Shown here: positions 1 to 64,000 of the stretch, one piece after another
How the letters are laid out: each line of letters begins with the position of its first letter
How positions within the stretch are numbered: position 1 is the first letter of the stretch
Assembly: GCA_023544525.1 (NCBI GenBank)
Contig: JAMJFU010000001.1
Span: forward strand, 1,259 to 65,258
Source of the DNA: Anaerolineae bacterium
Lineage (GTDB): Bacteria; Chloroflexota; Anaerolineae; JAAYZQ01
Direction: 5' to 3'
Length of the DNA stretch: 64,000 nucleotides
Made by a program: the position numbers and the translations under genes
Notes under the pieces: generated by a model
The model's database searches: none
The model's input: only the letters and a program-made list of their open reading frames with translations
Told to the model about the DNA's origin: nothing

Positions 1-1
1 A

Positions 2-2326
2 AGCGTCCGTGGGGTGGTCCAGGGGGTCGGCTTCCGGCCCTTTGTCTACCGGCTGGCCCGCGACCATGGCCTCAGCGGCTGGGTGCTGAACCACTCGGGC
101 GGCGTCGAGATCGAGGTCGAGGGGCAACACGACTCCCTGGAGGCCTTTGTCCACGACCTCAGCGCCCAGGCTCCGCCCCTGGCCCGCATCGTGGCCGTGG
201 AGGTAGCGGACGCGGCCCCGGCGGGCTACGATGGTTTTGAGATACGCCACAGCGTCGCCGAGGAGGGCCGCTACCAGCTTATCTCGCCCGACATCGCCAC
301 CTGCGGCGACTGCCTCCAGGAACTGCTGGATCCGGCGGACCGCCGCTATCGCTATCCATTCACAAACTGCACCAACTGCGGGCCGCGGTTCACGATTATC
401 CGTGACATCCCCTACGACCGCCCCTTGACGACGATGCGGCCCTTTGTCATGTGCCCGGCGTGCCAGCGCGAGTACGACGACCCGCTCGATCGCCGCTTCC
501 ATGCCCAGCCCAATGCCTGCCCGGTCTGCGGCCCCCAGGTCTGGCTGGAGGCCGCCGGCCAACCAGGTGCCCGGTTGGCCGAAGGGGACGAGGCACTCCG
601 CTCCGCGGCCCGCCTGCTGCTGGAGGGCAACATCCTGGCGATCAAGGGGCTGGGCGGCTTTCACCTGGCCTGTGATGCCACGGATGCCAAGGCAGTGGGG
701 CGCCTGCGTGCCCGCAAGGGCCGCCCGGCCAAACCGATGGCGGTGATGGTGGCCAGCTTGGACGAGATCCGCCTCCATTGCAGCATTACGGAGGCAGAGG
801 AGGCACTGCTCATCAGCCAACAGTGCCCCATCGTGCTCTTGACCTGGCGGAGGGATTCCCGGGTGGTAGCAGAGGTGGCGCCCGGCAGCCGCTATCTGGG
901 CGTGATGCTGCCCTATACACCGCTGCACCACGTGCTGCTGCGCGACGCCGGCCGGCCTCTGGTCATGACCAGCGGCAATCTTTCGGAGGAGCCGATCGCC
1001 CAGGGGAACGAGGAGGCCCGCCGCCGGCTGGGGCACCTGGCCGACGCCTTTCTGCTGCACGACCGCGATATCTATGCGCGCTATGACGACAGCGTGGTCT
1101 TGATGGCCGGCCGGCCCGCAGGAGCGGATAGCGGGCGCCGCGAGGTGCCGCAGTTCATCCGCCGCTCGCGGGGCTATGCGCCCTTTCCGATCCGGCTGCC
1201 CTTTCAGGCGCGCCGGATTCTGGCCACAGGCCCGGAGCTAAAGAACACCTTCTGCCTGGCGCGCGACGATTTTGCCTTCGTGAGCCAGCACATCGGGGAC
1301 ATGGAGAACCTGGAGACGCTGGAGCATTTCGAGGCGTCTATCGAGCTCTACAAGCACCTCTTCCGCGTCGAGCCAGAGATCGTTGCCTACGATCTCCATC
1401 CAGACTATTTCGCCACCAAGTACGCCCTGGCCCGGGCCCCGGATGGCGAGCCAGGCGTACCGCGGATCCCGGTCCAACACCACGAGGCCCACATCGCCGC
1501 CTGCATGGCTGACAACGGCCATCTGCCGGAGGCTGGCCCGGTGATCGGCGTCGCCTGGGATGGCACGGGCCTGGGCCGTGACGGCCACATCTGGGGCGGC
1601 GAGTTCCTGGTGGGCGATTACCGCGGTTGCTGGCGGGCGGCCCACCTGGAGTACCTACCCATGCCGGGGGGCGAGGCGGCCATTCGCCATCCCTGGCGCC
1701 TGGCGCTGGGTTACCTGCAGGCACTGGCAGGCCAGGTACCGGCGCTGCCCGGCATCGACGACGAGCAGGTGCGCATCGTCCGCCAGCAGGTGGAGCGTGG
1801 CCTGAACACGCCGCTGACCTCAGCCGCGGGCCGGCTCTTTGACGCCGTGGCGGCGCTGGCCGGGGTGCGGCACTCTGTGACCTACGAGGCCCAGGCCGCC
1901 ATCGAGTTGGAGATGCTGGCCACCGGGTGGGGCGCCAACCGGCGACCAGCCGATGGGCCGCCGGCCTACCCTTTCGATCTGGAGCCGGTCGAGGGGCGCA
2001 CGGTCATCCGCCTGCTGCGACTGCTGGAGGCCGTGGAGCAGGACCGGGCCCGAGGCGCCAGTCCGGCCGAGATCGGCTGGCGTTTCCACCGGACCATGGC
2101 CGAGCTGCTGGTCGCAGTATGCCAGCAGCTGGCAGGCGAGACAGGGCTGCGCACCGTGGCCCTGAGCGGAGGTTGTTTCCAGAACAGGCTTCTCCTGGCG
2201 CTCTCCGTGCCGCGGCTGGAGGAAGCGGGCTTCGAGGTCCTGCTGCACCAGCAGGTGCCGTGCAACGACGGCGGTGTCAGCCTGGGGCAGGTGGCCCTGG
2301 CCCAGTTTGCCCAGGCCGAGGTGTAG
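2..2326 (+). CDS. hypF: Carbamoyltransferase HypF (5' partial, runs off window start)
   Basis: Acylphosphatase motif VQGVGFRPFVYRLA at window edge, two CxxC...CxxC zinc-finger pairs, YrdC-like and Kae1-like C-terminal domains; ORF 14..2326 in same frame extended to pos 2. Confidence 0.9.
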   Translation, partial: SVRGVVQGVGFRPFVYRLARDHGLSGWVLNHSGGVEIEVEGQHDSLEAFVHDLSAQAPPLARIVAVEVADAAPAGYDGFEIRHSVAEEGRYQLISPDIATCGDCLQELLDPADRRYRYPFTNCTNCGPRFTIIRDIPYDRPLTTMRPFVMCPACQREYDDPLDRRFHAQPNACPVCGPQVWLEAAGQPGARLAEGDEALRSAARLLLEGNILAIKGLGGFHLACDATDAKAVGRLRARKGRPAKPMAVMVASLDEIRLHCSITEAEEALLISQQCPIVLLTWRRDSRVVAEVAPGSRYLGVMLPYTPLHHVLLRDAGRPLVMTSGNLSEEPIAQGNEEARRRLGHLADAFLLHDRDIYARYDDSVVLMAGRPAGADSGRREVPQFIRRSRGYAPFPIRLPFQARRILATGPELKNTFCLARDDFAFVSQHIGDMENLETLEHFEASIELYKHLFRVEPEIVAYDLHPDYFATKYALARAPDGEPGVPRIPVQHHEAHIAACMADNGHLPEAGPVIGVAWDGTGLGRDGHIWGGEFLVGDYRGCWRAAHLEYLPMPGGEAAIRHPWRLALGYLQALAGQVPALPGIDDEQVRIVRQQVERGLNTPLTSAAGRLFDAVAALAGVRHSVTYEAQAAIELEMLATGWGANRRPADGPPAYPFDLEPVEGRTVIRLLRLLEAVEQDRARGASPAEIGWRFHRTMAELLVAVCQQLAGETGLRTVALSGGCFQNRLLLALSVPRLEEAGFEVLLHQQVPCNDGGVSLGQVALAQFAQAEV

Positions 2327-2330
2327 GATC

Positions 2331-3422
2331 ATGAAATATATCGACGAGTTCCGCGACCCCGACCTGGCCCGGGCTCTCCTGGGCCGGATCGAGAGGCGCT
2401 CGCGCCAACCGGTACGGCTGATGGAGTTCTGCGGCGGGCATACGCACGCCATCCTGCGTTATGGCCTGCGCACACTGCTGCCCGATCACGTCGACCTGCG
2501 CTCTGGCCCGGGTTGTCCTGTGTGCGTGACGGCCAACGCCGATCTGGACCGGGCCATCGCCCTGGCCCACGTGCCGGGCCTGATCCTGACCACCTTTGGA
2601 GACATGATCCGGGTGCCGGGCAGTGCCCACACGCTGCAGGATGCCAAGGCGGCTGGCGCCGACGTGCGTATGGTCTATTCCACCCTGGACGCACTCAAGG
2701 TCGCGCGCGTGAACCCAGACCGGCAGGTCGTCTTTTTGGGCGTGGGGTTCGAGACGACGGCACCCACGGTCGCGGCGGCCATCGCCCAGGCAGAGGCGCA
2801 GGGCCTGGAGAATTTCTCGGTGCTGAGCCTGCACAAGCTTACGCCCCCCGCGACGCGGGCCATCCTGGACGCCGGCGAGGTACAGCTCCAGGGCATTATC
2901 GGCCCCGGTCACGTGACGACGATCATCGGCGCCGATGCCTGGCAGTTCCTGCCGCAGGATTATGGCGTGCCGCTGGCCGTGGCCGGCTTTGAGCCGCTGG
3001 ACATCCTGCGGGCCGTGGCCGACCTGGTGGACATGATCGAGGAAGGGCGGCCCGGTATCTCCAACTCGTACGCGAGGAGTGTGAGCCCTGAGGGCAACCC
3101 CACGGCCCTGTCGATCATGGACCAGGTCTTTGAGGTCGTGCCGGCCGAGTGGCGTGGGCTGGGGACGGTGCCTGGGAGCGGGCTGGCAATCCGTCCGGAG
3201 TACGCGCGCTTTGATGCCGGCCGGCGCTTTGAGGTGGACCCGGGTCCCACGCGGGAGCACAGGGGCTGCCGCTGTGGTGACGTGCTGCGAGGCACAGTGA
3301 CACCACCACAGTGCCCGCTGTTCGGCAAAGCCTGCACACCCGCCCGGCCCATTGGCCCGTGCATGGTGTCGGCCGAGGGCGCCTGCGCGGCCTTTTACCA
3401 GTTTGGACGGGATCCACTATGA
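2331..3422 (+). CDS. hypD: Hydrogenase maturation factor HypD
   Basis: MKYIDEFRDPDLA N-terminus, CGGHTHA, GPGCPVC and C-terminal CPLFGKACTP motifs typical of HypD; start 4 nt after hypF stop. Confidence 0.9.
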   Translation: MKYIDEFRDPDLARALLGRIERRSRQPVRLMEFCGGHTHAILRYGLRTLLPDHVDLRSGPGCPVCVTANADLDRAIALAHVPGLILTTFGDMIRVPGSAHTLQDAKAAGADVRMVYSTLDALKVARVNPDRQVVFLGVGFETTAPTVAAAIAQAEAQGLENFSVLSLHKLTPPATRAILDAGEVQLQGIIGPGHVTTIIGADAWQFLPQDYGVPLAVAGFEPLDILRAVADLVDMIEEGRPGISNSYARSVSPEGNPTALSIMDQVFEVVPAEWRGLGTVPGSGLAIRPEYARFDAGRRFEVDPGPTREHRGCRCGDVLRGTVTPPQCPLFGKACTPARPIGPCMVSAEGACAAFYQFGRDPL

Positions 3423-4483
3423 GCGACGAGGTCATCCTGCTGGCCCATGGCTCCGGTGGCAAGCTCAGCCACGACCTGGTGGAGCGTCTCTTCCTGCGCC
3501 ATTTCGACAACCCCACCCTGCTCCAACTCGACGATGCGGCCGTGCTGCCCATGCCCGGCATGTCCGGACCTGCCCACCAACCTCCCCGTGCGGGCCAGCC
3601 TGCCAACCCGCGCCTGGCCTTCACCACCGACAGCTATGTGGTCAGTCCCCTCTTTTTCCCGGGCGGCGATATTGGCAAGTTGGCAGTGTGCGGTACCGTC
3701 AATGACCTGAGCATGAGCGGCGCCCGTCCCCTGTGGCTGAGCGCCGGGTTCATCATCGAAGAAGGCTTGCCCCTGGCTGACCTGGAGCGGATCGTGGCTT
3801 CTATGGCTTCCACGGCGGAGGAAGCCGGTGTCCAGATCGTCGCCGGCGATACAAAGGTCGTGGATCGGGGCAGCGCAGACCGGCTGTTCATCAACACGGC
3901 GGGGGTGGGTGTGGTGGCGCCAGACGTCGAGATGAGCGGCGATCGTGGCCGGGCGGGCGACGTGGTGTTGATCAGCGGCACCATCGGCGACCATGGCATG
4001 ACCATCATGACCCAGCGCGAGGGCCTGCAGTTCGACAGTCCCCTGGTGAGCGACTGTGCCGCCTTGAATGGGATGGTGGCGCGCCTGCTGGCCGCCGTGC
4101 CCGCGGGCAGCATCCACTGCCTGCGCGATCCGACGCGGGGCGGCCTGGCCACGACCCTCAACGAACTGGCAGCACGCTCGGGCGTGGGCATCGAGGTCGA
4201 AGAAATGGCGGTGCCTGTGCGGGATGCGGTGCGCGGGTCCTGCGAGCTGCTGGGCCTCGACCCGTTCTACGTGGCCAACGAAGGCAAGCTGGTAGCGCTG
4301 GTAGCGCCCCAGGCAGCCAGCGCTGCCCTGACCGCCCTGCGGGCCCATCCCCTGGGGGGCGAGGCCAACGTCATTGGCCAGGTGACGGCAGATCACCCCG
4401 GGCGGGTGGTGCTGCGGACGGCTCTGGGTGCCCGCCGCGTCCTGGACATGCTGGTCGGCGAGCAACTTCCCCGCATCTGCTGA
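3418..4483 (+). CDS. hypE: Hydrogenase maturation factor HypE (PurM/AIR-synthase-like), with a short Pro/Gln-rich insertion near N-terminus
   Basis: ILLAHGSGGK, TTDSYVV, GGDIGKLAVCGTVNDL motifs; ATGA overlap with hypD stop. Confidence 0.88.
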
Positions 4484-4630
4484 CGTGCACGCGGCACGTC
4501 TTCCTAGCCGCAGGCGCAGCCTGCCAGGGCGCCAGTCCCTTCCGGCCGGCGCGCCTCCTGGAGTCCGGGGCGGCTGCCCTGGGCTCGGCCAGATACTTGC
4601 TTGTCCGCCTTCGTGGCCACAGAGGACGAC

Positions 4631-4659
4631 TTGACAAGCAACTATTCTTCCTGTATTAT
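4631..4659 (+). promoter_or_regulatory. Sigma70-like promoter TTGACA-17-TATTAT upstream of receiver gene
   Basis: Consensus -35 TTGACA (4631-4636) and -10 TATTAT (4654-4659); 9-bp inverted repeat (4597-4606 / 4633-4641) overlaps the -35. Confidence 0.5.
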
Positions 4660-4823
4660 TGGCTGATGTGAGTTTGTTCAAAATGGAGCAATCGCCTGCC
4701 AGGGACGAGGGCTGTTTGCCTGTGGACGATTCCGTGGAAAAGCCACCGGAGCCCGCCACACTCCTGAAAGAGGGAGAGGCTTTTTTGGTGGAAGCAGGGA
4801 AACCCAAGAAGGAGCGCGGAACC

Positions 4824-5228
4824 ATGTCTGAAGAGAAGCGACATATCCTGGTGGTTGACGACGACGTCCAACTGGTAGACTCGGTCACAACCCTGTTGGA
4901 GAGTGTGGGCTATTCGGTGTCCTATGCCTACCATCCCGAGAAGGCCCTCGACCTGGCCAAGGAAACAAGGCCGGACCTGATCTTGCTGGACATTATGTTC
5001 GCGGGACCGCCAGGGCCCGATGGAGTCGAGGTCTCGAGACAGATCCATCGCGACCCCGAGATCCAGGACATCCCCGTGATCATGCTGTCGGGGGTCAAAA
5101 AGGTCCTGGACATGCCGGTCCACCTGGCACACGACGAGGACTATATGCCGGTCAAGGCCTTTCTGGAGAAGCCCTTCGAGCCAGAGCAGCTGCTGGCCGA
5201 GGTAGAAAAGGTCCTGGGGTCACTTTAA
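4824..5228 (+). CDS. Single-domain CheY-like response regulator receiver (atypical insertion after phospho-acceptor Asp)
   Basis: ILVVDDD...LILLDIMF...PVIMLSG receiver signature; AAGGAG RBS 8 nt upstream of ATG 4824 (longer ORF from 4659 lies upstream of predicted TSS). Confidence 0.75.
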   Translation: MSEEKRHILVVDDDVQLVDSVTTLLESVGYSVSYAYHPEKALDLAKETRPDLILLDIMFAGPPGPDGVEVSRQIHRDPEIQDIPVIMLSGVKKVLDMPVHLAHDEDYMPVKAFLEKPFEPEQLLAEVEKVLGSL

Positions 5229-5233
5229 CTTGT

Positions 5234-5263
5234 TTGACGCCTTTCCTGGTTTCATGTTATAAT
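5234..5263 (+). promoter_or_regulatory. Sigma70-like promoter TTGACG-18-TATAAT upstream of hdr-like operon
   Basis: Sequence motifs at 5234-5239 and 5258-5263, ~110 nt upstream of ATG 5377. Confidence 0.5.
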
Positions 5264-5376
5264 GCGCTGGTTGTTCACCTGGCAATCATACTTGACATGT
5301 CCTGAACCGGCTGCACATCGCATCCGACAACAACGCCGCAGCTTGTTGTAGTCTCTGCTGACCAGGAGGAGGGATC

Positions 5377-6561
5377 ATGGCGGATCGTCTGACCGGTTCC
5401 GAGCAGGACCTCTTTGCCGCAGTGCTGGGCCTGCGGGGTGGTGAGCGGATCAGCGCCTGCTACCAATGCGGGACCTGCTCCGGCTCCTGCCCTACTGCTG
5501 CGATCATGGAGTACAATCCCCGCCGCATCCTCCACATGCTGCGCCTGGGTCTGGGGGAACGCGTGCTCAAGAGCCAGGCAATCTGGCTATGCACTGCCTG
5601 TTACTCCTGTACCGCCCGCTGCCCCCGCGAGATCAAGATCAGCGATGCTATGCTCAGCTTGCGCCGCCTCACAATAGACCGCGGGCTGGATCTGCCCGCG
5701 AACCTGGCGACCATGCGGGATACGGTGACCCACCACCACAACATCTCGGGCGATGACAATGCCAGCCGCCTCATCTGGAGTGACAACCTGGAGGAGGGTG
5801 CTCTTGCCTTCCGGCAGAAGCGCCGTGCAGAGGTTGCTTTCTACGTCGGCTGCGTGGCCTCCTTCTACCCCATGGTCTATGGCATTCCCCAGGCTATGGT
5901 CCAGGTGATGGACCGGGCGGGTGTGGATTTCGCTGCACTTGGCGGTGAGGAATGGTGCTGCGGTTACCCTCTGTACACCGCCGGGATGGAGGGCCTGCTC
6001 GCCGAGCTGATGGCCCATAACGTGGCGCGCGTGCAGGAGATGGGGGCCAAAACCCTGGTGACGACCTGCCCCTCCTGCTATTACACCTGGTCGCACCTCT
6101 ATCCGGAGTTGGAATCCAAGCCCCTTGGCTTCGAGGTGCTGCATGCCTCGCAGTTTCTGGCCCGGCTGGTGGGCGATTCCGCTGTGAAGCTGGGAAGCTT
6201 TGAGCAGACGGTGACCTATCACGATCCGTGCGATCTGGGGCGCAAGAGCGGCATTTTTGACGCCCCGCGGCAGGTCATCGAGGCGATGCCGGGCATTGAG
6301 TTTCGGGAGATGGATGCCCATCGTGAGAACGCTCTTTGCTGCGGCGGGGGAGGGGACGTCCAGATGGTGGACGAACGGGTGACTGAGACGGTCGCTTCGC
6401 GGCGTCTTGGCCAGGCCCAGCAGACGGGCGCGCGGGTGATCCTTTCGGCCTGCCAGCAGTGTAAGCGGACCTTGATGGCTGCCACCCGCCGGGACAAGGT
6501 ACGTATGCGGGTCATGGACCTCTCTGAATTGGTTTTGCGGGCGATGGAGGGCGGAGCATGA
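5377..6561 (+). CDS. Heterodisulfide reductase-like Fe-S protein, HdrC/HdrB fusion (HdrD/GlpC-like; 2x[4Fe-4S] ferredoxin + two CCG domains)
   Basis: CYQCGTCSGSCP and CTACYSCTARCP ferredoxin motifs followed by Cys-rich CCG-type segments (EEWCCGYP, CPSCYY, HDPCDLG, CCGGGG). Confidence 0.75.
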   Translation: MADRLTGSEQDLFAAVLGLRGGERISACYQCGTCSGSCPTAAIMEYNPRRILHMLRLGLGERVLKSQAIWLCTACYSCTARCPREIKISDAMLSLRRLTIDRGLDLPANLATMRDTVTHHHNISGDDNASRLIWSDNLEEGALAFRQKRRAEVAFYVGCVASFYPMVYGIPQAMVQVMDRAGVDFAALGGEEWCCGYPLYTAGMEGLLAELMAHNVARVQEMGAKTLVTTCPSCYYTWSHLYPELESKPLGFEVLHASQFLARLVGDSAVKLGSFEQTVTYHDPCDLGRKSGIFDAPRQVIEAMPGIEFREMDAHRENALCCGGGGDVQMVDERVTETVASRRLGQAQQTGARVILSACQQCKRTLMAATRRDKVRMRVMDLSELVLRAMEGGA

Positions 6562-9500
6562 GAATTGGTGTCTACGTCTGCTACTGTGGATCCAACATCG
6601 CCGGGACGGTGGACGTCGAGGCGGTGGCCAGGTATGCTGAGCAACTGGACGGCGTATTCGTGGCTCGCACCAACAAGTACACCTGTTCCGATCCGGGGCA
6701 GGAGAGCATCCGCCACGACATCTGCGAGTACGGTGTCGACCGGGTGGTTGTAGCTGCCTGCTCGCCGCGCATGCACGAGCGGACCTTCCGCGGGACGCTA
6801 CACTCGGTAGGCCTGAACCCCTACTTTCTGGAGATAGCCAACCTCCGCGAGCACTGTTCCTGGGTGCATACGGACATGGTCACAGCCACGGCCAAGGCAA
6901 AAGACTTGATCCGGGCCGCCGTGGAACGGGTGCGCCGGCACGAACCACTCTATCCTCGCCAGGAACCGGTCACCCGGTCGGCCATGGTGGTCGGCGGGGG
7001 CATCGCTGGCATCCAGGCCGCGCTGGACATCGCCAATTCAGGATACCCGGTCTATCTGGTTGAGCGACAGCCATCTGTCGGCGGGCACATGGCCCAGTTG
7101 GACAAGACCTTCCCCACCCTCGATTGTTCGGCCTGCATCCTCACGCCCAAAATGGTAGACCTTGCGGCGCACCCCAACGTCCACCTGTTGGACTATAGCG
7201 AGGTGGAAGATGTGCAGGGCTATGTCGGCAACTTTCGGGTGAAGGTCCGGCGCAAGCCACGCTACGTCGACGTAGACAAATGCACCGGCTGCGGAACCTG
7301 TGCCGAGGCCTGCCCACGCGAGCTGCCCAGCGAGTTCGACCTGGGGCTCGCCAAACGCAAAGTGATCTACCGGCCCTTTCCCCAGGCAGTGCCCAACGCC
7401 TTTGTGATCGACAAAGTGGGCATTGCACCTTGCCAGAATGCCTGTCCGGCAGGCCAGCATGCCCAGGGCTATATCTCCTACATCCGGGAAGGCCGGTTCG
7501 AAGAGGCCCTGCGCATCATTCGCGAGGACAACCCCTTTGCCAGCGTTTGCGGCCGGACCTGCCACCACCCCTGTGAGGGCAACTGCAACCGGCGCCTGGT
7601 CGACGAGTCCATCGCCATCATGGAGCTGAAGCGCTTTGTGGTGGATTATGTCTATGCCCGGGGTCTGCCACGCCCCATCGAGCCGGTGTCCCAGACGCGT
7701 GAGGAGCGCGTGGCGATCGTTGGCTCTGGGCCCTCCGGCTTGACGGCGGCTCAGCACCTGAACAAGATGGGCTATGGCGTGACCGTGTTCGAGGCGCTCC
7801 CGGTGGCTGGAGGCATGATGCGCACGGGCATCCCGGAGCATCGCTTGCCCAAAGGCATCCTACAGCGCGACATCGACGACATCCTGGCCCTGGGTGTGCA
7901 GTTGCGGCTGAATAGCCCGGTCGGCCAGCCGGCGACACTGCTCAAAGCCCATGGTGGCAATTACGATGCAGTCTATCTGGCAACCGGTGTGAGCCGGACC
8001 ACGAGTCTGGGGATACCGGGCGAAGAACTGACGGGCGTGCTGTCGGGCATCGCGTTTTTGAGGCACGTCAGCCTCGGCCGGCCTGTGCGGATCGGGAAGA
8101 GAGTCGCCGTGGTAGGGGGCGGCATCACCGCCGTGGATGCAGCCACCACGGCCCTGCGCCTGGGGGCTGAAGAGGTGAGCCTGGTCTACCGTCGATCCAG
8201 GGGCGAGATACCGGCCTATTCCTGGGAGCTGGAAGAGGCAGAGGCAGAGGGTGTCCGTCTGTTGACCAACACCGTGGCCACGCGCATCCTGGACAACGAC
8301 GGCTGTGTGAGCGGAATGGAATGTGCCCAGTCGCGGCAGCTGAGCAAGATCGACGACAGTGGCAAGCGGGTGGTCGTGCCCGATCCGGGCACAGAGTTTG
8401 TCATGGAGGTGGACACCGTCATCCGGGCCATCGGCCAGTTCTCCGACCAGGTATTCCTAGAGGAGCCATTCGATACGATGGTGGGTGACCAGGAAACGCT
8501 GGCCACGGGGATCAGCGGGCTCTTTGCCGGCCGCGGGGCTGTCGCGGGTGCTGGGTTCGTCATCAATGCCGTGGCCTCGGGACACGAGGCTGCCCGCTCC
8601 ATCCATCGCTACCTGCAGGGTGAGCCCCTGCAACAGGCGGAGCCCAACAAGCGGCCGGTGGAAAAGTGGACCCGCGAGGAAGCAGAGACCAAGGTGCGGC
8701 TGGGCGCCATCGTACCCACACCACGCCAAGAGCCAGCGCGCCTATCCCTGGAGGAACGGGTAGAGACCTTCCGGGAAGTAGTGCTGCCCCTGACGAAGGA
8801 GCAGGCCATGGCCGAAGCAGCCCGCTGCCTGGACTGTGGCATCTGCTCCGAGTGCTACCGCTGCGTGTGGGCCTGCGAGCGAGAGGCCATCGACCACAAC
8901 ATGCAGGAGCGGGTGGAAGAGCTTGAGGTCGGGGCCATCGTGCTGGCGACGGGTTTCGAGCTGTATGACGCCCGAAATTTGCCGCAATATGGTTATGGAC
9001 GCCATGAGAACGTGTATACTGCGCTGGAGGTGGAGCGGCTGGTCAACGCCAGCGGCCCAACCGGGGGCCACGTCGTCTTGAGAGACGGGCGCGAGCCCGG
9101 CGCCGTGGCCATCCTTCACTGCATCGGCAGCCGGGACCGGCAGCACAACGCCTACTGCTCCCGCGTCTGCTGCATGTACTCGATGAAACTGGCCCACCTG
9201 ATCCGGGAAAAGACCCACGCCCAGGTCTATGAATTCTATTTCGACATTACTGCCTACGGCAAAGGCTATGCCGAATTCTATGAGCGCATCCAGGAGGAAG
9301 GCGTCATCTTTGTGCGGGGCAAGGGCGCCGAGGTCGGAAGAGGGCCCGGTGGCGGCTTGGTCGTCCGCGCCGAGGAGACCCTGCTGGGTGAGATTGTAGA
9401 GATCCCCGTAGACATGGTCGTGCTGTCCACGGCCATGGTGCCCGCCGCCGATGCCGAGCAGCTGGCCCAGCTCTTCCACGTCAGCCGCAGCGAGGATGGC

Positions 9501-9929
9501 TTTTTCCTGGAAGCGCATCCCAAGCTGCGGCCCGTGGAAACCGCCATGGACGGCATTTACCTGGCCGGTACGTGCCAGGCGCCCAAGGACATCCCCGATA
9601 CAGTGTCCCAGGCGAGCGGTGCGGCGGTCCAGGCCGTGGCGCTGCTAAACCGGGGCCAGGTCGAGATCGAACCGATGACCGCTGAAGTACTCCCCCTGCG
9701 CTGCGTTGCCTGTGGCCTATGCGCCGAAGTATGCCCGGCCGGAGCAGTGCGCATGGTCGATACGCGTGGCGGCAGGCTGGCCGAGATCAACCCGGCCCTG
9801 TGCAAGGGCTGTGGCCTGTGCGTCGCCGCCTGCCGGGGCGGGGCGATCACCCTGCACGGCTTTACGGACCAGCAGCTATTGGACCAGTTAACGGCCCTGC
9901 TGCGCCCCGCGGCCCTTGTGCCTGCGTGA
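6558..9929 (+). CDS. hdrA: HdrA-like FAD flavoprotein fused with GltD/NfnB-like NAD(P)H-binding module (HdrL-type), 1123 aa
   Basis: N-terminal Cys-cluster domain (CYCGSNIAG), FAD GxGxxG (VVGGGIAGIQAAL), inserted ferredoxin (CTGCGTCAEACP), internal GltD-like segment (CQNACPAG...RTCHHPCEGNC...IVGSGPSGLTAA...VAVVGGGITAVD), HdrA C-terminal region and CVACGLCAEVCP / CKGCGLCVAAC ferredoxin; ATGA overlap with upstream gene. Confidence 0.8.
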   Translation: MRIGVYVCYCGSNIAGTVDVEAVARYAEQLDGVFVARTNKYTCSDPGQESIRHDICEYGVDRVVVAACSPRMHERTFRGTLHSVGLNPYFLEIANLREHCSWVHTDMVTATAKAKDLIRAAVERVRRHEPLYPRQEPVTRSAMVVGGGIAGIQAALDIANSGYPVYLVERQPSVGGHMAQLDKTFPTLDCSACILTPKMVDLAAHPNVHLLDYSEVEDVQGYVGNFRVKVRRKPRYVDVDKCTGCGTCAEACPRELPSEFDLGLAKRKVIYRPFPQAVPNAFVIDKVGIAPCQNACPAGQHAQGYISYIREGRFEEALRIIREDNPFASVCGRTCHHPCEGNCNRRLVDESIAIMELKRFVVDYVYARGLPRPIEPVSQTREERVAIVGSGPSGLTAAQHLNKMGYGVTVFEALPVAGGMMRTGIPEHRLPKGILQRDIDDILALGVQLRLNSPVGQPATLLKAHGGNYDAVYLATGVSRTTSLGIPGEELTGVLSGIAFLRHVSLGRPVRIGKRVAVVGGGITAVDAATTALRLGAEEVSLVYRRSRGEIPAYSWELEEAEAEGVRLLTNTVATRILDNDGCVSGMECAQSRQLSKIDDSGKRVVVPDPGTEFVMEVDTVIRAIGQFSDQVFLEEPFDTMVGDQETLATGISGLFAGRGAVAGAGFVINAVASGHEAARSIHRYLQGEPLQQAEPNKRPVEKWTREEAETKVRLGAIVPTPRQEPARLSLEERVETFREVVLPLTKEQAMAEAARCLDCGICSECYRCVWACEREAIDHNMQERVEELEVGAIVLATGFELYDARNLPQYGYGRHENVYTALEVERLVNASGPTGGHVVLRDGREPGAVAILHCIGSRDRQHNAYCSRVCCMYSMKLAHLIREKTHAQVYEFYFDITAYGKGYAEFYERIQEEGVIFVRGKGAEVGRGPGGGLVVRAEETLLGEIVEIPVDMVVLSTAMVPAADAEQLAQLFHVSRSEDGFFLEAHPKLRPVETAMDGIYLAGTCQAPKDIPDTVSQASGAAVQAVALLNRGQVEIEPMTAEVLPLRCVACGLCAEVCPAGAVRMVDTRGGRLAEINPALCKGCGLCVAACRGGAITLHGFTDQQLLDQLTALLRPAALVPA

Positions 9930-9964
9930 CCGGGCGCCGGGCCCTATCAAGGAGGAAAGACCCT

Positions 9965-10438
9965 ATGGCCCTCATGACCGGAGACGAGATCCTCGAGATC
10001 GCAACCCGCCTCGAAGAGAACGGCGAGGCATTCTACGCCTCGGCCGCAGATTGTGCGACGACGGCTGGGGTCAAGGCGCTGTTCCGGGACCTGGCGCTGC
10101 AGGAACGCCTCCACCGCCGCGCGTTCGAAGCGATGGCGGGCGGCGAGGTGACGTTGGGTTTTACAGCCGAGCAGCACGAGGAGTTCCTGGCCTACACCGA
10201 CGCGCTCTTGCGCAAGGAGTTCTTTGATGGCAGCGGTGGTGCCCTCGACCGTGCTGCACATGCCGGCGACGAGCGCTCGGTTCTGAAGGCCGCACTGGAA
10301 TTTGAGAAGGAGACTCTCCTCTTCTACCACGAACTCGAGGGAATCGTTGGCAACGCGGATCGGGAAACCGTGGCAGGGATCATCCAGGAGGAGAAGCAGC
10401 ATATCCAGCGCCTGTCAAAGATGCTGGCTGCAGTTTGA
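9965..10438 (+). CDS. Rubrerythrin/ferritin-like diiron protein
   Basis: Four-helix ExxH-type repeats (EENGEAFY, QERLHRRAFE, EFEKETLLFYHELE, EEKQHIQRL); AAGGAGGAAAG RBS upstream of ATG 9965. Confidence 0.7.
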   Translation: MALMTGDEILEIATRLEENGEAFYASAADCATTAGVKALFRDLALQERLHRRAFEAMAGGEVTLGFTAEQHEEFLAYTDALLRKEFFDGSGGALDRAAHAGDERSVLKAALEFEKETLLFYHELEGIVGNADRETVAGIIQEEKQHIQRLSKMLAAV

Positions 10439-10500
10439 GATGCGCTGTGCTCCACCGGTTGGCCATGCGATCGAATGAGGGAAAGAGAAGGACAGGTTGA

Positions 10501-10932
10501 ATGACTGAGAGCTTTGAGCCCAGGATCGTCGGGTTTCTCTGCAACTGGTGTAGTTACGCGGGGGCCGACATGGCCGGCACCAGCCGCATCGCCTATCCGC
10601 CCAACATCCGCATTGTCCGCGTACCGTGCTCGGGACGGGTGGACCCCCTCTTTGTGCTGAAGGCATTCCAGGAGGGGGCCGACGGGGTGCTGGTGGCGGG
10701 CTGCCATCCCGGTGACTGCCACTACGGTGATGGCAACTATCACGCCCGCCGTCGCTACGCCCTGATGCACAGCTTGCTCGATTACGTGGGCGTCGATGCT
10801 GGGCGCCTGCGCATCGACTGGGTGTCGGCCGCCGAGGGCAACCGCTTTGCCCAAGTGGTCGCCGAGTTAACCGAGCAGGTGAGAGAGCTTGGTCCGTGGG
10901 CCGGCCGGCAAGAGCGGGAGGTGGCCGCATGA
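10501..10932 (+). CDS. mvhD: MvhD/FlxD-like hydrogenase-type Fe-S subunit (methyl-viologen-reducing hydrogenase delta family)
   Basis: Near-consensus FlpD/MvhD motifs FLCNWCSYAGADMAG, VRVPCSGRVDP, DGVLVAGCHPGDCHY. Confidence 0.85.
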   Translation: MTESFEPRIVGFLCNWCSYAGADMAGTSRIAYPPNIRIVRVPCSGRVDPLFVLKAFQEGADGVLVAGCHPGDCHYGDGNYHARRRYALMHSLLDYVGVDAGRLRIDWVSAAEGNRFAQVVAELTEQVRELGPWAGRQEREVAA

Positions 10933-11789
10933 GCAGGGAGATCCAGGAGGGCATCCGGGTCCAGGCGCGAGAATTGCTGGGCCTGGGCGAGATATCCTGT
11001 GTGATCGGCTACGAACAAGGTCCGAAGGGCCGCGTCCGGCCGGCATTCGTCTACGATCAGGCTGGCACTGACCGCCTGGTCTGGGACCAGACGTGCCACC
11101 ATAACCTGGTGGTCTACCTGCACGACCGCCGCAAAGGGGGCAAGACCTCCGCGGCGTCCCGGGTGGCCGTGGTTGCCAGGCCCTGTGACGTGCGGGCCCT
11201 GAACGTGTTGATCCACGAGGGACAGGTATCCAGGGAAGAGGTCTTTGTGATCGGCGTGGCCTGCCCGGGCATGGCGGAGGGTGCCACGCTGCAGGCCCAT
11301 TGCCAGCGCTGCCGGGAGCGTGTTCCGGTGTTCTATGACGCCTTGGTCGGCGAGCCGGCCAGGGTCAAGCTCCCTGCCGACGATTGGTCCGACGTGGCGG
11401 AATTGGAGGGGATGACCCCGGCTGAGCGACTGGCCTTCTGGAGCCGCGAATTCGACCGCTGCATCCGCTGCTACGCCTGCCGCCAGGCCTGTCCCGGCTG
11501 TTACTGCTTCGAATGCCTGGCTGAGCAAGTCGATCCAGCCTGGGTCAGCATTGCCCACGGCCTATCGCAGAAGGCCTTTTTCCACGTCATGCGCGCCTAT
11601 CACCTGGCGGGCCGCTGCGTGGAGTGCCAGGCCTGCGACCAGGCCTGCCCGATGCACATCCCACTCAGCCTCCTGAACCGAAAAATCGCCAAAGAGGTGG
11701 AAGCCCTGTTCAACTACAAAGCTGGGGGTGATCCCGAGATCCCACCGCCGCTGGCGACTTTTCTCAAGGACGAGGAGTTGCCGCTTTGA
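10929..11789 (+). CDS. Fe-S cluster protein of HydB/AsrA/FlxB-C family
   Basis: CIRCYACRQACPGCYCFEC and CVECQACDQACP cysteine motifs; ATGA overlap with mvhD stop, GGGAGGTGG RBS. Confidence 0.65.
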   Translation: MSREIQEGIRVQARELLGLGEISCVIGYEQGPKGRVRPAFVYDQAGTDRLVWDQTCHHNLVVYLHDRRKGGKTSAASRVAVVARPCDVRALNVLIHEGQVSREEVFVIGVACPGMAEGATLQAHCQRCRERVPVFYDALVGEPARVKLPADDWSDVAELEGMTPAERLAFWSREFDRCIRCYACRQACPGCYCFECLAEQVDPAWVSIAHGLSQKAFFHVMRAYHLAGRCVECQACDQACPMHIPLSLLNRKIAKEVEALFNYKAGGDPEIPPPLATFLKDEELPL

Positions 11790-11799
11790 AGGAGCACGA

Positions 11800-12810
11800 A
11801 TGAAAGCAACGAGTAGAAGCGACCTGCTGGCCTGGCTCGATGCGCTTTCCGAGCAGTATACGGTGATTGCGCCCCGGATGGTCGACGGAGAGCTGCTCTA
11901 CCGGCCTGTGCACGCCAGCGACGAGGTCGTGCTCGACTTTGAGCGGACGAGGCTATCGGCAAAATCCTATCTCCTGCCCGAGACCGAGGTCATCCTCGAG
12001 ATCGAGAGACAGGAGGGCCAGGTGACGCTGGGCGAACCGAGGCTGGACCGGGATCAGGTAATCCTGCTGCGGCCCTGTGATGCCCGGGCTCTGCGCGCCC
12101 TCGACGCGCTGCTGCTGGATCGCCCACCAGCCGACGCCTACTATGCCGATCGACGCGAGAAGACGAGCTTGATCGGCCTCGCCTGCCCCCAACTCTGGGA
12201 CGATTGTTTCTGTACGAGCCTGGGCAGCGCCCCTGACGATGCTTCGGCCGTGGACGTGATGGTCTATAAAGATGGCGACGCCCACCTGGTAGAGGTGATC
12301 ACAGGCAAGGGCCGGGCCCTGATGGACGGGCTGGAAGCAGAAGAGGTGGAACGACCTACCCCGCACTCTGACAGGTCCGGCGAGCAGATAGCCGTGCTGG
12401 CGCCGGAGGATTGGCCCGGCCTGTTCGACGAGGCCTACTGGCACCAGCTCGCCGAGCGCTGCCTCAGTTGCCACGCTTGCACCTACGTCTGTCCTACCTG
12501 TCGCTGCTTCGATGTGCGCGATGATACGACGGCGGCGGGCGCCAGCTACACGCACATCCAGCGCCTGCGGGCCTGGGATAGCTGCATGGCCAGCGCCTAC
12601 CGGCGCATTGCCGGCGGCCACAACCCACGTCCGGACAAGGCGCAGCGCCTGCGCAACCGCTACTATTGCAAATTCTGCTATTCGCCTTCCGATTTCGGAG
12701 CCGTGGCCTGTGTGGGCTGTGGGCGGTGCATTGAGGTTTGCCCGGTGGGCGTGGATATCGCCGAGATGCTGGCCAACGTGGCTGCCCTGGCCAAAGGGAG
12801 GAGCGCGTGA
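11800..12810 (+). CDS. Fe-S cluster protein, anaerobic sulfite reductase subunit A-like (HydB/AsrA/FlxB-C family)
   Basis: CLSCHACTYVCPTCRCF and CVGCGRCIEVCP motifs, paralogous to preceding gene; GAAGGAG RBS before ATG 11800. Confidence 0.65.
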   Translation: MKATSRSDLLAWLDALSEQYTVIAPRMVDGELLYRPVHASDEVVLDFERTRLSAKSYLLPETEVILEIERQEGQVTLGEPRLDRDQVILLRPCDARALRALDALLLDRPPADAYYADRREKTSLIGLACPQLWDDCFCTSLGSAPDDASAVDVMVYKDGDAHLVEVITGKGRALMDGLEAEEVERPTPHSDRSGEQIAVLAPEDWPGLFDEAYWHQLAERCLSCHACTYVCPTCRCFDVRDDTTAAGASYTHIQRLRAWDSCMASAYRRIAGGHNPRPDKAQRLRNRYYCKFCYSPSDFGAVACVGCGRCIEVCPVGVDIAEMLANVAALAKGRSA

Positions 12811-13634
12811 GCGAGCGAGACAACCCCCTGCGCCCACTGCTGGGCACGCTGGTGGACACCAAGGACCTGGCCGACGACATCAAGCTTTTCCAGATCGAGT
12901 TGAATGGGGACCGCTTTGAGTACCAACCCGGCCAGTTTGCCTTTGTCTCGGCCTTTGGCGTGGGTGAGGCACCCTTTGGTTTGGCCTCGGTATCGTCGCG
13001 GACCCCTGCGCTGGAGTTTGCCATCAACCGCATCGGGACAGTCACCTCGGCCCTGCACGGCCTGGAACGCGGGGCGGTGGTCGGCGTGCGTGGGCCCCTG
13101 GGGAACGCTTTCCCGCTGGATGAGATGCAGGGCAAGAACGTCGTCGTGCTGGGTGGGGGTATCGGTGGCGCGCCCCTGAGGCCGGTCATCCACACCATCC
13201 TGGACAACCGTCCCGATTATGGCCACCTGGATATCCTGTGGGCGGCGCGCAGCCCCTCGCTCCTGGTGTTTACGGACGAATACGACGACTGGCGCTCGGC
13301 GCCCGATACGGAACTGCACCTGACGGTGGACAAGGGAGACAGCGACTGGACAGGGAACGTGGGCCTCATCACCGGACTATTGGAGAAGGCAGCGCCCTCG
13401 CCCGAGGATGCCGTGGCCATCATCTGCGGGCCGCCGATCATGATCAAGTTCACGGTCCTGACCCTGCAAAAGCTCGGCTTCACCGCTGAGCAGATGATCA
13501 TGACGCTGGAAGCCAAGATGAAATGCGGCATCGGCAAATGCGGGCGCTGCAACCTGGGCGAAAAGTTCGTATGCCTGGATGGCCCTGTCTTTTCCTATGC
13601 CCAGGTATCCCATTTCCTGGAGAGTTTCGTCTAG
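12807..13634 (+). CDS. flxA: FAD/NAD(P)H-binding oxidoreductase with C-terminal [2Fe-2S] (HydG/AsrB/FlxA/PyrK-like), GTG start
   Basis: Ferredoxin-reductase-like fold motifs (GQFAFVS, VVVLGGGIGGAPL) and C-terminal CGIGKCGRCN; GTGA overlap with upstream stop and AAGGGAGGA RBS. Confidence 0.7.
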   Translation: MSERDNPLRPLLGTLVDTKDLADDIKLFQIELNGDRFEYQPGQFAFVSAFGVGEAPFGLASVSSRTPALEFAINRIGTVTSALHGLERGAVVGVRGPLGNAFPLDEMQGKNVVVLGGGIGGAPLRPVIHTILDNRPDYGHLDILWAARSPSLLVFTDEYDDWRSAPDTELHLTVDKGDSDWTGNVGLITGLLEKAAPSPEDAVAIICGPPIMIKFTVLTLQKLGFTAEQMIMTLEAKMKCGIGKCGRCNLGEKFVCLDGPVFSYAQVSHFLESFV

Positions 13635-13671
13635 GCTGCCATCACTGTACCTGCTTTGCCAAGGAGGGGAA

Positions 13672-14166
13672 ATGGTCGAGCTTGACGCCCTTCGTCATTG
13701 TGAGCTGTTCGCCGACCTTAGCGACAAAGAGCTTGGGCAGTTGGCGGCCATTGTCTGCGAGGAGAGACACGAGCCCGGGAGCCTCATCTGCGCCGAGCGT
13801 GAGCTTGCCGACCGGCTCTTTGTCCTGAGCAGAGGCAGAGTGCAGCTGCAGATCCGCTTGCGGGGGCACTTGGAGCCTGCAGGCGAGGCAACCATCGAGG
13901 AAGTCGAGCCAGGACGCATATTTGGTTGGTCGTCGCTGGTGAAACAGCGTCGATTTACCGCATCGGCCCGCGCTCTGGATCCCGTAGCCGTCTTGTCTAT
14001 CAGGGCAGATGACCTCCGGGCCCTGTTCGACCAGAGCCCGCATATCGGGTTCGTGGTCATGAAACAACTGGCCGAGGTGGTCGCCTCGCGGCTGCAGCAC
14101 ACCCGCCAGGTCTGCGAGGAGGCAGCGGCAGAGGCAGCGCTGGATGACGGCAGACGCGAAGGCTAG
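13672..14166 (+). CDS. Cyclic-nucleotide-binding domain protein (no recognisable HTH)
   Basis: cNMP-binding fold signature (LFADLSDKEL...GEATIEE...RTASARAL); AAGGAGGGG RBS immediately upstream. Confidence 0.6.
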   Translation: MVELDALRHCELFADLSDKELGQLAAIVCEERHEPGSLICAERELADRLFVLSRGRVQLQIRLRGHLEPAGEATIEEVEPGRIFGWSSLVKQRRFTASARALDPVAVLSIRADDLRALFDQSPHIGFVVMKQLAEVVASRLQHTRQVCEEAAAEAALDDGRREG

Positions 14167-14217
14167 GGCTACCCAAGGGTAGTTGGGAAAATGAATAGCG
14201 CAGCAGGAGGCCGCAGC

Positions 14218-15624
14218 CTATGCTTCCTCTGTCGTCCCGACGTCAGCCCTCGGCAGGCGGACGACGAACTTGCTGCCCAGGCCCGCCTCCGACTCCAGCC
14301 GGATCTCCCCGCCCCAGTTCTCGATCAGCCGCTTCACAATGGCCAGGCCGACACCGGTGCCGACGGGCGACGCCGTTCGGGCATTCTCTGCACGGTAGAA
14401 CTCTTCAAAGATACGGTCCTGATCTTCAGGCGGGATGCCGATCCCGGTATCGCGGACGATTCCAACCACATGCTGTGGTGTCTGTTTCAGCGATACGGCG
14501 ACGATGCCCCCGGGCTCTGTGTATTTGAGGGCATTACTCAGGAGGTTGGTCCACACCAGCTTGAGCCGGTCGGGATGGGCTTGCACCGGTGCCAGGTCTG
14601 GAGCAACGTCCACACTCAGAAAGATGTCCTTGCTGTCTGCCTCGGCCTTCATGAGCTCAACTACGCTTTGAAGCACATCTGCGCTCTGAACCGCAGCCAG
14701 TTGCTCATCCCGGCTGGCCTCCTCGCGCGCCCGGGCCAGCCTCAGCAGGTCCGAGACCAGGTCCGACAGCTCCTCCGTCCGCTCCATGAGCCGTTTCAGG
14801 ACGCCACGCACCTTCTCGGGTGGCAGGTAGCCCGACAACACCAGTTCCATGCTGGTATGGATGGTGTTGATGGGCGCTCGCAGCTCGTGGGTGACGAGGG
14901 TCAGAAACCGGGTGCGTTCCGCGTCGATCCGCCGCAGGCGTTCGTTCAGGACCTCCAATTGCCGGCTCTTGGCCAGAGATGCCTGGTGGCTCTGGAGCAG
15001 CTCACGGTCACGCTGGCGGAGCCGGACGGTGATGGACGAGGTCATATAGGCCACCAGCCAGAGGGTCAGAGCCATGGTCCCTGTTACGGCCAACAGGTAG
15101 CCTGTCATGCGGTACGGCTCTGCGTCCCCGAGCATCGGCAAGTGATAGTGCTGCAGGACGCCGGTAGCCTCGAGTCCGGTCATGGCAGCGAACAGCGCCG
15201 CGGCCACGGTGCCCATCACAAAACTGATGGTGCGCGAGAGCAGGATACTGGCGATGATGGTGTGGAACACAAAAAAGACGGCCATGGGGTTCTCCACGCC
15301 GCCAGAGAAGTGCAGCAGGATGGCCAGCGCGACCAGGTCGAGCAGGATCTGGATACATGCAAAACGCTGTGCCTGTCGCAGCCGGGGCATCCCTGCCGGG
15401 CCCAACATCAGGTTACGGTTGTATAGCCGGAACTGGCTGTTGTAAAGAGCGATGGCTGCCGTGACAGCGATGAGTGGGAGCAGTGGAAGCGCGCCCGGAA
15501 ACAAAAGCCAGCTCAGGGCAATGGCCGAGCCGGTCCCCAAGACGGCGAGCCAGCGCAAGCGGATCAGCCAGCCGATCCGCTCGATGAGCTCGGCCTCGTG
15601 GGGGATTTGGTTTTCCATCAGCAA
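14218..15624 (-). CDS. Sensor histidine kinase with N-terminal multi-TM sensor domain
   Basis: Six predicted TM helices, HisKA H-box (THELRAPIN), HATPase_c motifs (NLLSNALKYT, DTGIGI, GTGVGLAIV). Confidence 0.8.
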   Translation of the reverse strand: MLMENQIPHEAELIERIGWLIRLRWLAVLGTGSAIALSWLLFPGALPLLPLIAVTAAIALYNSQFRLYNRNLMLGPAGMPRLRQAQRFACIQILLDLVALAILLHFSGGVENPMAVFFVFHTIIASILLSRTISFVMGTVAAALFAAMTGLEATGVLQHYHLPMLGDAEPYRMTGYLLAVTGTMALTLWLVAYMTSSITVRLRQRDRELLQSHQASLAKSRQLEVLNERLRRIDAERTRFLTLVTHELRAPINTIHTSMELVLSGYLPPEKVRGVLKRLMERTEELSDLVSDLLRLARAREEASRDEQLAAVQSADVLQSVVELMKAEADSKDIFLSVDVAPDLAPVQAHPDRLKLVWTNLLSNALKYTEPGGIVAVSLKQTPQHVVGIVRDTGIGIPPEDQDRIFEEFYRAENARTASPVGTGVGLAIVKRLIENWGGEIRLESEAGLGSKFVVRLPRADVGTTEEA

Positions 15625-15636
15625 GGCCTGGATAGC

Positions 15637-16044
15637 CTATCCTTGGGTCGCGCCAGCAGGCTCCCCTGCAAAGCGCTCAGCGATCTCGAGGACCTCGCTG
15701 AGTGGAACAGGCTTGTCCAGGAACATGTGGGCCCGCAAAGGCCGGTCGGTGGGAAAGTCGCCAGCATGCTCCGAATCTACAATCGAAGTGAGCATGACGA
15801 CCGGCACATCCCGGAGCTGCGGGTCAGACGCAATCTCCTCAGAGACCCACACCCCTTCCGTGGGCATGCGCATGATGATGTCGAGGAAGACCAGATCGGG
15901 CTTGGCCTCGCGCATCATCTCCAGGCCCAGGCTCCCCTGATGGGCACAACGCACCGTAAAGCCGTTGGCCTGCAGCGCGGCCTGCAGCGCAGCGCACAGA
16001 TCGGGATCATCGTCGATGACCAACACACTTCCTTTTGTCCCCAT
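15637..16044 (-). CDS. Single-domain CheY-like receiver, paralog of 4824..5228
   Basis: VLVIDDDPDL...LVFLDIIM...VVMLTS; GGAGGG RBS upstream of ATG at 16044; same atypical insertion after acceptor Asp as 4824 gene. Confidence 0.7.
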   Translation of the reverse strand: MGTKGSVLVIDDDPDLCAALQAALQANGFTVRCAHQGSLGLEMMREAKPDLVFLDIIMRMPTEGVWVSEEIASDPQLRDVPVVMLTSIVDSEHAGDFPTDRPLRAHMFLDKPVPLSEVLEIAERFAGEPAGATQG

Positions 16045-16335
16045 GGTTCCCTCCAGGTCTACCAGGAATCCGAAGCGACTAAGCGTGGTGCGGTGCTCTA
16101 CTACCATTATAGCACAAGCGACGCGCAGCGCCAAAGTCCGAGATCTCTGCTTGGACCGGCCATGCTTCCGGTCCCGTCCTGGGCTCGCAGGAGGGACATG
16201 GCCTCGCGGCAAGCGGAGGTCGTGCCGGTAGGAGAGGTATCTTCCATTTTTCGGAATGGAATGGGTGTTTCATCCCATATTCCGCACCGGAAGACATAAT
16301 ATGGTAGAGATTTCGAGCCACCTTATCGCCGGCAC

Positions 16336-16364
16336 TTGACAGGACGGCATGCTTGTGATAGACT
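16336..16364 (+). promoter_or_regulatory. Candidate promoter TTGACA-17-TAGACT for fdh/nuoE-like operon
   Basis: Sequence motifs; followed in 5'UTR by inverted repeat GTGACG-N7-CGTCAC (16476-16494). Confidence 0.35.
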
Positions 16365-16586
16365 TCACAGGAATACATGAGACAAAGATTGGGCGATGCC
16401 ACGCCTGGGAGACAGATAGATCTTGAGACCGCTGTGGGTTTGCTCTACGACTGCAGGTCCAAGACATCAAGGAGCGTGACGTAATCAGCGTCACTCCACA
16501 GACACTCATGCGCGAACTCGGAGGTTGCTGCGTCTGAAACGCATCTCTCGCAGACCGCTGATCTTACGAACCTGAGGAGGGATTGT

Positions 16587-17054
16587 ATGGAGCAAGAGAC
16601 ACTGGATTTGGCGCCTTTGTACGAGATGCTGAAGGAGTACAAGACCCAGCGTGGTGCAGTGATCCCAGCGTTGCAGAAGGCCCAGGGCATTTATGGCTGG
16701 CTACCAAAGGAGGTACTGGAGGTTGTCTCGCAAGAGATGCGCGTACCGCTCAGCCAGATCTATGGGGTCGTGACCTTCTATTCACAGTTCTATCTTACCC
16801 GCCGCGGGCGGCACATCTGCCGGCAGTGCGATGGAACCGCCTGTCATGTCAAAGGCGCTGCCGCCATCGTCAGCGCGGCCGAGAAGCACCTCGGCGTCAA
16901 GGCTGGCGAGACGACACCAGACTACGAGGTCACCTTTGAGGTCGTCTACTGCCTCGGTTCCTGCGGCCTGGCACCGGTAGCCATGATCGACGACAAGGTC
17001 ATCGGGCACCTCGTGCCGGAACGGATGGTGGACATTCTGGACAAGTTGGAGTAG
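16587..17054 (+). CDS. NuoE/HoxE/HndA-like thioredoxin-fold [2Fe-2S] subunit
   Basis: CRQCDGTACHVKGA ... VVYCLGSCGLAP motifs. Confidence 0.85.
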   Translation: MEQETLDLAPLYEMLKEYKTQRGAVIPALQKAQGIYGWLPKEVLEVVSQEMRVPLSQIYGVVTFYSQFYLTRRGRHICRQCDGTACHVKGAAAIVSAAEKHLGVKAGETTPDYEVTFEVVYCLGSCGLAPVAMIDDKVIGHLVPERMVDILDKLE

Positions 17055-17216
17055 CTATGAGGAATCGGTGCCCAAGGAGTGGCAGGTACGCGAGCTATCT
17101 TTGCACATCCTCGACACTGGGGGATATCCCCCTGTCCTCTCCACCAGTGAGAGGCTGGCTATACGACTATATCGTCGAAGGCGAGGCAGAGCTCGCCGCT
17201 CGACCATAGGGAGGAA

Positions 17217-17612
17217 ATGATGCCAAAGCTCAAGTCGATTGAGGATCTGAAAGCGGTCCGCGAACAGGCCCAAAGGGATCTGAAGGTGCGCACCGAGACC
17301 GGCACCCGGATCATCGTCGGGATGGGGACATGTGGCATCGCCGCGGGCGCCCGCGAGACAATGCATGCCATCCTCGAGGAACTCGACCGGCAGGGGATCG
17401 AGGCCAATGTCACAACCGTCGGTTGTATCGGCATGTGCTCCAAGGAACCCCTGGTGGACATCGAGCAGGCAGGGCGACCGCGGATCACCTATTGCAACGT
17501 CGATCCCAGCATGGTGCCGCGGCTCATCGAAGAGCACCTGCGCCAGGGCAATGTGGTTTATGAGTGGACGATGGGCCGAGTGCCCAGCGAGGGCATCGGA
17601 CAGAGTTCATGA
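17217..17612 (+). CDS. HndB-like small thioredoxin-fold [2Fe-2S] ferredoxin
   Basis: GMGTCGIAAGA and GCIGMCSKEP motifs. Confidence 0.65.
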   Translation: MMPKLKSIEDLKAVREQAQRDLKVRTETGTRIIVGMGTCGIAAGARETMHAILEELDRQGIEANVTTVGCIGMCSKEPLVDIEQAGRPRITYCNVDPSMVPRLIEEHLRQGNVVYEWTMGRVPSEGIGQSS

Positions 17613-17659
17613 CGAATATGGACTGCGAAATTGGCGGATAGCCATCGGAGGAATCTGTT

Positions 17660-20600
17660 ATGAGCGAAGCATTGCGCCGGGCCAACGTCCTGGTCTGCGG
17701 TGGGACGGGTTGTGAGGCCTCCGGCTCTCACGATACCTTCCAAAGGCTCACCGAGGAGGTGGAGCGGCGGGGCCTTACCAACGAGGTACAGCTGATCCAC
17801 ACTGGCTGCCGGGGGTTCTGCGCCATGGGACCCATTGTGATCATCTATCCGGAAGGGATCTTTTACTGCCAGGTCCAAGGGGAGGACATCCCACTCCTTG
17901 TCGAGGAGACGCTGGTCAAAGGCCATATTGTGGAGCGATTGACCTACAAGGAACCTGCTGCGCATCAGGCGGTGCCCTTCTACAGCCAGATCCCCTTCTA
18001 CGAAAAGCAGAAGCGCATCATCCTGCGCAACTGCGGCATGATCGACCCGGAAAATCTGGAGGAGTATATTGCCCGTGACGGCTACCAGGCCCTGGGCAAG
18101 GTTCTGTCGACGATGACCCCTCGGGACGTCTACGGAGAGGTCAAGGCCTCCAAGCTCCGGGGCCGGGGCGGCGCAGGCTTTCTTACCGGTCTCAAGTGGG
18201 AGTTTACCGCCCGGGCCCAGGCAGAGCCCAAGTACGTCGTCTGCAACGCCGACGAGGGCGATCCTGGTGCCTTCATGGACCGCTCGGTCATCGAAGGGGA
18301 TCCCCATAGCTTGCTTGAGGGCATGATCATCTGCGGCTATGCCATCGGCGCCAGGGAAGGATACGTCTACTGCCGGGCGGAATACCCATTGGCCATCAAA
18401 CGCCTCGAGATCGCCATGGCCCAGGCCGAAGAGTACGGGCTGCTGGGAGACAACATCCTGGGCACCGACTTCTCCTTCCATCTCCATGTGAAGGAGGGAG
18501 CCGGCGCCTTTGTCTGCGGCGAGGAAACGGCGTTGCTGGCCTCCATCGAGGGCCGGCGCGGCGAGCCTCGCCCGCGGCCTCCCTTTCCGGCCGTTGTCGG
18601 CCTGTGGGGCAAGCCCACCAACCTGAACAACGTGAAGAGCTATGCCAGCGTGCCGCAGATCATACTTAACGGGGCAAAGTGGTTCGCCAGCATCGGCTCG
18701 CCCGAATCGCCAGGCACGGCCATTTTTGCGCTCACCGGCAAGGTGAACAACACGGGCCTGGTCGAGGTGCCGATGGGCATCATGTTGGGCGAGATCATCT
18801 TTGACATCGGTGGCGGCATTCCCAACGGCAAACCCTTCAAGGCGGTACAGACCGGCGGGCCTCTGGGCGGCTGTATCCCGGTCCAGCACCTCAACGTGCC
18901 GGTTGACTTTGACTCGCTGAAAGAGGTCGGGGCCGTTATGGGCTCCGGCGGCATGATCGTTGTCGACGAAGACACCTGCATGGTTGAATTCGCCAAGTTC
19001 TTCCTGACCTTTGCCACCGCCGAGAGCTGTGGCAAATGCGTTCCCTGTCGCATGGGCGGCAAGCGCATGCTTGAGGTGTTGACTCGCATCACGGAGGGCC
19101 GGGGCCGGCTGCAAGATCTGGTCACCCTCCGCGAGCTTGCCGCCGGCATGGAGGAAGCTTCGCTGTGTGCCTTGGGCCAGCTGACGCCCGGCCCGGTCAA
19201 GTCCGCACTACAATACTTTGAAGACGAGTTCATCGCCCACATCGTCGATAAGCGCTGCCCCGCGGGCGCGTGCACAAGCCTGGTCCGTGCCCGGTGTATC
19301 AACGCCTGCCCGGCCGACGTGGACGTGCCCAGCTACGTGGCACTGGTGGCCCAGGGCCGCTACGCAGAGGCACTGGAGATCCATCGCCGCACCAATCCCT
19401 TCCCCCTGGTCTGTGGCCGTGTGTGCCCGGCCTTTTGCGAAGACCGCTGCCGGCGGGCCGATATCGACGAAGCGATCGCCATACGTGACGCCAAACGCTT
19501 CATGGCCGATCACGAGTTGGAACGGCCGTGGACGCCGCCGAGATATGGCGAAGCCAAGGACCAAAAGGTTGCCGTCGTCGGCTCCGGGCCGGCGGGGCTC
19601 ACGGCCGCCCTCCGCCTGGCGCAGCAGGGCTACCCGGTCACAGTGTTCGAACAGCTTCCCGCGCCAGGCGGCATGATGGCATTCGGCATTCCGGACTATC
19701 GCCTGCCGCGCGACATTCTGAATGCCGACATCGAAGCCATCACCCGGGCCGGAGTCGAGATCCGCTGCAACCAGGCCCTGGGCCGTGACTTTAGCCTCGA
19801 CTCCCTGTCTGAGGATGGCTACAGTGCCGTGGTGCTGGCCATAGGCGCTCACAAGAGCAGCAAGCTGCGCATCGAGGGCGAGGAAAAGGAAGGCGTCCTG
19901 CCCGGTGTCGACTTTTTGCGGGAGGTGGCCCTGGACAACCCGCCCGATCTCACAGGCAAACGCGTAGGGGTGGTCGGCGGAGGCAATGTAGCCATCGACG
20001 CCGTGCGCACGGCCTGGCGGCTGGGTGCCAGCCAGGTTCACGTCATCTATCGCCGCCTGCGGGAGGACATGCCAGCCTACGAAGAAGAGATCAAGGCTGC
20101 CGAAGAGGAAGGTGCCATCTTCCACTTCCTGACCAATCCCACCCGGGTTCTGGGCGATGGGCATGTGACGGGGGTAGAGTGCCTGGTCCACGAGCCGGGC
20201 GACTTTGACCGGAGCGGTCGCCGTCGTCCGGTGCCGGTCCCAGGCTCAGAGTTCACCCTGGACCTCGACGTGCTCATCCCAGCCATCGGCCAATCGCCTG
20301 ACGTCGAGTGGTTGGCTGGTGATCCGGCAATTGCCCTCCAGCGGAACAACACCTTCGAAGTCAGCGGGGCGCTGTGCACGTCGCGGGAGGGTGTGTTTGC
20401 GGCAGGTGATGCCGTCCTTGGACCGGCTACCGTGGTAGAGGCAGTGGCGCAGGGCAACGAAGTGGCCCGCGCGGTGGATCACTATCTGCGAACCGGGACG
20501 ACGGAAAAGACCGTCATGATGCCTGGCTATGAGGTGGTGGAGCAGCCCTTTGACCTGGACGAATATGCCGATGCGCGCCGGCCTCACAGACCCGAGTTGC

Positions 20601-20791
20601 CGGTCGGCGAGCGTCGTGGCAACTTTCGCGAGGTCGAATTGGGCCTGGACGAAGAGACAGCCCGTGAGGAGTGCAAGCGCTGTCTGCGTTGCGACCTGGA
20701 ATGGTTGGAGACGATGCAGCTTGCGTTTGAGCCTGTCCCCGCGCGCCAGGCATCCAAAGTGTTCTCAGCAAGCAGGAGAGATAACCAATGA
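17660..20791 (+). CDS. NuoF/HoxF-like NAD(H)-binding flavoprotein fused to GltD/NfnB-like NAD(P)H module (formate dehydrogenase diaphorase beta subunit)
   Basis: GRGGAGFLTGLKWEF FMN/NADH motif, C-terminal 4Fe-4S (CGKCVPCR), then GltD-like CINACPA...VCGRVCPAFCEDRC...VVGSGPAGLTAA...VGVVGGGNVAIDA. Confidence 0.8.
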   Translation: MSEALRRANVLVCGGTGCEASGSHDTFQRLTEEVERRGLTNEVQLIHTGCRGFCAMGPIVIIYPEGIFYCQVQGEDIPLLVEETLVKGHIVERLTYKEPAAHQAVPFYSQIPFYEKQKRIILRNCGMIDPENLEEYIARDGYQALGKVLSTMTPRDVYGEVKASKLRGRGGAGFLTGLKWEFTARAQAEPKYVVCNADEGDPGAFMDRSVIEGDPHSLLEGMIICGYAIGAREGYVYCRAEYPLAIKRLEIAMAQAEEYGLLGDNILGTDFSFHLHVKEGAGAFVCGEETALLASIEGRRGEPRPRPPFPAVVGLWGKPTNLNNVKSYASVPQIILNGAKWFASIGSPESPGTAIFALTGKVNNTGLVEVPMGIMLGEIIFDIGGGIPNGKPFKAVQTGGPLGGCIPVQHLNVPVDFDSLKEVGAVMGSGGMIVVDEDTCMVEFAKFFLTFATAESCGKCVPCRMGGKRMLEVLTRITEGRGRLQDLVTLRELAAGMEEASLCALGQLTPGPVKSALQYFEDEFIAHIVDKRCPAGACTSLVRARCINACPADVDVPSYVALVAQGRYAEALEIHRRTNPFPLVCGRVCPAFCEDRCRRADIDEAIAIRDAKRFMADHELERPWTPPRYGEAKDQKVAVVGSGPAGLTAALRLAQQGYPVTVFEQLPAPGGMMAFGIPDYRLPRDILNADIEAITRAGVEIRCNQALGRDFSLDSLSEDGYSAVVLAIGAHKSSKLRIEGEEKEGVLPGVDFLREVALDNPPDLTGKRVGVVGGGNVAIDAVRTAWRLGASQVHVIYRRLREDMPAYEEEIKAAEEEGAIFHFLTNPTRVLGDGHVTGVECLVHEPGDFDRSGRRRPVPVPGSEFTLDLDVLIPAIGQSPDVEWLAGDPAIALQRNNTFEVSGALCTSREGVFAAGDAVLGPATVVEAVAQGNEVARAVDHYLRTGTTEKTVMMPGYEVVEQPFDLDEYADARRPHRPELPVGERRGNFREVELGLDEETAREECKRCLRCDLEWLETMQLAFEPVPARQASKVFSASRRDNQ

Positions 20792-23490
20792 CAGAGACGG
20801 TGAGCATCACCATCGACGGCCAGGCGATCCAAGCCCGGGCCGGCCAATCCATACTGGAGGCAGCGACCGCAGCGGGCATCAAGATCCCCGCCCTTTGCCA
20901 TCACCCGGCCCTGAAGCCGATCGGTGCCTGCCGCGTTTGCCTGGTCGACATCGCCTTTGAGCGAGCCTTGCACCCAGCTTGCACGTACGAAGTCAGGCAA
21001 GGGATCGAGGTCCATACACGTTCACCCAAGGCTGAAGAAGCCCGGCGATTCGCGCTGGAGCTCATCCTGTCTGACCATCCTTTGGACTGCATGACCTGTG
21101 AGCGTACCGGGAGTTGCGAGCTGCAGGACCTGGCCTACCAGTATGGCATCAAGGAGAGCCAGTTTCCCGGGACACAGCACGAGTATGCGCTCGACACGTC
21201 CAACCCCTTCTACGAGCGAGACTATGAAAAGTGCATCCTCTGCCGCCGCTGTGTCCGTACCTGCGATGAGATCAATGGCGTGGAAGCCATCGCCGTCATC
21301 CAGCGCGGCTGGGACAGTAAGATCGGCACTGCTTTCGACGGCATCATGCAGGACAGCCCCTGCGAGTTCTGCGGCATGTGCGTCGAAGTCTGCCCAACCG
21401 CAGCACTGCAACCCAGGCTGGGCAAACAGCAGGGCCGTGCCTGGGAGGTGGAGAAAGTAGCAACCACGTGCCCCTACTGCGGCGTCGGTTGCCAGTTCTA
21501 CCTCAAGGTCAAGGACGGGCGCATCCTGGGCGTAGCCTCCAAGTGGGACGCCCCGGCAAATCACGGCTGGACCTGCGTCAAGGGCCGTTATGGCTGGGAC
21601 TTTGTCCACCATCCTGAGCGCTTGACCCAGCCACTTATCCGCCGTGAGAAGGGCGGCGAGTTGGAGGAAGCCGGCTGGGACGAAGCCCTGGACCTCGTGG
21701 CGCAGCGATTCAAGGCGATCGTGAAAGACCATGGACCGCAGGCGTTCGGCACACTGGCCTCGGCCAAGTGCACCAACGAAGAGAACTTTGCCATGCAAAA
21801 GTTCAGCCGCGCTGTGATAGGGACCAACAACGTCGACCACTGTGCACGCCTTTGACACAGCGTCACCGTGACCGGTCTGGTCACAGCGTTTGGCTCCGGG
21901 GCCATGACGAACTCGTTCGACGACATCGCCGACGAGGCACAGGTCTACTTTATCATCGGCTCCAATACGACCGAGAACCATCCGGTGCTGGGCATGCGCT
22001 TGCGGCAAGCGGTGAAACAGCGCAACGCCAAGCTCATCGTCTGCGATCCGCGCGCCATCCCCATCGCGGATCTGGCGACGCTCCATATCCGCCAGAAGCC
22101 GGGCACCGACATCGCCCTGCTCAACGGCATCATGCACGTCCTCATCGCCGAGGGGCTGTACGACAAGGAGTTCGTCGCCGAGCGCACCGAGGGGTTCGAG
22201 GACCTGAAAGCCAAGGTGATGGAATACCCTCCCGAGCGAGCTGCCGAGATCACCGGCGTACCAGCTGAGCAGATCGTGGAAGCAGCGCATCTTCTGGCGG
22301 AGAACCGTCCCGGCGCCCTGCTCTACGCTATGGGTATCACCCAGCACATAACTGGCCATCAAAACGTACTGTCCTGCGCCAACCTGCAGATGCTACTGGG
22401 CAACATGGGTGTACCGGGCGGAGGCGTCAACCCGCTACGTGGACAGAACAACGTCCAGGGCGCCTGCGATATGGGCGGCCTGCCGAACGTCTACCCCGGC
22501 TACCAGGCCGTGACGGTCGAAGCGGCCCAGAAAAAGTTCGAGGAAGCCTGGGGCGTACCCCTCTCAAACCAGGTCGGGCTGACCCTGACCGAGATGTTGC
22601 CGCTTGCAGCGGAGGGCAAGATCCGCGCACTGTACATCATGGGTGAAAACCCGATGATCTCGGACCCGGACGCCAATCACGCCGAGCACTGCCTGCGCAG
22701 CCTGGACTTTCTGGTGGTGCAGGACATCTTTCTGACCGAGACCGCAGCCCTGGCCGACGTCGTGCTTCCAGGGTCGAGCTTTGCCGAGAAGCTGGGCACC
22801 TACACCAACTCGGAGCGGCGCGTCCAGTTTGTGAACCCCGCGGTACCTGCGCCGGGCGAAGCCAGGCCTGACTGGTGGATCATCGGTGAGATTGCACAGC
22901 GGATGGGCTACGGCGGCCTGACCTACGCCTCGCCGCGCGAAATCATGGACGAGATCAACCAGCTGACGCCCAGCTACGGGGGCATCACCTACGACCGCAT
23001 TGGCCAGATGGGCCTGCAGTGGCCTTGCCCCAATGCCGACCATCAGGGCACGGCGATCCTGCATATCGGCAGGTTCAGCCGGGGATTGGGCCACTTTGGC
23101 GCGGTGGATTGGCGGCCACCCGCCGAGGAAACCGACGAGGAGTATCCGTTTGTCTTTACCACCGGCCGTGTCCTCTACCACTACCATACGGGCAGCATGA
23201 CCCGGCGCTCAGAGGGATTGGATGCGATCTTCCCCGAGCCCGTGGTAGAGATCAACGCGGAGGACGCCGCGCGGTTGGAAGTGGTGGATGGGCAGCCGGT
23301 GCGGATCTCTTCACGGCGTGGCACGATCGAGGCAGAGGCCCTGGTAAGCCCCATGACCGAACCGGGTGTGGTCTTTATGCCCTTCCACTTTGCCGAGGCG
23401 GCGGCCAACAAGCTGACCATTGCCGCCCTGGACCCAATCGGCAAGATCCCGCAGTTGAAGGTCTGTGCCGTCAAGGTTGAGACAGTCTGA
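20788..23490 (+). CDS. fdhA: Formate dehydrogenase alpha subunit (NuoG-like N-terminus + molybdopterin domain), selenoprotein: in-frame TGA at 21853-21855 read as Sec
   Basis: ORFs 20788..21855 and 21868..23490 are in the same frame separated only by TGA in the conserved context DHCARL-U-HSVT (E. coli FdhF CARVUHGPS); SECIS-like hairpin follows; ATGA overlap with upstream gene. Confidence 0.85.
21856..21888 (+). other. SECIS-like selenocysteine insertion hairpin (GUGACC-GGUCU-GGUCAC)
   Basis: 6-bp stem with GGUCU apical loop ~20 nt 3' of UGA; UGA-CAC...GGU-CUG codon spacing identical to E. coli fdhF SECIS. Confidence 0.6.
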
Positions 23491-23540
23491 CATTTTCCGC
23501 CCGGGCCGGCCCGGGCGGAAAGGCGACAAGGAGAGAGGAA

Positions 23541-24035
23541 ATGGATGTAACCAAGATCTATGAGTATGCCCTTCAGCGCGAGCGCGAGGGCCGGGACTTT
23601 TTTCGCAACAATGCCCAGCGCTTTGGGCACGCGGCGGTCGTGGGCGCCTTTGAGAAGCTGGCTGAGGAAGAGGAAAAGCACATCCGCTTTATCCAGAGCC
23701 TGCTCGATGCCCAGCAGGCGGGCGGTGCATCCAGCCTGGAGACGGGCCAGCAGATGGACAGGGAGGGCTTTTTCTCCGAGCGTGCCGAGACCGAGCTGCT
23801 GGACCAATCGATCATCGAGGCGATGGTGCCCGACCTGGCGGTGCTGCGCACGGCTTATCTGATCGAGCGCGACTTTGCCGAGTTCTATGAAATGGCAGCC
23901 GACAAGGTCGAGGATCCGACAGCCAAAGAGTCGCTGCAGATGCTAAGCCGCTGGGAGCGACAGCACGAGAAGCTGTTCAAAACAATGCACGACCGGGCCT
24001 TTGAAGAGTATGCGGCCATGCCCTGGGGTGGCTAG
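23541..24035 (+). CDS. Rubrerythrin/ferritin-like protein
   Basis: ExxH diiron-type motifs (EREGRDFF, EEEKHIRF, ERDFAEFY, ERQHEKLF). Confidence 0.6.
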   Translation: MDVTKIYEYALQREREGRDFFRNNAQRFGHAAVVGAFEKLAEEEEKHIRFIQSLLDAQQAGGASSLETGQQMDREGFFSERAETELLDQSIIEAMVPDLAVLRTAYLIERDFAEFYEMAADKVEDPTAKESLQMLSRWERQHEKLFKTMHDRAFEEYAAMPWGG

Positions 24036-24140
24036 CCTGATCGTATCCGGTTGACCAGGAGGAGCTTGCGTCGCTCCGCTTACGGCCCAAACGATCATCT
24101 TCACCTGCAAGAGCGACCAGAGTACCAAAGGGGAGGGACC

Positions 24141-24599
24141 ATGAGCATCGAAGAGATCCTGCACGAGGCGATCCAGGGTGAGATCGAATCGTACGAGCTA
24201 TACACCAACGCTATAGAACTGGTAAAGCAGGAGCACGTCAAGGAGACACTGCGCGAGCTCGCCCAGGAAGAGCTGGGTCACAAGGCCGCGCTGGAAAGGA
24301 TGGCTGCCAGCCCGGGCAGCGTGCGGCGCGGCGTGAAGCGATTGCAGCGGACGCCCATCCAGGACTACAGGATCGGCGACCACCTGGTCGTCAAGCCACT
24401 CGGGCCTGATTCCACGTTCCAGGACGTGTGTATCTTTGCCTCTCGCAAGGAGCAACAGTCGTACGAGCTCTACCGGGATCTAGCAGAGGAGAACGAGGGC
24501 GAGGTCCGTGCCTTATTCGAGGCTATGGCCAAGGATGAACTCCGGCACAAGAACCTGGTCGAGGGCTGGTACGAGGAGGTCATCTACCAGGACTTTTAG
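24141..24599 (+). CDS. Rubrerythrin/ferritin-like protein
   Basis: ExxH motifs (EIESYELY, ELGHKAAL, EQQSYELY, ELRHKNL); AAGGGGAGGGA RBS before ATG 24141. Confidence 0.6.
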   Translation: MSIEEILHEAIQGEIESYELYTNAIELVKQEHVKETLRELAQEELGHKAALERMAASPGSVRRGVKRLQRTPIQDYRIGDHLVVKPLGPDSTFQDVCIFASRKEQQSYELYRDLAEENEGEVRALFEAMAKDELRHKNLVEGWYEEVIYQDF

Positions 24600-24656
24600 C
24601 TTTTGAGGGCAACGCTGCGAGGCATCGCGGATCGCAGTCTATTGCGGAGTGAAACA

Positions 24657-24693
24657 CAGCCGGCGGTCACGGCATTATCTTGACCGCCGGCTG
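24657..24693. terminator. 13-bp-stem hairpin between convergent genes (bidirectional terminator candidate)
   Basis: CAGCCGGCGGTCA-N11-TGACCGCCGGCTG. Confidence 0.45.
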
Positions 24694-24741
24694 CTTTAGC
24701 GCCAAACGAGGGACCACCAAGCCAGAGTATCCGGCTGAGGC

Positions 24742-27210
24742 TCACTCCACAGTCACAAGATCGAACGACTCGTGGCTATTGCCGTCCAGATCTTGGACGA
24801 CAAAGCCGACGATATACTGGCCGGGCGCCGCGTCCAGGGCCTCCCAGGAGAACATCTGGTCACCGAAGGTCAGGGTGCCACCTTGCAGCGTAACCGTATC
24901 CTCCACCCTGCCGCGCTGGTCGAGGTCCATCCACGTGTCCAGCACGGTGAAGGTGTCGCCGGTACTGGGGATGATCTCGCGGGGCGCGCCTGTGCCGCCT
25001 TCGCCGGTGAAGCCAAAGACCTGCTTCAGCACGCCATCGCTGAAATAGAGCCGGGCATAGCGTGACTGGCCGTCGTCGGCATAGGTGTAGGTGCCCTCGA
25101 CGGTGTACACGGCCTCCTCAGGCGAAGCACCATAGACCTCGGGACGGAAGAGCGCCACCACCGAATCGGAGCCGTCGTCGATGGCAAACACGATGGGCTC
25201 CCACTCGAACTCCATCGTAAACTCGCCCTCATCCCCCCAATCGGGGTAGTACACGCCGTCGATCTCCCGGGTCTCGTCACTCTCCAGATAGTCCTGGTCG
25301 GCCACAAAGATAGAGTTGGACTCGGCATCAAAAAAGCCGACAAAGAGCAGCACATAGCCAACATTGTCGCCGCGGATGTCGGTGCTCAACCGGATCGTCT
25401 GACCGGGCGCAACCACAGCAGCAGAGAGGGTGACCGGGTCAACCTCGATTTCGCCAACCCCTGGCCCGGCGATCGTCGCGTCGCGCTCAGGCACGGCAAC
25501 GACGCCTGCAGCTGGCTCGAACGCTTTGCCGGTGTAGTGGTACGCCAAAAAGTCATCCCACAGCGATTCGACCGCAAAACGCCGGGCGACGGTGGTATAT
25601 GAGTCGTAGCCGGCGTAGCGTGACTGGTAGAGCTGGGAGTTGGGAAAGTAGATGGAAATGCCACCGGCCGCCGGCTTCTTGCTGCCGTGCTTCTCGGTGA
25701 CAATGGCCCGATCCAGCGCAGCCAGCAGCTCATCCGCTGCCTGGGCGACCTCGCGGCTGCCACTTTCCGCCTTCAGCAGTTGGGCCAGGTTGCCCAGGTC
25801 GAGGTAAGAGGGCGGCACCTCTTTGCCAAAGACGCTGGTGAACGATTGGGCGTAGGACCGGGCCTTGGCCACGTCGTCCTGATTGGCTCCCTGCAGCGCG
25901 TAGGCCAGGTCATTGGTCCGATTCATCAGCTCCGGCATCGCTTGCAGGTCGACAGCGGCCAGCGTCACGCTGCCCTGCATCTGCTGTGCCAGTTGTTCGG
26001 CTGAGGGCACGCCAAAGAGGCTGGACAGGGGCGAGCCACGCGACAGGAACTCGGCCCGGGCCTGATCGTCCACGATGCGCTGGTCTTCCTGGATGTAGCT
26101 CTCCACGATGATGCGACCCAACTCTGCGCCATCCATGCCGGGATCATCGCGTAACGCGCCCAGGAAGCCGGTATAGGCCCAACCCAGGGCCGGTTCCGTC
26201 TCCTGCGAGACCACCGCATAACGGGCATGCGGGGCTAGTGCAGCCAAGACCTCGAGATGCCCCATCAGGCAGGCGTCCAGGCCGATCAGCTCGAATTGGT
26301 CCAGCCCCGCCCGATCGCGTATCTCCTGCAGGGCTTCGTCCATTTCCATCAAGAAAAGCTGGTCGCCCATGTCGGCGAGAGCGACGTTATCGTCTCCCTT
26401 GCCACCAGGCGCGGGGTCGGTCCAGCCGCCAGGCCAGCCCATGCCGTGGTCGGAGAGGATCAGCACGTGTTTGTCGGCAGGAAAGGTCTCGATGGCCCAC
26501 GTGACAAAGTCTACCAGCGTGTCACCGTCGGCCATGTTGACCTCGCCGAGGTCGGCCACCTCTTGCGAAGATACGCTCTTCAGATCGGGGTCGAGCGTTA
26601 GGTAGAAACGCTTGGTAGAGGACCAATCCCCGTCTCCCCGATAGCCCGTCCGGAAACGGTCCACCTGGGCCACGATATGCACCCGGTCGCTGGAACCGAT
26701 GCGCTCGGCCTCGTTCAGGTCCAGGTAGATGTCCTGCTCCAGGATCTTGTCATCAGCGTCCTGGTAGAGCATGACCAGCCAGGTCTGTCCCCCTTCCGAC
26801 GACAGCGATGGAGGGACAAAAGGCCTGGGCGTCCTGGTTGGCGCAGAGATCACCGTGGGCTGGGACACGACATCCGGCTGCGTCGGAACGTTGACGACGA
26901 GGCTTTCGTCGGCAGTGGGCGGGGCGAGAAAGACCACGTACACGCAGGCACAAACGGCCAGGATGGCCACAAGGCCAATGATCATTGGCAGCGACAGTTT
27001 GCCGCCGCCCAGCAGCTTCAGCAGGCCGTCTATCGGGATCTGCGGGGCGCTCCCGGTGGGCCGGCTCGTGGCTCCCTGGCTGGAGGGCCTGGCCGGCTGC
27101 TGGGCATCTCTGGGTCTACCGCGGCTGGGCGCACTCGCCCTCTCACGCTCGCCAGACTGCCCAGGTTCGGTGCGCCGCCGGCGCCTGGCCTCCACCTTCT
27201 TTTTGGTCAT
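24742..27210 (-). CDS. Clostripain (C11)-family cysteine peptidase, N-terminally membrane-anchored, with large C-terminal extension
   Basis: Basic N-terminus + TM helix + Pro/Thr-rich linker; catalytic-dyad-like motifs LILSDHGMGW and LIGLDACLMG. Confidence 0.55.
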   Translation of the reverse strand: MTKKKVEARRRRRTEPGQSGERERASAPSRGRPRDAQQPARPSSQGATSRPTGSAPQIPIDGLLKLLGGGKLSLPMIIGLVAILAVCACVYVVFLAPPTADESLVVNVPTQPDVVSQPTVISAPTRTPRPFVPPSLSSEGGQTWLVMLYQDADDKILEQDIYLDLNEAERIGSSDRVHIVAQVDRFRTGYRGDGDWSSTKRFYLTLDPDLKSVSSQEVADLGEVNMADGDTLVDFVTWAIETFPADKHVLILSDHGMGWPGGWTDPAPGGKGDDNVALADMGDQLFLMEMDEALQEIRDRAGLDQFELIGLDACLMGHLEVLAALAPHARYAVVSQETEPALGWAYTGFLGALRDDPGMDGAELGRIIVESYIQEDQRIVDDQARAEFLSRGSPLSSLFGVPSAEQLAQQMQGSVTLAAVDLQAMPELMNRTNDLAYALQGANQDDVAKARSYAQSFTSVFGKEVPPSYLDLGNLAQLLKAESGSREVAQAADELLAALDRAIVTEKHGSKKPAAGGISIYFPNSQLYQSRYAGYDSYTTVARRFAVESLWDDFLAYHYTGKAFEPAAGVVAVPERDATIAGPGVGEIEVDPVTLSAAVVAPGQTIRLSTDIRGDNVGYVLLFVGFFDAESNSIFVADQDYLESDETREIDGVYYPDWGDEGEFTMEFEWEPIVFAIDDGSDSVVALFRPEVYGASPEEAVYTVEGTYTYADDGQSRYARLYFSDGVLKQVFGFTGEGGTGAPREIIPSTGDTFTVLDTWMDLDQRGRVEDTVTLQGGTLTFGDQMFSWEALDAAPGQYIVGFVVQDLDGNSHESFDLVTVE

Positions 27211-27253
27211 GGCCCTCTACACCTCTCTGCTCCGGACTGCCTCTGCGATCAGT

Positions 27254-27634
27254 TCAAGCCGATCGCTCTTTGAGGAGGTCCCGGATTTCTGTGAGGAGGA
27301 CTTCCTCGGCTGAAGGCTCGGGTGGCGCCTCCGGCGCAGCCTCCTCCTGCCTCTGCAGCTTGTTGATGGCGCGTACGATCAAAAAGACGGCAAAGGCAAT
27401 GATCAGAAAATACACGATCGCCTGGATGAAATTGCCGTAGGCGATGACAGCTTCTCCGACCTCAATCGAGAGCCCGGAAAAGTCCAAACCGCCCAGCAGC
27501 ACGCCAACGAGGGGCATAATTATGTCGTTCACCAGGGAAGTGATGATGGCCCCAAAGGCAACACCGATGATCACGGCGACGGCCAGGTCGATCACGTTCC
27601 CGCGCATGACAAAGTCCTTGAATTCCTTCAACAT
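27254..27634 (-). CDS. mscL: Large-conductance mechanosensitive channel MscL
   Basis: [31 protein letters not shown]...; AAGGAGGG RBS; longer upstream ORF rejected. Confidence 0.85.
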
Positions 27635-28027
27635 GGTCATCCCTCCTTGTGCAAGATGTGTTGGTAAGAGATCTCGTGGCGCGTCCCAGCCCCCCAGCGA
27701 GAAGTTACGGCAAAGGCCTGTCCTTGGACGTGGTGCAAAGTCTGGCTGCGTTGAATATCCAGCAGCACTGGCAGAGATCATACCACCAAAACCGCTGGAG
27801 GGCAAAAACTGCCTCGCGCGGATTGTGCCAATCCGCGCGAGGGCGTAGGTCCCAGGCAGGAGCGTTCAACTTGTAGGAGAGGTCTCCACGCTGTGTCGCG
27901 GCAGCCAGCCGGGCAGCACTCTAGGTCCACGCGGGGCAACAGCTCTCAGATTGGCAGCCAGCCATGATCGTGGTGTAATGATAAGGACAGCAAGATTATC
28001 ATACAAGGATAGCCAGCGGCAGCGGCC

Positions 28028-29572
28028 TCAGCCCTCAGCTGCCCAGTCCCGCAGGAACTGGACCAGGAGCCGGACCCCGAACCCGGTTCCGCCCTTTTGC
28101 AGATAGGGCGGGCGCTTGGGCCCGCCTGGCCGTTCTTCGAAGGCCATGCCCGCGATGTCGACGTGCGCCCAGGGGTAGCCGTCGGCGAACTGCTTGAGGA
28201 ACATGGCCGAGGTACCCACCCCGCCGTCGCGACCACCGCTGTTGGACAGGTCGGCAGTGAGGCTCTCGATTTTGTCGAGGTAGTCATCATAGAGCGGCAT
28301 GGGCCATACCCGCTCGCCGCTGGCCTCGCTGGCGGACTGCAGGCGCGATGACAGTTCCTCGTCGGTGCCAAAGAGACCCGCAGCAACACCCCGCCCCAGG
28401 GCCACGACGCAGGCACCGGTCAGCGTGGCCAGATCGACCACCGCTCGCGGTTTGAACTGAGCCGCATAGGCCAGCGCATCGGCCAGGATCAGGCGTCCTT
28501 CGGCATCGGTGCTGATGACCTCGATCGTCTTGCCGTTCATCGCCTCCAGGACATCGCCGGGCTTGTAGGCCTGGCCGCTGGGCATATTCTCGGTGGCAGG
28601 CACCAGGCCGACGACATGGAGGGAAAGATCCAGTTGGCCGACGGCGTACATGGCCGCCAGCACCGCCGCACCGCCGCCCATATCGCCCCGCATGCGGTCC
28701 ATCTTTTCCGATGGCTTGAGGGAGATCCCACCCGTATCAAAGGTGATGCCTTTGCCGACGATCACGACCGTGTCCAGATCGGGCCGCTCCGGCTTGTGCT
28801 CGAGGACAATAAACGCAGCCGGTTCGTCGCTGCCCTGGGCCACACCCAGGAACGCGCCCATCTCGAGCTCGTCGGCGTCCTCTTCCGAGAGGATCTGGCA
28901 GCGCATCTCGTCGAACTCGCCGGCGATCTCCATGGCCAGCTCGGCCAGGTCGGTCGGCGTGGCATAGTTGGACGGCCGGTTGACCAGGTCCCGGGCCAGG
29001 CAGGCCGCCTCGGCCACGATCTCGCCCGCCAGCGCGCCGGCTTCGACCTCGGCCACCTTATCCGGATCGAACTGGACCAGCGTGAATGTCTCCGGATCCA
29101 GCCGGTCGGGGGGCTTGTTCTTCAACTCCAGGTAGCGGTACAGGCCCAGGATGGTGCCCTCAACCACCGCCTGCGAGGCCACATCCAGCGCAAAGCCTCC
29201 GGCGCCCGCGCCGTGGACGATGCTGCTGAAGGACCTGACGCCCAGCTCGCGGGCTTTTCTTGCCGCGGTCGCTGCGGCTTCGCGGACGGCCTGCAGGGAA
29301 AAGCTCTCCTGGGGCCCCAACCCGACCACGGCCACGCGGTCGGCCGGGATCGCACCGCGGGGATAGAGGACGAGCACCTCGCCCTTTTTCCCTCGCAGGT
29401 CGCCAGCGGCGATCGCTTCGCGGATGGCGCCATTCAAGGCCTGATCGACTGCGCCAGTCGCACCGCCTGGCGTTTGCACATCCTCAAACAGGTTGACGAC
29501 GATCAACTCGTCTTCCCTGTTCTGGATCCCATCGGCGACAATCCTGATGTCCATCATTTCCCCCCTATTCAA
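28028..29572 (-). CDS. pepA: Leucyl aminopeptidase (M17)
   Basis: NTDAEGRL-type motif (VISTDAEGRLILADALAYA), M17 metal-binding residues. Confidence 0.85.
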   Translation of the reverse strand: MNRGEMMDIRIVADGIQNREDELIVVNLFEDVQTPGGATGAVDQALNGAIREAIAAGDLRGKKGEVLVLYPRGAIPADRVAVVGLGPQESFSLQAVREAAATAARKARELGVRSFSSIVHGAGAGGFALDVASQAVVEGTILGLYRYLELKNKPPDRLDPETFTLVQFDPDKVAEVEAGALAGEIVAEAACLARDLVNRPSNYATPTDLAELAMEIAGEFDEMRCQILSEEDADELEMGAFLGVAQGSDEPAAFIVLEHKPERPDLDTVVIVGKGITFDTGGISLKPSEKMDRMRGDMGGGAAVLAAMYAVGQLDLSLHVVGLVPATENMPSGQAYKPGDVLEAMNGKTIEVISTDAEGRLILADALAYAAQFKPRAVVDLATLTGACVVALGRGVAAGLFGTDEELSSRLQSASEASGERVWPMPLYDDYLDKIESLTADLSNSGGRDGGVGTSAMFLKQFADGYPWAHVDIAGMAFEERPGGPKRPPYLQKGGTGFGVRLLVQFLRDWAAEG

Positions 29573-29599
29573 ATGTTCTCGGCGACTGCTCTTGTTTTC

Positions 29600-30199
29600 C
29601 TACAACAGCGGGACCAGGTCGTCCCGCAAGATCCTCAACGCCCTCTGCAGCCGGACCTGGTTCTCCGGCTGGTTGGGCCACAGGCTGGCCCCCGACGGAT
29701 GGGGCAAGGGCAGGACGTAGCGGCCCTCGTGCTCAAAGACCTGGCCTACGGCATCCGTCAAGCGTAACTTTCGTTCCAGCAAGGTCTCGATGGCCAGCCC
29801 GCCCACGGCCAACATGACCTTGGGCCTGACCAACTGAATCTCCCGGTCCAGGAAGGGCCGGCAGAGCTTCTGTTCGGCGCGGGTTGGGCGGCGATCTCCC
29901 TTGCCGCCAGGGTGCTTGCCGGGGTAACACTTGGTCACAGCGGTCATGTAGAACGACCGCCGGAATTGATCCTCATCGAGGCCCGCCTCGGCCAGCCACT
30001 GAAAGAGGCGCGTACCCGACGAGGCGTTAAACGGCCGCTTGACCTGCGCCTCGGTCACTCCCGGCGCCTGGCCCACCAGCATCAAAGGCGTCGGTGCCGG
30101 GCCAGAGAACACGGCGCCAGGCGTGATTTCGTAGCCCGCCTCCAGGCACTTGCGGCAGGCACGCATCTCCGCCCAGAGGTCCGCCGCTGCGCCTGGCAC
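29600..30199 (-). CDS. Uracil-DNA glycosylase, family 4-like
   Basis: LVGQAPG...RPF..SG..L and HPSGASLWPN motifs. Confidence 0.7.
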   Translation of the reverse strand: MPGAAADLWAEMRACRKCLEAGYEITPGAVFSGPAPTPLMLVGQAPGVTEAQVKRPFNASSGTRLFQWLAEAGLDEDQFRRSFYMTAVTKCYPGKHPGGKGDRRPTRAEQKLCRPFLDREIQLVRPKVMLAVGGLAIETLLERKLRLTDAVGQVFEHEGRYVLPLPHPSGASLWPNQPENQVRLQRALRILRDDLVPLL

Positions 30200-30202
30200 C
30201 GG

Positions 30203-30613
30203 CTAATCGTCCTCGTAGGGCTCATCGACGATCCGCACGATCGTCACGAGCTCGGTTGTCAGGCTGGCCGCAACGGAGCAGTAGCCTTCTTCGGCCAGCC
30301 GGATCGAATCTTCCACCGCCTTCTGCTTCAGGTTCCGTCCCCGGACCACCCATTCCATGACGATCTTTTTAATCGTCCAGGGCGGGTCAGGCTCGTTCTC
30401 CTTGGTGACCGATACCTCGATGCCTGTGAATTTCTGGCGTTTCTTCTCGAGGATGTGCACCACGTCGATACCAGCACATCCGACCAACGAAGCCAAAAAC
30501 ATGTCCGGTGGTTTCATCCCCTCCCCCTCCTGGTCGGTCACCACGACATGACCTTTCTCGTCCGAGGCAAGGAACTGGGTCCCTCCCGTCCATTTCACCT
30601 TCACACCTGGCAT
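30203..30613 (-). CDS. OsmC/Ohr-family protein
   Basis: OsmC fold motifs (LASLVGCAGIDVV, CSVAASL); AGGAGGGA RBS at internal ATG 30613. Confidence 0.65.
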   Translation of the reverse strand: MPGVKVKWTGGTQFLASDEKGHVVVTDQEGEGMKPPDMFLASLVGCAGIDVVHILEKKRQKFTGIEVSVTKENEPDPPWTIKKIVMEWVVRGRNLKQKAVEDSIRLAEEGYCSVAASLTTELVTIVRIVDEPYEDD

Positions 30614-30641
30614 TGTCCCTCCTGTCTGCATTCTTGGTAGA

Positions 30642-31661
30642 TTAGGGCGAAAAGAAAAGCATGCCCACGCCCAGTGCCTCGAGGGCCTCCTGCGCGTAGT
30701 AGCGCACCAGGTAGCTGGGATCCTCGAGCACACCGAACAAGGGCCCGATCGCCCTCTGAGACTTGATGCGGCCCAGGGCGCGGACCGCCAAGAGACGTGT
30801 GTGGGGATCCTCCGCCTCGAGCCTTCCGGCCAAGACCTGGACGGCAGGCTCGCCGATCATGCTCAGCGCGTCGGCTGCGATACTGGCGACAAAGGCGCTC
30901 TCGTCTCCCAGCAGGGTGGCCAGGGCCGGAGCCGCTTCCCCCGCTCGCAGGCGGCCGAGGGCCAGGGCGGTGCAGGCCCGCACATCAGGCTCCGGATCGC
31001 CCAGCACACCGACCAAAGCGGATACGGCCGCCTCTCCGCCGATCTCGGCCAGGGCACGGGCCGCCCACCAGCGCGTGTTGGCGTTGCCCCCGCTCAACAT
31101 CTCGACCAGGGGCGGGACAGCTTCCTGCCCAAAACGCCGCAGCGCCAAAGCGGCGGCCTCGCGACGCTCGTCATCCGCAGTGTCCAGGATCTCGAGCAGC
31201 TCAACCAGCTCTTTGTTTTCAAGCATGACCTTTTCCGCGCCCAGAGATATAGCAAACCAGCCATCGCCGGGCAGAACGGGCACATATACGAGGTGTCCCG
31301 GGCACCGGCAATCAGAGGCACCAAAACCAGGCACCACGATCCGGGCGCCAGGCAACCGGCCAAGTGTCAGGGCCCAACTGCACTCCAGTTTCTCACTGGT
31401 CTGCCGCACCCAGGCACCGCTCCAGGCAGCTCGTTCCCGAAAGAAATCGATGTGCCAGTGGGCCTTCTTATCCGCTCCCAGCCTGCGTCTGTGTCGCCGC
31501 AGACGGGCCAGCAGGCCACCCGGCCCGCGTGCGCTGCCGCTGTAGAGATACCAGCCAGCAGGCATCTGGAACGTGCCCAGACGCCCAATGGAAACAGCCT
31601 GTGGCTGGTCCAGTGACAGCGCCAGCACGTAGGCTCCCATTATACCCGATCCTGTGCGCAT
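30642..31661 (-). CDS. DUF123 (GIY-YIG-like) domain fused to PBS-lyase/HEAT-like repeats
   Basis: N-terminal YLYSGSARG...RLRRHRRR...HWHIDFF matches DUF123 signature; C-terminal tandem ~30-aa HEAT-like repeats (VR..AARALG/ALGRL). Confidence 0.55.
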   Translation of the reverse strand: MRTGSGIMGAYVLALSLDQPQAVSIGRLGTFQMPAGWYLYSGSARGPGGLLARLRRHRRRLGADKKAHWHIDFFRERAAWSGAWVRQTSEKLECSWALTLGRLPGARIVVPGFGASDCRCPGHLVYVPVLPGDGWFAISLGAEKVMLENKELVELLEILDTADDERREAAALALRRFGQEAVPPLVEMLSGGNANTRWWAARALAEIGGEAAVSALVGVLGDPEPDVRACTALALGRLRAGEAAPALATLLGDESAFVASIAADALSMIGEPAVQVLAGRLEAEDPHTRLLAVRALGRIKSQRAIGPLFGVLEDPSYLVRYYAQEALEALGVGMLFFSP

Positions 31662-31804
31662 CGTAAAAAGGCGAAGCTATGATGGGGATGTTGCCGGAGG
31701 GCCCAAGGGCCGTCCGGCAGGTGAGGATGCACTCCCCTGCCGCGGCCCGTCGAGGGGAGGATAGATTCCGCGTGAAAACACAGACCTGGCTCTACGGGTC
31801 CGAC

Positions 31805-32884
31805 TCAGCCGGCTGCCCCACGGGCCCCAGTACGTGCCTGTAGCTTTTCGGCCAATGCCTGGGCAGTAGCTGCCATCTTTTGCAGCTCACGGGCCAGTTC
31901 GCGGCCCTCGTTGATGACGGCAGCGACTTCCTCCGAGTCCTTGCCGGGGGCCGGGGGGGAGGCGGGCTCAGCGGACACCTTGCTCCTGAGCTCCTCGATG
32001 ACCTGGGCATTACTCACGGCTGCCGCCACAAAACTGGCCAGCAGGCCCAACTGGTAGCGGTCGTTCTCACCGAAGGGGCGGGACGCCTTGGCATCCACCC
32101 CCAGGACGCCCATGACCTGATCATGCAGGCGCAAGGGCACCGCCAGGCGGGATGCGCCCTTTTCGCCATCGTTTTCGCGCTCGGCAATCACCGCGCGGCC
32201 TGTGCGGGCCACCTGGCTGGCCAGGCGGTCTGTGGACCGCTGCTGCACACACCGGGCCCGCACGTCGGCCGGGCCACGGATGGCCCGCACCTCCAGCTGG
32301 TCGGTGCCGGACGCCAACAGGAGGAGTTGGCCGCCCTCCGCTTCCGTGAGGTAGATGGCCGCTTCGACCGCGACCCGCATGACCTCGTCGGGATCCCGCA
32401 GAGAAGTCAGGGCGTGGCCAATGCCGCACAGGCTGTGCAACTGGCGTACGCGTTCCTCGAGGTGCTCGCTGACTTTGATATCCTCCTGGAGGTCGGAGGT
32501 CTCCCGGCGGAGCCGCCGCTCGATGAGGGCTCGTTCCACCGACTCGAGCATCTCCTTGACGTCATAGGGCTTGATGATATAATCTCGAGCCCCCAGGCGG
32601 AAGGCCTGGATGGCCGTCTGCTCGGAACCATAAAACGTGGTGAGGATGACCGGCGTGTCGGCCCCGGCCTTGCGCAGAGCCGCCATCAGGTCCAGGCCGG
32701 ACATCCTCGGCATCTTGAGGTCGGTGATGATGAGGTCTGGTCTTTCGGCCAGCGCCTTGTCCAAGGCTTGCTTGCCGTCGACAGCGGTGATGACGTCGTA
32801 TCCCTCCGGCCGAAGGACGCTGTTCGCCAGGAACAGCAGGTTTTCCCGGCGGTCGTCGGCAACCAGGATTCTCTCCCCGCTCAT
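31805..32884 (-). CDS. Response regulator receiver + GAF domain protein
   Basis: ILVADDRRENL...LIITDLKMP receiver; downstream GAF-like region; AAGGAGC RBS at internal ATG 32884. Confidence 0.7.
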   Translation of the reverse strand: MSGERILVADDRRENLLFLANSVLRPEGYDVITAVDGKQALDKALAERPDLIITDLKMPRMSGLDLMAALRKAGADTPVILTTFYGSEQTAIQAFRLGARDYIIKPYDVKEMLESVERALIERRLRRETSDLQEDIKVSEHLEERVRQLHSLCGIGHALTSLRDPDEVMRVAVEAAIYLTEAEGGQLLLLASGTDQLEVRAIRGPADVRARCVQQRSTDRLASQVARTGRAVIAERENDGEKGASRLAVPLRLHDQVMGVLGVDAKASRPFGENDRYQLGLLASFVAAAVSNAQVIEELRSKVSAEPASPPAPGKDSEEVAAVINEGRELARELQKMAATAQALAEKLQARTGARGAAG

Positions 32885-33061
32885 CTCTGCTCCTTGTACT
32901 GGTGATATGCGTGCTCGTTTCTGTCGACCACAAAGAGTATAACAGATTTCTTGACTCCTGGCAATCAAGTCGGTATTCCGATCCAGGCTACCCGTCTTTG
33001 GTGGGCGCTGGTGTGTGACCAGTGGCTGGCACCCCGGGAAGTGTCCCCGGCGAGGGCCAGG

Positions 33062-33127
33062 GTTCGTAGTGAGCGCCGCAGCGCTTATTGGCTACCCACA
33101 ATGCGGCTAAAGCCGCTACTACGAACA
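33062..33127. repeat. Structured ~66-nt repeat, copy A (terminal inverted arms GTTCGTAGTGAGCG / CGCTACTACGAAC plus two internal hairpins)
   Basis: Direct repeat of 33159-33225 with conserved stems and variable loops. Confidence 0.6.
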
Positions 33128-33158
33128 GTAGCTCGGGCTTGCCAGGGGTCGCAGGCCC

Positions 33159-33225
33159 GCTCGTAGTGAGCGCTTCAGCGCTTTTCCGGCTGCCCGGGAT
33201 GCGGCTGAAGCCGCTACTACGAACA
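33159..33225. repeat. Structured ~67-nt repeat, copy B
   Basis: Same ends and hairpin stems as copy A; loops and central segment differ. Confidence 0.6.
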
Positions 33226-33257
33226 CCAAAGCGGCGCTCCGAGTGCGTCCCAGCGCG

Positions 33258-33286
33258 TTGCCCTTCTCCCGGGGGCATAGTATAAT
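33258..33286 (+). promoter_or_regulatory. Candidate promoter TTGCCC-17-TATAAT
   Basis: Upstream of epimerase gene ATG 33343. Confidence 0.35.
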
Positions 33287-33342
33287 GGTTGTGTGGACTA
33301 CCAGCCGGGCTGAGCAGCGCCGGCCTATAAGGAGTTTGGACC

Positions 33343-34386
33343 ATGCATTTGGATTACCAGCCGATCACGTTGAACTTGGAGACCCCGTTCCGCATCGCCC
33401 ATGGCACCAGCCTGGTGCGCGAAAACGTCCTGGTCCGCATCCGTGCCGCAGGCCTCGAAGGCCTCGGCGAGGCGGCCCCGGTGCGCCAACACCACGAGAC
33501 CCAGGCAGGTGTGATGGACTACCTGGCAGGCCTGGAGTTGCCTGGAGATCCCTTTCTCCTCGAGGAGGTAATGGCTTCCCTGCCGCCGGGCTCCCAGGCG
33601 GCCAAAGCAGCCATCGACATGGCGCTCCACGACCTGCAGGGCAAGATGCTGGGTGTGCCACTCTATCGCCTCTGGGGCTTGAACCCGGCCCGGGCTCCTG
33701 AGACCTCCTTCACCCTGGGATTGGGCCCTGTGGCTGAGGTCGAGGCCAAGGCCCGAGCCGCAGCCGAGCGTTTTTCGATCCTCAAGCTCAAGCTGGACGC
33801 CGACGAGGCGGGCTGCCTGGCGCTCGTGCGAGCAGTCCGGGCGGCTGTGGACAGCCGGCTGGTGGCCGACGCCAACTGCGCCTGGACCGTCGACCAGGCC
33901 CTGCGGCTGATCCCGGCCCTGGCCGACCTGGGCCTGGAGTGGATCGAACAGCCACTGGCGGAAGAAGACCTGGAGGGTTTGCGGAAGCTGCACCCCGAAT
34001 CACCATTGCCCATCTTTGCCGACGAGCCGGTGCGCACAGCGCGCGACATCCCGCGGTTGGCCGGCTGCGTGGACGGGGTGAACATCAAGGTCATGAAGGC
34101 TGGTGGGCTGCGCGAGGCGCAGCGAATGATCGCCGTGGCCCGCGCTCACGACCTGCAGGTGATGCTCGGCTGTATGATGGAGACCTCGGTGGGGATCACG
34201 GCCGCTGCCCACCTGGCACCGCTGGTCGATTGGGCAGACCTGGACGGCAACCTGACGGTCACCAACGACCCGTTCATCGGCGTCTTGGTTGAGAAGGGCA
34301 AGCTAATCCTGCCTGACGGTCCAGGCCTGGGTGTCAGGCCCCGGCCCGCGCCCGCTGGGACAGAGGACTCGGGGGCAAAGACATGA
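33343..34386 (+). CDS. Enolase-superfamily enzyme (MR/MLE subgroup; dipeptide epimerase-like)
   Basis: MR_MLE N- and C-domain pattern, KxK...D...E...D metal ligand spacing. Confidence 0.65.
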   Translation: MHLDYQPITLNLETPFRIAHGTSLVRENVLVRIRAAGLEGLGEAAPVRQHHETQAGVMDYLAGLELPGDPFLLEEVMASLPPGSQAAKAAIDMALHDLQGKMLGVPLYRLWGLNPARAPETSFTLGLGPVAEVEAKARAAAERFSILKLKLDADEAGCLALVRAVRAAVDSRLVADANCAWTVDQALRLIPALADLGLEWIEQPLAEEDLEGLRKLHPESPLPIFADEPVRTARDIPRLAGCVDGVNIKVMKAGGLREAQRMIAVARAHDLQVMLGCMMETSVGITAAAHLAPLVDWADLDGNLTVTNDPFIGVLVEKGKLILPDGPGLGVRPRPAPAGTEDSGAKT

Positions 34387-35456
34387 TCGTCATCGACGGC
34401 TCGTATGGCGAAGGCGGCGGGCAGGTCCTGCGGACCAGCCTGGCCCTGTCGGCCATCACGGGCCAACCCGTGCGCATCGAGCACATCCGCGCCGGCCGCC
34501 GCAAGCCAGGGCTCATGCCCCAGCATCTGACCGGGGTGCGGGCGGCGACCCGCGTATGCGATGCCCAGGTGGAGGGTGCCAGGCTCAACTCGCTGGAGCT
34601 GGCCTTTGCACCGCGGTCGGCGCCCAGAGCAGGGACGTACACCTTTGACGTAGCCCAGGCTGCCAAGGGGGGCAGCGCGGGCTCGGTGAGCCTCATCTTC
34701 CAGACGGTGCTCCTGCCCCTGGCCCTGGCGGAGGGCACCTCAGAGCTCACGCTGCGGGGTGGCACCCACGTTGCCTGGAGCCCACCCTACGACTACCTGA
34801 AGCGCGTCTACCTGCCCACCCTGGCCCGCATGGGCGTCCAGGCCAAGGTCAACATCCGCAAGTGGGGCTGGTACCCCATCGGTGGCGGCGAGGTCGAGGC
34901 GACCATCCACGGCCTGGGGCGGGCCAGCCTGGAAGCCATGGACCTTTCTCGACGCGGGGATCTACTCCGCGTACGGGGCTTGTCGGTCAGCAGCAACCTG
35001 CCCAAGCACATCCGCGTCCGCCAGGAGGGAGCGGCGTTGCAGGCACTGCGCTCCAACGGGGTCAATGCCCGCATCGATGCGATCGACGCCCCCTCCAAGG
35101 GCAAGGGCACCGCCGTGTTTCTGTGGGCCGACTTTGAGAATGCCCACGCGGGTTTCACCTCGTTGGGCGAGCTGGGCAAACCGGCCGAACAGGTTGCAGA
35201 AGAGGCCGCACAGGAGCTGGTCGAGTTCCTGCAGGCCCACGCTGCCCTGGATCGCCACCTGGCCGATCAGGTCGTGCTGCCCATGGCCCTGGCTGAGGGC
35301 AGGTCGTCCTTTACCACGGAAGCGGTCACCCAGCACCTGCTGACCAACGCCTGGGTGGTGAACCAATTCTTCTCCGGCCGGGTCCGTGTAGACGGACAGG
35401 AAGGCGAGCCGGGGGAGTGCTCCATAGAGGGAGTTGGCCGGGTGGCGGCGGATTAG
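34383..35456 (+). CDS. rtcA: RNA 3'-terminal phosphate cyclase
   Basis: IDGSYGEGGGQVLRTSLALS...HIRAGR N-terminus closely matches RtcA; ATGA overlap with upstream gene. Confidence 0.85.
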   Translation: MIVIDGSYGEGGGQVLRTSLALSAITGQPVRIEHIRAGRRKPGLMPQHLTGVRAATRVCDAQVEGARLNSLELAFAPRSAPRAGTYTFDVAQAAKGGSAGSVSLIFQTVLLPLALAEGTSELTLRGGTHVAWSPPYDYLKRVYLPTLARMGVQAKVNIRKWGWYPIGGGEVEATIHGLGRASLEAMDLSRRGDLLRVRGLSVSSNLPKHIRVRQEGAALQALRSNGVNARIDAIDAPSKGKGTAVFLWADFENAHAGFTSLGELGKPAEQVAEEAAQELVEFLQAHAALDRHLADQVVLPMALAEGRSSFTTEAVTQHLLTNAWVVNQFFSGRVRVDGQEGEPGECSIEGVGRVAAD

Positions 35457-35504
35457 ATTCGAGGATTGACGGATCTCAATAATGCTGGTATCATTCCTTG
35501 TGGC

Positions 35505-36491
35505 CTACCAACGCTGGTGCACGTGGGGCTTGATGAGGCGGTCGTAGACATCGCGCACGGCAGCCATCGTTGCCTGGCTCAAGGGTGGCAGCTCGCTGGC
35601 GGCGACGTTCTCCGCAGCCTGCGAGGGCCGCTTTGCGCCCGGGATGGTACATGTGACCGCGTCGAACATCAAGACCCAACGCAGGGCCATCTGGGCCATG
35701 CTCGCCCCTTCGGGCACCAGCCGGCGAAGTTCGTCGACGGCCATCAACCCGACCTCAAAGGGCACACCTGCGAAGGTTTCCCCCACATCAAAGGCCTCAC
35801 CCTGCCGGTTGTAGTTCCGGTGGTCGCTCTCAGGAAAGGTCGTATCGGCGCTCATCTTGCCCGTGAGCAGCCCGCTGGCCAGCGGCACGCGGGCCAGGAT
35901 GCCCACCTGCCGTGCCGTCGCCTCGCGGAAAAAGAGCTTGGCGGGGCGGTGCCGGAGCATGTTAAAGATGATCTGCACGGTCTGCACATCAGGGTATTCG
36001 ATGGCCTTGAGCGCTTCCTCGACCTTTTCGACGCTGACGCCATAGTAGCGCAGTTTCCCGGCAGCCACCAGGTCGTCAAGCACGCCAAAGACCTCAGGCC
36101 GGTAGTAGACCTCGGTGGGCGGGCAGTGGAGCTGCAGCAGGTCGATGGCTTCTACGCCCAGGTTGCCGAGGCTGCGCTCCACAAAGGCGGTGAGGTTCTC
36201 CCGGTTGTAGCCATCGGCCATGTGGGGCGAAAGCCGCCGGCCCGCCTTCGTGGCGACGTAGATGCGCTCACCGGGGCGATCGCGCAAGACCTGGCCGACG
36301 AGGGTTTCACTGCGGCCATCCCCATAGACGTCCGCTGTGTCGATCAAATTGACGCCCAGATCCAGGGCCTTGTGCAGGGCCGCCAGGGATTCCTGGTCCC
36401 TGACAGGCCCCCAATCGCCGCCAATGCCCCAGGCGCCAAAGCTGACTTCCGAAACCTGCCAGCCGGTGCGTCCCAGTTTCCGGTAATCCAT
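35505..36491 (-). CDS. Aldo/keto reductase
   Basis: YRKLGRTGWQVSEVSFGAWGIG...IDTADVYG AKR signature. Confidence 0.85.
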   Translation of the reverse strand: MDYRKLGRTGWQVSEVSFGAWGIGGDWGPVRDQESLAALHKALDLGVNLIDTADVYGDGRSETLVGQVLRDRPGERIYVATKAGRRLSPHMADGYNRENLTAFVERSLGNLGVEAIDLLQLHCPPTEVYYRPEVFGVLDDLVAAGKLRYYGVSVEKVEEALKAIEYPDVQTVQIIFNMLRHRPAKLFFREATARQVGILARVPLASGLLTGKMSADTTFPESDHRNYNRQGEAFDVGETFAGVPFEVGLMAVDELRRLVPEGASMAQMALRWVLMFDAVTCTIPGAKRPSQAAENVAASELPPLSQATMAAVRDVYDRLIKPHVHQRW

Positions 36492-36502
36492 CGCATTTCC
36501 TC

Positions 36503-39049
36503 CTAAGTGGCAGGCTTGGCCTCATAGGCTGGCACGGACAGCACCTGGTCGCCGGCCATTACCTGCCAATAGGGCCGCCAGGCCAGGCCGAACAGGCCGA
36601 GCTGCACGTCGGTCCGGCGCGGCCGCACCTCGACTTCCTCGACATCGTCGATGCGCTCTGCCCATACCTGCTTGAGCTTGTCGACCTCCTCCCGGGCCTC
36701 CTTCTCCAACCCGTCGATCTCGTCCTCGAGCGCCTCGATGGTCCTCTCTGACTCTTCCAGGTCGGCCCTGGCCTGGCGCGTCATGCGCCGTTTGCGGCTG
36801 GCCGAGGACAGGCGCGAGGACGAGCGACGCCCGGTAAAGAGACCAAACACCGACTCGACGCCAGAAAGCAGTTCTTCCTGTTTGCGGGCGTCGTGTTCGA
36901 CCTTGTCCTCGCGAAGCTCCTGCTTCTCCCGGTCCAGCTTGACCTCGATGCGCTGCAGCTCCCGCTCGTACTTTACCTTGAGCTTCTCGGCCTCGGCCTC
37001 GGAGGCATCCTCTGCCGCCTTGCGACAGCGGCGCTGGAATTCCTTCTGGCTCTCGCCAGGTTCCGAGTAGAGATCTACGTGGGGATTATGCCAGAGCGTG
37101 ATGGAAGAGTTGTAGTATAGATAATCCTCAAACTCGTTCCGTAGGGCCGTATACCGCCTGGCATCGCCCATATCGGAGGGCAGCTGGGCAAATCGAGCGC
37201 CCCGGTCGGGCTGCGACTCGAGGGTCCCGGCATCCAGGTCGACCCTGACCGAGGACCAGTCGAGGATCTGGCCGCTACCTTCCAGGGGGAGCAGATAGGT
37301 CACATCTTCCGCGTAGGTTTGCCGGCTCTTGGTGTGGACAAAACGCAGCCGGGCCGAACCCAGCAAACCTGGCTTGTAGACCAGCAGGCCCTCATCGCCT
37401 GCACCACGCCCTCCGGCCTGGGCGCGCCCGCCAGTCAGGTCAGACAGGGCAGAACTGAAAGATATCCGGACCGGCAGAAAGGCTTGCTTTACCGAGGAGG
37501 GCAGCTGGGGCGGGACCTGGCTGAGCCCATCAGTGATGGCTGCGTGCGGCTCGCGCCCTTCCGGGCGGGCTTCTGCGGCCTGCCTGGCCTCCAGCGCCAC
37601 TGCGGCACCGGGCGCCGCCTCGCCTGGCGCTGGAGCCTGCTCCGCTACCAGTTGCTGGATCTGGCGACGGGTCAGCGGCCCGCGTAGGTAGCTCATGGCC
37701 CAGCGGGTGTGAAAGACATGGGGCCTGTCCTCGTGCACGTTGTGTAGCAAGAATACGCGCGAACCCAGGGCCGAGATCATGCGGTCGAACTGCGCCCGGC
37801 TGGTGCCACCGGCGGTGACCTGGACCCCTTCCAGGCCATCGAGCAGCCTCTGTTTGTCCCGGTCGGCCTGCATGCGCCCGATAAACCAGGTGCCCGCGTT
37901 GGACAACGCCTTGTAGTCCAGGTCCACGGGGTTCTGCGTGGCCAGGACCAGGCCCAGGCCAAAGGCTCGCGCCTGTTTGAGCAAGGTCAAGAGCGGCTTC
38001 TTGGTGGGCGGGTTGGCCGGGTGGGGCGGCAGGTAGCCGAACATCTCGTCCATGTAGAGCAGGGCGCGAAGGCTGGTGGTCCCGGTCTGGGCCCGCATCC
38101 AGCTCACTACCTGTTCCAGTAGCAGGCTGACAAAGAACTCCCGCTCGGCATCGGACAGGTGGGCGATGTAGAGGACGCTCACCTGTGGCTTGCCCGCGGG
38201 GCTGCGCAACAAGCCCGAGATCTCTAGCGGCTGGCCCCTGAGCCAGTGTACAAAAGTGGGCGAAGCCACCAACCCGTTAAAGAGCATGGCCAACTGCAAG
38301 CGGTCCTTTTCAGGGAAGAAGGTGTCCAGGGGAAAAACGCCCAATTGGCTGAACGGCGGCTTCTGGATGCGCATGATCAACTGGGTCAGGTCCAGATCCT
38401 CACCGCTGCGCCACGCCTCTGCAAAGATATTCGACAGCAAAATGTGCTCCCGGCTGCGCACCGGGTCCGCTTCGATGCCGATCAGTGCCAGCAGGGCCGA
38501 GACGACGGTCTCGATCTTGTCCCGGATCAACTCATCATCCGCCTTCAGCTCCGCAGCAGGTGCCTTGAACGTCTGCAGGATGCTCAGCTCGCGGCCGGCG
38601 CTGCTGCCGGGTGTGTAGATGGCAAAGTCAGCCGCATCTTTCAGACGGCGGATCCGCTCTGCCCCCTGCCCGGTCGCTGCCAGGCCATCGCGCCACTGGC
38701 TGGCGATCTTGGCAGCGTAGCTGTCCAGGTCCATGTCCTTGCGGCGAGCATCGTCAGGGTTGACCCAGGGCCGAAAATCCTCGGGCTGCAGCTCGGGAAA
38801 GGTGAGCAGCAGGTTCGTCATGTCACCCTTGGGGTCGATCACCAGGGACGGAACGCCATCCAGCACGGCCTCCTCAAGCAAGATGATCCCCAGGCCCGTC
38901 TTACCGCTGCCGGTCATGCCCAGACAGACGGCATGTGTGGTCAGATCCCGAGCGTCATAGTGCACCGGTTCCTCGAGCAAGCTGCCCTCCGACAGGTCGT
39001 ACCCTTGCCCCAGGTAAAAACTCGCCAGGCGTTCCTCGACTGGTTCCAT
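36503..39049 (-). CDS. HerA/FtsK-superfamily (DUF87-like) P-loop ATPase with ~350-aa coiled-coil-rich C-terminal extension, 848 aa
   Basis: Walker A GMTGSGKTG, Walker B LYMDEMF, VLATQNPVDLD motif; charged coiled-coil C-terminus. Confidence 0.6.
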   Translation of the reverse strand: MEPVEERLASFYLGQGYDLSEGSLLEEPVHYDARDLTTHAVCLGMTGSGKTGLGIILLEEAVLDGVPSLVIDPKGDMTNLLLTFPELQPEDFRPWVNPDDARRKDMDLDSYAAKIASQWRDGLAATGQGAERIRRLKDAADFAIYTPGSSAGRELSILQTFKAPAAELKADDELIRDKIETVVSALLALIGIEADPVRSREHILLSNIFAEAWRSGEDLDLTQLIMRIQKPPFSQLGVFPLDTFFPEKDRLQLAMLFNGLVASPTFVHWLRGQPLEISGLLRSPAGKPQVSVLYIAHLSDAEREFFVSLLLEQVVSWMRAQTGTTSLRALLYMDEMFGYLPPHPANPPTKKPLLTLLKQARAFGLGLVLATQNPVDLDYKALSNAGTWFIGRMQADRDKQRLLDGLEGVQVTAGGTSRAQFDRMISALGSRVFLLHNVHEDRPHVFHTRWAMSYLRGPLTRRQIQQLVAEQAPAPGEAAPGAAVALEARQAAEARPEGREPHAAITDGLSQVPPQLPSSVKQAFLPVRISFSSALSDLTGGRAQAGGRGAGDEGLLVYKPGLLGSARLRFVHTKSRQTYAEDVTYLLPLEGSGQILDWSSVRVDLDAGTLESQPDRGARFAQLPSDMGDARRYTALRNEFEDYLYYNSSITLWHNPHVDLYSEPGESQKEFQRRCRKAAEDASEAEAEKLKVKYERELQRIEVKLDREKQELREDKVEHDARKQEELLSGVESVFGLFTGRRSSSRLSSASRKRRMTRQARADLEESERTIEALEDEIDGLEKEAREEVDKLKQVWAERIDDVEEVEVRPRRTDVQLGLFGLAWRPYWQVMAGDQVLSVPAYEAKPAT

Positions 39050-39149
39050 ATCAGCCTCTCCCTCCCTACGTCTGTTGGGTTCGCACTCGAACCGCGGGCG
39101 GTCCCGATCGATCGCCCGGGCTCAACTGCATTGTACCAAAGACTTGGCC

Positions 39150-39191
39150 AGAAGGCAAAGCAAAAGGGGTGACACCGGGCGGCATCACCCC
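39150..39191 (-). terminator. Rho-independent terminator on minus strand (GGGGTGA-N12-TCACCCC + U-tract)
   Basis: Hairpin followed by TTTTGCTTTG on minus strand. Confidence 0.55.
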
Positions 39192-39467
39192 TATCCGTCG
39201 GTTCAGGACAACACTACTACCGATCGCAGGGCCCCCCCTACCCTAAACGACCACGTCATCCTGGCCGATCAGACCAAAGTTGGGCGAGATCCATCGGTCG
39301 ATCTCGCAGGTACAACCATCCATGCTGGGCGTCGTCGTGACCCCCAAAGCCGGCCTTGTTGCGCACAAGGAACCCCCCCGTCAAGCGAAAGACAACGCCA
39401 ACGGTCAGAATAAAGGCAACTTCCGTCTTGGGCTTACCTCCGGGTGGGGTTGAACCCTGTATCAAGA

Positions 39468-39495
39468 TAATACCCCATTTTGGGTCATTTGTCAA
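39468..39495 (-). promoter_or_regulatory. Minus-strand promoter TTGACA-16-TATTAT driving a ~270-nt unannotated transcript
   Basis: Consensus hexamers read on minus strand, downstream of hisS stop. Confidence 0.45.
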
Positions 39496-39595
39496 GGACT
39501 TAATTCACGACTCGGCCAAAATATCTGGATCTTCCGTTCCGTTGGCGGCTCGGCCCGAGATACGCCCACGGTTTGGCGCCCCGGAGGGGACGTGC

Positions 39596-40870
39596 CTAGC
39601 CGCCAGTGGCCTTCAGGCGTTCGATGAGATCGGCTTCTGCATACGGCTGCTGATCCCCGGTCTTCATTTCCTTCAGGACCACCTGGCCTGCCTGCAGCTC
39701 ATCCGGCCCGAGGATGATCACAAAGGGGATCTCCTTACGATCGGCGTAGCGCAGCTGTTTGCCCAGCCGCATCGGTTCCAGGACCTGCTCGGCGTTGATC
39801 CCCGCGCGTCGCAGGCGACCGGCCAACGTCACGGTCGGGGCATAGAGCTCCGCGTCAAAGAGTGTGACCAGGACGGTGGTGGGTGTCAGGGGCAGCTCAG
39901 GGCGTTTGCCCAGGCGCTCCAGGAGCAGCTCGATGATCACGTCGCCCATGGCAAAGCCCACGCCCGTGATCCGTTCGCCGCCCACGTCTGCGACGAGGTT
40001 GTCGTACCTGCCCCCACCGAAAATGGCTCGAAACCTGCCCGCGCGGTCATAGGCCTCGAACACAGGGCCGGTGTAGTAGTCCAGGCCCCGCACGATTCCG
40101 GCATCGTAGAGCAAATAGCCGGCCATGCCAGAGGCCTCAGCCGTGGCGAACACCTGCCGCAGCTCCTCTGACTCCCGCCAGAGGTCCGGGTCCGCGAGCA
40201 GATCGCGCAGCGCAGCCAATTGCCCTTCGGTCAGGCCGATATCCAATGCCCAGGCTTCCCACTTGTCCACGGGCAGACGGTCGCGGCGGTCGATGAGGCG
40301 AAAGACATCGAGGCGCATCTCCTCTCCCACGCCGATCCCGGCCAGCTTGCGCTCCATCAGACGGCGGCTGTTGATACGGATCACGACCTCGTCGGCGCCC
40401 AGTCCCAGGCTACGAAAGAATTCGGCGGCGATGGACACAATCTCCCCGTCGGCGGTGGCAGAGTCGGAGCCCAGGAGGTCGATGTTCCACTGGAAGAACT
40501 CCCGGCTGCGCCCGCGCTGGGGACGCTCGTAGCGCCAGAAGGGGCCAAAGGAGAACCAGCGCACCGGCAGGACCAGGGTCGCCTGCTGCTGGGCCACCAT
40601 GCGCGCCAGGGACGGTGTCAGCTCGGGGCGCAACGCCAGTTCGTCGCCGCCGCGATCGGTGAGCACGAAGGACTGTTCCTTGACCAGTTCCTCGCCGCTC
40701 TTGGCCGCATATAGCTCCAATCGTTCCAGGAGCGGGGCCTCGTACTCCTGGTAACCGAACCGCTCCGAGATGTCGCGGATCTTCTGGTAGAGCCAGTTGC
40801 GGAAAGCCATGGTCTCTGGATAAAAGTCGCGCGTGCCCTTGACGGATTGTATGGTTGTCTGGGTCGCCAT
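39596..40870 (-). CDS. hisS: Histidyl-tRNA synthetase
   Basis: Class II aaRS motifs, KGTRDFYPE N-terminus, anticodon-binding C-terminal domain. Confidence 0.9.
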   Translation of the reverse strand: MATQTTIQSVKGTRDFYPETMAFRNWLYQKIRDISERFGYQEYEAPLLERLELYAAKSGEELVKEQSFVLTDRGGDELALRPELTPSLARMVAQQQATLVLPVRWFSFGPFWRYERPQRGRSREFFQWNIDLLGSDSATADGEIVSIAAEFFRSLGLGADEVVIRINSRRLMERKLAGIGVGEEMRLDVFRLIDRRDRLPVDKWEAWALDIGLTEGQLAALRDLLADPDLWRESEELRQVFATAEASGMAGYLLYDAGIVRGLDYYTGPVFEAYDRAGRFRAIFGGGRYDNLVADVGGERITGVGFAMGDVIIELLLERLGKRPELPLTPTTVLVTLFDAELYAPTVTLAGRLRRAGINAEQVLEPMRLGKQLRYADRKEIPFVIILGPDELQAGQVVLKEMKTGDQQPYAEADLIERLKATGG

Positions 40871-40908
40871 CTTGATTCTCCTCGGTCAGATCCTAGATCG
40901 TATGCATC

Positions 40909-40954
40909 CGAAAACAAACAAAAAGAAAAGCGTGGTCCAGGCTGCACCACGCTT
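40909..40954 (-). terminator. Leader terminator/attenuator hairpin (9-bp stem + U-tract) in hisS 5'UTR
   Basis: AAGCGTGGT-N9-ACCACGCTT followed by TTCTTTTTGTTTGTTTT on minus strand, ~40 nt upstream of hisS ATG. Confidence 0.5.
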
Positions 40955-41107
40955 GGGGCTCCCAGGGCGGAGCACACGGCTCCCCCCCGTGTCAGGGTGC
41001 CCCACGGGCGTGGGGATGATGCATATGGCATTGCTGTCCAGCCCGGGTTGTTGGCGGGTTCTGCATGAGACTTTGCCGCGTCGCCTTTCTGTCAAGCATT
41101 CGAGCAC

Positions 41108-41135
41108 ATTATACCAGAGTCCCTGCTTTTTGCAA
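41108..41135 (-). promoter_or_regulatory. Minus-strand promoter TTGCAA-16-TATAAT for hisS leader
   Basis: Hexamers at 41130-41135 and 41108-41113 (minus strand), giving ~230-nt leader. Confidence 0.4.
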
Positions 41136-41483
41136 GTCGGCCTTCTCGAGAACTGGAGCTGGTGCAAACTACAGCATTCCTCCAGAACAGCCGTTTTCGG
41201 GCCCGGTCTCGGAACCTGCGCCGGTTGCCAAGCGTCTCATAGGTGTGTGCAGTTCTGTCTTGTAGTGGACAAGCAATGAGATCGGTGCTATACTCGCTAC
41301 TCGGAGCCTTGAGCAGGCTGGTATCCTCGCCGCGGCGGGAAGGCAAGGCAGGTGGTGTTGCCCCTCATCTCCCTGGCGCCTGTCCCTTTCGCCAGCCGGC
41401 CCTCTAAGCGTGGGCCGGACGATGGCTCAGCGTGGGCCAGATACTGGTCAAGAATCATCCGGCAAGGGGCGGATGGGCTTACA

Positions 41484-44087
41484 ATGGGAAAGAAAGAATC
41501 CGTAGAGACGGAGTGTTCTATGACATCCCATGTGCGCCATCGCCGCCTATGGCTGGCCCTGGGCGTTCTCCTCAGCTTGGTCCTCGTGACGGGTGCTGCC
41601 GCGGCCTACTGGCTGCTGGCCGACCTGCCACGTCTCGACGGTCCCAACGCCGCACACGCTGCAACGCTCTATGGCTATGCTGCCGCTCCCAGCTCCAAGA
41701 TCTATGACCGGTACGGGCGCCTGCTCTACGAGATGCCACCGCCCCAAACCGGGCTGCACTCCCCCGTAGCATTGGAGGACGTGCCGCTAGCACTACGCCA
41801 GGCGCTCATTGCCACGGAGGACGCCACATTCTACGAAAACCCCGGTGTGGACGGCCGGGCGATCCTGCGCGCGGTCTGGCTAAACCTGCGGGGCGGTGAG
41901 ATCGTTTCGGGGGGCAGCACCCTGACCCAGCAGCTGGCCCGCAACCTGCTCCTGAGCCCAGAAGAGCGTTACGAGCGCACGCTGGCACGCAAGCTGCGCG
42001 AGGCGATTCTGGCCTGGCGGATCGACCGCCATTATTCCAAGGACGAGGTCCTCGAGCTCTACCTCAACGAGATCTATTTTGGGAACATGGCCTATGGCAT
42101 CGAGGCCGCAGCCCAGGCCTATTTCGGCAAGCCGGCCCGCGATCTGGACCTGGCCGAGTCAGCGCTGTTGGCTGGACTAGCCCAGGCGCCCGCCTACTAC
42201 AATCCCCTGGAAAACCTGGAGGCGGCCAAGGAGCGCCAGGCTGTGGTCCTGGATCTCATGGTCAAGCAGGGGTTCATCAGCGAGGAGCAGGCCCGCCTGG
42301 CCGGCAAAGAGAAGCTCTATTTCGCCTCGGTGCCTTTTGACATCCACGCCCCGCATTTTGTGATGTACGTGCGCACGAAGCTGGAGCGGGAACTGGGCCT
42401 GGAACGCCTGGAGCGAGGTGGGCTCCAGATCTACACCACGCTAGACCTGGACCTGAACGAGACCGCCCGCGACATCATCCGCTACCGGCTTTCCCGCCTG
42501 GCCGAGTGTGGTGGCCAGCGGACCAACTGCCCTCCTGGCGGCCACAACGTGCGGAACGCAGCCCTGGTCGCACTCGATCCGCGGACGGGCGAGATACTGG
42601 CGATGGTCGGCAGCCCTGACTATTTCTCGGCGCGGATCGACGGTGCGGTCAATGGCACTACGGCCCTGCGCCAGCCAGGTTCCTCGATCAAGCCCATCAC
42701 CTATGCCACGGCCTTTGCCGCCGGAGAACTGAGCCCGGCGACGATGATGCTCGACGTCCACACCTCCTTCCTGACCGCAGAGGGCACGGCCTACGTCCCG
42801 ACCAACTATGACCTGCAGTTCCGCGGCCCGGTCCGGCTGCGCGAGGCGCTGGCATCCTCCTACAACCTCATCGCCGTCAAGGTCCTGGATGCCGTGGGTG
42901 TGGAGGCCATGACCGGCCTGGCCCGGCGATTGGGGATCAGCACGTTCGACGAGCTGGAGAAACTGGGCCTGGCCGTTACCCTGGGCGGGGGCGAGGTCCG
43001 GCTGCTGGAGGAGACAGGGGCGTACGCGGCCTTTGCCAACGGGGGCTATGCCATCCATCCGGTCGCCATCCGCAGGGTGGAAGACGAAGAGGGACGGCTG
43101 CTCTGGTCACCGCAGCCGGGTGTGGGTGCCCGCGTGCTGGACGAGCGGGTGGCCTATCTCATCGGCGATGTCCTGAGCGACGAGGAGGCCCGCATCCCGT
43201 CCTTTGGCGAGGGCAGCGACCTGGAGCTAAGCCGCCCGGCGGCCGTCAAGACCGGCACGACCACCGACTACCGCGACAACTGGACGGTGGGCTATACGCC
43301 CGAGTTGGTAGCCGGGGTATGGGTTGGCAACGCCGACAACGAGCCGATGCTCGAAACATCGGGCCTCAGCGGCGCCGCACCCATCTGGCACGATTTTATG
43401 GAGATGGCCCTGAAGGGCCAGCCTGTCCAAGCCTTCCAGCGGCCTGCGGGGCTGGTGGAGGTTGAGGTCTGTGCCCTGTCAGGGCTGCTGCCCGGCCCGG
43501 ACTGCCCGCACCGGGTGAAGGAGCTCTTTGTGGAGGGCACCGAGCCAACCGAGATGTGCACCATGCACCAACGGGTCGCCATCGACCGCGCGACCGGCCT
43601 GCGGGCCACGGCTCTGACGCCCGCGGAACGCATCGTGGAGCGCGTGTACACCATCCTCCCCCCCGAGGCCCAGGATTGGGCAGAGGCGCAGGGGATCTTG
43701 GAGCTACCGCCCCCCACGAACGCAGGCGCGCCCGCCTCCGGTTCCGGCGCGCAGCAGACTGATCCAGGCTCCCCAGCGCAGCACAGGGGCAGCGGTGCCC
43801 AGGAGCTGACCTTGAGTAGCCCTGATCCCGGCAGCATCTACCTGCTGGATGGGGGCCTGCCGCGCGACGCCCAGCGCCTCCCGGTGGTGGCCTATGCCGC
43901 TGCGGGGGTCTCGTTGCGAGAGGTGACGCTGTTCGTGGATGGCCAGCCTCTGGCCCAGTTTGACATGCCACCCTACAAGACGCTCTGGCCACTGGAGCCG
44001 GGCGCCCATCGCTTTTGGGCCGTTGGCCTCCGGCACGATGGGGAACGGGTCGTCAGTGATGAGGTCCGGATCATAGTGCGCGACTAG
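41484..44087 (+). CDS. Class A penicillin-binding protein (transglycosylase + transpeptidase; PBP1C-like by context)
   Basis: GT51 motifs (ATEDATFYENPGVD, RQALIATED), TM anchor, transpeptidase SxxK-type region, C-terminal extension; start could alternatively be ATG 41520. Confidence 0.8.
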   Translation: MGKKESVETECSMTSHVRHRRLWLALGVLLSLVLVTGAAAAYWLLADLPRLDGPNAAHAATLYGYAAAPSSKIYDRYGRLLYEMPPPQTGLHSPVALEDVPLALRQALIATEDATFYENPGVDGRAILRAVWLNLRGGEIVSGGSTLTQQLARNLLLSPEERYERTLARKLREAILAWRIDRHYSKDEVLELYLNEIYFGNMAYGIEAAAQAYFGKPARDLDLAESALLAGLAQAPAYYNPLENLEAAKERQAVVLDLMVKQGFISEEQARLAGKEKLYFASVPFDIHAPHFVMYVRTKLERELGLERLERGGLQIYTTLDLDLNETARDIIRYRLSRLAECGGQRTNCPPGGHNVRNAALVALDPRTGEILAMVGSPDYFSARIDGAVNGTTALRQPGSSIKPITYATAFAAGELSPATMMLDVHTSFLTAEGTAYVPTNYDLQFRGPVRLREALASSYNLIAVKVLDAVGVEAMTGLARRLGISTFDELEKLGLAVTLGGGEVRLLEETGAYAAFANGGYAIHPVAIRRVEDEEGRLLWSPQPGVGARVLDERVAYLIGDVLSDEEARIPSFGEGSDLELSRPAAVKTGTTTDYRDNWTVGYTPELVAGVWVGNADNEPMLETSGLSGAAPIWHDFMEMALKGQPVQAFQRPAGLVEVEVCALSGLLPGPDCPHRVKELFVEGTEPTEMCTMHQRVAIDRATGLRATALTPAERIVERVYTILPPEAQDWAEAQGILELPPPTNAGAPASGSGAQQTDPGSPAQHRGSGAQELTLSSPDPGSIYLLDGGLPRDAQRLPVVAYAAAGVSLREVTLFVDGQPLAQFDMPPYKTLWPLEPGAHRFWAVGLRHDGERVVSDEVRIIVRD

Positions 44088-44126
44088 CGCCACGACATAT
44101 TTCCTACATAGAGGAAGGAAACACAG

Positions 44127-47100
44127 ATGAGCAGGCGAATGACGCTTTTTATGAATGGTGGGCTCTTTTTGTTCCTCATCGTTCTGCTGCTGGGCGCCTG
44201 TGGGTCGCCCACGCCTGGGGTTACGCCTACGCCCGGTGAGCCTACAGCCACCATACCGCCGACGGAGACACCCCTGCCAACGTCGACGCCCATGCCCTTG
44301 CCCGCGCCGGGGCTCCTTTTCCGCAGTCCCGCTCCCGGCGAGGAGCAACCGCTCCAGGAGCCTATCGAGTTAACCTTTGACCAGCCCATGGACCGGGCCA
44401 GTGTGGAGGCAGCGCTGACCATCTCGCCCACACTGGGGGGCCGGCTTACCTGGCTCGACGACCGGACCGTCTCTTTTGTGCCCGACAGAGAGCTGGAGCG
44501 CGGGGCCCGTTTCCGCGTGACGGTGGATGACAGGGCCGAGAACGTAGAGGGCAAGCCGTTGGAGGAAGCGGTCAGCTTTGAGTTCAGCACCGTGGGCTTC
44601 CTCGAGGTCAGCCAGGTCATGCCCGCACCCGGCAGCGAGGATCTGGATCCCGACACGGTCGTGACCGTGGTATTCAACCGGCCGGTGGTGCCTCTGACGG
44701 CCATCAACCGCCAGGACGAGCTGCCCCAACCTCTGACCTTCGTGCCTCCGGTAAGGGGCAGCGGGGAGTGGCTTAACACGTCCATCTATCTCTTCCGGCC
44801 GGAAGAGGGTCTCCTGCCGGCAACACAATACAAGGCCCGGGTCGCCGCCGGCCTGACCGACACCAGCGGGGCAGTACTGGAGGAGGACTATACCTGGGAG
44901 TTCGCCACGGTGCTGCCCGCGATCCTCGCCGTCGCACCGCCGGAGGGTTTTGCGCAGGTTGGGCCTACCGACGCCATCAGCGTCACGTTCAACCAGCCCA
45001 TGGATCACGCCTCAGTCCAGGCTCACTTCACCCTGGAAACAGACCTGGAGGCGGTGCAGGGAGCTTTTCAGTGGAAGGGTGGAGAGAAGGCCGTTGATCC
45101 AGAGACGATGCTCTTTGTCCCGGACGAGCCGTTACCCCGAGACACTGCCTTTGTGGCCCGCGTGTCAACCGGCGTGCAGGCCCGGGCGGGCAATGCCGGC
45201 ACCCAGGCGGAGAAGCGTTGGAGCTTTTCCACTGTCAAGCAACCGGGCATCGTCAAGGCCTCGCCCCCCGACGGCGCCAGGGGTGTCGCTCCGGGTCAGC
45301 GCCTGAGCATCACCTTCGCCAGCCCCATGCAGACCAAAGGCTTTCTCGACTACCTCACCATCCTCCCGGCCGCAACAGAGGTCTACACCTCGTGGTCAGA
45401 GAACGATACCCACGTCGAGATCGACTTCCAGGGCAAGCCGGCCATGACCTACCAATTCACCCTGCGTGCCGCCACCCCCGATCGCTATGGCGCGCCGTTG
45501 GGCAGTGCCGCGCGCATCCGCTTCACGACCGGGGATCTGTCTCCTATCGCCAGCCTGACCACCATCGATCGCCTGGGCACGGTCAGTGCCTATACCGACA
45601 CGGTGGTCTATGCCACCTACCGCAATGTGTCGAGCCTCCGCATACGGCTATATCGCCTCAGCTTGCGGACGTTCATGGACCTGAACACGCGCTGGGAGGC
45701 CTGGGACGAATTCGTGCCGAACGAAGACGAGTTGGTGCGGGCCTGGTCCCGCAGGGTCCAGGCACCCCGCAACGAGGCCCGCCTGGCGCGCCTGCTGCTG
45801 GTCGACGGTGAGGGCGACCCCCTGCCGCCCGGCCTGTACTACGTCCAGCTCACGGCACCCGAGATCCAAAGCTTGAGCACAACCAGCAGCAAGCTATCCC
45901 GCTACATGTTCGTCAAGTCACGGCTGAACCTGACGCTCAAGCAGACCCGTTCTGAGGCCCTGGTCTGGGCTACAGACCTGGCATCAGGGCAGCCGGTGGC
46001 GGATCTACCGGTGGACTTTTATTCGGCGACCGACCAGATAACGGGCAGCGGCAGGAGCGATCCTGATGGCCTGGCGTTGGTCCCGGATCTGCCCATGGAA
46101 GACCTCTGGAGCCCGTTCTTTGCCGTGGCTGGCGAGCCGGGCGCTGAGGGGTTTGGCATCGCCTTCAACGGATGGGAGCAGGGCATCAATCCCTGGGACT
46201 TTGGCGTCGACTCGGAGTTCTGGGCCAGCGACTACCAGGGCTACCTCTACACCGACCGGCCCATCTACCGCCCGGGCCAGACCGTCTACTTTAAGGGCAT
46301 CGTGCGCGCCGACGACGATGCCCAGTACAGGTTGCCAGAGGAGATCGATGCCTTGCAGGTGCACGTCAACGATGCGCAGGGCAAGGAGCTGTATCGAAAG
46401 GTCCTCAATCTCAGCGACATGGGGACGTTTTACGATCAACTGGTGCTGGACGGCGAGGCGACGCTGGGCGACTACTTCCTCGAGGTCCAAGATCCGGAGC
46501 ACGAGCTCTATGCCGGGACCAGCTTCCGCGTCGCCGAGTACAAGAGCCCCGAGTTCCAGGTGTCAGTCACCACAGCCCGCGATGCATATCTCAACGGCGA
46601 GTCGATCAACACCACGGCCGAGGCGACCTATTACTTTGGGGGCCCAGTCGCCGGTGCCGACGTCCACTGGAGCGTGCTCAGCAACGATTACTACTTCCAG
46701 TACGACTGTCCCCAGGGCCAGGACTGTCCCTGGTACAGTTGGTCGGACTTTGAGTGGGGCGAATACCCCGAAGGCGAGTTCTATGGCGGCTATGGGCGGC
46801 TGGTCGGCGAAGGCGACGGCGAGACCGATGCCGAGGGCCGGGTCACCTTCAGGGTCCCGGCCAACCTGGCCAATGATGCACAAAGCCAGGTCTTAACCCT
46901 AGAGGCCAGCGTGACCGATATCAACGACCAACAGGTGAGCAGCCGCACGGCGACCATCGTCCACAAGGGCGAGTTCTACATCGGCGTCGCCCCGCGCGGC
47001 TACCTGGCCCGTGTCGGCGAGGAAAAAGAGGTGGACCTGCTGACCGTCGATTGGGACAGCCAGCCAGTGGCGGGTGTCGACCTGACCGCCGTCGTCATGG

Positions 47101-50100
47101 AACACCGCTGGTACAGCATCCGGCGCCAGGCCGAAGACGGCCGCTACTACTGGGACTGGACCACCGAGGACATCCCGGTGATGACAACCACCGTGACCAC
47201 AGACAGTGAAGGGCAGGCCGTGGTCGCCTTCACCCCGGAGAAAGCGGGCAGCTATCGTGTGCGTGCCACCGGGCACGACAGCCGGGAGAACGAGATCCGG
47301 AGCAGCGCCTACTTCTGGGTCTGGGGTGGCGACGGATACGTGAGCTGGCGGCAGGAAAGCAACAACCGCATCGAGCTCATCGCCGACAAGGAAGAGTACC
47401 AGGTGGGCGACGTGGCCGAGATCCTGGTGCCTTCGCCCTACACAGGCACGGTGCAGGCGCTGATCACGGTGGAACGAGGCCGTATCATCGAGACCGAGGT
47501 GCGCGAACTGGCCAACAACAGCGAGGTCCTGCGCTTGCCCATCGTCGAGGAGCACGTGCCCAACGTCTTTGTCTCGATCCTCATCGTCCAGGGCTCTGAG
47601 CAGGCAGCCGACGGCCTGGCGACGTTCAAAATGGGGGTCGTCAAGCTGCCGGTTTCCCTGGAGTCCAAGACGCTGAACATCGCCCTCACCCCGGACAAGG
47701 AGATGGAGGCAGGTGAGCATTACGCCCCCCGCCAGACGGCGACCTACGACGTGCTGGTGACCGACAACGAGGGCAGCCCTGTCGAAGCCGAACTGTCGCT
47801 GCGCCTGGCCGACCTGGCCGTGCTGGCCCTGGCAGACGAGCCCGGGCAGACGCTGTTGGAGACATTCTGGCGCAACCGGGGCCTGGGCGTCAAAACCAGC
47901 ACGCCGCTGATCGTTGCAATGGAGCCCTTCAACCGCGAGATCGCGCCCCGCACCAAGGGTGGGGGTGGTGACGAAGGGGAGGGGCTGCTGCGCAGCCGGT
48001 TTGCCGATACGGCTTTCTGGGATGCGGCAGTGCGGACCGACGAGGACGGCCAGGCACAGGTGACGGTGCAGCTGCCCGACAACCTGACCACCTGGCGCAT
48101 GCAGGCCCGGGGCATCACCGCCGACACCAGGGTGGGCCGGGCGGAGGTGGATGTGCTGAGCACCCTCGACCTGCTGGTGCGACCTGTTCTGCCACGCTTC
48201 TTTGTGGTTGACGACGAAGTGGAGATCGCCACCGTGGTCCACAACAACACCGGCGAGGCGTTGGAGGCACAGGTCAACATTAGCCTGGAAGGCCTGGCCC
48301 TCGAGGGCCCAAGCAGCCAGGCGGTCAACATCGGCCCAGGCGGCCAGGTGAGGGTGGCCTGGCCGGTGACAGCGCTGGGCGGCAGCCAGGCCCAGGCAGA
48401 CGGCAGCCAGCAGGTGAACGTGCGGATGTGGGCCAGCGCGGGCGACCTCTACGACGGGCGTGAGGACAGCTTGCCGCTGTACCATTACTCCTCGCCAGAG
48501 GTGGTGGCCACGGCCGGCATGCTATCCGAGCCGGGGCTCCGGCAGGAGGTCATCCAATTGCCGCGGACCTTTGACCCCAACCAGGGCGAGCTCAGCGTGC
48601 AACTGGATGGCTCTCTGACCGCCGCCACGCAAGATGCGCTCGACTACCTGGAGCATTACCCCTACGAATGCGTCGAGCAGACGGTCAGCCGTTTCTTGCC
48701 CAATGTAGCCACGTGGCAGGCCCTGGATGAGATGGGCCTGGAGCGCCCAGAGTTGCGCCAAAAGCTGGCCCAGATGGTAGGCGTGGCGCTGCAGCGGATC
48801 TATGCCCAACAGCACTACGACGGCGGCTGGGGTTGGTGGGTCAACGACGAGAGCAACCCATACCTGGCGGCCTATGTCCTGCAGGGCATGCTGGAGGCCC
48901 ATCGTGCCGGTTTTGTCGTGGACCAGGGGTCTATGGACAAGGCTGCCGGCTACCTGCGGGAGAAACTGCCCTCGGTCGGGCGCGTCGACCTGAATTGGGA
49001 GGCAAACCGCCTGGCCTATGAGCTGTACGTCCTGGCTGAATATACAAGCACCTTCGACGAGCAGAGCAGGGGTGAACTTGGGCTGGCCATCCGCCTGTTC
49101 GAGAAACGGCACCTTCTGGATCACTACGGGCAGGCGACCCTGGCCATGGCCCTGAGCTTGTTGGAGCCGGATGAACCGCAGCGGGCCCAGACCTTGCTCG
49201 AGGACCTGAGCGGCGCCGCCGTCCTGAGCGCCACGGGCACCCACTGGGAAGAGGCCGAGCCCGATTATTGGAACATGAACACCGATGTGCGGACGACGGC
49301 CATCGTGCTCTGGGCGCTGTCCCACCTGCAGCCAGAGGATCAGCTCCTGCCGGGTACCGTCCGCTGGCTGATGGCCATCCGCGAGGAAGGGCACTGGGCC
49401 TCGACACAGGACAATGCCTGGTCGCTCCTGGGGCTGGTGGCGTACATGCGTGCCAGTGGTGAGCTGCAAGGGGATTTCACCTATAGCCTGAGCCTCAACG
49501 GCCAGCAGATGGCCATGGGAGAGGTTTCAGCGGAGAATATCGACGAGAGCCAGCAACTGCAGATCGAGATCGGCCGGCTCCTGGTGGAGGAGGGCAACCG
49601 GCTCGTGATCGAGCGCCAGGCGCCTGCGGCAGGCCAGACAGGTGAGGGCCAGCTCTACTACTCGGCCTACCTGCGCTACTACCTGCCTGCGGAACAGATC
49701 CAGGCACTGGACAGGGGCATCGTCGTCGCCCGCCAGTACAGCCCGGCCGAAACAGAGGCGGGAGGGGTCGCCCGGTACGTCGATACGGCACAGGTGGGCG
49801 ACGTGATCCAGGTCAAGCTGACGCTCATCGCCCCCACCGACCTGTACTACGTGGTGGTCGAAGATCCTCTGCCCGCCGGCTTTGAGGGGGTGGACCTCAG
49901 CCTGAAGACAACCAGCGTGGTTGGAGAACAGCCCACCCTGCGCAACTTGACGGCAGAGGAGGAGGACCGCTGGTATCGTTGGTATGGTTGGGGATGGTGG
50001 TGGTTCTCCCATTCAGAGATGCGGGATGAGAAAGTGGTGCTCTTTGCCGAATACCTGCCCCGGGGTAGCTACGAGTATACCTACCTGATGCGCGCCGGTG

Positions 50101-50207
50101 TGCCGGGCGAGTTTCACGTCACGCCGACGACCGCCTATGCCATGTATGCCCCAGAGGTCTTTGGCCGGAGCGATGGAGGCATGTTCACGGTAGAACCGGC
50201 TGATTGA
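44127..50207 (+). CDS. Alpha-2-macroglobulin family lipoprotein (bacterial A2M/YfhM-like), 2026 aa
   Basis: Lipobox LLGAC at N-terminus, repeated MG-domain-like segments, thioester-region motif YECVEQ, TED/receptor-binding-like C-terminus. Confidence 0.8.
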   Translation: MSRRMTLFMNGGLFLFLIVLLLGACGSPTPGVTPTPGEPTATIPPTETPLPTSTPMPLPAPGLLFRSPAPGEEQPLQEPIELTFDQPMDRASVEAALTISPTLGGRLTWLDDRTVSFVPDRELERGARFRVTVDDRAENVEGKPLEEAVSFEFSTVGFLEVSQVMPAPGSEDLDPDTVVTVVFNRPVVPLTAINRQDELPQPLTFVPPVRGSGEWLNTSIYLFRPEEGLLPATQYKARVAAGLTDTSGAVLEEDYTWEFATVLPAILAVAPPEGFAQVGPTDAISVTFNQPMDHASVQAHFTLETDLEAVQGAFQWKGGEKAVDPETMLFVPDEPLPRDTAFVARVSTGVQARAGNAGTQAEKRWSFSTVKQPGIVKASPPDGARGVAPGQRLSITFASPMQTKGFLDYLTILPAATEVYTSWSENDTHVEIDFQGKPAMTYQFTLRAATPDRYGAPLGSAARIRFTTGDLSPIASLTTIDRLGTVSAYTDTVVYATYRNVSSLRIRLYRLSLRTFMDLNTRWEAWDEFVPNEDELVRAWSRRVQAPRNEARLARLLLVDGEGDPLPPGLYYVQLTAPEIQSLSTTSSKLSRYMFVKSRLNLTLKQTRSEALVWATDLASGQPVADLPVDFYSATDQITGSGRSDPDGLALVPDLPMEDLWSPFFAVAGEPGAEGFGIAFNGWEQGINPWDFGVDSEFWASDYQGYLYTDRPIYRPGQTVYFKGIVRADDDAQYRLPEEIDALQVHVNDAQGKELYRKVLNLSDMGTFYDQLVLDGEATLGDYFLEVQDPEHELYAGTSFRVAEYKSPEFQVSVTTARDAYLNGESINTTAEATYYFGGPVAGADVHWSVLSNDYYFQYDCPQGQDCPWYSWSDFEWGEYPEGEFYGGYGRLVGEGDGETDAEGRVTFRVPANLANDAQSQVLTLEASVTDINDQQVSSRTATIVHKGEFYIGVAPRGYLARVGEEKEVDLLTVDWDSQPVAGVDLTAVVMEHRWYSIRRQAEDGRYYWDWTTEDIPVMTTTVTTDSEGQAVVAFTPEKAGSYRVRATGHDSRENEIRSSAYFWVWGGDGYVSWRQESNNRIELIADKEEYQVGDVAEILVPSPYTGTVQALITVERGRIIETEVRELANNSEVLRLPIVEEHVPNVFVSILIVQGSEQAADGLATFKMGVVKLPVSLESKTLNIALTPDKEMEAGEHYAPRQTATYDVLVTDNEGSPVEAELSLRLADLAVLALADEPGQTLLETFWRNRGLGVKTSTPLIVAMEPFNREIAPRTKGGGGDEGEGLLRSRFADTAFWDAAVRTDEDGQAQVTVQLPDNLTTWRMQARGITADTRVGRAEVDVLSTLDLLVRPVLPRFFVVDDEVEIATVVHNNTGEALEAQVNISLEGLALEGPSSQAVNIGPGGQVRVAWPVTALGGSQAQADGSQQVNVRMWASAGDLYDGREDSLPLYHYSSPEVVATAGMLSEPGLRQEVIQLPRTFDPNQGELSVQLDGSLTAATQDALDYLEHYPYECVEQTVSRFLPNVATWQALDEMGLERPELRQKLAQMVGVALQRIYAQQHYDGGWGWWVNDESNPYLAAYVLQGMLEAHRAGFVVDQGSMDKAAGYLREKLPSVGRVDLNWEANRLAYELYVLAEYTSTFDEQSRGELGLAIRLFEKRHLLDHYGQATLAMALSLLEPDEPQRAQTLLEDLSGAAVLSATGTHWEEAEPDYWNMNTDVRTTAIVLWALSHLQPEDQLLPGTVRWLMAIREEGHWASTQDNAWSLLGLVAYMRASGELQGDFTYSLSLNGQQMAMGEVSAENIDESQQLQIEIGRLLVEEGNRLVIERQAPAAGQTGEGQLYYSAYLRYYLPAEQIQALDRGIVVARQYSPAETEAGGVARYVDTAQVGDVIQVKLTLIAPTDLYYVVVEDPLPAGFEGVDLSLKTTSVVGEQPTLRNLTAEEEDRWYRWYGWGWWWFSHSEMRDEKVVLFAEYLPRGSYEYTYLMRAGVPGEFHVTPTTAYAMYAPEVFGRSDGGMFTVEPAD

Positions 50208-50562
50208 GGTCAGAAAACCTCGGCGATCCTGAATCTGGAGCATAGACCTGACAGGTTGATGGCAGGCCGGCAGGATCCTGCGTCTGTGTCGTCCTTGGGG
50301 GGACGCGGGTCCAGCAACTTATGCGAAAAAACCTGTCAGGTCTGGCGGAGGACTAGTTCTCCCGGCATAGGCCAGCCAGGGCAGGGGCCAGGCCCCGGGC
50401 AAGGATCGACACGATTCAGGTGCCAGGCGGTGCGACACGGCCTGGCACCCCGTCCCTGACCTCTCTGCGCGCTGGTCGCAATCCACCAAGAAGGTGTGGA
50501 ATGCTTTGAAAAGACGATAGTTGGATCAAAAGCGCAAGATAGGGACTACTCCCCGCGGGGTA

Positions 50563-50591
50563 TTGCCAAATCAGCATTTATGGTGTATACT
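50563..50591 (+). promoter_or_regulatory. Promoter TTGCCA-17-TATACT for Flp pilin gene
   Basis: Sequence motifs ~55 nt upstream of ATG. Confidence 0.4.
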
Positions 50592-50646
50592 GGCATTGAA
50601 GCGTGGCTCCCTCACCCTCAGCGTAGGAGGAAGGAGGTGGTACACC

Positions 50647-50796
50647 ATGATCTTCTTGCCAGGTGAGGAGGGGCAAGGGCTGGTTGAGTACGCGTTAATT
50701 CTTCTTTTTATTGCGATCGCTGTCATCGCCATCTTGGTAATCGTTGGCCCCGCGGTTGGGAACATGTACAGCTCGGTGGTCGACGCGTTCCCGTAG
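50647..50796 (+). CDS. flp: Flp/Fap-family pilin precursor (49 aa)
   Basis: Leader ...GQG / LVEYALILLFIAIAVIAIL matches Flp prepilin G-x-x-x-x-EY motif; very strong AGGAGGAAGGAGG RBS. Confidence 0.75.
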   Translation: MIFLPGEEGQGLVEYALILLFIAIAVIAILVIVGPAVGNMYSSVVDAFP

Positions 50797-50830
50797 GGAG
50801 CGCAAACACAGCCCAATGCCCTGCAGGAGC

Positions 50831-50866
50831 GCCCTCGCCTTCTTTGGCGAGGGCCTTCTGTTTTTT
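50831..50866 (+). terminator. Rho-independent terminator after flp
   Basis: GCCCTCGCC-TTCTTT-GGCGAGGGC followed by CTTCTGTTTTTT. Confidence 0.7.
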
Positions 50867-50880
50867 ATGGCACCAAACGG

Positions 50881-51678
50881 CTATCCACCCGCGAGGAGCA
50901 TGCCGTAGGCGTCCGGCCGCCTGTCGGCGAACAGGTCGTTGCGCGCCGTGATCTTTTTGTCGCGGGCCAGCCCAACGTCCGCATCTACCACCGTGACGGC
51001 TTCCTCCGCGGGTGGAGCCTGGGCCAGCAGGTCGCCCTTGGGATCGGCGATGGTGGACATTCCGGTGAAGGTCAGGTCCCCCTCTGATCCGATGCGGTTG
51101 GCGGTGACGACATAGACCCGGTTGGTGAGCGCGCGGATGGGGACGGCGCGCTGGGCCAGGCCGGGCAGGACGAGATTGGAAGGGTGGCAGATGACGTCGG
51201 CTCCCTTCATGGCCAGGATCCGCCAGGCCTCGGGAAAGATCCAGTCAAAGCAGACCAGCATGCCCAGCCTGCAGGCCCCGATGTCAAATACCGGCAAGCC
51301 CTCGTCCCCCGGCTCGAAAAAGTCCTTCTCGTTCATAAAGAGGTGCAGTTTGCGATAGCGCCCCACGTAGCCATCGGGGCCCACCAGCACCGCCGAATTA
51401 TAGAGGTGGTCCCCCTGCCGCTCGTTAAAGCCCGATACGATATGGAACCCGTGCTCCCGGCAGAGGGAAGCCAGGAGCCGCAGAAAGACACTGTCGCCGA
51501 CCTCCTCGGACGTCCGCCACGCCTCCTCGGCCGAGCGAAAGTTGTAGCCCGAGTTGCACAGCTCAGGCAGGACCAGCAGGCTGGCGCCCGCGGCGCGGGG
51601 GATGAGGCGCTCGAGCGCCTGCATGGTCGCCTCCAGGCGGCCCAATGCCGGAGCGAATTGGACAAAGCCGATCTTCAT
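50881..51678 (-). CDS. Carbon-nitrogen hydrolase family protein (nitrilase/amidase superfamily)
   Basis: E-K-C triad context (LLVLPEL, RKLHLF, MLVCFD); AGGAGG RBS before ATG 51678. Confidence 0.75.
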   Translation of the reverse strand: MKIGFVQFAPALGRLEATMQALERLIPRAAGASLLVLPELCNSGYNFRSAEEAWRTSEEVGDSVFLRLLASLCREHGFHIVSGFNERQGDHLYNSAVLVGPDGYVGRYRKLHLFMNEKDFFEPGDEGLPVFDIGACRLGMLVCFDWIFPEAWRILAMKGADVICHPSNLVLPGLAQRAVPIRALTNRVYVVTANRIGSEGDLTFTGMSTIADPKGDLLAQAPPAEEAVTVVDADVGLARDKKITARNDLFADRRPDAYGMLLAGG

Positions 51679-51924
51679 ACCTGCCTCCTGGGAAGTGTGT
51701 AGCACGATTATACCCCAGGCCAGGATGAATTACAATGGCACATGCGCTTGCTCGCCTGCGAGTCACGGTTGTCGCATTCTCACTTGACACTGTCATGCTG
51801 AACATAGTGAAGCATCTCTTCTGGTCAAGCGAGACCCTTCGCTGGCGCTCAGGGTGACAGATTCGACTCGATGCTCTTGCACAGCGCGAGCCTGCTACAG
51901 CCCTGGCCTATGAGTGACTGATAC

Positions 51925-51953
51925 TTGATGATGACCCTGTCTCGTGGTATAAT
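51925..51953 (+). promoter_or_regulatory. Promoter TTGATG-17-TATAAT for rnpB
   Basis: Hexamers at 51925-51930 and 51948-51953. Confidence 0.4.
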
Positions 51954-51959
51954 TCTATC

Positions 51960-52480
51960 AGACTAGATGGGTGAGCCGCCGCTGGAAAGTTGCCTGCTGG
52001 AGACAGTGGGTAGCACTCCAGAGGAACTTCCCGACTCCCAGTCCGGCTGCTGATGGCGACATCAGGGGCAGGACAAGGTCGCCCGACGAAACGGCAAGTG
52101 GGGGCAGGCCGGCGAGAGCCGCGTCCTGACTACAACCGCAACAGAAAACATTCCCGCCCGGCCCAAACGGGCCCGGGTCAGGGGCGAACCGGTGGGGTAA
52201 GAGCCCACCAGCGGTCGTGGCGACACGGCCGGCTAGGCGAGCGTACGACCGGGAGCAAGGCGAGTGGGCCGGGGAGGCGCGGTTGGCTTTTGGGCCAGCC
52301 AAGCTCTTCGGTCTCGTCGCAGCGGCGACGGTGAGGCCGGGCAACACCTGGCAAGCCAGGAGTCGCCACCCCGCCCTGCGGGGTGAGACAGATGGCGGCA
52401 GGGTTGGTCCAGAGGCACGTCCTGGTCACGGCCAGGAAGCGCCCCAGGGACCTGCCTTACAGAATCGGGGGTATGATCTC
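51960..52480 (+). ncRNA. rnpB: RNase P RNA (bacterial type A)
   Basis: Matches M1 RNA conserved blocks: AGGAACUUCCCGACUCC (P4 5'), GCAACAGAAAACA, GGUGGGGUAAGAGCCCACC, GGAGCAAGGC, ACAGAAUCGGGGG (P4 3'); ends approximate. Confidence 0.75.
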
Positions 52481-52500
52481 ATCTGGTCCATGGGGTAAGA

Positions 52501-52587
52501 GCCGACGTGGCGGAAATGGCAGACGCGACAGACTTAGGATCTGTTACCCTTCGGGGTGTGGAGGTTCAAATCCTCTCGTCGGCACCA
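52501..52587 (+). tRNA. tRNA-Leu (anticodon TAG), long variable arm, CCA encoded
   Basis: Acceptor GCCGACG/CGTCGGC, anticodon stem ACAGA/TCTGT, loop CTTAGGA, T-loop TTCAAAT. Confidence 0.85.
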
Positions 52588-52632
52588 GCTATCCTGGCTT
52601 TCCGACCTGGCGTCGGTGATGGCGAATGACAA

Positions 52633-52707
52633 GGGCCCGTGGCCTAGCGGGAAGGCGCCTGCTTTGCACGCAGGAGATCGCCGGTTCGAATCCGGCCGGG
52701 TCCACCA
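52633..52707 (+). tRNA. tRNA-Ala (anticodon TGC), CCA encoded
   Basis: Acceptor GGGCCCG with G3:U70 alanine identity pair, anticodon loop TTTGCAC, T-loop TTCGAAT. Confidence 0.85.
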
Positions 52708-52785
52708 ATCGAAGTGGGAGAGACCGAGAAGGGCAGCGGAGAGCACGTCGCTGCCCTTCCCCATACCTGGACGAGGAGATGTGGT

Positions 52786-53208
52786 ATGGTAGATTCAGGG
52801 CCCCGCTCGGCGCTTTTTGCCGGCCTGGTGTACGACGACCAGGGCAAGCCCGTCGACGCGGTCATGGTGGGCGATGTGCCTTTCTACGTCGTGGATGACG
52901 ACGGGTTCCGGCGACACGTAGAGGCAGAAGTGGTCGACCGCCGGGTCATCGAAATGCTGCGCGACCAGTTCATGGCCCATCGTGAGATCGCCACCGAGGC
53001 GATGCTCCAGATGCTGGGCAGGGACGACCTGTTTGCCAAGGCGATGGTCGACGCCTCGATTGAGAACATGGATCGTGTCATCGAGTACGGGTTGCCGGAA
53101 GACGCACGAACCTGGCTGGGCATGCTGGGGTTCCGGGTGGTGATCAACCGCCACGGAGAGGTAGAGGATCTCGACATGCCAGAGCAATACGACGAGTTCG
53201 GCGGCTAA
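52786..53208 (+). CDS. Hypothetical acidic cytoplasmic protein
   Basis: ORF with GAGGAG RBS 7 nt upstream of ATG 52786; no recognisable motif. Confidence 0.45.
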   Translation: MVDSGPRSALFAGLVYDDQGKPVDAVMVGDVPFYVVDDDGFRRHVEAEVVDRRVIEMLRDQFMAHREIATEAMLQMLGRDDLFAKAMVDASIENMDRVIEYGLPEDARTWLGMLGFRVVINRHGEVEDLDMPEQYDEFGG

Positions 53209-53381
53209 TTGAGAAGCCAGCTAGAGGTCGGACAACCTTCCAGGAAGCTGCAGGAACCGATCCGGTAGAACAGGCGGAGGAATCGGCAGATATCAAGTGT
53301 CAGAATCTGGATCCAAGCTTCCTGGAAGGTTCAGTCGTCCCACTTCTATCCAATTCATCCATCAGACCCGGGTGAACGTGA

Positions 53382-53410
53382 TTGACACCACCAAGGATGT
53401 AGGCTATAAT
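53382..53410 (+). promoter_or_regulatory. Perfect consensus promoter TTGACA-17-TATAAT
   Basis: 53382-53387 TTGACA, 53405-53410 TATAAT, upstream of 53446 gene. Confidence 0.55.
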
Positions 53411-53445
53411 TGGGTCGGCTACACAGCGCCCGAAAGGAAAGATCC

Positions 53446-54021
53446 ATGAAGCGATCCGAGATTCTCTGGTTGGCCTTTGAGAAATTCGCCATATTCTTCT
53501 CCTTCATCGTGACATTCGTGCTCGTGGTTGGCGTTCTGGTGCTGGGCTACGCCCTCTGGCAGGCCGGCCCGCTGTTTGAAGCTGTGGCTGACGGCCTGGT
53601 ATGCGACACTGTCACCGGCGTCAACGACCTCCTAACCGACTTTGAAGACGCGGTCATCACCCGGACCATCTACATCAGCCAGACGATCCCGGTCCAGTTC
53701 GATCTGCCCTTGAATCAAAGGCTTATCGTGAGTTTGACGGACAACGTCCCGCTCTCGCAGCCGGCTACCTACGTATTGCCCGCAGGAGGCGGACGGATCA
53801 ACGGCACGGTGCACCTGCAACTGCCTCGGGGACAGAAATTGCCTGTCCGCATGCAAACCACCGTACCGGTCGACCAACAATTGCCAGTCGAGATGGTCGT
53901 CCCAGTCTCTATTCCCCTGGCAGAGACTGACCTGGGGGCAGTGATCGCCAGACTCAGGGATCTGCTCGCACCACTGCGGCTGCAGGAACTGGAAGAAACT
54001 CTCAACTGCCGCTCTCAATAG
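53446..54021 (+). CDS. Hypothetical membrane-anchored protein (single N-terminal TM, Pro/Val/Gln-rich extracytoplasmic domain)
   Basis: GAAAGGAAAG RBS, hydrophobic helix FAIFFSFIVTFVLVVGVLVLGYAL. Confidence 0.5.
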   Translation: MKRSEILWLAFEKFAIFFSFIVTFVLVVGVLVLGYALWQAGPLFEAVADGLVCDTVTGVNDLLTDFEDAVITRTIYISQTIPVQFDLPLNQRLIVSLTDNVPLSQPATYVLPAGGGRINGTVHLQLPRGQKLPVRMQTTVPVDQQLPVEMVVPVSIPLAETDLGAVIARLRDLLAPLRLQELEETLNCRSQ

Positions 54022-54095
54022 GCATGCGCCCTGGTGCGCAATAGATGCGAGGGGGCTGATCCTACTGGGCGCTAGTACCCATTCCGGAGACACCT

Positions 54096-54527
54096 ATGCC
54101 AGCCATTGCTCGGACCTATGTCAAAGCTGCCTTCCTCTACTTCATAGCCGCCTTTCTGCTCGGTGCCCTCATGACCCTGAACACCTGGCTGGGCTTCAGC
54201 CGTTGGCTCAGGGTGGTCTATCTCAGCCAGCTACATCTGCTCGTGGTCGGCTGGATCACCCAACTGGCCATCGGCGTAGCCTATTGGATCTTCCCGCGTT
54301 TCCGCAAGCAGCAAGCCACGACACCACGGGGCTCTGATGCCCTGGCCTGGGGTGTGTTCCTCTCGCTCAATGCGGGGCTCTTACTGCGGTTCTTCATCGA
54401 GCCATTCCATCTCATCGGACCCCAGCCCTGGTTGGCCGCCCTGCTGTCCCTGGCGGGTATCCTACAGGCTGCAGCCGCCCTGGGCTTTGGCTGGCTTGTC
54501 TGGGGCCGAGTGCGGTCCATGGAGTAG
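54096..54527 (+). CDS. Small 4-TM membrane protein, paralog A
   Basis: Four hydrophobic helices; paralogous to 54537..55004. Confidence 0.55.
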   Translation: MPAIARTYVKAAFLYFIAAFLLGALMTLNTWLGFSRWLRVVYLSQLHLLVVGWITQLAIGVAYWIFPRFRKQQATTPRGSDALAWGVFLSLNAGLLLRFFIEPFHLIGPQPWLAALLSLAGILQAAAALGFGWLVWGRVRSME

Positions 54528-54536
54528 GTACTGGCC

Positions 54537-55004
54537 ATGCCGACCACCTCACGCGTTTATGTAAAGGTATCCATCATCTATCTGGGCGTTGGCGCCGTGC
54601 TGGGTGCCCTGCTCCTGATCAACCGCTGGACACCCCTGGGCTCGTGGGTGCTCGCCCTGAAGGTGAGCCACGTTGAGTTCCTCATTGCCGGCTGGCTGAC
54701 ACAACTGATCTTGGGCGTGGCCTGGTGGCTCTTTCCCCCGCTCAAGATCGGGCTCCGGTCCGGCGAGCCACGAGCGGTCCGGCGTGGTCAGGCTCAACGC
54801 GGAAGTGAGCCCCTATTCTGGGCAACATTCGCCTGCCTCAACCTGGGCATCCTGCTGCGCGGGATCTTTGAGCCGCTCTATGTATGGACCAGGCTAGGCA
54901 CCTTCCAGGTCTTTGCCGCCCTTTCGGGTCTGTTCTTACTGGCCGGAGCCATCACCTTTGTACTGAACATGTGGAACCGTATACGAGCCCTGGGGAAGGA
55001 CTAA
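54537..55004 (+). CDS. Small 4-TM membrane protein, paralog B
   Basis: Shared pattern (YVK..I.Y...A.LGAL.L.N.W...), conserved W/Q/G positions with paralog A. Confidence 0.55.
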
Positions 55005-55024
55005 GGGAAGCGAGGTCATGTATC

Positions 55025-56260
55025 ATGTTTGAGTCGATGTTGACACCCGAGCAGAAACAACTGCGCGATGAGGTGCGCGATTTCGTCAAGTCGGTACCCC
55101 GCCAGCTCATCCTCGACATGGATGCCGACAGGGTCCGGTATCCGCGCGAGTATGTGCAGGAACTCGCCCAACGGCACTTGCTGGGCCTGCGATTCCCGGC
55201 CCAATACGGTGGGCGTGACCTGGGGTGGGTCGACGAGATCATCGCCCTCGAGGAGGTCGGTGTCCTGGGCACCTCCCTGGCCTGCCTCTTTTCGCTGCCC
55301 AGCATCGTCGGCGAGGCACTGCACATCTTTGGCACCCCTGAGCAGAAGGATCGCTGGCTACGGCCGGTGCTAGAAGGCAACCTCACCGTCGCCGAGGCGC
55401 TCACCGAGCCCCGTGGTGGCTCTGACTTTTTCGGCACCACCACAACAGCACGCCGCGAGGGCGACATCTTTGTGCTTGAGGGACAGAAGCGTTTCGTGGT
55501 CGGCGCGGAGGGGGCCGATCTCTTCCTGGTCTATGCCCGGACCGATCTCCAGGCCAAGCCGCACAAAGGCCTGAGCGCCTTTATCGTAGAACGTGGACCC
55601 GGGGTGGACATCGAGCATGTGTACGGGCTGATGGGCACCCGTGGGGGCGGCACCGGTCGCATCTACTTCCGGGACGCACGTGTGCCTGCCCAGAACCTCA
55701 TCGGGCTGGAGAATGGCGCGGCGGCAGTGTTCTATCAGATGATGATCCCAGAGCGCCTGACCAGCGCTGCAGGCGCGTTGGGCATGGCCCGCGCCGCGCT
55801 GGAGGTGGCAGCCCGCTACTCAGATCGCCGCAAGGCATTCGGGGAAAAGATCCGGCGCTTTGAGGGCGTGAGCTTCAAGGTAGCGGACAGCATTACTCAG
55901 CTCGACGCGGCGCGTATGCTGGTCTATGGTGCCGCCCGGGCCGTGGACGCCGGCGACGATCCGGCTCGCTGCCGTCGCCTGGTCTCGGAAGCCAAGAAAT
56001 TCGCCACCGATACGGCCTGGGAGGTAGTCAACCACGCCATGCAGATCCTGGGCGGCATTGGTTACACCAACGTCTATCCCATCGAGCGCCTGCTCCGTGA
56101 TACGCGGCTGATCATGATTTGGACGGGGACTAACGAAGTGATGAACCTTATCATCCAACACGAGTACTACAAAGAGCTGCTGGGCGGGCCTGCCACAGCG
56201 CGCGACGTCGAGGAGGATGCCGCGGAGGCGGAGCGCGATGAGGAAAAGGTGTACGAATAA
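55025..56260 (+). CDS. Acyl-CoA dehydrogenase
   Basis: ACAD N/M/C domain pattern ([24 protein letters not shown]). Confidence 0.85.
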
Positions 56261-56368
56261 CTCTGCAACTTGACGGCCTTGTGGAGATGTGCTATACTCC
56301 CCTCACATACCCCCAGGGGGTATCCAGGTAGCGTCAGACAGATCCTATCGCGCCGAGGGGAGACGGCC

Positions 56369-56596
56369 ATGTCAGTGATGAATACGACCAAGGCCCAGGT
56401 GAATTCCATCCCAATCGTGGTGGACGAGCTTTGCCAGGCCTGCCAGAAGTGCGTGGCCCGCGAAGTATGCCGCAGCAAGGCCATATTGCAGATTGACCGG
56501 GGCGAACCACCTTTCATCGACCCTAATCGCTGTTATGGCTGTCGAGCATGCATCCCGGCCTGTCCGTTCGGCGCTATCGTCCTTAACGGCAGCTAG
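56369..56596 (+). CDS. Small 4Fe-4S ferredoxin
   Basis: CQACQKCVAREVC and CYGCRACIPACP motifs; GAGGGGAG RBS. Confidence 0.65.
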   Translation: MSVMNTTKAQVNSIPIVVDELCQACQKCVAREVCRSKAILQIDRGEPPFIDPNRCYGCRACIPACPFGAIVLNGS

Positions 56597-56948
56597 GTTA
56601 TCGGATACTCCCTACCGGTAACCCTAGCGGCACAGCCAACCCCCCTCGTTCGGCGCTGCTGCACGGAGATACGGCCTCCTCGAGCCCCAATTCGGCAGTT
56701 CTGGGCCAATCTGCCAGGCATTCTGCCCTTGCCCGGCGCCAGGCACCCGAATAGGAAATGTGCTGATCACCCATTTTTCCTACTTGCCCAGATTGCACTT
56801 ATCAAGTACAATGTAGACAGGCATGATTTGTGCGTCCATCTTCACCCACCAGACACCGTCGGTTCGCGACGAAAGGCAACGCGCAACGACGTCCAGAGGC
56901 AATAGGACGCTTGCCCCCAACGCTGGAGCCAGTATTGGGGAGTGGAAT

Positions 56949-58073
56949 ATGACAACACAGACGCCCCAACGAACGATCTTGGTCGTAGACGACGAGACGA
57001 GCGTCCGTCAGATTGTGGCCTTCCTACTGGAAGAGCAGGACTACAAGGTGCTGCAAGCCAGCGACGGCCTGACGGCCCTTGCGCTCGTGGAACGGCAATC
57101 GCCAGACCTCATTATCTCAGACATCAGGATGCCTGGCATGGATGGCTTTGCCCTATGCGAGCGCGTCCGGGCCAACCCTGCCCTCGTCCAGACGCCGTTT
57201 GTTTTTCTCACCGCAAAAGAACAGAGGTCCGACATGCGGCGCGGCATGGGCCTCGGCGCTGACGACTACTTGACCAAGCCCTTCGAAGCGGAGGAGTTGC
57301 TGGCGGCGGTCAGTGTGCGCCTGGCACGAGCAGCCGAAACCCGCGCAGCCATAGATCGAGCAGACACCGATCTCCAGGACAAGATCATCCGCTCGCTGAC
57401 TCACGAGTTCCGGACCCCCCTCTCCCTGGTCATGGGCTACACAGAACTGCTGGAATCGAGCGGGCCCGAGCTGGATGAGGCCGAACTTACCAAGGTGCTT
57501 CAGGGGCTACACACCGGTTCCCGGCGGCTGATGGATCTCGTGGAAGACTTTTTGTTGCTGAGCAAAATACGGGCCGGCGTCATCGCCCGCGAGATAACCG
57601 CCAAGCCTGTCCAGAGCGCCAACCCCGACCTCGTCATCCAGATGGTCGTAGAGGAATTCCAAAAGCAGGCCGCAACCAGGAACGTCCTCCTGGAGGTCGA
57701 CTGCAGAAGCGAGGACCTTGGCCTGAACGTCCGCGAAGACCACCTGTTCGAGATCGCTGGCAGGCTCGTAGACAACGCCATCAAGTTCTCCAAGCGCAAT
57801 GGGGGGCACGTTAGGGTCACAACCAGCAGGCAAGATGACATATGGCTCCTGGCCGTCGCCGACGAGGGGATCGGCATCAACGAAAAGGCCCTGTCCTGGA
57901 TCTTTGAGGCATTTCGCCAGGTAGATCGTGGCAGGATCGAGCAACAAGGTTCCGGGATCGGGTTGACCATTGTCCGGGGACTGGTTGAGGCCTACGGGGG
58001 AACGGTGCGCGTCCAGAGCATCTCTGGGCAGGGCAGTACGTTCTATGTTTCGTTGCCGCTGGCTAGCAGCTGA
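56949..58073 (+). CDS. Hybrid response-regulator receiver / histidine kinase
   Basis: N-terminal receiver (ILVVDDETSV...LIISDIRMP), HisKA (LTHEFRTPL), HATPase_c (DEGIGI, GSGIGLTIV). Confidence 0.8.
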   Translation: MTTQTPQRTILVVDDETSVRQIVAFLLEEQDYKVLQASDGLTALALVERQSPDLIISDIRMPGMDGFALCERVRANPALVQTPFVFLTAKEQRSDMRRGMGLGADDYLTKPFEAEELLAAVSVRLARAAETRAAIDRADTDLQDKIIRSLTHEFRTPLSLVMGYTELLESSGPELDEAELTKVLQGLHTGSRRLMDLVEDFLLLSKIRAGVIAREITAKPVQSANPDLVIQMVVEEFQKQAATRNVLLEVDCRSEDLGLNVREDHLFEIAGRLVDNAIKFSKRNGGHVRVTTSRQDDIWLLAVADEGIGINEKALSWIFEAFRQVDRGRIEQQGSGIGLTIVRGLVEAYGGTVRVQSISGQGSTFYVSLPLASS

Positions 58074-58292
58074 TATCTATGTCGTGACCATGGCCTCGAA
58101 GCTGCACCGCCGCTTGCAGAGCGACGCCACACACTCCACCAGGGACGTCTCCAGGGCCACTTCTGCTTTTCTTTTTGGTTTGCCTTTTGCAGCAAAAGGC
58201 GGTATAATGGGCTGGGCACGGATGTCGGATTGTGGCCATCAAATTCCGTGTCCACGGCCCAAATCATGATACAAAGGGGAGATGCCGTCTTC

Positions 58293-59540
58293 ATGGAGGA
58301 GAGACAGATCAAGGATTTGCAGGTCAGGGAGGAAGGAGGAAGCGAGCAGGAGGCCGAAGAAAACCCGATGCATGCCCTGATGGAAGAAGCGCTCAGCTTC
58401 CGCCAGATCAAATCGGGTGACACTGTCGAGGGCGAGATCGTGAGCGTGTCTCCGACCGAGGTTCTCGTGGATGTCGGCGCCAAATCGGAAGGACTGATCC
58501 CCAGCAAGGAGCTCGAGCGCCTGGGCCGAGAAGGTCTAGAGGGCCTGCAAGAAGGCGACACCGTGTTGGTGTATGTAGTCCGAGCCGAGGACCGGGAAGG
58601 AAACTTGATCCTCTCGATCCGCCGGGCCGAAGAGGAACGGGACTGGCGCCTGGCTCAGGAGCGCTTTGAGGCAGGTGAGAACTTTGAGAGTCAGGTGGCC
58701 GGGTTCAATAAGGGCGGCCTGATCGTCCGGCTGGGTAGACTGCGGGGCTTTGTTCCAGCCTCTCAGCTTGCCTCCAGGCACCGTGGCAGCGACAAGCAAG
58801 AGCCTGAGGAGCGCTGGGCGCGCTTGGTCGGTGAGACCATCAATGTCAAAGTCATCGAACTGAATCGCCGGCGAAAGCGCCTGATCCTGTCAGAGCGCGC
58901 GGCCCAGCGGCAGCACCGCGAAGAGCGGAGGGCTGAACTGCTGGAGGATCTGCGTCCCGGCGAGGTACGGACCGGGGTCGTTAGCAGCCTGGCCGACTTT
59001 GGCGCGTTCGTCGATCTGGGCGGGGCAGACGGCCTGATCCACCTATCTGAGCTGTCTTGGAACCGCGCTGCCAAACCAGAGGACGTAGTGGACGTTGGAC
59101 AGAAGGTCGAAGTGTACGTCCTGAATGTCGATCAGGAGAGGAAGCGGATTGCGCTGAGCCTCAAGCGCCTGGAGCCCGAGCCTTGGGCCACCGTGGAGAG
59201 CCGGTACTATGTCGGCCAGTTGACGGAAGGCATCATCACTCGCTTGACCAACTTTGGTGCGTTCGCGCTCATAAATGACGAGATTGAGGGTCTACTCCAC
59301 ATCTCCGAGCTAAGCAGTGGCCGGATCAACCATCCGCAGGATGTGGTTCGAGAAGGCGAGAAGCATGTAATGCGTATTATCCGGATCGACGCCAAGCGGC
59401 GCCGTATGGGCCTGAGCCTCAAGCGCGTAGCCGATCCCGAATATGCTGACCTGGATTGGCAGACAGAGCTCGCAGAGGCAGAGACCTCCACGGAATTCGA
59501 GGAGTCGGAAGAAGGACAACCTTACGACGAAGAGATTTAG
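58293..59540 (+). CDS. rpsA: 30S ribosomal protein S1 (four S1 domains)
   Basis: Repeated S1 OB-fold motifs (G..V.G.V..V...G.FV.LG.G..G..H.SE). Confidence 0.85.
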   Translation: MEERQIKDLQVREEGGSEQEAEENPMHALMEEALSFRQIKSGDTVEGEIVSVSPTEVLVDVGAKSEGLIPSKELERLGREGLEGLQEGDTVLVYVVRAEDREGNLILSIRRAEEERDWRLAQERFEAGENFESQVAGFNKGGLIVRLGRLRGFVPASQLASRHRGSDKQEPEERWARLVGETINVKVIELNRRRKRLILSERAAQRQHREERRAELLEDLRPGEVRTGVVSSLADFGAFVDLGGADGLIHLSELSWNRAAKPEDVVDVGQKVEVYVLNVDQERKRIALSLKRLEPEPWATVESRYYVGQLTEGIITRLTNFGAFALINDEIEGLLHISELSSGRINHPQDVVREGEKHVMRIIRIDAKRRRMGLSLKRVADPEYADLDWQTELAEAETSTEFEESEEGQPYDEEI

Positions 59541-59855
59541 GGTTGGCCGATCTGCCTCCCGGCGGCAGCCAGCGCTTCCGGGAGAGCTGAGCAGGTCGTC
59601 CGACCCCGCTCGCCCTAGGCTCCTCGCGACCGCAGGCAGTGATTATTGCACGGTTGACGGCTGCCCGGGCCTGGTACCTGAAGGCTCCGGTGGCTGGCAG
59701 CAAGGGGCGAAACAAGGGCTATAGTCGGCTGTTTGGGACAAGGCCTCGCCCCTACCAGGCGAGGCCTTATGTGTGTGACTCGGATTACCCATTTCTGATG
59801 GCCGTTGGTGTATAATTCAGTGGGAGAAGGATAGTATTGTTGAAAGGATGAGAAT

Positions 59856-62357
59856 GTGGCTGATAATCTTGATCGCTTCACCAAACGAGCCCGGCGAGTA
59901 CTGACTACGGCCGGCGAAGAGGCCCGTCGCCTGAACCACCGATTCATCGGAACCGAGCATATTCTGTTGGGACTGGTGGCCGAAGAAGGTGGTGTGGCCA
60001 TGCGCGTGCTGGAGGAGCTGGATATCTCCGCTGAGCAAGTGCGCAAGACAGTCGAGCGAACAGTAGGCCGGGGAACTCGCCCAACCTTCACCACACCGAC
60101 CCTGACTCCCCGCACCAAGCGGGTCATCGAGCTGGCAGTAGACGAAGCCCGCCGACTTGGACACCACTATATCGGCACCGAACACCTACTTCTAGGCCTC
60201 ATCCGAGAAGGGGAAGGCGTGGCGGTTGACGTCCTGCGCCGTCTCGGAGCGCCACCCGAAGCTATTCGCGAGCAGACCATGCAGCTGCTCAAGGAAACGT
60301 CTACGGCTGCCGGGCAGGGCCGGCGGGCCTCTGAGACACCGACGGTGGATCAGCTGGGCACCGACCTGACGGCACTGGCTGGAGACGGCAAACTGGACCC
60401 GGTCATAGGCCGGCAGACCGAGATCGAGCGGGTGATCCAGATCCTCGCTCGCCGCACCAAGAACAACCCGGCTCTGATCGGAGACCCAGGTGTTGGGAAG
60501 ACGGCCATCGTCGAGGGCCTGGCCCAGCGGATCATACTTGGCGATGTGCCCGAGCCCCTGCTCGACAAGCGCGTATTACAGTTGGACATTGGCAGCCTGG
60601 TCGCCGGCACCATCTATCGCGGCCAGTTTGAGGAACGCCTGAAAAAGGTCATCGAAGAGCTGAAAGGCTCCGAAAGTATCCTATTCATCGACGAGCTGCA
60701 CATGCTCGTGGGCGCGGGGTCAGCAGGCAGTTCCGTGGATGCCGCCAACATCCTCAAGCCCGCTCTGTCCCGAGGCCAGTTGCAGTGCATCGGCGCTACC
60801 ACGCTGGACGAGTACCGCCGCTACATCGAGGGAGATGCCGCCTTGGAGCGGCGCTTCCAGCCGGTATTCGTGGACGAGCCGTCCGTGGGAGAGACCATCG
60901 AGATCTTGCGCGGGGTGAAGGGCCTGTACGAGCAGCACCACAAGCTACCCATCACCGATGAGGCACTCGAGGCAGCAGCCAACCTGTCGGCCCGGTACAT
61001 CACCGACCGCTACCTGCCTGACAAGGCCATCGACGTGGTCGACGAGGCGGCATCCCGTGTGCGCATGTACAAGATGCCCGAGTCCTCGACACTGAAACAG
61101 ACCTTCTCCGAGATCAAGTCGGTACAACGTGAGAAGGACGAAGCCATCGATGCGCAGCAGTGGGCTGAAGCTACCGCGCTCCGCGATCGCGAGCGCGAGC
61201 TGAAGACGCAGTTAGAGCAGTTGCGCGTCGGTTGGGATCCGAGTTCCTCTGATGTCGCCGTAACCGCTAACGACATCGCCGAGATCGTGTCGATGTGGAC
61301 CGGGGTGCCACTCATGCAACTGGAGAGCGAGGAATCAAAGCGGCTCCTGCGCATGGAAGAAGGCTTGCACAAGCGGATCGTAGGCCAGGACGAGGCCGTC
61401 AGTGCGCTGGCTCGCGCGGTTCGCCGTGCCCGGGCTGGTCTCAAGGACCCCCATCGGCCCATCAGCTCCCTGCTATTCCTTGGACCTACCGGGGTGGGCA
61501 AGACCGAGCTGGCCAAAGCGCTAGCCGAGTTTATGTTTGGCAGCGAGGACGCCCTGCTGCAGCTCGACATGTCCGAGTTCATGGAACGCCATACAGTCTC
61601 GCGGCTGGTAGGCGCACCTCCTGGTTATGTCGGCTACGAGGACGCCGGTCAGCTGACAGAGACTGTCCGTCGCCGGCCCTTCACCGTCGTCTGTTTTGAC
61701 GAAGTGGAGAAAGCGCATCCGGAAGCGGCCAACATGCTCCTTCAGATCATGGAGGACGGCCAGCTGTCGGACGCAAAGGGCCGCAAGGTGGACTTTCGAA
61801 ATACGATTATCCTGATGACCTCGAACGTAGGCGCCGAGGTTATCGGTCGCTCGACCAAGCTTGGTTTTGCCGCAGCTCGCGATACCCAAACAAGCGAGGA
61901 CGACGCCTACAACGAGATGAAGGACAAGGTCCTCACCGAACTCAAGCGCCGCTTCCGGCCCGAGTTCATCAACCGGCTGGACGGCATCATGGTCTTTCAC
62001 GCGCTCAGCGAGGAACAGATCGAAGAGATCGTCGACCTGGAAGTCGACAAGGTCCGGCACCGGCTGGAGGAGCACCACCTCGACCTGCGCCTGACAGAAG
62101 AAGCACGCAAGTACCTGGCCGACAAGGGTTACGATCGAAACCTTGGTGCCCGTCCTTTGCGCCGTGTCATCCAGAGCGAAGTGGAGGATGCACTCTCGGA
62201 GCACCTGCTGGGCGGCGAGTTTGAGGAGGGCGACGTTGTCACGATCCACATGGAGGATGGTCAGATCGCCTTCAGTGTAGAGGAGGGCCAGGACGAAGAG
62301 CCTGCCACCGAAATGGGCAACGGCGAAGCGCCGATGCTGGAAAGTGTGGCCAGCTAG
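59856..62357 (+). CDS. clpC: ATP-dependent Clp protease ATP-binding subunit ClpC (GTG start)
   Basis: Two Clp_N repeats, two AAA+ modules ([18 protein letters not shown]), UVR-like linker, ClpB_D2-small. Confidence 0.9.
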
Positions 62358-62406
62358 ATCCTCCAGCAGGTCTGTAGCGAAGCGAGGCTACAATAGTCGC
62401 GGATTA

Positions 62407-62441
62407 AAAGATCGGTTTCTGATGATAGGAACCGATCTTTT
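62407..62441 (+). terminator. Rho-independent terminator after clpC
   Basis: AAAGATCGGTT-N12-AACCGATCTTT + TTCC. Confidence 0.6.
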
Positions 62442-62467
62442 CCTTATAGGAGATCGGATCGAGGCAT

Positions 62468-63856
62468 ATGGCCAAGAAAAAAGTGCGCTACGTCTGCCAG
62501 TCCTGTGGAGCCACGATGCTGAAATGGTCAGGCCAGTGCAAGGACTGTGGCGAATGGAACACCCTCGTGGAGACGGTCGTGGAGGAGCGCAAGAGCTCCG
62601 GGGCGGCCCACACGTGGACGCCACTAAGCGAGCCACAGCCGTTACCTGATATCCAGGCAGATCAGTTTCGGCGGCTGCCCGTCAGCAGTGATGAGCTGGC
62701 CCGGGTATTGGGGGGCGGCATCGTGCCGGGCTCTGTGGTCCTTGTTGGGGGCGACCCAGGCATCGGCAAGTCAACACTTCTGCTGCAGGCCTCGGCCCAG
62801 CTGTCTGAAGAGACTGCACCGGTGCTTTACGTATCCGGCGAAGAGTCCGTAAACCAGATCAAGATGCGTGCCGACCGCCTGGGCCTGCAACAGCCCGGGC
62901 TCTATGTCGTATCAGAGGTTATCCTGGATCAGATCTTGGCCCACGTCGAGGGCCTCAAGCCGAGCCTGGTCGTGGTGGATTCTATCCAGGCCATCTCCTC
63001 GGACGAGCTCGAGTCGGCCGCAGGGACGGTTAGCCAGGTGAAGGCCTGTGCTACCGCCCTTCTCCGGATGGCAAAGACCGACGGAGTGCCGATCTTTCTC
63101 GTGGGCCACGTTACCAAGGCGGGTGCCATCGCCGGCCCCAGGGTGTTGGAGCACATCGTAGACGCCGTGCTCTACATGGAGGGCGATCGCTTCCATTCTT
63201 ACAGGCTCCTGCGCAGTGTCAAGAACCGCTTCGGTTCTACCCACGAGGTGGGGGTCTTTGAGATGACCGAACAAGGCATGGTAGAAGTGGCCAACCCGTC
63301 GGAGGCCTTTTTGGCAGAGCGTCTGCTCAACACGGCTGGCTCGGCCATCGCTGTGACCATGGAGGGCACGCGGCCCCTTTTGGTCGAGGTCCAGGCCCTG
63401 GCCAGCACTACCAGCTTTGGCCTGCCACGGCGGACGGCCAACGGTATCGACTTCAACCGGCTGCTGCTGTTGGTTGCCGTCCTTTCCAAGCGGGTAGGCT
63501 TGCGTCTGTTCGACCAGGATGTCTTTATCAACGTCGTCGGCGGCCTACGCGTCAATGAACCTGCCGCCGACCTGGCCGTGGCCCTGGCCGTCGCATCCAG
63601 CTTCCGCAACATATCTTTGCCCCCTGACCTGGCGGTCATCGGGGAGGTCGGCCTCTCCGGTGAGGTACGGGCGGTGAGCCATCTGTCGCGGCGGCTCAAC
63701 GAGGCCGCCAAACTGGGCTTCAGCCGCTGCATTGTGCCTGCCACACGTCGCCAGGCTGGTGACCTGCCGCCGGGCATGGAGGTAATCCCAGCACGTTCCC
63801 TCGGCGACGCATTGGCGGCGGCGCTGAGCCAGCCCGCTCAAACGGAGACACGTTGA
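62468..63856 (+). CDS. radA: DNA repair protein RadA/Sms
   Basis: N-terminal C4 zinc finger (CQSCGA...CKDCGEW), RecA-like Walker A GDPGIGKST, KNRFG motif, Lon-like C-terminus. Confidence 0.9.
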   Translation: MAKKKVRYVCQSCGATMLKWSGQCKDCGEWNTLVETVVEERKSSGAAHTWTPLSEPQPLPDIQADQFRRLPVSSDELARVLGGGIVPGSVVLVGGDPGIGKSTLLLQASAQLSEETAPVLYVSGEESVNQIKMRADRLGLQQPGLYVVSEVILDQILAHVEGLKPSLVVVDSIQAISSDELESAAGTVSQVKACATALLRMAKTDGVPIFLVGHVTKAGAIAGPRVLEHIVDAVLYMEGDRFHSYRLLRSVKNRFGSTHEVGVFEMTEQGMVEVANPSEAFLAERLLNTAGSAIAVTMEGTRPLLVEVQALASTTSFGLPRRTANGIDFNRLLLLVAVLSKRVGLRLFDQDVFINVVGGLRVNEPAADLAVALAVASSFRNISLPPDLAVIGEVGLSGEVRAVSHLSRRLNEAAKLGFSRCIVPATRRQAGDLPPGMEVIPARSLGDALAAALSQPAQTETR

Positions 63857-64000
63857 CTTTTGCGGGGGATTGTGCTAATATGTGATCGTTCTTATGAATC
63901 GTTGATCCTTTCTCGGTATCTTGCATGCGGTCGCTTGCGGCCGCGCAACCAGGCCCGTGGCAAGGAGGACCTATGTAATCCTGACAGCCCAGCCCGGAAA

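Follow-up and report, generated by a model that had tools for sequence, protein, structure and literature searches.

The eight genes at positions 5377-14166 of the window (the whole stretch of 64,000 nucleotides that was analysed) make up a real, conserved operon of the known Flx-Hdr type, organized around a known HdrL fusion. Taken as a whole, they are best explained as coding for an iron-sulfur flavoprotein complex of this type, soluble and sensitive to oxygen, which we consider probable. Nine ORFs are found on the + strand between 4824 and 14166, at the coordinates of the initial annotation, and their GC3 values of 0.70-0.80 are the mark of coding frames. Pfam and NCBIfam searches recovered HdrA2, CCG, FlpD, Fer4_22 and Pyr_redox_2 domains and placed the nine genes and their domains as in that annotation. 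Four-nucleotide gene overlaps were confirmed at 6558 and 10929 (ATGA) and at 12807 (GTGA). The remaining intergenic gaps are of 35, 62, 10 and 37 nt, with a Shine-Dalgarno-like sequence after each. A larger gap, of 148 nt, separates the CheY gene from hdrCB and contains a sigma-70-like site (5234-5263, + strand) of the form TTGACG-18-TATAAT with an extended TG and 11 of 12 consensus matches. Judged from this consensus match, the site is a candidate promoter of the eight-gene operon; the region holds five sites of this kind where 2.1 are expected. The stretch from hdrCB to the cNMP-binding protein gene, preceded by a promoter-like site of its own, looks like a single operon.

The central protein is a 1123-residue HdrL (6558-9929, + strand), which matches the HdrA2 model with 860 bits and harbours Fer4_20 and Pyr_redox_2 domains of the GltD/NfnB type. 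It aligns with residues 5-290 and 293-653 of the HdrA structure 5odc_A (E 2e-224, 751 bits), and hence the additional module is inserted between HdrA residues 290 and 293; the inserted ferredoxin domain keeps its two Cys motifs. Residues 1-286 (6558-7415; 392 bits to 5odc_A residues 5-290) span the N-terminal domain of HdrA and the initial half of its FAD domain, and also contain the first of these motifs (C242/245/248/252). Residues 763-1123 (8844-9929; 365 bits to 5odc_A residues 293-653) start with the second motif (C763/766/769/773), followed by the rest of the FAD domain, with C855/867/871/872 and K877, and by a C-terminal 2x[4Fe-4S] ferredoxin domain. K877 is the equivalent of HdrA K409, whose role we take from PMC6405883. 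Across 15 homologues of 56-87% identity (alignment A1), neither K877 nor any of the cluster cysteines varies. In its sequence, the FAD site of the HdrA core bears every hallmark of the bifurcating flavin. In some relatives, the codon for C193 is replaced by an in-frame TGA (Sec). A longer class of HdrL proteins, of about 1500 residues and linked to MetVF, also occurs in Anaerolineae.

The insert itself (residues 287-762, 476 residues; 7416-8843, + strand) has the Fer4_20 (4e-21) and Pyr_redox_2 (7e-35) signatures of StnC/NfnB/GltD-like proteins. It is composed of a 2x[4Fe-4S] domain, an FAD domain and an NAD(P)H-binding Rossmann fold with a YRRS motif, typical of NADPH binders, and its R429 aligns with R187 of NfnB, whose role is likewise taken from PMC6405883. 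Its PDB matches are 9bov_A (387 bits), 9n5u_A, the NfnA subunit of NfnABC (343 bits), 4ylf_B, NfnB (311 bits), and 8oh5_C, StnC (303 bits). It is a complete NfnB/StnC-like unit, closest to NfnA/StnC of the Bfu-type enzymes, in which this FAD simply admits electrons from NADPH to iron-sulfur clusters (PMC11829005). These matches and the 5odc_A alignment bear out the initial proposal of an HdrA protein with a GltD/NfnB-like insert; the alignment identifies a true HdrA rather than a generic pyridine-nucleotide disulfide oxidoreductase.

HdrL is preceded by an HdrD-type HdrCB fusion of 394 residues (5377-6561, + strand), with a Fer4 dicluster and two CCG domains (Pfam CCG, 8e-31 in two stretches, plus Fer4_8). 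Its N-terminal part is an HdrC-like 2x[4Fe-4S] domain, and the translation shows a complete C...CCG...CxxC motif in each of the C-terminal CCG domains, the presumed thiol/disulfide site. The structures matched are 9ojn_A, an iron-sulfur-binding reductase (7e-44), 5odc_C, HdrC (2e-23), and 5odc_B, HdrB (4e-8). Downstream, the MvhD/FlxD-like [2Fe-2S] protein of 143 residues (10501-10932, + strand) covers the whole FlpD model (2e-56; NCBIfam VhuD 6e-42) and is the connector to HdrA. The start of the gene for the FlxC-like protein (286 residues, 10929-11789, + strand) overlaps its stop codon (ATGA). This protein has two CxxCxxCxxxCP motifs, one CxCxxC and six conserved N-terminal Cys (alignment A2); its C-terminal half resembles the FdhB iron-sulfur domain of solved Fdh-Hdr complexes (7bkb_E 1e-25, 9t1s_M 9e-25, 8rvu_E 9e-20), and its homologues are named 'formate dehydrogenase subunit beta' or 'ferredoxin' by JGI. 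The FlxB-like protein (336 residues, 11800-12810, + strand; Fer4_22 2e-30) is similar to sulfhydrogenase I beta (9nez_B, 1e-40) and matches NCBIfam ShyB (6e-48) and AsrA (5e-46), both under the cut-offs. Thus, of the two iron-sulfur proteins initially described as HydB/AsrA-like, only the 336-residue one clearly fits that description, while the 286-residue one is better described as similar to the FdhB/FrhB C-terminal domain. The FlxA-like subunit (275 residues, 12807-13634, + strand, GTG start) is related to sulfhydrogenase gamma (9nez_C 1e-48) and NfnA (4ylf_A 7e-18). Its NAD_binding_1, DHODB_Fe-S_bind and FAD_binding_6 domains predict an FAD, a [2Fe-2S] cluster and an NAD(P)H site.

The core hdrCB-hdrL-mvhD-flxC-flxB-flxA is kept in each of the nine close relatives for which sufficient sequence is available (loci L001, L003, L006, L086, L089, L092, L093, L116 and L117). 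It is also found in L002, L036, L115, L042, L077 and L033, which take in less closely related Chloroflexota and a MAG of the Zixibacteria. The genome-neighbourhood comparison therefore establishes that the linkage is conserved. The mvhD-flxC-flxB-flxA order is held in every HdrL-Flx and HdrA-Flx locus. In addition, the arrangement hdr(CB)-hdrA-mvhD-flxC-flxB-flxA occurs in at least eight unrelated bacteria (L050, L060, L062, L064, L067, L070, L100, L104), and the hdr-before-flx order, which had been regarded as an inversion peculiar to this cluster, is common. The clusters of relatives are often interrupted by unrelated genes (for hydrolases, an epimerase, MscL, URO-D and a flavodoxin-ferredoxin fusion), which weakens the case for strict co-translation.

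The same kinds of subunits make up FlxABCD-HdrABC (Hdr/Flox) of Desulfovibrio vulgaris and other anaerobes (Ramos et al. 2015, as reported in PMC5947623), namely an FAD/[2Fe-2S]/NAD(P)H subunit, two iron-sulfur proteins, MvhD, an HdrA-type protein and a CCG reductase. As in the window, mvhD-flxC-flxB-flxA follows hdrA in many bacteria, and replacement of HdrBC by HdrD is already known in Syntrophobacter fumaroxidans (PMC5947623). In contrast with Hdr/Flox, the HdrA protein of the window has the 476-residue NADPH-FAD-2x[4Fe-4S] insert, the erythrin-like and cNMP-binding protein genes are extra, and no DsrC is apparent among the genes annotated in the window. Identity to the canonical Flx subunits encoded in the loci compared is only 32-48%. 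Similarly, the window HdrCB is 31-34% identical to the HdrCB proteins of canonical HdrA-Flx clusters, and 50-51% to those of L002, L036, L115 and L118. The HdrA-NfnB fusion is already published. HdrL of Desulfobacterium autotrophicum and S. fumaroxidans combines HdrA with a GltD/NfnB-like module in one polypeptide, followed by mvhD (PMC2702500; 2009), and the ANME-1 HdrA-NfnB proteins (HdrA9-11) carry an insertion of about 500 residues within the inserted ferredoxin domain (PMC9012536; 2022), the domain in which the insertion point of the window HdrL also lies. Relative to both, the window adds the Flx trio and the HdrCB fusion.

The methanogen MvhAGD-HdrABC and Fdh-Hdr complexes (5odc, 7bkb, 8rvu) share with the window the full-length HdrA core, HdrC (2e-23) and MvhD. 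However, the operon has no hydrogenase or FDH subunit, its donor modules are NAD(P)H-dependent, and its CCG part is distant from methanogen HdrB (4e-8). CoM and CoB are not expected in the host. As for the Bfu-type NfnABC and StnABC enzymes (9n5u, 8oh5, 9bov), the window insert scores 303-387 bits to the NfnB-like domain of NfnA/StnC, NfnAB (4ylf) included, and shares with NfnA/StnC a C-terminal RCLxCG segment that is N-terminal in NfnB; nevertheless, it sits inside HdrA and not within a NuoE/F-type complex. The sulfur-oxidizing sHdr-LbpA systems, types I and II (PMC6067878, PMC11094781), have a lipoyl protein, an LplA-type ligase, TusA and DsrE-type and ArsR-type proteins as constant companions. 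Accessory genes of this kind (GcvH-like, LplA-type, TusA, DsrE-type, ArsR-type) accompany Hdr-like genes in L036, L115 and L002. The window has none of them, and its core is neither shdrC1B1AHC2B2 nor shdrC1B1AHB3-etfAB-emo, its HdrA protein being full-length, of the bifurcating type and associated with MvhD and Flx.

We infer that the subunits associate in one complex, in which hydride would be taken from, or delivered to, NAD(P)H at the FlxA-like subunit. Electrons would then travel via the FlxB-like and FlxC-like iron-sulfur subunits, and next through the [2Fe-2S] cluster of MvhD, to the FAD in the HdrA core. From there, one branch would lead through the HdrC-like clusters of HdrCB to the two CCG sites, predicted to hold non-cubane clusters, for disulfide reduction or dithiol oxidation. 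In ordinary HdrA, the inserted ferredoxin domain leads to external ferredoxin, as in published HdrABC structures. In the window HdrL, the second branch, through this domain, would be hard-wired to the StnC/NfnB-type module, a second pyridine-nucleotide site probably for NADPH. With this second module, the complex would link NAD(P)H at two sites to a thiol/disulfide couple and, possibly, to ferredoxin. In this scheme, the nucleotide specificity and the substrate are likewise deduced, as are the stoichiometry and the direction in which electrons flow.

TusA/DsrE sulfur transferases, a lipoate ligase and a distinct GcvH-like lipoyl protein are encoded in clusters with orthologous subunits, and hence the thiol partner would most likely be a protein-bound lipoyl dithiol/disulfide or a persulfide. 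In L002, L036 and L033, the gene immediately after the flxA-like one codes for a GcvH-like protein, and in L092 a divergent GcvH-like gene is upstream of hdrCB. L036 has an ArsR-DsrE-DsrE-DsrH-TusA-DsrE2 series upstream and a split LplA ligase downstream, and L115 has the same set of sulfur transferases. In L120-L123, the GcvH-like/LplA pair is directly preceded by a gene for a 728-residue protein, whose C-terminal 400 residues are 46% identical to the window HdrCB over its full length (E 2e-128). These related clusters point to a lipoyl carrier protein as a testable lead. Nevertheless, no GcvH-like, LplA, TusA or DsrE gene was found within the 64-kb window, a GcvH-like gene is nearby in only one of about 10 loci of its clade (L092), and a second genome has the GcvH-like/LplA pair alone, without any CCG protein. 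The GcvH-like proteins of the related loci are also without the conserved cysteine pair by which LbpA is defined (PMC6067878), and they could be the ordinary GcvH of the organism instead. In addition, the lipoamide couple lies at about -290 mV, too low for the high-potential acceptor that NADH-driven reduction of ferredoxin requires.

Two further genes complete the operon. The protein initially called rubrerythrin-like (157 residues, 9965-10438, + strand; Pfam Rubrerythrin 3e-9) is an erythrin-type ferritin-like diiron protein. It belongs to that family and harbours both E...ExxH motifs, but it has a single Cys and is devoid of a rubredoxin domain; among solved structures, TM1526 (1vjx, 4e-13) is the closest. 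Orthologous genes lie 3' of hdrL in 10 of 16 close relatives, and full-length orthologues of 39-41% identity are encoded between hdrCB and hdrL in L115 and L118. The gene is missing from the other six close relatives and from L002, L036, L033, L042 and L077, and it is thus a recurrent, facultative accessory. Its product is most likely a guard against peroxide or oxygen, or an overflow acceptor. Two further erythrin-like genes are found 3' of the FDH genes in the window. The last gene of the operon codes for a stand-alone cNMP-binding protein (164 residues, 13672-14166, + strand; Pfam cNMP_binding 7e-15) with no DNA-binding domain. It is specific to the clade of the window and follows the flxA-like gene in seven of eight close relatives (L001, L003, L006, L089, L092, L093 and L117, not L116). 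cNMP-domain genes also adjoin hdrL in L004, L005 and L031.

Other readings of the operon were weighed against such a complex. With two distinct pyridine-nucleotide modules in one cluster, the NfnB-like one bearing the YRRS motif and spliced into the ferredoxin domain of HdrA, the products might form a ferredoxin-independent, disulfide-driven transhydrogenase. NADH would be oxidized at the FlxA-like subunit, and the HdrA flavin would send electrons downhill to the disulfide and uphill to the NfnB-like module to make NADPH, or the reverse. The HdrL and Flx combination recurs in several lineages. However, both inserted-ferredoxin Cys motifs and the C-terminal ferredoxin domain are retained, such that ferredoxin access may persist, and the flavodoxin-ferredoxin fusions encoded in the L003 and L116 clusters hint at a low-potential carrier; we therefore regard this possibility as unlikely. 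It is somewhat more doubtful still that the operon codes for two separate enzymes, an NADPH-dependent HdrL/MvhD/HdrCB disulfide reductase and a FlxCBA-type NAD(P)H:acceptor oxidoreductase. The halves could be separable, since HdrCB-HdrL-MvhD occurs without Flx in many loci of Dehalococcoidia and Desulfobacterota (L007-L015, L019, L021, L024) and Flx occurs with plain HdrA; in L003, L089, L092 and L116, moreover, the flxC-flxB or the hdrL-mvhD junction is interrupted by unrelated genes. Nevertheless, the mvhD-flxC overlap and the invariable mvhD-flxC-flxB-flxA order argue against two enzymes, and among the loci compared the FlxC/FlxB/FlxA trio is found only beside mvhD and hdrA or hdrL.

The genomic context had also suggested a formate/H2-linked supercomplex, with a Sec-containing FDH and a [NiFe]-hydrogenase docked on the Hdr core as in methanogen Fdh- and Mvh-Hdr complexes. 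hypFDE lies directly 5' of the cluster, a gene for a Sec-containing FdhA with NuoE/NuoF-type subunits is 2.4 kb downstream, and the FlxC-like protein resembles FdhB. [NiFe]-hydrogenase genes are found within 10 kb of the cluster in three relatives (L003, L092, L116), and some [NiFe]-hydrogenase or maturation gene in four of ten clade members, window included. Yet neither FDH nor hypFDE adjoins the cluster in any of the nine close relatives, and with flanks that are not conserved such a supercomplex is not supported and seems very unlikely. The FDH module has a diaphorase of its own, with NuoE, HndB-like and NuoF-NfnB fusion proteins, and is separated from the cluster by an opposite-strand kinase/regulator pair; no hydrogenase structural gene was found in the 64-kb window; the hydrogenases of the relatives are of differing types, that of L003 with its own HydB/HydG subunits; and the cluster already has two NAD(P)H modules for electron entry. 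Hardly more plausible, if not less, is an oxidative-stress module in which NAD(P)H electrons would mainly serve the diiron protein to reduce H2O2 or O2. The intact diiron motifs, the presence of orthologues in two clades at two different positions in the cluster, the additional erythrin-like genes and the name of NCBIfam PRK12775, a PyrK-GltD-ferritin-domain fusion by that name, would fit. However, the gene is facultative, its product has no rubredoxin-type domain, and a peroxidase would need neither a CCG subunit nor MvhD nor a bifurcation-type HdrA.

The ninth ORF (4824-5228, + strand), for a stand-alone CheY-like receiver of 134 residues (Response_reg 6e-19), had been counted as part of the cluster but turns out to be a separate neighbour. 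It is flanked by promoter-like sites, at 4631-4659 upstream and 5234-5263 downstream, and no orthologue is present upstream of hdrCB in L001, L006, L088, L092, L093, L116 or L117. It is probably its own transcription unit. On the other side, convergent with the cluster, genes for a histidine kinase (14218-15624, - strand; HisKA/HATPase_c) and a response regulator (about 15637-16044, - strand; Response_reg) have identically placed orthologues in L003 (59% and 81% identity) and L006 (55% and 61%). This pair, conserved in some relatives, is a candidate regulator.

On the + strand, positions 4824–14166 hold nine co-directional ORFs whose GC content by codon position is that of real genes, and Pfam and NCBIfam bore out the domain content proposed in the initial annotation. 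They code, in order, for a CheY-like receiver (4824–5228), an HdrC-like dicluster domain fused to two CCG domains (hdrCB, 5377–6561), a 1123-residue HdrA-like protein with GltD/NfnB-type Fer4_20 and Pyr_redox_2 domains (hdrL, 6558–9929), a 157-residue rubrerythrin-family, erythrin-like protein (9965–10438), MvhD/FlpD (10501–10932), a 286-residue Fe-S protein (FlxC-like, 10929–11789), a 336-residue HydB/AsrA-like Fer4_22 protein (FlxB-like, 11800–12810), a 275-residue HydG/AsrB-like FAD/[2Fe-2S] protein (FlxA-like, 12807–13634) and a cNMP-binding protein (13672–14166). The 4-nt overlaps noted at 6558, 10929 and 12807 are present, and the remaining gaps of 35, 62, 10 and 37 nt carry Shine-Dalgarno-like sequences. 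The CheY gene is separated from hdrCB by 148 nt, a gap that harbours the region's best promoter-like site, TTGACG-18 nt-TATAAT at 5234–5263, in a promoter and terminator scan based on consensus matching only. Because of this gap and site, 5377–14166 is treated here as a putative eight-gene operon and the CheY gene as a neighbour. The latter had been counted as a cluster member, but it is not conserved in relatives. Using Rfam gathering thresholds, no match was found in the 5' leader of hdrCB; the only matches in the window are genes for tRNA-Leu(tag) and tRNA-Ala(tgc) at 52501–52707 (+).

Analyses of the gene neighbourhoods of relatives (loci with L numbers) showed that each of the nine close relatives with sufficient sequence (L001, L003, L006, L086, L089, L092, L093, L116 and L117) has the core hdrCB-hdrL-mvhD-flxC-flxB-flxA. 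The core is also found in the more distant L002, L036 and L115 (53–57% identity), in L042 and L077, and in L033 from Zixibacteria. Thus, the linkage is conserved. The cNMP gene follows the flxA-like gene in seven of eight close relatives, and unrelated genes (hydrolases, MscL, epimerase) are often inserted inside the cluster. HdrL homologues of ~1123 residues with at least 76% identity make up more than 70 protein clusters, whose named members are labelled Anaerolineae or Chloroflexota, and metagenome bins of Anaerolineae abound in this HdrL cluster family.

The gene order had been described as inverted, but it is common with an ordinary 650-residue HdrA in Clostridia, Thermodesulfobacteriota, Geobacterales, Coriobacteriaceae and Ignavibacteriales (L050, L060, L062, L064, L067, L068, L070, L080, L100, L104) and is hence ordinary. 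Loci with HdrL but no Flx are common in Dehalococcoidia and Desulfobacterota. The combination of HdrL and Flx is a recurrent variant, of which we found no description in the literature; a literature search for Flx-Hdr in Chloroflexi found nothing either. In L003 (16947–17807) and L116 (16202–17062), a gene for a 286-residue flavodoxin-ferredoxin fusion lies between flxC and flxB and could code for the low-potential electron carrier of the complex.

Residues 2–286 of HdrL align with residues 5–290 of the Methanothermococcus thermolithotrophicus HdrA (5odc_A, E 2e-224), and residues 763–1118 with its residues 293–653. The HdrA-type features of Flx-Hdr complexes are all found, namely FAD, N-terminal cluster, inserted ferredoxin domain and C-terminal ferredoxin domains. 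The intervening 476 residues match the NfnB-like domain of a 'molybdopterin oxidoreductase' (9bov_A, 387 bits), NfnA of the Bfu-type NfnABC (9n5u_A, 343 bits), NfnB (4ylf_B, 311 bits) and StnC (8oh5_C, 303 bits). According to the alignment to 5odc_A, the insertion point lies between the two Cys motifs of the inserted ferredoxin domain, both of which are retained (C242/245/248/252 and C763/766/769/773). The HdrA cluster cysteines, those of both motifs included, are all invariant among 15 HdrL homologues (56–87% identity), and so are K877, which aligns with the FAD-N5 lysine K409 of HdrA, and R429, which aligns with R187 of NfnB; the roles of K409 and R187 are described in PMC6405883. Together, the 5odc_A alignment and these invariant residues identify the large protein as an HdrA, as initially annotated, and rule out a generic pyridine-nucleotide disulfide oxidoreductase. 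AlphaFold2 models of HdrL (15-sequence alignment; mean pLDDT 60.7, pTM 0.42) and of the FlxC-like protein (pLDDT 45.5) were too poor for fold searches or geometry.

This architecture is not new. HdrL was defined in 2009 as a 'heterodisulfide reductase/glutamate synthase fusion' followed by mvhD (PMC2702500), and the protein studied here likewise combines HdrA and a GltD/NfnB-like NAD(P)H module in one polypeptide co-located with mvhD. In HdrA9-11 of ANME-1, an NfnB-like insertion of ~500 residues breaks up the inserted ferredoxin domain (PMC9012536). No biochemical characterization of any HdrL was found in the literature. The insert differs from NfnAB, in which NfnB is a separate subunit adjacent to NfnA. 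One might regard its FAD as a second bifurcation site. Nevertheless, since the insert is closest to Bfu-type NfnA and StnC, whose FAD is a simple NADPH entry site feeding Fe-S clusters (PMC11829005), this appears less likely and is not our default reading.

Sequence variation was also seen at C193 of HdrL. The hdrL gene of L077 has an in-frame TGA (10577–10579) at this position, where the protein of the window uses cysteine (TLDCAA*ILTPK versus TLDCSACILTPK); this codon probably encodes selenocysteine. The hdrL or hdrA ORFs of L013, L017, L041 and L051 are split near the equivalent point, as judged from ORF limits rather than codon by codon. A longer HdrL class of about 1500 residues (L005, L031; 52% identity) occurs in a methylene-THF-reductase-type context, preceded by a cNMP-domain histidine kinase and accompanied by a short MvhD, MetV (DUF5981), MetF and a 474-residue CCG protein.

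The other subunits were compared with those expected of Flx-Hdr complexes. HdrCB is HdrD-like: its HdrC part matches 5odc_C (2e-23), and its CCG part matches an iron-sulfur-binding reductase (9ojn_A, 7e-44) and methanogen HdrB at only 4e-8. Both C...CCG...CxxC motifs are complete in the translation, so that the CCG subunit expected of such complexes is present as a fused HdrC-like domain with two CCG motifs. MvhD matches Pfam FlpD over the whole model length (190 bits), and only the erythrin-like gene separates it from hdrL. Two HydB/AsrA-like proteins had been proposed. The FlxB-like protein is indeed one (sulfhydrogenase I beta, 9nez_B, 1e-40), but the FlxC-like protein bears no clear resemblance to HydB. 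The match of its C-terminal half is to the FdhB Fe-S domain seen in solved Fdh-Hdr complexes (7bkb_E, 1e-25), and a role as connector next to MvhD would therefore fit. The PyrK-family FlxA-like subunit matches sulfhydrogenase I gamma (9nez_C, 1e-48) far better than NfnA, the PyrK-like subunit of NfnAB (7e-18). The genes of the trio, candidates for flxA, flxB and flxC by domain content, are syntenic with and 32–48% identical to the trio of the canonical hdrA-mvhD-flx loci with which they were compared.

The protein encoded between hdrL and mvhD had been taken for a rubrerythrin. The diiron domain of that family is present, with E47xxH50, E143xxH146 and upstream Glu residues in the translation (Pfam Rubrerythrin, 37.7 bits against a cut-off of 22.8), and the best solved relative is the ferritin-like diiron protein TM1526. 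No rubredoxin-like Fe(Cys)4 domain was found in its 157 residues, which include a single cysteine and no CxxC pair. Of 16 close relatives, 10 carry the erythrin-like gene after hdrL; it is absent in L006, L086, L088, L089, L093 and L117. Given the hydrolase, MscL and epimerase genes found inside the clusters of relatives, it might be a random insertion. This is rejected as the sole explanation because full-length orthologues (39–41% identity) recur in a second clade at another position, between hdrCB and hdrL (L115, L118). Altogether, the initial observation holds and its interpretation is supported in part: the cluster represents a conserved form of the Flx-Hdr/HdrL type, which is already known, and has a recurrent erythrin accessory. 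Two further erythrin-like genes lie directly 3' of the selenocysteine-type fdhA (23541–24035 and 24051–24599, +); their products share only ~30% identity with one another and with the copy of the hdr cluster. Three rubrerythrin-family genes thus occur in a stretch of 15 kb, and each of them neighbours a redox module that is sensitive to oxygen.

In published HdrABC structures, the inserted ferredoxin domain of HdrA is the route to ferredoxin. The most likely electron path would begin with oxidation of NAD(P)H by the FlxA-like subunit. Electrons would then pass via FlxB, FlxC and MvhD to the HdrA flavin, where the path would divide. One branch would reach the CCG site by way of the HdrC-like clusters. 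The other would use the inserted ferredoxin domain to link the flavin, in either direction, with the NfnB-like NADPH module, and possibly with ferredoxin as well. As summarized in PMC5947623, a second-hand source for Ramos 2015, the biochemical hallmark of these complexes is the NADH-dependent, ferredoxin-coupled reduction of DsrC or heterodisulfide.

In relatives, the cluster has a link to genes for lipoyl proteins and sulfur relay that can be tested. The gene next after the flxA-like gene codes for a GcvH-like protein in L002, L036 and L033; in L092, which shares 86% HdrL identity with the window, the GcvH-like gene is divergent and upstream of hdrCB. The order in L036 is ArsR, DsrE, DsrE, DsrH, TusA, DsrE2, hdrCB, hdrL, mvhD, flxC, flxB, flxA, GcvH-like, LplA catalytic and LplA C-terminal, and L115 has the same sulfur-transferase set upstream. 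Such an accessory set of ArsR, DsrE, TusA, lipoyl-protein and LplA genes always accompanies sHdr-LbpA systems (PMC11094781, PMC6067878). In the GcvH-like proteins, the lipoyl-lysine is retained within a characteristic (E/Q)S(G/S)KWVG motif. Those of L002, L036, L033 and L092 do not qualify as LbpA, as they lack its two diagnostic cysteines. The ESGKWVG subfamily is abundant in Anaerolineae, with 1754 proteins at E<=1e-20; the 120 listed among them each share 71% identity or more with the query. Wherever the context was read among loci L120–L135, an LplA-type ligase gene comes after the GcvH-like gene. In one genome, this pair is preceded by a gene for a 728-residue HdrD-like CCG protein, which over its C-terminal 400 residues shares 46% identity with the full length of the window's HdrCB; in another, the pair stands alone.

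The known partner thiols of bacterial Hdr-type complexes are limited to DsrC in sulfate reducers and CoM/CoB in methanogens. Since no GcvH-like, LplA, TusA or DsrE genes were found in the 64-kb window, it is from the orthologous clusters that we infer a lipoyl protein as the putative thiol partner of its complex. Alternatively, the GcvH-like gene may have a C1 or glycine-cleavage function. This possibility is kept because a formate-tetrahydrofolate ligase gene lies just upstream of hdrCB in L002 and L118 (55–57% identity clade), in L002 with acetate kinase in between. Returning to the lipoyl partner, lipoamide, at about -290 mV, could not be the high-potential acceptor of NADH-driven ferredoxin reduction. 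Better fits would be a confurcating direction, a substrate with sulfane sulfur, or coupling of NADH, NADPH and the disulfide.

The cluster differs from sHdr-LbpA systems in its core, hdrCB-hdrL-mvhD-flxCBA instead of shdrC1B1AHC2B2 (type I) or shdrC1B1AHB3-etfAB-emo (type II) (PMC11094781). No second HdrBC set, hdrH or etfAB/emo was found among its annotated genes. LbpA, a dedicated LplA and TusA/DsrE are encoded in or near sHdr-LbpA clusters but not in the window; L036 and L115 have the ligase and TusA/DsrE genes, and the GcvH-like proteins differ from LbpA in the two cysteines. It is conceivable, if rather unlikely, that HdrCB-HdrL-MvhD-FlxCBA of anaerobic Chloroflexota and some Zixibacteria forms a third kind of Hdr-lipoate system, of bifurcating or confurcating type. 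Its CCG subunit would have as its substrate a dedicated ESGKWVG GcvH-like protein with its own LplA, reacting with the lipoyl group itself or with a persulfide bound to it. The system would be fed by TusA/DsrE and wired directly to both NADH and NADPH, with the erythrin-like protein as a subunit or electron outlet. If the lipoyl-protein lead is true, a concrete substrate would be named, the lipoate-Hdr connection would extend from aerobic sulfur oxidizers to anaerobic Chloroflexota, and the cluster would offer a natural HdrA flavin hard-wired to an NADPH module, useful for understanding the recombination of flavin-based bifurcation modules. If it fails, the cluster is one more uncharacterized Flx-Hdr variant.

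Lastly, we considered the flanks, on which the proposal of a formate/H2-linked Hdr supercomplex had been based. The cluster is preceded by hypF, hypD and hypE and followed by a convergent histidine kinase and response regulator pair and then a formate dehydrogenase (FDH) module (16587–23490). This module comprises, on the + strand, a NuoE-like gene (16587–17054), a gene for a small protein without Pfam match that we read as HndB-like (17217–17612), a gene for a 1043-residue NuoF::NfnB/GltD fusion (17660–20791) and fdhA, split by an in-frame TGA at 21853–21855 (context CARL-U-HS). The supercomplex is not supported, as neither FDH nor hypFDE was found beside the cluster in any relative examined, and no hydrogenase structural gene was found in the window. 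A loose neighbourhood with hydrogen metabolism exists in four of ten clade members, the window included: a group-3-type [NiFe]-hydrogenase and HycI are encoded less than 10 kb from the cluster in L003 and L116, and a different [NiFe]-hydrogenase near that of L092.

L004 and L107 also have NuoF-GltD fusions similar to that of the window. In L003, genes for a HAD hydrolase and then a peptidase M17 come after the kinase and regulator pair 3' of the hdr cluster. In the window, the FDH module, the two erythrin-like genes, a C11 peptidase gene and MscL lie between the pair and the peptidase M17 gene (28028–29572, -). As this interval has no FDH block in L003, the block seems either to have been inserted in the window or to have been lost from L003. 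Elsewhere in the window, we noted a DUF123 and HEAT-repeat fusion protein (30642–31661, -), an 848-residue protein with a weak HerA/DUF87 match (36503–39049, -), and a class A penicillin-binding protein (41352–44087) followed by a 2026-residue ORF with coding-like GC3 (44127–50207, +).

Follow-up and report, generated by a model that had tools for sequence, protein, structure and literature searches.

Two genes of the window (the whole 64,000-nucleotide stretch of Anaerolineae DNA analysed here) carry copies of one circularly permuted redox cassette of the GltD/NfnB type, probably a mobile one, that combines FAD and a putative NADPH site with two [4Fe-4S] clusters. In the overall explanation that we consider likely, the two copies were acquired independently and long ago by separate fusion families and were not duplicated in this genome. 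By sequence position, the cassette occupies the usual ferredoxin-reduction site in HdrA and BfuB alike, and the second copy makes a BfuB(NuoF/HydB)::GltD fusion whose predicted partners are a selenocysteine FdhA, NuoE and an HndB-like protein.

A single BLASTP alignment joined the ORFs at 6558-9929 (1123 aa) and 17660-20791 (1043 aa). It covered 484 columns with 42% identity (E 1e-85) and ran from residue 290 to 762 of the HdrA-like protein and from 544 to 1013 of the NuoF-like protein (nucleotides 7425-8843 and 19289-20698). Pfam placed Fer4_20 and Pyr_redox_2/Pyr_redox in both segments. All eight Fe-S cluster cysteines aligned (C292, C296, C331, C335, C339, C343, C757 and C760 in the first; C546, C550, C585, C589, C593, C597, C1008 and C1011 in the second), as did the lysine at the proximal-cluster ligand position (K358/K612), the FAD GxGxxG, the second Rossmann motif GGGxxAxD, the YRR motif and a common C-terminal tail 'F.EV.L....E.A..E..RCLxC' reached via a linker. 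The window holds only these two copies, separated by about 10 kb and in the same orientation; all features given here lie on the forward strand. The strings quoted by an earlier sequence-only reading were all found in the two ORFs, and it was right to call the two segments true paralogs: both are of the GltD/NfnB kind and have an Fe-S cassette in common, the likeness reaching far beyond GxGxxG. The ranges it gave (about 290-640 and 545-890) are homologous but too short by about 120 residues, and they miss the C-terminal tail.

The HdrA-like protein (6558-9929; PDB phmmer, NCBIfam) is HdrL, or type III HdrA, with the cassette inside its inserted ferredoxin domain. This HdrA fusion has been known since 2009 (PMC2702500, PMC5947623, PMC9012536, PMC12054007). 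HdrL matched HdrA 5odc_A (E 2e-224) with its two outer parts (residues 2-286 and about 759-1114), its middle part matched 9bov_A, 9n5u_A and 8oh5_C, and the NCBIfam HdrA2/HdrA matches were likewise split in two. The first cysteine motif of the inserted ferredoxin domain (C242-x2-C-x2-C-x3-C252-P, 7281-7313) lies just upstream of the insertion and the second (C763-x2-C-x2-C-x3-C773, 8844-8876, RCLDCGICSECYRCVWACEREAI) directly follows the cassette tail; both were read from the sequence. The module is therefore inserted in HdrA between these two motifs, as had been proposed. In the unfused HdrA of loci L015 and L064, the same first motif is followed by the second about 27 residues on. No selenocysteine was seen in the window HdrL.

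Copy 1, identified by BLASTP, Pfam, the motif table and its place in the HdrL clade of the module tree, contains CxxxCP, CxxxCxxxCxxxC, Lys358, the FAD Rossmann motif, an NADPH-type Rossmann motif (GGGITA), YRR at 544-546 and a tail ending in RCLDC (756-760). Its GD motif is degenerate (FAGRG, 656-660). The conserved Asp is gone in the window protein and its three nearest orthologs, so the flavin site of the HdrL copy may be altered. This loss could be taken to mean that the HdrL cassette has lost FAD binding and NAD(P)H oxidation, its Fe-S clusters persisting as a wire or as a structural plug over the ferredoxin site. We regard this as unlikely: the FAD Rossmann GxGxxG, GGM, the NADPH Rossmann motif, YRR, the Lys and all eight Cys are kept in orthologs that are 57-67% identical, a sign that purifying selection maintains the nucleotide sites.

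HdrL is preceded, as in the close relative L081, by the gene for an HdrD-like subunit (5377-6561), a fused HdrC/HdrB equivalent with a 4Fe-4S dicluster and two CCG domains (Pfam CCG E 8e-31, Fer4_8/9/17). It is followed by a small rubrerythrin/ferritin-like protein (9962-10438; Pfam Rubrerythrin E 3e-9), kept at the same place in L081, and by an MvhD (FlxD-like) [2Fe-2S] subunit (10501-10932; Pfam FlpD E 2e-56). Next come a FlxC-like Fe-S protein (10896-11789; Pfam 4Fe-4S dicluster families), conserved with HdrA in L015 and L064, and an AsrA/sulfhydrogenase-beta-like, FlxB-like Fe-S subunit (11800-12810; Pfam Fer4_22 E 2e-30), which matched NCBIfam ShyB and AsrA at E 1e-46 to 1e-48, under the curated cut-offs. 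The last is a FlxA/AsrB/HydG-gamma-like subunit of the FNR/PyrK type with FAD, NAD(P)H and [2Fe-2S] sites (12738-13634; Pfam NAD_binding_1, DHODB_Fe-S_bind, FAD_binding_6; NCBIfam hydrogenase gamma, AsrB). Its true start is probably near 12807; the L081 ortholog has 275 aa.

The second operon begins with a NuoE/HydC/BfuC-type [2Fe-2S] subunit (16587-17054; Pfam 2Fe-2S_thioredx E 1e-49), the conserved first operon gene in related loci. A small HndB-like thioredoxin-fold [2Fe-2S] protein follows (17217-17612); it was assigned from its position and a weak NCBIfam 2Fe-2S ferredoxin match, a Pfam search gave no match, and its gene separates those for NuoE and NuoF in nearly all loci, whether or not NuoF carries the fusion. 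Residues 1-538 of the fusion (17660-19273; Pfam Complex1_51K, NADH_4Fe-4S) are a BfuB/HydB/NuoF core, which matched NiFe-HydB of A. mobile (7t2r_B) at E 2e-252 by phmmer, with 4-543 aligned to 2-541. The core has an N-terminal 2Fe-2S domain, an FMN/NADH domain with DPGAFMD, the N3/B1 [4Fe-4S] cluster and the Zn-site motif H...C533PAGAC538; DPGAFMD supports the Bfu-type assignment (PMC9304861). Copy 2 (BLASTP, Pfam, phmmer, motifs, AF2, Foldseek) carries C546xxxC550P, C585..C597, K612, GSGPAG, GGGNVA, YRR at 797-799, FAAGD at 913-917 and RCLRC at 1007-1011. In unfused relatives (L073-L077, L080), two CxxCxxCxxxCP motifs directly follow the Zn-site motif, at the position where the cassette starts. 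The module had been described as appended to NuoF; it is C-terminal, and more exactly it stands in place of the BfuB C-terminal 2x[4Fe-4S] ferredoxin-like domain of these relatives.

Next in the operon is the catalytic subunit of a selenocysteine formate dehydrogenase (20788-23490), whose N-terminal Fe-S region is NuoG/BfuA-like. Its gene, made up of the in-frame ORF pair 20788-21855 and 21868-23490, encodes a 12-letter protein motif and has an in-frame TGA at 21856-21858; in 17 loci, a full-length homolog comes after the fusion. A second rubrerythrin/ferritin-like small protein (23541-24035), only remotely similar to the one at 9962-10438, is conserved after FdhA in L001, L010, L044, L050 and L058. 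The NuoE-HndB-NuoF::GltD operon was found in at least about 70 species-level MAGs of uncultured anaerobes (Chloroflexota, Desulfobacterota, Acidobacteriota, Planctomycetota, Armatimonadota, Poribacteria, Thermoplasmata), with a NiFe hydrogenase as partner in 30 loci and Sec-FdhA in 17. The full-length fusions form at least 10 clusters at 50% identity. Our literature search found no published description of this family.

The cassette is permuted relative to NfnB, whose N-terminal 'F.EV..EA.RCLxC' piece is found at the cassette C-terminus instead. phmmer broke NfnB 4ylf_B and 5jca_L into two matches: 47-460 matched the cassette core, and the N-terminus (6-43 / 10-49) matched the C-terminal tail. 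A profile of 61 tails scored 58 and 51 bits on NfnB/NfnL N-termini, and the best of 2000 shuffles scored 11.8 bits. The best sequence matches of both window cassettes, StnC 8oh5_C and NfnA 9bov_A and 9n5u_A, were collinear through the tail (E 1e-105 to 1e-121). The AF2 model of the NuoF cassette had a pLDDT of 89.3 (tail 88-96), and Foldseek gave NfnA/StnC as its top matches (TMq 0.83-0.86), with NfnB/GltD at 0.71-0.74. Because the first two distal-cluster cysteines (RCLxC) are at the C-terminal end, the distal cluster brings both termini of the cassette together. With such a geometry, the cassette would fit into a loop of a host Fe-S protein or onto one of its ends.

We also considered that the cassette FAD is itself bifurcating, as in NfnB of NfnAB, giving two bifurcation sites per complex. 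Such a second site has been published as a suggestion for the ANME-1 HdrA-NfnB fusions (PMC9012536); the fold and FAD-site residues match NfnB, and the ...YRLP motif retains its conserved Arg. However, this Arg occurs in 64 of 65 cassettes and so does not discriminate for bifurcation, no NfnA-like partner is bound at the cassette, and both copies have Lys at the proximal-cluster ligand position, as in StnC/NfnA, where bifurcating NfnB has Glu (PMC10482914). The closest sequences and folds are those of StnC/NfnA, whose FAD is reported to be non-bifurcating and merely to feed the cluster chain (PMC10482914, PMC9304861). We thus believe that a bifurcating cassette FAD is improbable and, by analogy with StnC/NfnA, infer a non-bifurcating role.

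The second Rossmann motif was inspected for nucleotide preference. Both window cassettes read GGGxxAxD ... (V/I)YRR, as do the NADPH-using NfnB, StnC, NfnA and GltD, and by this analogy both would be NADPH-specific. In DPD and GltD, the RR/RK pair takes part in 2'-phosphate binding. With the same signature in both copies, the proposed NADH/NADPH discrimination between the Hdr and Fdh branches is not supported. A scheme in which one copy uses NADH and the other NADPH, with separate pyridine-nucleotide pools for the two branches, draws on some HdrL orthologs (P0004, P0011) with LDR/FDR in place of YRR, which means that the site can change within the family, and on a paper arguing that archaeal type III HdrA uses NADH (PMC12054007). 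The GXGXXG cited there is present in the FAD Rossmann motif of every cassette and is not diagnostic of NADH use; given also the shared signature, we hold this scheme to be improbable. Any NADH/NADPH distinction is more likely to lie within each complex, with the cassette as one site and, as the other, the FMN of NuoF or the FNR-type FlxA-like subunit.

In a neighbour-joining tree of 65 cassettes (396 columns; deep branches below 50% bootstrap), each window copy fell inside the clade of its own scaffold type, with same-scaffold fusions from other phyla, at 95-100% bootstrap, and the two were not sisters. Their mutual identity ranked about 48th-50th of 64: they are 46% identical in the core, while MvhD-, OYE- and POR-fused or stand-alone cassettes are closer (50-55%). 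The two coding regions show no meaningful DNA similarity, with one 62-nt stretch at 71%. In relatives with 78-87% identical proteins, the two operons are never within 10 kb of each other, and in L015 and L064 the Hdr-Flx cluster adjoins the NuoF fusion but HdrA has no insert. The data speak against the duplicated module invoked by the sequence-only reading. The short distance, common strand and shared cofactor motifs would fit a cassette copied within the lineage and spliced into a second scaffold, the operons forming one evolutionary and functional unit, but against the tree, identities and gene neighbourhoods this is very improbable. Independent, ancient acquisition is the reading that we follow.

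The inserted ferredoxin domain of HdrA is its ferredoxin-reducing site (PMC12054007), and B3/B4 in NfnABC are the low-potential path and ferredoxin site (PMC12018979, PMC11829005). Judged from position in the sequence, NADP(H) would be hard-wired as redox partner at the low-potential exit of both hosts, replacing ferredoxin. In this scheme, the formate enzyme would exchange electrons between formate/CO2, NAD(H) bound at the FMN site and NADP(H) bound at the FAD of its cassette. The Hdr-Flx complex would connect a disulfide, at the HdrD-like subunit, with NAD(P)H at the FlxA-like one and with NADP(H) at its own cassette. That the module lets NAD(P)H electrons into or out of both complexes, as had been proposed, would be the natural reading. 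The sequence position of the cassette is no proof of its spatial position. The BfuB cassette might lie at a different place and deliver electrons to the mid-potential path, which is what the cassette does in Stn, and ferredoxin could still bind at another site. Moreover, formate at standard potential reduces NAD+ and NADP+ alike, and no coupling is needed.

The window HdrL resembles the HdrL of Desulfobacterium autotrophicum and Syntrophobacter fumaroxidans (Sfum_0824), type III HdrA and the ANME-1 HdrA-NfnB fusions in its HdrA core, in the GltD/NfnB-like insertion of about 470-500 aa that splits the inserted ferredoxin domain, and in an mvhD in the same cluster, with a proposed NAD(P)H link. 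It differs in its context of HdrD-like, FlxABCD-like and rubrerythrin-like genes in an Anaerolineae-type genome and in the degenerate FAD GD motif of its subclade. FlxABCD-HdrABC (Hdr/Flox) of sulfate reducers (PMC5947623) likewise has FNR-type FlxA-like and AsrA-like Fe-S subunits and MvhD beside hdr genes. In the window, HdrB and HdrC are fused and HdrA bears the extra NADPH cassette, so the complex would have two pyridine-nucleotide sites.

The Bfu-family formate dehydrogenases and NiFe-HydABCSL (Acetomicrobium mobile, PDB 7t2r) share the NuoE/NuoF/NuoG-like architecture; the N-terminal 2Fe-2S domain, Zn-site motif and DPGAFMD of the latter are all conserved in the window NuoF core, and the BfuA-like N-terminus on FdhA resembles that of 'type 1 Fdh-Bfu' (PMC9304861). 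Unlike these, the window BfuB has the NADPH cassette instead of the C-terminal ferredoxin-like domain, and the system has an extra HndB-like subunit. The NADP-dependent FdhAB of Moorella thermoacetica (PMC5736913) also combines Sec-FdhA with a subunit in which an Fe-S domain accompanies a GltD-like, NADP-binding one, but from its description the beta subunit has no FMN/NuoF domain and there is no NuoE. Separately, one database homolog of the cassette (P0037) is annotated 'formate dehydrogenase (NADP+) beta subunit'.

The large subunit of NfnAB/NfnSL (NfnB, formerly SudA), GltD and DPD have the same fold and cofactor set (Fer4_20, FAD, NADPH site with YRR). They are non-permuted, with RCLxC N-terminal, they are separate subunits or N-terminal domains and not inserts, NfnB carries the Glu ligand, and their similarity to the window cassettes is lower (NfnB E 1e-84 to 1e-88, GltD 1e-69, DPD 1e-38). 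StnABC/NfnABC (Nfn-Bfu; PDB 8oh5, 9bov, 9n5u) have the permuted cassette with Lys and a BfuB/BfuC core with FMN, and the window NuoF part matched the StnB/NfnB chains at E 1e-190 to 1e-197. Their pterin domain is dead, whereas the window BfuA, from its sequence, would be a live Sec-FdhA; in most relatives of the window fusion, BfuA is a NuoG-like protein with a NiFe hydrogenase. In these transhydrogenases, the NuoG-like subunit BfuA holds the cassette as an insert and BfuB retains the B3/B4 ferredoxin domain, whereas the window cassette replaces B3/B4 on BfuB.

The region contains two operons on the plus strand. The first begins with an HdrD-like protein (5377-6561) and an HdrA-like protein of 1123 aa (6558-9929), then has a rubrerythrin-like protein, MvhD (10501-10932; one gene downstream of the HdrA-like protein) and a pair of Fe-S proteins, one of them AsrA/ShyB-like. 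Its last member, up to 13634, is an FAD/NAD(P)H subunit of the FNR/PyrK type. The operon is followed by a cNMP-binding ORF and, on the minus strand, a histidine kinase with a response regulator (14218-16212). The second operon encodes NuoE (16587-17054; full-length match to Pfam 2Fe-2S_thioredx, E 1e-49), a small HndB-like 2Fe-2S protein (17217-17612), a NuoF-like protein of 1043 aa (17660-20791) and the formate dehydrogenase catalytic subunit FdhA (20788-23490). An in-frame TGA at 21856-21858 falls within the motif HCARL-U-HS, so FdhA is a selenoprotein; ORF callers will split it into 20788-21855 and 21868-23490. The NuoEF operon is paired with FdhA and not with a hydrogenase. HypF-, HypD- and HypE-like ORFs (NiFe hydrogenase maturation) are located at 14-4483, just upstream of the Hdr operon.

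Residues 290-762 of the HdrA-like protein and 544-1013 of the NuoF-like protein were joined by BLASTP in a single alignment of 484 columns with 42% identity (E 1e-85). Pfam placed Fer4_20 in both segments (E 4e-21 and 3e-23), together with Pyr_redox_2 and Pyr_redox. The eight cysteines for two [4Fe-4S] clusters, a lysine at the proximal cluster, the FAD Rossmann motif (GSGPSG/GSGPAG), the second dinucleotide-binding motif (GGGITA/GGGNVA, of the form GGGxxAxD) and YRR are all aligned between the copies. This confirms the sequence-only reading, which had described one GltD/NfnB-like module inserted into HdrA and appended to NuoF. Since the Fe-S cysteines align, the similarity is not limited to generic GxGxxG motifs. 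The homologous region is longer than the ranges of that reading by about 120 residues and includes a conserved tail with RCLxC at its end. The window contains just these two copies of the cassette. A small rubrerythrin/ferritin-like ORF also occurs in each operon (9962-10438 and 23541-24035); the two were compared as a possible second shared part, and their similarity is remote only. The second of them is kept after FdhA in five other loci (L001, L010, L044, L050 and L058).

The best solved-structure matches of both segments were the middle domains of Caldicellulosiruptor NfnA (9bov_A), Thermococcus sibiricus NfnA (9n5u_A) and Sporomusa StnC (8oh5_C), with E values of 1e-105 to 1e-121 for the NuoF copy, where the alignment continues through the tail, and 1e-88 to 1e-114 for the HdrL copy (the one in the HdrA-like protein). 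NfnB/NfnL (1e-84 to 1e-88), GltD (1e-69) and DPD (1e-38) followed in that order. In phmmer, the StnC/NfnA matches were collinear with the cassette. The match to NfnB/NfnL fell into two parts: the core aligned with NfnB 47-460, and the C-terminal 40 residues aligned with the NfnB N-terminus (6-43 / 10-49). The order of the cassette is therefore CxxxCP, the FAD/NADPH domains, a linker and F.EV..EA.RCLxC, with the N-terminal piece of NfnB now at the C-terminus. A profile of the tail built from 61 other cassettes scored 58 and 51 bits on two NfnB N-termini, while the best of 2000 shuffles scored 11.8. The split match and the profile scores indicate a circularly permuted form of GltD/NfnB, in which the first cluster motif is broken after its second cysteine and before its third (CxxC | CxxxCP). 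This brings the two ends of the cassette together at the distal [4Fe-4S] cluster.

Residues 529-1043 of the NuoF fusion were modelled confidently with AlphaFold2, at a mean pLDDT of 89.3 (88-96 in the tail). Searched with Foldseek, the model matched NfnA/StnC with a TMq of 0.83-0.86 over about 500 columns and NfnL/NfnB with 0.71-0.74. The permuted order was found in all 58 other database cassettes that were tabulated, across all host proteins. We are highly confident of the homology, the permutation and the family assignments. The modular reuse of GltD-like units is textbook knowledge (PMC8097209). The joining of both ends at the distal cluster may be the feature that makes the cassette insertable. 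No paper mentioning a permutation of NfnB or of the cassette was found in the part of the literature covered. The alignment of the NCBIfam model of E. coli YgfK (TIGR03315, 'putative selenate reductase subunit') with each cassette also includes the C-terminal tail, and YgfK probably carries the same permuted form.

The sequence-only reading had further suggested that the two copies arose from a duplicated module. The HdrL cassette had over 7000 database homologs (E < 1e-20), headed by HdrL orthologs of Anaerolineae (56-84% identity); cassettes fused to MvhD, ferredoxin, OYE, DHOD, POR-gamma or NuoF, and stand-alone cassettes, shared 43-50% identity. A neighbour-joining tree (numpy; 65 cassettes, 396 columns, 200 bootstraps) placed the NuoF copy of the window inside a clade of NuoF fusions with 100% support and the HdrL copy inside a clade of HdrL proteins with 95-100% support. 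The two clades were not sisters, and the backbone was without resolution. By identity, the window copies ranked each other only about 48th-50th of 64. At the DNA level, the two coding sequences showed no similarity past one 62-nt patch. No HdrL was found within 10 kb of the 78-81% identical NuoF fusions of relatives. On the contig with an 84-87% identical HdrL, the Hdr-Flx gene order is kept and other genes follow; two loci (L015 and L064) have a similar Hdr-Flx cluster upstream of the NuoF fusion, but their HdrA is without the insert. The separate same-scaffold clades, the low identity rank, the lack of DNA similarity and the unlinked operons of relatives all argue against a duplication. The NuoF fusions and the HdrL proteins were each split into several separate clades of the tree, a pattern that fits repeated capture of the cassette.

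On either side of the cassette, the first host matches HdrA 5odc_A (E 2e-224), over residues 2-286 and about 759-1114. This match covers the N-terminal domain, the TrxR-like FAD domain and the C-terminal ferredoxin domain of the HdrA core. The cassette interrupts the inserted ferredoxin domain between the Cys motifs C242..C252 and C763..C773; the unfused HdrA of L015 and L064 has 27 residues at this place. The protein is HdrL, or type III HdrA, a known fusion type and the ordinary half of the finding. HdrL was described in Desulfobacterium autotrophicum in 2009 as a 'heterodisulfide reductase/glutamate synthase fusion' (PMC2702500). The same architecture was reported in Syntrophobacter (PMC5947623), as HdrA-NfnB in ANME-1 (PMC9012536) and as type III HdrA, in which the insert at the ferredoxin-reducing domain may block ferredoxin (PMC12054007). 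The FAD 'GD' motif is intact in the NuoF copy and degenerate in the HdrL copy, which has FAGRG for F-A-G/A-G-D (residues 656-660, window 8523-8537). Its Asp is also lost in the three nearest HdrL orthologs (P0002, P0004 and P0011), with the cysteines and the Rossmann motifs intact. On the contig of P0004, from Anaerolineales (L082:1-7829), two further giant cassette-bearing proteins are encoded, of 1401 aa and 1049 aa, with Fer4_20, Pyr_redox_2 and HdrA-like domains.

The first 543 residues of the NuoF fusion match the bifurcating NiFe-HydB of Acetomicrobium mobile (7t2r_B, E 2e-252). They retain the 2Fe-2S cysteines near the N-terminus, DPGAFMD as in Bfu enzymes, and the Zn-site motif H...CPAxxC. 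The window DPGAFMD is identical at the Bfu-type residues A202 and M204 of A. mobile HydB (PMC9304861; conserved BfuB core features also in PMC12018979). The FMN site, the B1 cluster and the Bfu-type residues of a BfuB core are thus present, as is BfuC (NuoE-like, with the C1 [2Fe-2S] cluster). Neither 'F182' of A. mobile HydB nor Glu-286 of T. sibiricus NfnB could be placed cleanly on the window protein, for which the motifs DPGAFMD and GEETAL were assigned. The C-terminal B3/B4 ferredoxin-like domain of BfuB is absent: the alignments with all HydB, NfnB and StnB chains stop at residue ~543, and no CxxCxxCxxxCP pair follows. Unfused relatives with the same NuoE-HndB-NuoF operon and a 70-72% identical core have CxxCxxCxxxCP twice, that is, the B3/B4 domain. 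In the fusion, named here BfuB::GltD, the cassette stands in its place.

One genome per species was scanned for the fusion, which gave 80 loci, all in metagenome-assembled genomes (MAGs). The full fusion was present in about 70 of them, and the hosts belonged to seven phyla: Anaerolineae/Chloroflexota, Desulfobacterota, Acidobacteriota, Planctomycetota, Armatimonadota, Poribacteria and Thermoplasmata. At least 10 full-length fusion clusters were counted among 50%-identity representatives. Where enough downstream sequence was available (52 loci), the partner was NuoG-like with NiFe hydrogenase small and large subunits in 30, a full Sec-FdhA in 17 and something different in 5. The partner varies between close relatives (FdhA in L001, NiFe in L002). 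An exact-sequence look-up of the NuoF fusion gave no record, NCBIfam has no model specific to it, and the part of the openly available literature covered, which yielded Stn/NfnABC, HdrA-NfnB and reviews, contained no description of NuoF, HydB, HoxF or HndC fused with GltD or NfnB. As far as we can tell, the BfuB::GltD fusion may be new. The same may hold for the shared principle that one permuted NADPH cassette caps the ferredoxin exits of two different hosts.

Several further features were seen around these operons. The NuoE operon of the window has a histidine kinase immediately upstream, an arrangement shared by many loci from Desulfobacterota and elsewhere (L007, L008, L011, L017, L019, L020, L022, L028, L037, L048, L053 and L065), several of which also have a response regulator; this recurrence suggests dedicated regulation. 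Downstream of the fusion operon, a shorter second pair of NuoE-like and NuoF-like proteins, without the N-terminal domain and the cassette, recurs in several relatives and is followed by a receiver-domain ORF (L001:7839-9875; also L002, L004, L013, L038 and L049). The ~650-aa 'NADH_4Fe-4S plus GltD' proteins were considered as a possible Moorella FdhB-like family, and the single example examined, P0107, was a contig-end fragment. This NuoF::GltD fragment lies directly upstream of MetV (DUF5981) and MetF (MTHFR) on L083:9-3566, and the family may also serve methylene-THF reductase.

Both cassettes of the window carry GGGxxAxD followed by (V/I)YRR, as do the NADPH-using NfnB, NfnL, StnC and NfnA. 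E. coli GltD has the same motifs, and in the structures of DPD and GltD the basic pair binds the 2'-phosphate. By this analogy, the cassettes probably use NADPH. The proposal that the two copies discriminate between NADH and NADPH found no support, because both have the same NADPH-type motif. In the HdrL orthologs P0004 and P0011, YRR is replaced by LDR/FDR, so the nucleotide site can change within the HdrL family. At the position of the non-Cys ligand of the proximal cluster (K170 of StnC), both window copies have Lys, as do 59 of the 65 cassettes; NfnB/NfnL have Glu. Bifurcating NfnB has Glu, whereas StnC and NfnA have Lys, and the FAD of the latter two was reported not to bifurcate (PMC10482914). 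An Arg credited with the protection of flavin N5 was conserved in 64 of 65 cassettes and was uninformative as a marker of bifurcating and non-bifurcating forms.

Both hosts are flavin/Fe-S cores of electron-bifurcating families, and in sequence the cassette sits in both exactly at the low-potential hand-over to ferredoxin, which is the B3/B4 domain in BfuB (PMC12018979, PMC11829005) and the inserted ferredoxin domain in HdrA (PMC12054007). We infer that the clusters of the cassette extend the chain of the host to an FAD that would exchange hydride with NADP(H). NADP(H) would then be hard-wired in place of ferredoxin or in addition to it, and we rate replacement as slightly less probable than not. 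The formate enzyme would link formate/CO2 at Sec-FdhA to both nicotinamides, NAD(H) through the FMN and NADP(H) through the cassette. For the Hdr-Flx complex, the three connected partners would be a disulfide (HdrD-like subunit), NAD(P)H (FlxA-like subunit) and NADP(H) (cassette). The two nicotinamide reactions could be coupled in a bifurcation or confurcation of small span, which would be sensible at low formate or H2, or they could be mere alternative outlets.

The coupled reading is put forward tentatively, as rather unlikely: in the unrelated scaffolds HdrA and BfuB, one permuted NADPH cassette would have capped the ferredoxin exit or taken its place, and would allow ferredoxin-free bifurcation or confurcation. 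The low-potential partner would be NADP(H) (about -380 mV in vivo) and the high-potential partner NAD(H) or a disulfide, for example 2 formate (or H2) + NAD+ + NADP+ <-> 2 CO2 (or 4 H+) + NADH + NADPH. Fermenting and syntrophic Anaerolineae and Desulfobacterota encounter formate in the micromolar range or little H2; the potential of the donor would then fall between those of the two nicotinamide pools, and coupling would therefore be useful. BfuB::GltD has lost the domain that recent cryo-EM work names as the ferredoxin-reducing end of Bfu enzymes and has an NADPH flavoprotein there instead. If NADP(H) replaces ferredoxin, the fusion would be a natural experiment on the Bfu mechanism, that is, on whether the flavobicluster still gates two paths. 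Such enzymes would form a new class of hydrogenases and formate dehydrogenases that directly balance the NADH and NADPH pools. The H2 and formate metabolism predicted from MAGs of Anaerolineae and Desulfobacterota, in which the fusion genes are now annotated only as 'NuoF' or 'FAD-dependent oxidoreductase', would need to be revised.

Among known systems, the first operon may be related to FlxABCD-HdrABC: the domain types of FlxA (FAD/NAD(P)H/2Fe-2S), of the Fe-S subunits FlxB/C and of FlxD (MvhD) all occur beside the hdr genes of the window. However, HdrB/C are fused as the HdrD-like protein, and no NCBIfam score reaches the curated cut-off. In StnABC/NfnABC, the cassette is located in BfuA, between the 2Fe-2S domain and the NuoG-like part, and the pterin domain is inactive. 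In the window, however, the cassettes are on BfuB (NuoF) or inside HdrA, and FdhA has the Sec motif.

Follow-up and report, generated by a model that had tools for sequence, protein, structure and literature searches.

Genes for selenocysteine (Sec)-containing formate dehydrogenases (FDHs) are of a well-known kind that ORF callers routinely split. FDHs of the NAD-dependent FdsABG type, with solved structures from Rhodobacter capsulatus (6tg9/6tga) and Methylorubrum extorquens (7vw6/7e5z), carry an active-site Cys on a subunit of NuoG-like plus pterin architecture, which is partnered by NuoF-like and NuoE-like subunits. The catalytic subunit FdhA is the most widespread bacterial selenoprotein, and cases are documented in which the Sec trait was lost or Sec in FdhA gave way to Cys (PMC1794560). 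An Anaerolineae-related single-cell genome is already reported to encode an FdhA of the NAD(P) type with Sec, and Moorella thermoacetica has an NADP-dependent Sec/W FDH that is cytoplasmic (PMC5736913). In the Type 1 Fdh-Bfu enzymes of the BfuABC family (e.g., Carboxydothermus hydrogenoformans), a pterin-bearing BfuA-like subunit is encoded together with BfuB (NuoF-like) and BfuC (NuoE-like) genes (PMC9304861), and in the Sporomusa-type Nfn (Stn, StnABC) GltD is fused to a NuoG-like subunit without FDH activity (PMC7483475). At the RNA level, the SECIS of the E. coli fdhF type requires G23 and U24 in its apical loop (PMC8659212), and bacterial SECIS elements (bSECIS) are constrained to an apical loop of 3-9 nt with G in the first two loop positions, an upper stem of 4-16 bp, a UGA-to-loop distance of 16-37 nt and a minimum free energy (MFE) of <= -7.5 kcal/mol (PMC13188914).

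We analyzed a 64-kb stretch of DNA from an Anaerolineae bacterium (the window) with an fdhA locus whose features are collected in Table 1. The preliminary description of this DNA had proposed that two listed ORFs, 20788..21855 (355 aa) and 21868..23490 (540 aa, GTG start), are one gene split at a Sec codon. We reproduced the underlying observation from the sequence: the ATG at 20788 and the TGA at 21853-21855 lie in one frame, the two ORFs are parted only by this TGA, and the next in-frame stop is the TGA at 23488-23490, with 544 codons remaining open in between. The single-gene claim itself is carried by family models. On the joined protein, whose 900 aa agree with the ~900 aa anticipated, the equivalog model TIGR01591 (formate dehydrogenase alpha) matched in one stretch across the TGA (residues 226-897, profile positions 1-672 of 672; 855.3 bits against a curated, trusted cutoff of 666.25 bits), and the Pfam Molybdopterin domain is interrupted there, its profile positions 1-81 matching ahead of the TGA and 97-352 behind it. 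The Pfam domains Fer2_4, NADH-G_4Fe-4S_3, Fer4_Nqo3, Molybdop_Fe4S4, Molybdopterin, and Molydop_binding describe a protein with a NuoG-like N-terminus of 2Fe-2S and 4Fe-4S domains followed by a Mo/W-bis-pyranopterin catalytic domain. The best full-length solved relatives are the FdsA-type alpha subunits of the FdsABG enzymes (764-776 bits, residues 4-897), which share this layout; the NuoG-like N-terminus of the earlier proposal is upheld by both lines of evidence. Its proposed NAD(P) linkage is likewise probable from these NAD-dependent relatives and from the nuoE-like and nuoF-like genes directly upstream, the latter in ATGA overlap with fdhA.

Table 1. Features of the fdhA locus, with positions counted from the first letter of the window.
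Feature	Position	Strand	Basis or remark
nuoE/hoxE-like [2Fe-2S] subunit, first gene of the cluster	16587..17054	+	PF01257 2Fe-2S_thioredx, 168 bits
Small ORF, 131 aa	17217..17612	+	Probable thioredoxin-like [2Fe-2S] ferredoxin subunit
nuoF::gltD, partner flavoprotein	17660..20791	+	Stop overlaps fdhA start (ATGA)
fdhA	20788..23490	+	Single 900-codon gene, very probably for a Sec-type FDH alpha subunit
In-frame UGA, residue 356	21853..21855	+	Predicted to be read as Sec, Mo/W-centre ligand; alignment with FdhF Sec140
Rfam SECIS_3 (RF01989) stretch	21850..21908	+	Sub-threshold match; weakly paired lower stem
Putative bacterial SECIS apical hairpin	21868..21884	+	MFE fold, register, covariation
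Two rubrerythrin/ferritin-like genes	23541-24035, 24051-24599	+	PF02915 Rubrerythrin matches both

Alignment of the joined protein with E. coli FdhF (45.7% identity over the catalytic domain) placed all catalytic residues in register. U356, H357, and R551 of the window protein fall on U140, H141, and R333 of FdhF, as the earlier proposal had it for the Sec site, and the 4Fe-4S cysteines and the lysine of FdhF (C8, C11, C15, C42, K44) fall on identical residues at 228, 231, 235, 263, and 265. Across homologues, the TGA column is the Cys of the sequence DHCARL-C-H in 117 of the 120 listed. The in-frame TGA most likely encodes a catalytic selenocysteine, and the gene is a further member of the FdhA selenoprotein family, probably in an Anaerolineae bacterium. 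FdhF differs from the window protein in lacking its ~220-residue NuoG-like N-terminal extension and in acting in the formate-hydrogen lyase complex. TGA is also in ordinary use as a stop in the window, where 16 of 32 genes, nuoF::gltD and fdhA among them, terminate with it.

A hairpin 3′ of the TGA had likewise been put forward, and we confirmed it in the MFE fold: the 5′ arm GUGACC (21868-21873), the loop GGUCU (21874-21878), and the 3′ arm GGUCAC (21879-21884) together fold, on their own, at -9.5 kcal/mol. This energy, the loop of 5 nt beginning with GG, the stem of 6 bp, and the distance of 18 nt from UGA to loop all lie within the bSECIS ranges. The claimed correspondence of its spacing to that of E. 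coli fdhF was recovered as well: GGU CUG forms codons +7 and +8 both in the window (UGA CAC AGC GUC ACC GUG ACC GGU CUG) and in E. coli fdhF (UGA CAC GGC CCA UCG GUU GCA GGU CUG), such that G23 (21875) and U24 (21876), numbered from the U of UGA, coincide. Under the fdhF annotation, 5412 E. coli records match the SECIS sequence used here at 100% identity. The two hairpins are not identical: in E. coli, A-U closes a 4-nt GGUC loop and U17 is bulged, whereas the window has a 5-nt loop on a continuous 6-bp stem, where the bulge is absent and U17 (21869) pairs with A31. We predict that the window hairpin works like the E. coli SECIS in a different exact form. The loop fixes the Gly codon GGU, which makes up only 14% of Gly codons in the window genes. 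The GTG at 21868, listed as the start of the downstream ORF, is the first codon of the 5′ arm.

Comparison with Rfam SECIS_3 (RF01989) yielded an end-to-end alignment over 59 model positions, with UGA on the model UGA and the loops aligned (AGUCU in the model, GGUCU in the window). At 31.9 bits (E = 5e-6 in a 111-nt search) the match stays below the gathering score of 63, and the lower stem in the window is largely unpaired, with several non-standard pairs; by the Rfam criterion it is not a member. The hairpin on its own is no rare event in the G+C-rich sequence of the window: a 6-bp stem occurs in the exact register at 9 of 1550 TGA triplets, a modest signal from the sequence alone, and the stability of the 48-nt fold does not exceed that of its shuffles (z = 0.29). 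The SECIS signal rises above chance because of comparative evidence across loci.

We collected 82 loci carrying the site, namely the window, two metagenome contigs, and 79 GTDB loci. Codon 356 is TGA in 57 of these, all 24 loci of the set L001-L025 among them, and TGC/TGT (Cys) in 25. Among the 79 GTDB loci, 54 have TGA, Anaerolineae MAGs with 61-83% identity being part of this group, and the same TGA is carried by both metagenome contigs, which show 97% identity in the downstream ORF. Among TGA loci, the GGUCU loop is present in 56/57 and all six pairs in 52/57, with 13 distinct stems; among Cys-codon loci, the corresponding figures are 6/25 for GGUCU and 1/25 for the full stem. Over the set of 51 different TGA sequences, pairing holds in 98.7% of cells, and compensatory changes occur at three pairs (55 cells); none of 500 shuffles reached this covariation, and controls slid along the sequence were at most 58% paired. 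In the Cys-codon class, 70.7% of cells are paired against a shuffle mean of 66.9%. The hairpin thus covaries specifically in the UGA-bearing lineages. This comparison of 57 with 25 loci offers a clean natural control for SECIS-constrained synonymous positions; it reveals no new principle.

Selection was found to act on both halves of the gene, with dN/dS of about 0.1-0.2 (range 0.07-0.25) upstream and downstream of the TGA (dS up to >1), and the TGA is kept in 16 of the 16 relatives compared, at synonymous divergences from 0.07 to >2. Between the window and the two near-identical metagenome contigs, the part downstream of the UGA has accumulated 30 synonymous and 14 non-synonymous changes (dN/dS 0.14), and the stretch from the UGA through the SECIS is without changes. 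Both the purifying selection seen past the UGA and the untouched UGA-SECIS stretch point to ongoing selection for read-through in the lineage of the window.

We conclude, with a probability of roughly 0.93, that 20788-23490 is a single gene for an FDH alpha subunit in which the UGA at codon 356 is decoded as Sec; in annotation, the two ORFs are to be merged as one fdhA with Sec at residue 356. The continuity of the gene and the alignment of its UGA with the catalytic Sec/Cys are direct observations. Gene callers have nonetheless drawn two genes here, and JGI calls on related contigs also list products of 355 and 540 aa; on this view 20788-21855 would encode an Fe-S protein, with a molybdopterin protein beginning at the GTG at 21868. 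Such a division is extremely improbable, given that the break would fall inside the Molybdopterin domain and forfeit the catalytic residue, that the supposed start belongs to the hairpin, that one family model spans both parts in a single stretch, and that all Cys-type homologues are single proteins of ~900 aa. The TGA could alternatively be a nonsense mutation of a TGC/TGT codon for the catalytic Cys, leaving a pseudogene with only a 355-residue product. A single base change would suffice for this, and among the matches listed the full-length database proteins nearest to it, at <=73% identity, have Cys, which is as expected since gene callers truncate Sec forms. We find decay of this kind just as hard to credit as two genes: the TGA is retained in the 57 loci across several phyla and in every relative compared, the downstream codons are open and evolve at the same dN/dS as those upstream, and the hairpin covaries only in the TGA class.

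Both the pseudogene reading and a further one, in which a Sec-type gene sits in a host that has lost or never had the Sec machinery, draw on the finding that selA, selB, selD, and tRNA-Sec are all absent from the 64-kb window; nor did we find any of them in the flanks of the 82 related loci. In a host of that sort, UGA would terminate translation or be read by near-cognate Cys or Trp tRNAs to give a poorly active enzyme, a course for which the documented loss of the Sec trait and Sec-to-Cys conversion of FdhA offer precedent. We regard this too as very improbable, in view of the constraint downstream of the UGA and the intact UGA-SECIS stretch in the two near-identical contigs. Returning to the reading of one gene with a Sec codon, since the sel genes were not seen, the actual insertion of Sec at UGA 356 is something that we infer; a Sec-decoding system elsewhere in the genome is implied, and fdhA likely marks this Anaerolineae bacterium as a selenium user.

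Under the Sec reading, SelB loaded with GTP and Sec-tRNA(Sec) would attach through its C-terminal winged-helix domains to the hairpin, 12 nt past the UGA, and would compete with release factor 2 to place Sec in the A site. The product is predicted to be a cytoplasmic, NuoG-fused, Mo- or W-dependent FDH catalytic subunit, resembling in this respect the Sec-containing cytoplasmic enzyme of Moorella. Sec356, His357, and Arg551 would form the formate/CO2 site on the metal-pterin cofactor. From there, electrons may travel along the 4Fe-4S and 2Fe-2S clusters in the NuoG-like N-terminus and reach three co-encoded partners, namely the NuoE-like subunit, the small ferredoxin-like subunit, and the NuoF::GltD flavoprotein; exchange from these would be with NAD(H) and probably also with NADP(H). 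The identity of the metal, the nucleotide specificity, and the physiological direction of the reaction we infer.

The genes for these partners lie upstream in the order nuoE - small ORF - nuoF::gltD - fdhA, which is conserved in relatives. The first is preceded by a promoter-like TTGACA-17-TAGACT at 16336-16364, a consensus match only; its product matches the NCBIfam NuoE/HoxE and FDH gamma models, and the gene is conserved upstream in relatives. The product of the small ORF has no Pfam match at 1e-4 but is 64-84% identical among Anaerolineae loci, where it always lies between nuoE and nuoF, and in other phyla what tblastn matches to it overlaps the nuoF-like gene at its 5′ end; it is probably a ferredoxin subunit akin to the N-terminal domain found in subunits of the NuoF/HydB type. 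The NuoF::GltD fusion, found upstream of fdhA in most Anaerolineae loci with a contig covering that region, joins a NuoF/HydB-like FMN-NADH module (~1-530) to a GltD/NfnB-like FAD-NADP(H) module (~535-1012), with the Pfam domains Complex1_51K, NADH_4Fe-4S, Fer4_20, and Pyr_redox_2 and the motifs GSGPAG (641) and GGGNVA (773, GxGxxA type). In the PDB, its N-terminal part is most similar to the bifurcating HydB chains 7t2r_B and 7q4v_B, and its C-terminal part matches 9bov_A, 9n5u_A (NfnA), and 8oh5_C. The HydB-chain matches end at query residue ~543-547, ~55 short of the ends of these 597-599-residue chains; the GltD Fer4_20 domain follows directly, and the motif CxxCxxCxxxC is absent throughout the product.

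The pterin site on a NuoG/BfuA-like subunit, next to NuoF/BfuB-like and NuoE/BfuC-like genes, agrees with the gene-set definition of Type 1 Fdh-Bfu; the similarity of the NuoF part to bifurcating HydB chains is a further shared trait. The window cluster departs from that type in its BfuB homologue, where a C-terminal GltD/NfnB-like FAD-NADP(H) domain replaces the last ~55 residues of the HydB chains, and in the extra small ferredoxin-like ORF. The FdsABG beta subunits (500-520 residues in PDB matches) likewise lack the GltD-like extension. Stn and NfnABC (8oh5, 9n5u, 9bov) have the same set of modules, NuoE-like, NuoF-like, GltD-like, and NuoG/molybdopterin-like; the GltD part of the window scores 352-407 bits against StnC, NfnA, and 9bov_A and has their GxGxxA motif, a proposed NADP(H) binder. 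Unlike in Stn, it is NuoF that carries GltD in the window, and the NuoG-like subunit there is a genuine Fdh-alpha with a predicted Sec. It is possible, if doubtful, that Sec-FdhA is the catalytic arm of an uncharacterized four-subunit enzyme widespread in Anaerolineae that is more than a simple NAD-linked FDH, coupling the oxidation of formate or the reduction of CO2 to NADP(H) as well as NAD(H), and perhaps to ferredoxin through electron bifurcation. If so, the NuoE-like subunit, the small thioredoxin-like ferredoxin, NuoF::GltD/NfnB-like, and FdhA would bring together every Stn/NfnABC module with an active formate/CO2 site. The conserved NuoF::GltD partner is the only unusual part of the locus.

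The two rubrerythrin-like genes directly downstream may also belong to the fdhA cluster: homologues of the first lie directly 3′ of fdhA in many Anaerolineae loci and in the same place in several Clostridia/Tissierellia-type loci (L055, L057, L059, L069, L071).

The reading frame opening at ATG 20788 runs to the TGA at 21853–21855 and continues in the same frame to a TGA at 23488–23490, as claimed in the preliminary description, which took the pieces in the ORF list, 20788..21855 (355 aa) and 21868..23490 (540 aa, with a GTG start), to be a single formate dehydrogenase gene, fdhA. The joined protein of 900 residues, scanned with a placeholder in place of the TGA-encoded one, gives a match to the NCBIfam equivalog TIGR01591 (formate dehydrogenase subunit alpha) in one unbroken stretch that covers the entire profile (residues 226–897; 855 bits, curated cutoff 666). 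The two halves, scanned separately, share one Pfam Molybdopterin domain, with profile positions 1–81 before the TGA and 97–352 after it. In protein searches, for which alone Cys stood in for U at residue 356, the best full-length solved relatives are the alpha subunits 7vw6, 7e5z, 6tg9, and 9wxb (764–776 bits over residues 4–897). The NuoG-like N-terminus that had been proposed was likewise recovered: Fer2_4, NADH-G_4Fe-4S_3, and Fer4_Nqo3 occupy the first ~220 residues and form the NuoG-like extension characteristic of formate dehydrogenases that are cytoplasmic and NAD-linked, the kind to which the solved alpha subunits belong. Two 540-residue proteins from JGI metagenomes are 97% identical to the downstream ORF, the gene there having also been called in two pieces, and the DNA of both contigs is the same as that of the window throughout the TGA and the hairpin behind it. 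The 'split ORF' is thus an annotation artefact.

The interrupting codon falls on the catalytic residue. Pairwise alignment of the window protein with E. coli FdhF, taken from the annotated genome record, gave 45.7% identity over 676 positions, and bore out the earlier assignment of the Sec site in that Sec140 coincides with the window TGA. FdhF His141 and Arg333 align with the identical H357 and R551, and its four 4Fe-4S cysteines and Lys44 with the identical C228, C231, C235, C263, and K265. Of the 120 best-matching database homologues, 117 have Cys in the TGA column, within the motif DHCARL-C-H, as does, among the matches listed, every full-length homologue checked; Cys is to be expected there, since gene callers cut Sec forms short.

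The hairpin reported downstream, GUGACC-GGUCU-GGUCAC, is present at 21868–21884, twelve bases 3′ of the TGA, and in the minimum-free-energy structure its 6-bp stem is closed by a 5-nt loop. Its register relative to the E. coli fdhF SECIS proved to be exact, as had been stated: UGA CAC, five codons, and GGU CUG occur in both, with G23 and U24 (numbered from the U of UGA) at the same positions. These loop nucleotides are described as critical together with U17 (PMC8659212); the bulged U17 of the E. coli element distinguishes it from the window hairpin, which has no such bulge. The element lies within all constraints of a published bacterial SECIS consensus (PMC13188914), namely an apical loop of 3–9 nt (here 5), an upper stem of 4–16 bp (here 6), at least one G in the first two loop positions (here GG), a UGA-to-loop spacing of 16–37 nt (here 18), and an MFE of at most −7.5 kcal/mol (here −9.5 for the hairpin alone); a further description, with a 6–8-bp stem and a conserved loop G ~20 nt past the UGA (PMC4605307), also fits. 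Rfam at gathering thresholds found no SECIS in the window. Its SECIS_3 model aligns end to end, with the model UGA on the window UGA, but its 31.9 bits fall short of the gathering score (63), and the element is therefore not filed in that family. It can be described as a putative element that would work like described SECIS elements, outside the SECIS_3 family. By itself the hairpin is no more than mildly unlikely to arise by chance: a 6-bp stem occurs in the same register after 9 of the window's 1550 TGA triplets, and the 48-nt local fold is not more stable than shuffles, so that the case for recoding rests on comparative data.

We accordingly scanned one genome per prokaryotic species, which yielded 80 loci (that of the window's own genome not among them), the closest being Anaerolineae MAGs at 74–83% identity, and took from each locus the catalytic-site codon with the 45 nt that follow. 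The motif-bearing scanned loci, the window, and the two metagenome contigs make up a set of 82, with TGA at the catalytic codon in 57 and TGC or TGT in 25. Nucleotides +22 to +26 are GGUCU in 56/57 TGA loci and 6/25 Cys loci; the complete six-pair stem is found in 52 of the former and one of the latter. The TGA-class stem exists in 13 sequence versions (e.g., GUGACC/GGUCAC, GUUGCA/UGCAAC, GUCGCC/GGCGAC, and GUGGCG/CGCCAC), and across 51 distinct sequences 98.7% of pair cells hold standard pairs, with two-sided changes in three of the six pairs (55 cells). None of 500 shuffles came up to this level of pairing or of covariation, and pairing fell to 23–58% when the partner was slid by 1–3 columns. 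The same structure imposed on the Cys class is 70.7% paired, versus a shuffle mean of 66.9%, a residual level that the conserved peptide (V-T/A-G-L-...) imposes; the excess in the TGA class is a constraint at the RNA level. The loop also locks the Gly codon to GGU, which makes up just 14% of Gly codons in the window's genes, and the Cys class leaves the third position of this codon free. At the nearest Cys-type genomic locus (L026:4698–4748, Chloroflexota MAG JAYEMR010000098.1; 70% identity) the site carries TGC, but the complete 6-bp stem GUGACC/GGUCAC is kept, with GGCCU as its loop; this appears to be a remnant SECIS left by Sec-to-Cys conversion, a change described for FdhA (PMC1794560). 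The sole TGA locus with another loop, GGGCU with U24 replaced by G, is in a Proteiniborus sp. MAG (L057:11987–12034); it could reflect an error in sequencing, a variant that is tolerated, or a selenoprotein gene in decay.

Were the TGA a nonsense mutation, the 544 codons downstream would have to be reconciled with purifying selection equal to that on the upstream part: in Nei–Gojobori comparisons of the window with 16 TGA-bearing relatives, spanning synonymous divergences of 0.07 to >2, dN/dS is 0.07–0.23 before the TGA and 0.07–0.25 after it, which is evidence against that explanation. An alternative genetic code was rejected because TGA terminates 16 of the 32 well-supported window genes, including fdhA itself and the gene immediately upstream. 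In-frame TGAs flanked on either side by 70 or more open codons number 88 in the window, the chance yield of a 63% G+C sequence, and only that at 21853 has long flanks on both sides within a single gene (356 and 544 codons). The few other long-flank cases, such as 58071, are normal stop codons lying between distinct adjacent genes, and the scan of in-frame TGAs turned up no further credible split selenoprotein gene in the window. As to the machinery for decoding UGA as Sec, NCBIfam scans of 37 window ORFs, including nearly all of the longest, did not find selA, selB, or selD, and the E. coli proteins SelA, SelB, and SelD, used as tblastn queries on the window and on the 82 loci with their flanks, likewise detected none. 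ARAGORN and Rfam found no tRNA-Sec in the window, where the only tRNAs are tRNA-Leu and tRNA-Ala, and ARAGORN found none in the flanks of related loci. The presence of selABCD and tRNA-Sec elsewhere in the genome accordingly stands as an implication; our literature search on selB in Anaerolineae returned nothing directly relevant.

FdhA is the most widespread bacterial selenoprotein, present in 67 of 75 Sec-using organisms (PMC1794560), and a Sec-containing NAD(P)-type FdhA was already noted in an Anaerolineae-related single-cell genome (PMC5736913). The window fdhA is therefore of a well-known kind; all that is unusual about it is its partner, the uncharacterised NuoF::GltD protein, the stop of which shares an ATGA with the start of fdhA.

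Redox-related genes of the window
Feature	Position	Description
hypF, hypD, hypE	14–4483	NiFe-hydrogenase maturation genes
HdrB/C-like protein	5377–6561	second redox cluster (5377–13634)
HdrA-like protein	6558–9929	1123 aa, inserted GltD-like NAD(P) module
Rubrerythrin-like ORF	within 9719–10438	
4Fe-4S protein	10896–11789	
AsrA/ShyB-like and AsrB/ShyC-like subunits	11728–13634	
nuoE-like	16587–17054	first gene of the fdhA cluster
Small conserved ORF	17217–17612	131 aa, resembles N-terminal thioredoxin-like domain of NuoF/HydB-type subunits
NuoF::GltD fusion	17660–20791 (+)	1043 residues: NuoF/HydB-like FMN module and GltD/NfnB-like FAD module
fdhA	20788–23490 (+)	fourth gene of the conserved cluster
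Two rubrerythrin-like genes	23541–24599	after fdhA

The cluster order recurs in most Anaerolineae loci whose contig reaches the upstream region. Database clusters at ≥71% identity to the fusion number more than 120, and their names are all generic ('FAD-dependent oxidoreductase' or 'NuoF', for example); the fusion is abundant among Anaerolineae/Chloroflexota metagenome proteins. Its NuoF part is closest to HydB of electron-bifurcating hydrogenases and its GltD part to the NADP(H)-binding subunits of the Stn/NfnABC transhydrogenases, whose module set is the same as that of FdhA plus the fusion, though fused differently; a GxGxxA motif, proposed to favour NADP(H), is present. By gene content, the cluster fits the gene-level definition of 'Type 1 Fdh-Bfu' (PMC9304861) plus an added NADP(H) module. 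Given the domains, relatives, and cluster context, the earlier designation of FdhA as an NAD(P)-linked catalytic subunit is a fair inference. The small ORF has no Pfam match; in Anaerolineae relatives it is 64–84% identical, with nuoE and nuoF as its neighbours in every case. In other phyla its tblastn matches overlap the nuoF-like gene at the 5′ end, suggesting a detached thioredoxin-like [2Fe-2S] domain.

The rubrerythrin-like genes directly 3′ of fdhA are similarly placed in Anaerolineae, and ~40% identical relatives follow fdhA in several Clostridia/Tissierellia-type loci (L055, L057, L059, L069, and L071 of the scan). This adjacency hints at a conserved functional link, the rubrerythrins possibly protecting the oxygen-sensitive enzyme against peroxide or oxygen. 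Between the fdhA stop and the first of them lies a near-perfect 28-nt G+C-rich palindrome (23494–23521; UUUCCGCCCGGGCC/GGCCCGGGCGGAAA) with no U-run behind it; rather than an intrinsic terminator, it may be a hairpin for mRNA stabilisation or processing. In the second redox cluster, the HdrA-like ORF is uninterrupted, with no in-frame TGA. Of the ORFs scanned in the window, none was recognised as encoding a large or small subunit of hydrogenase. Further along, a PBP1A/PBP1C-family penicillin-binding protein gene (41352–44087) is followed by a bacterial alpha-2-macroglobulin gene (44127–50207; 2026 aa), a known pairing.
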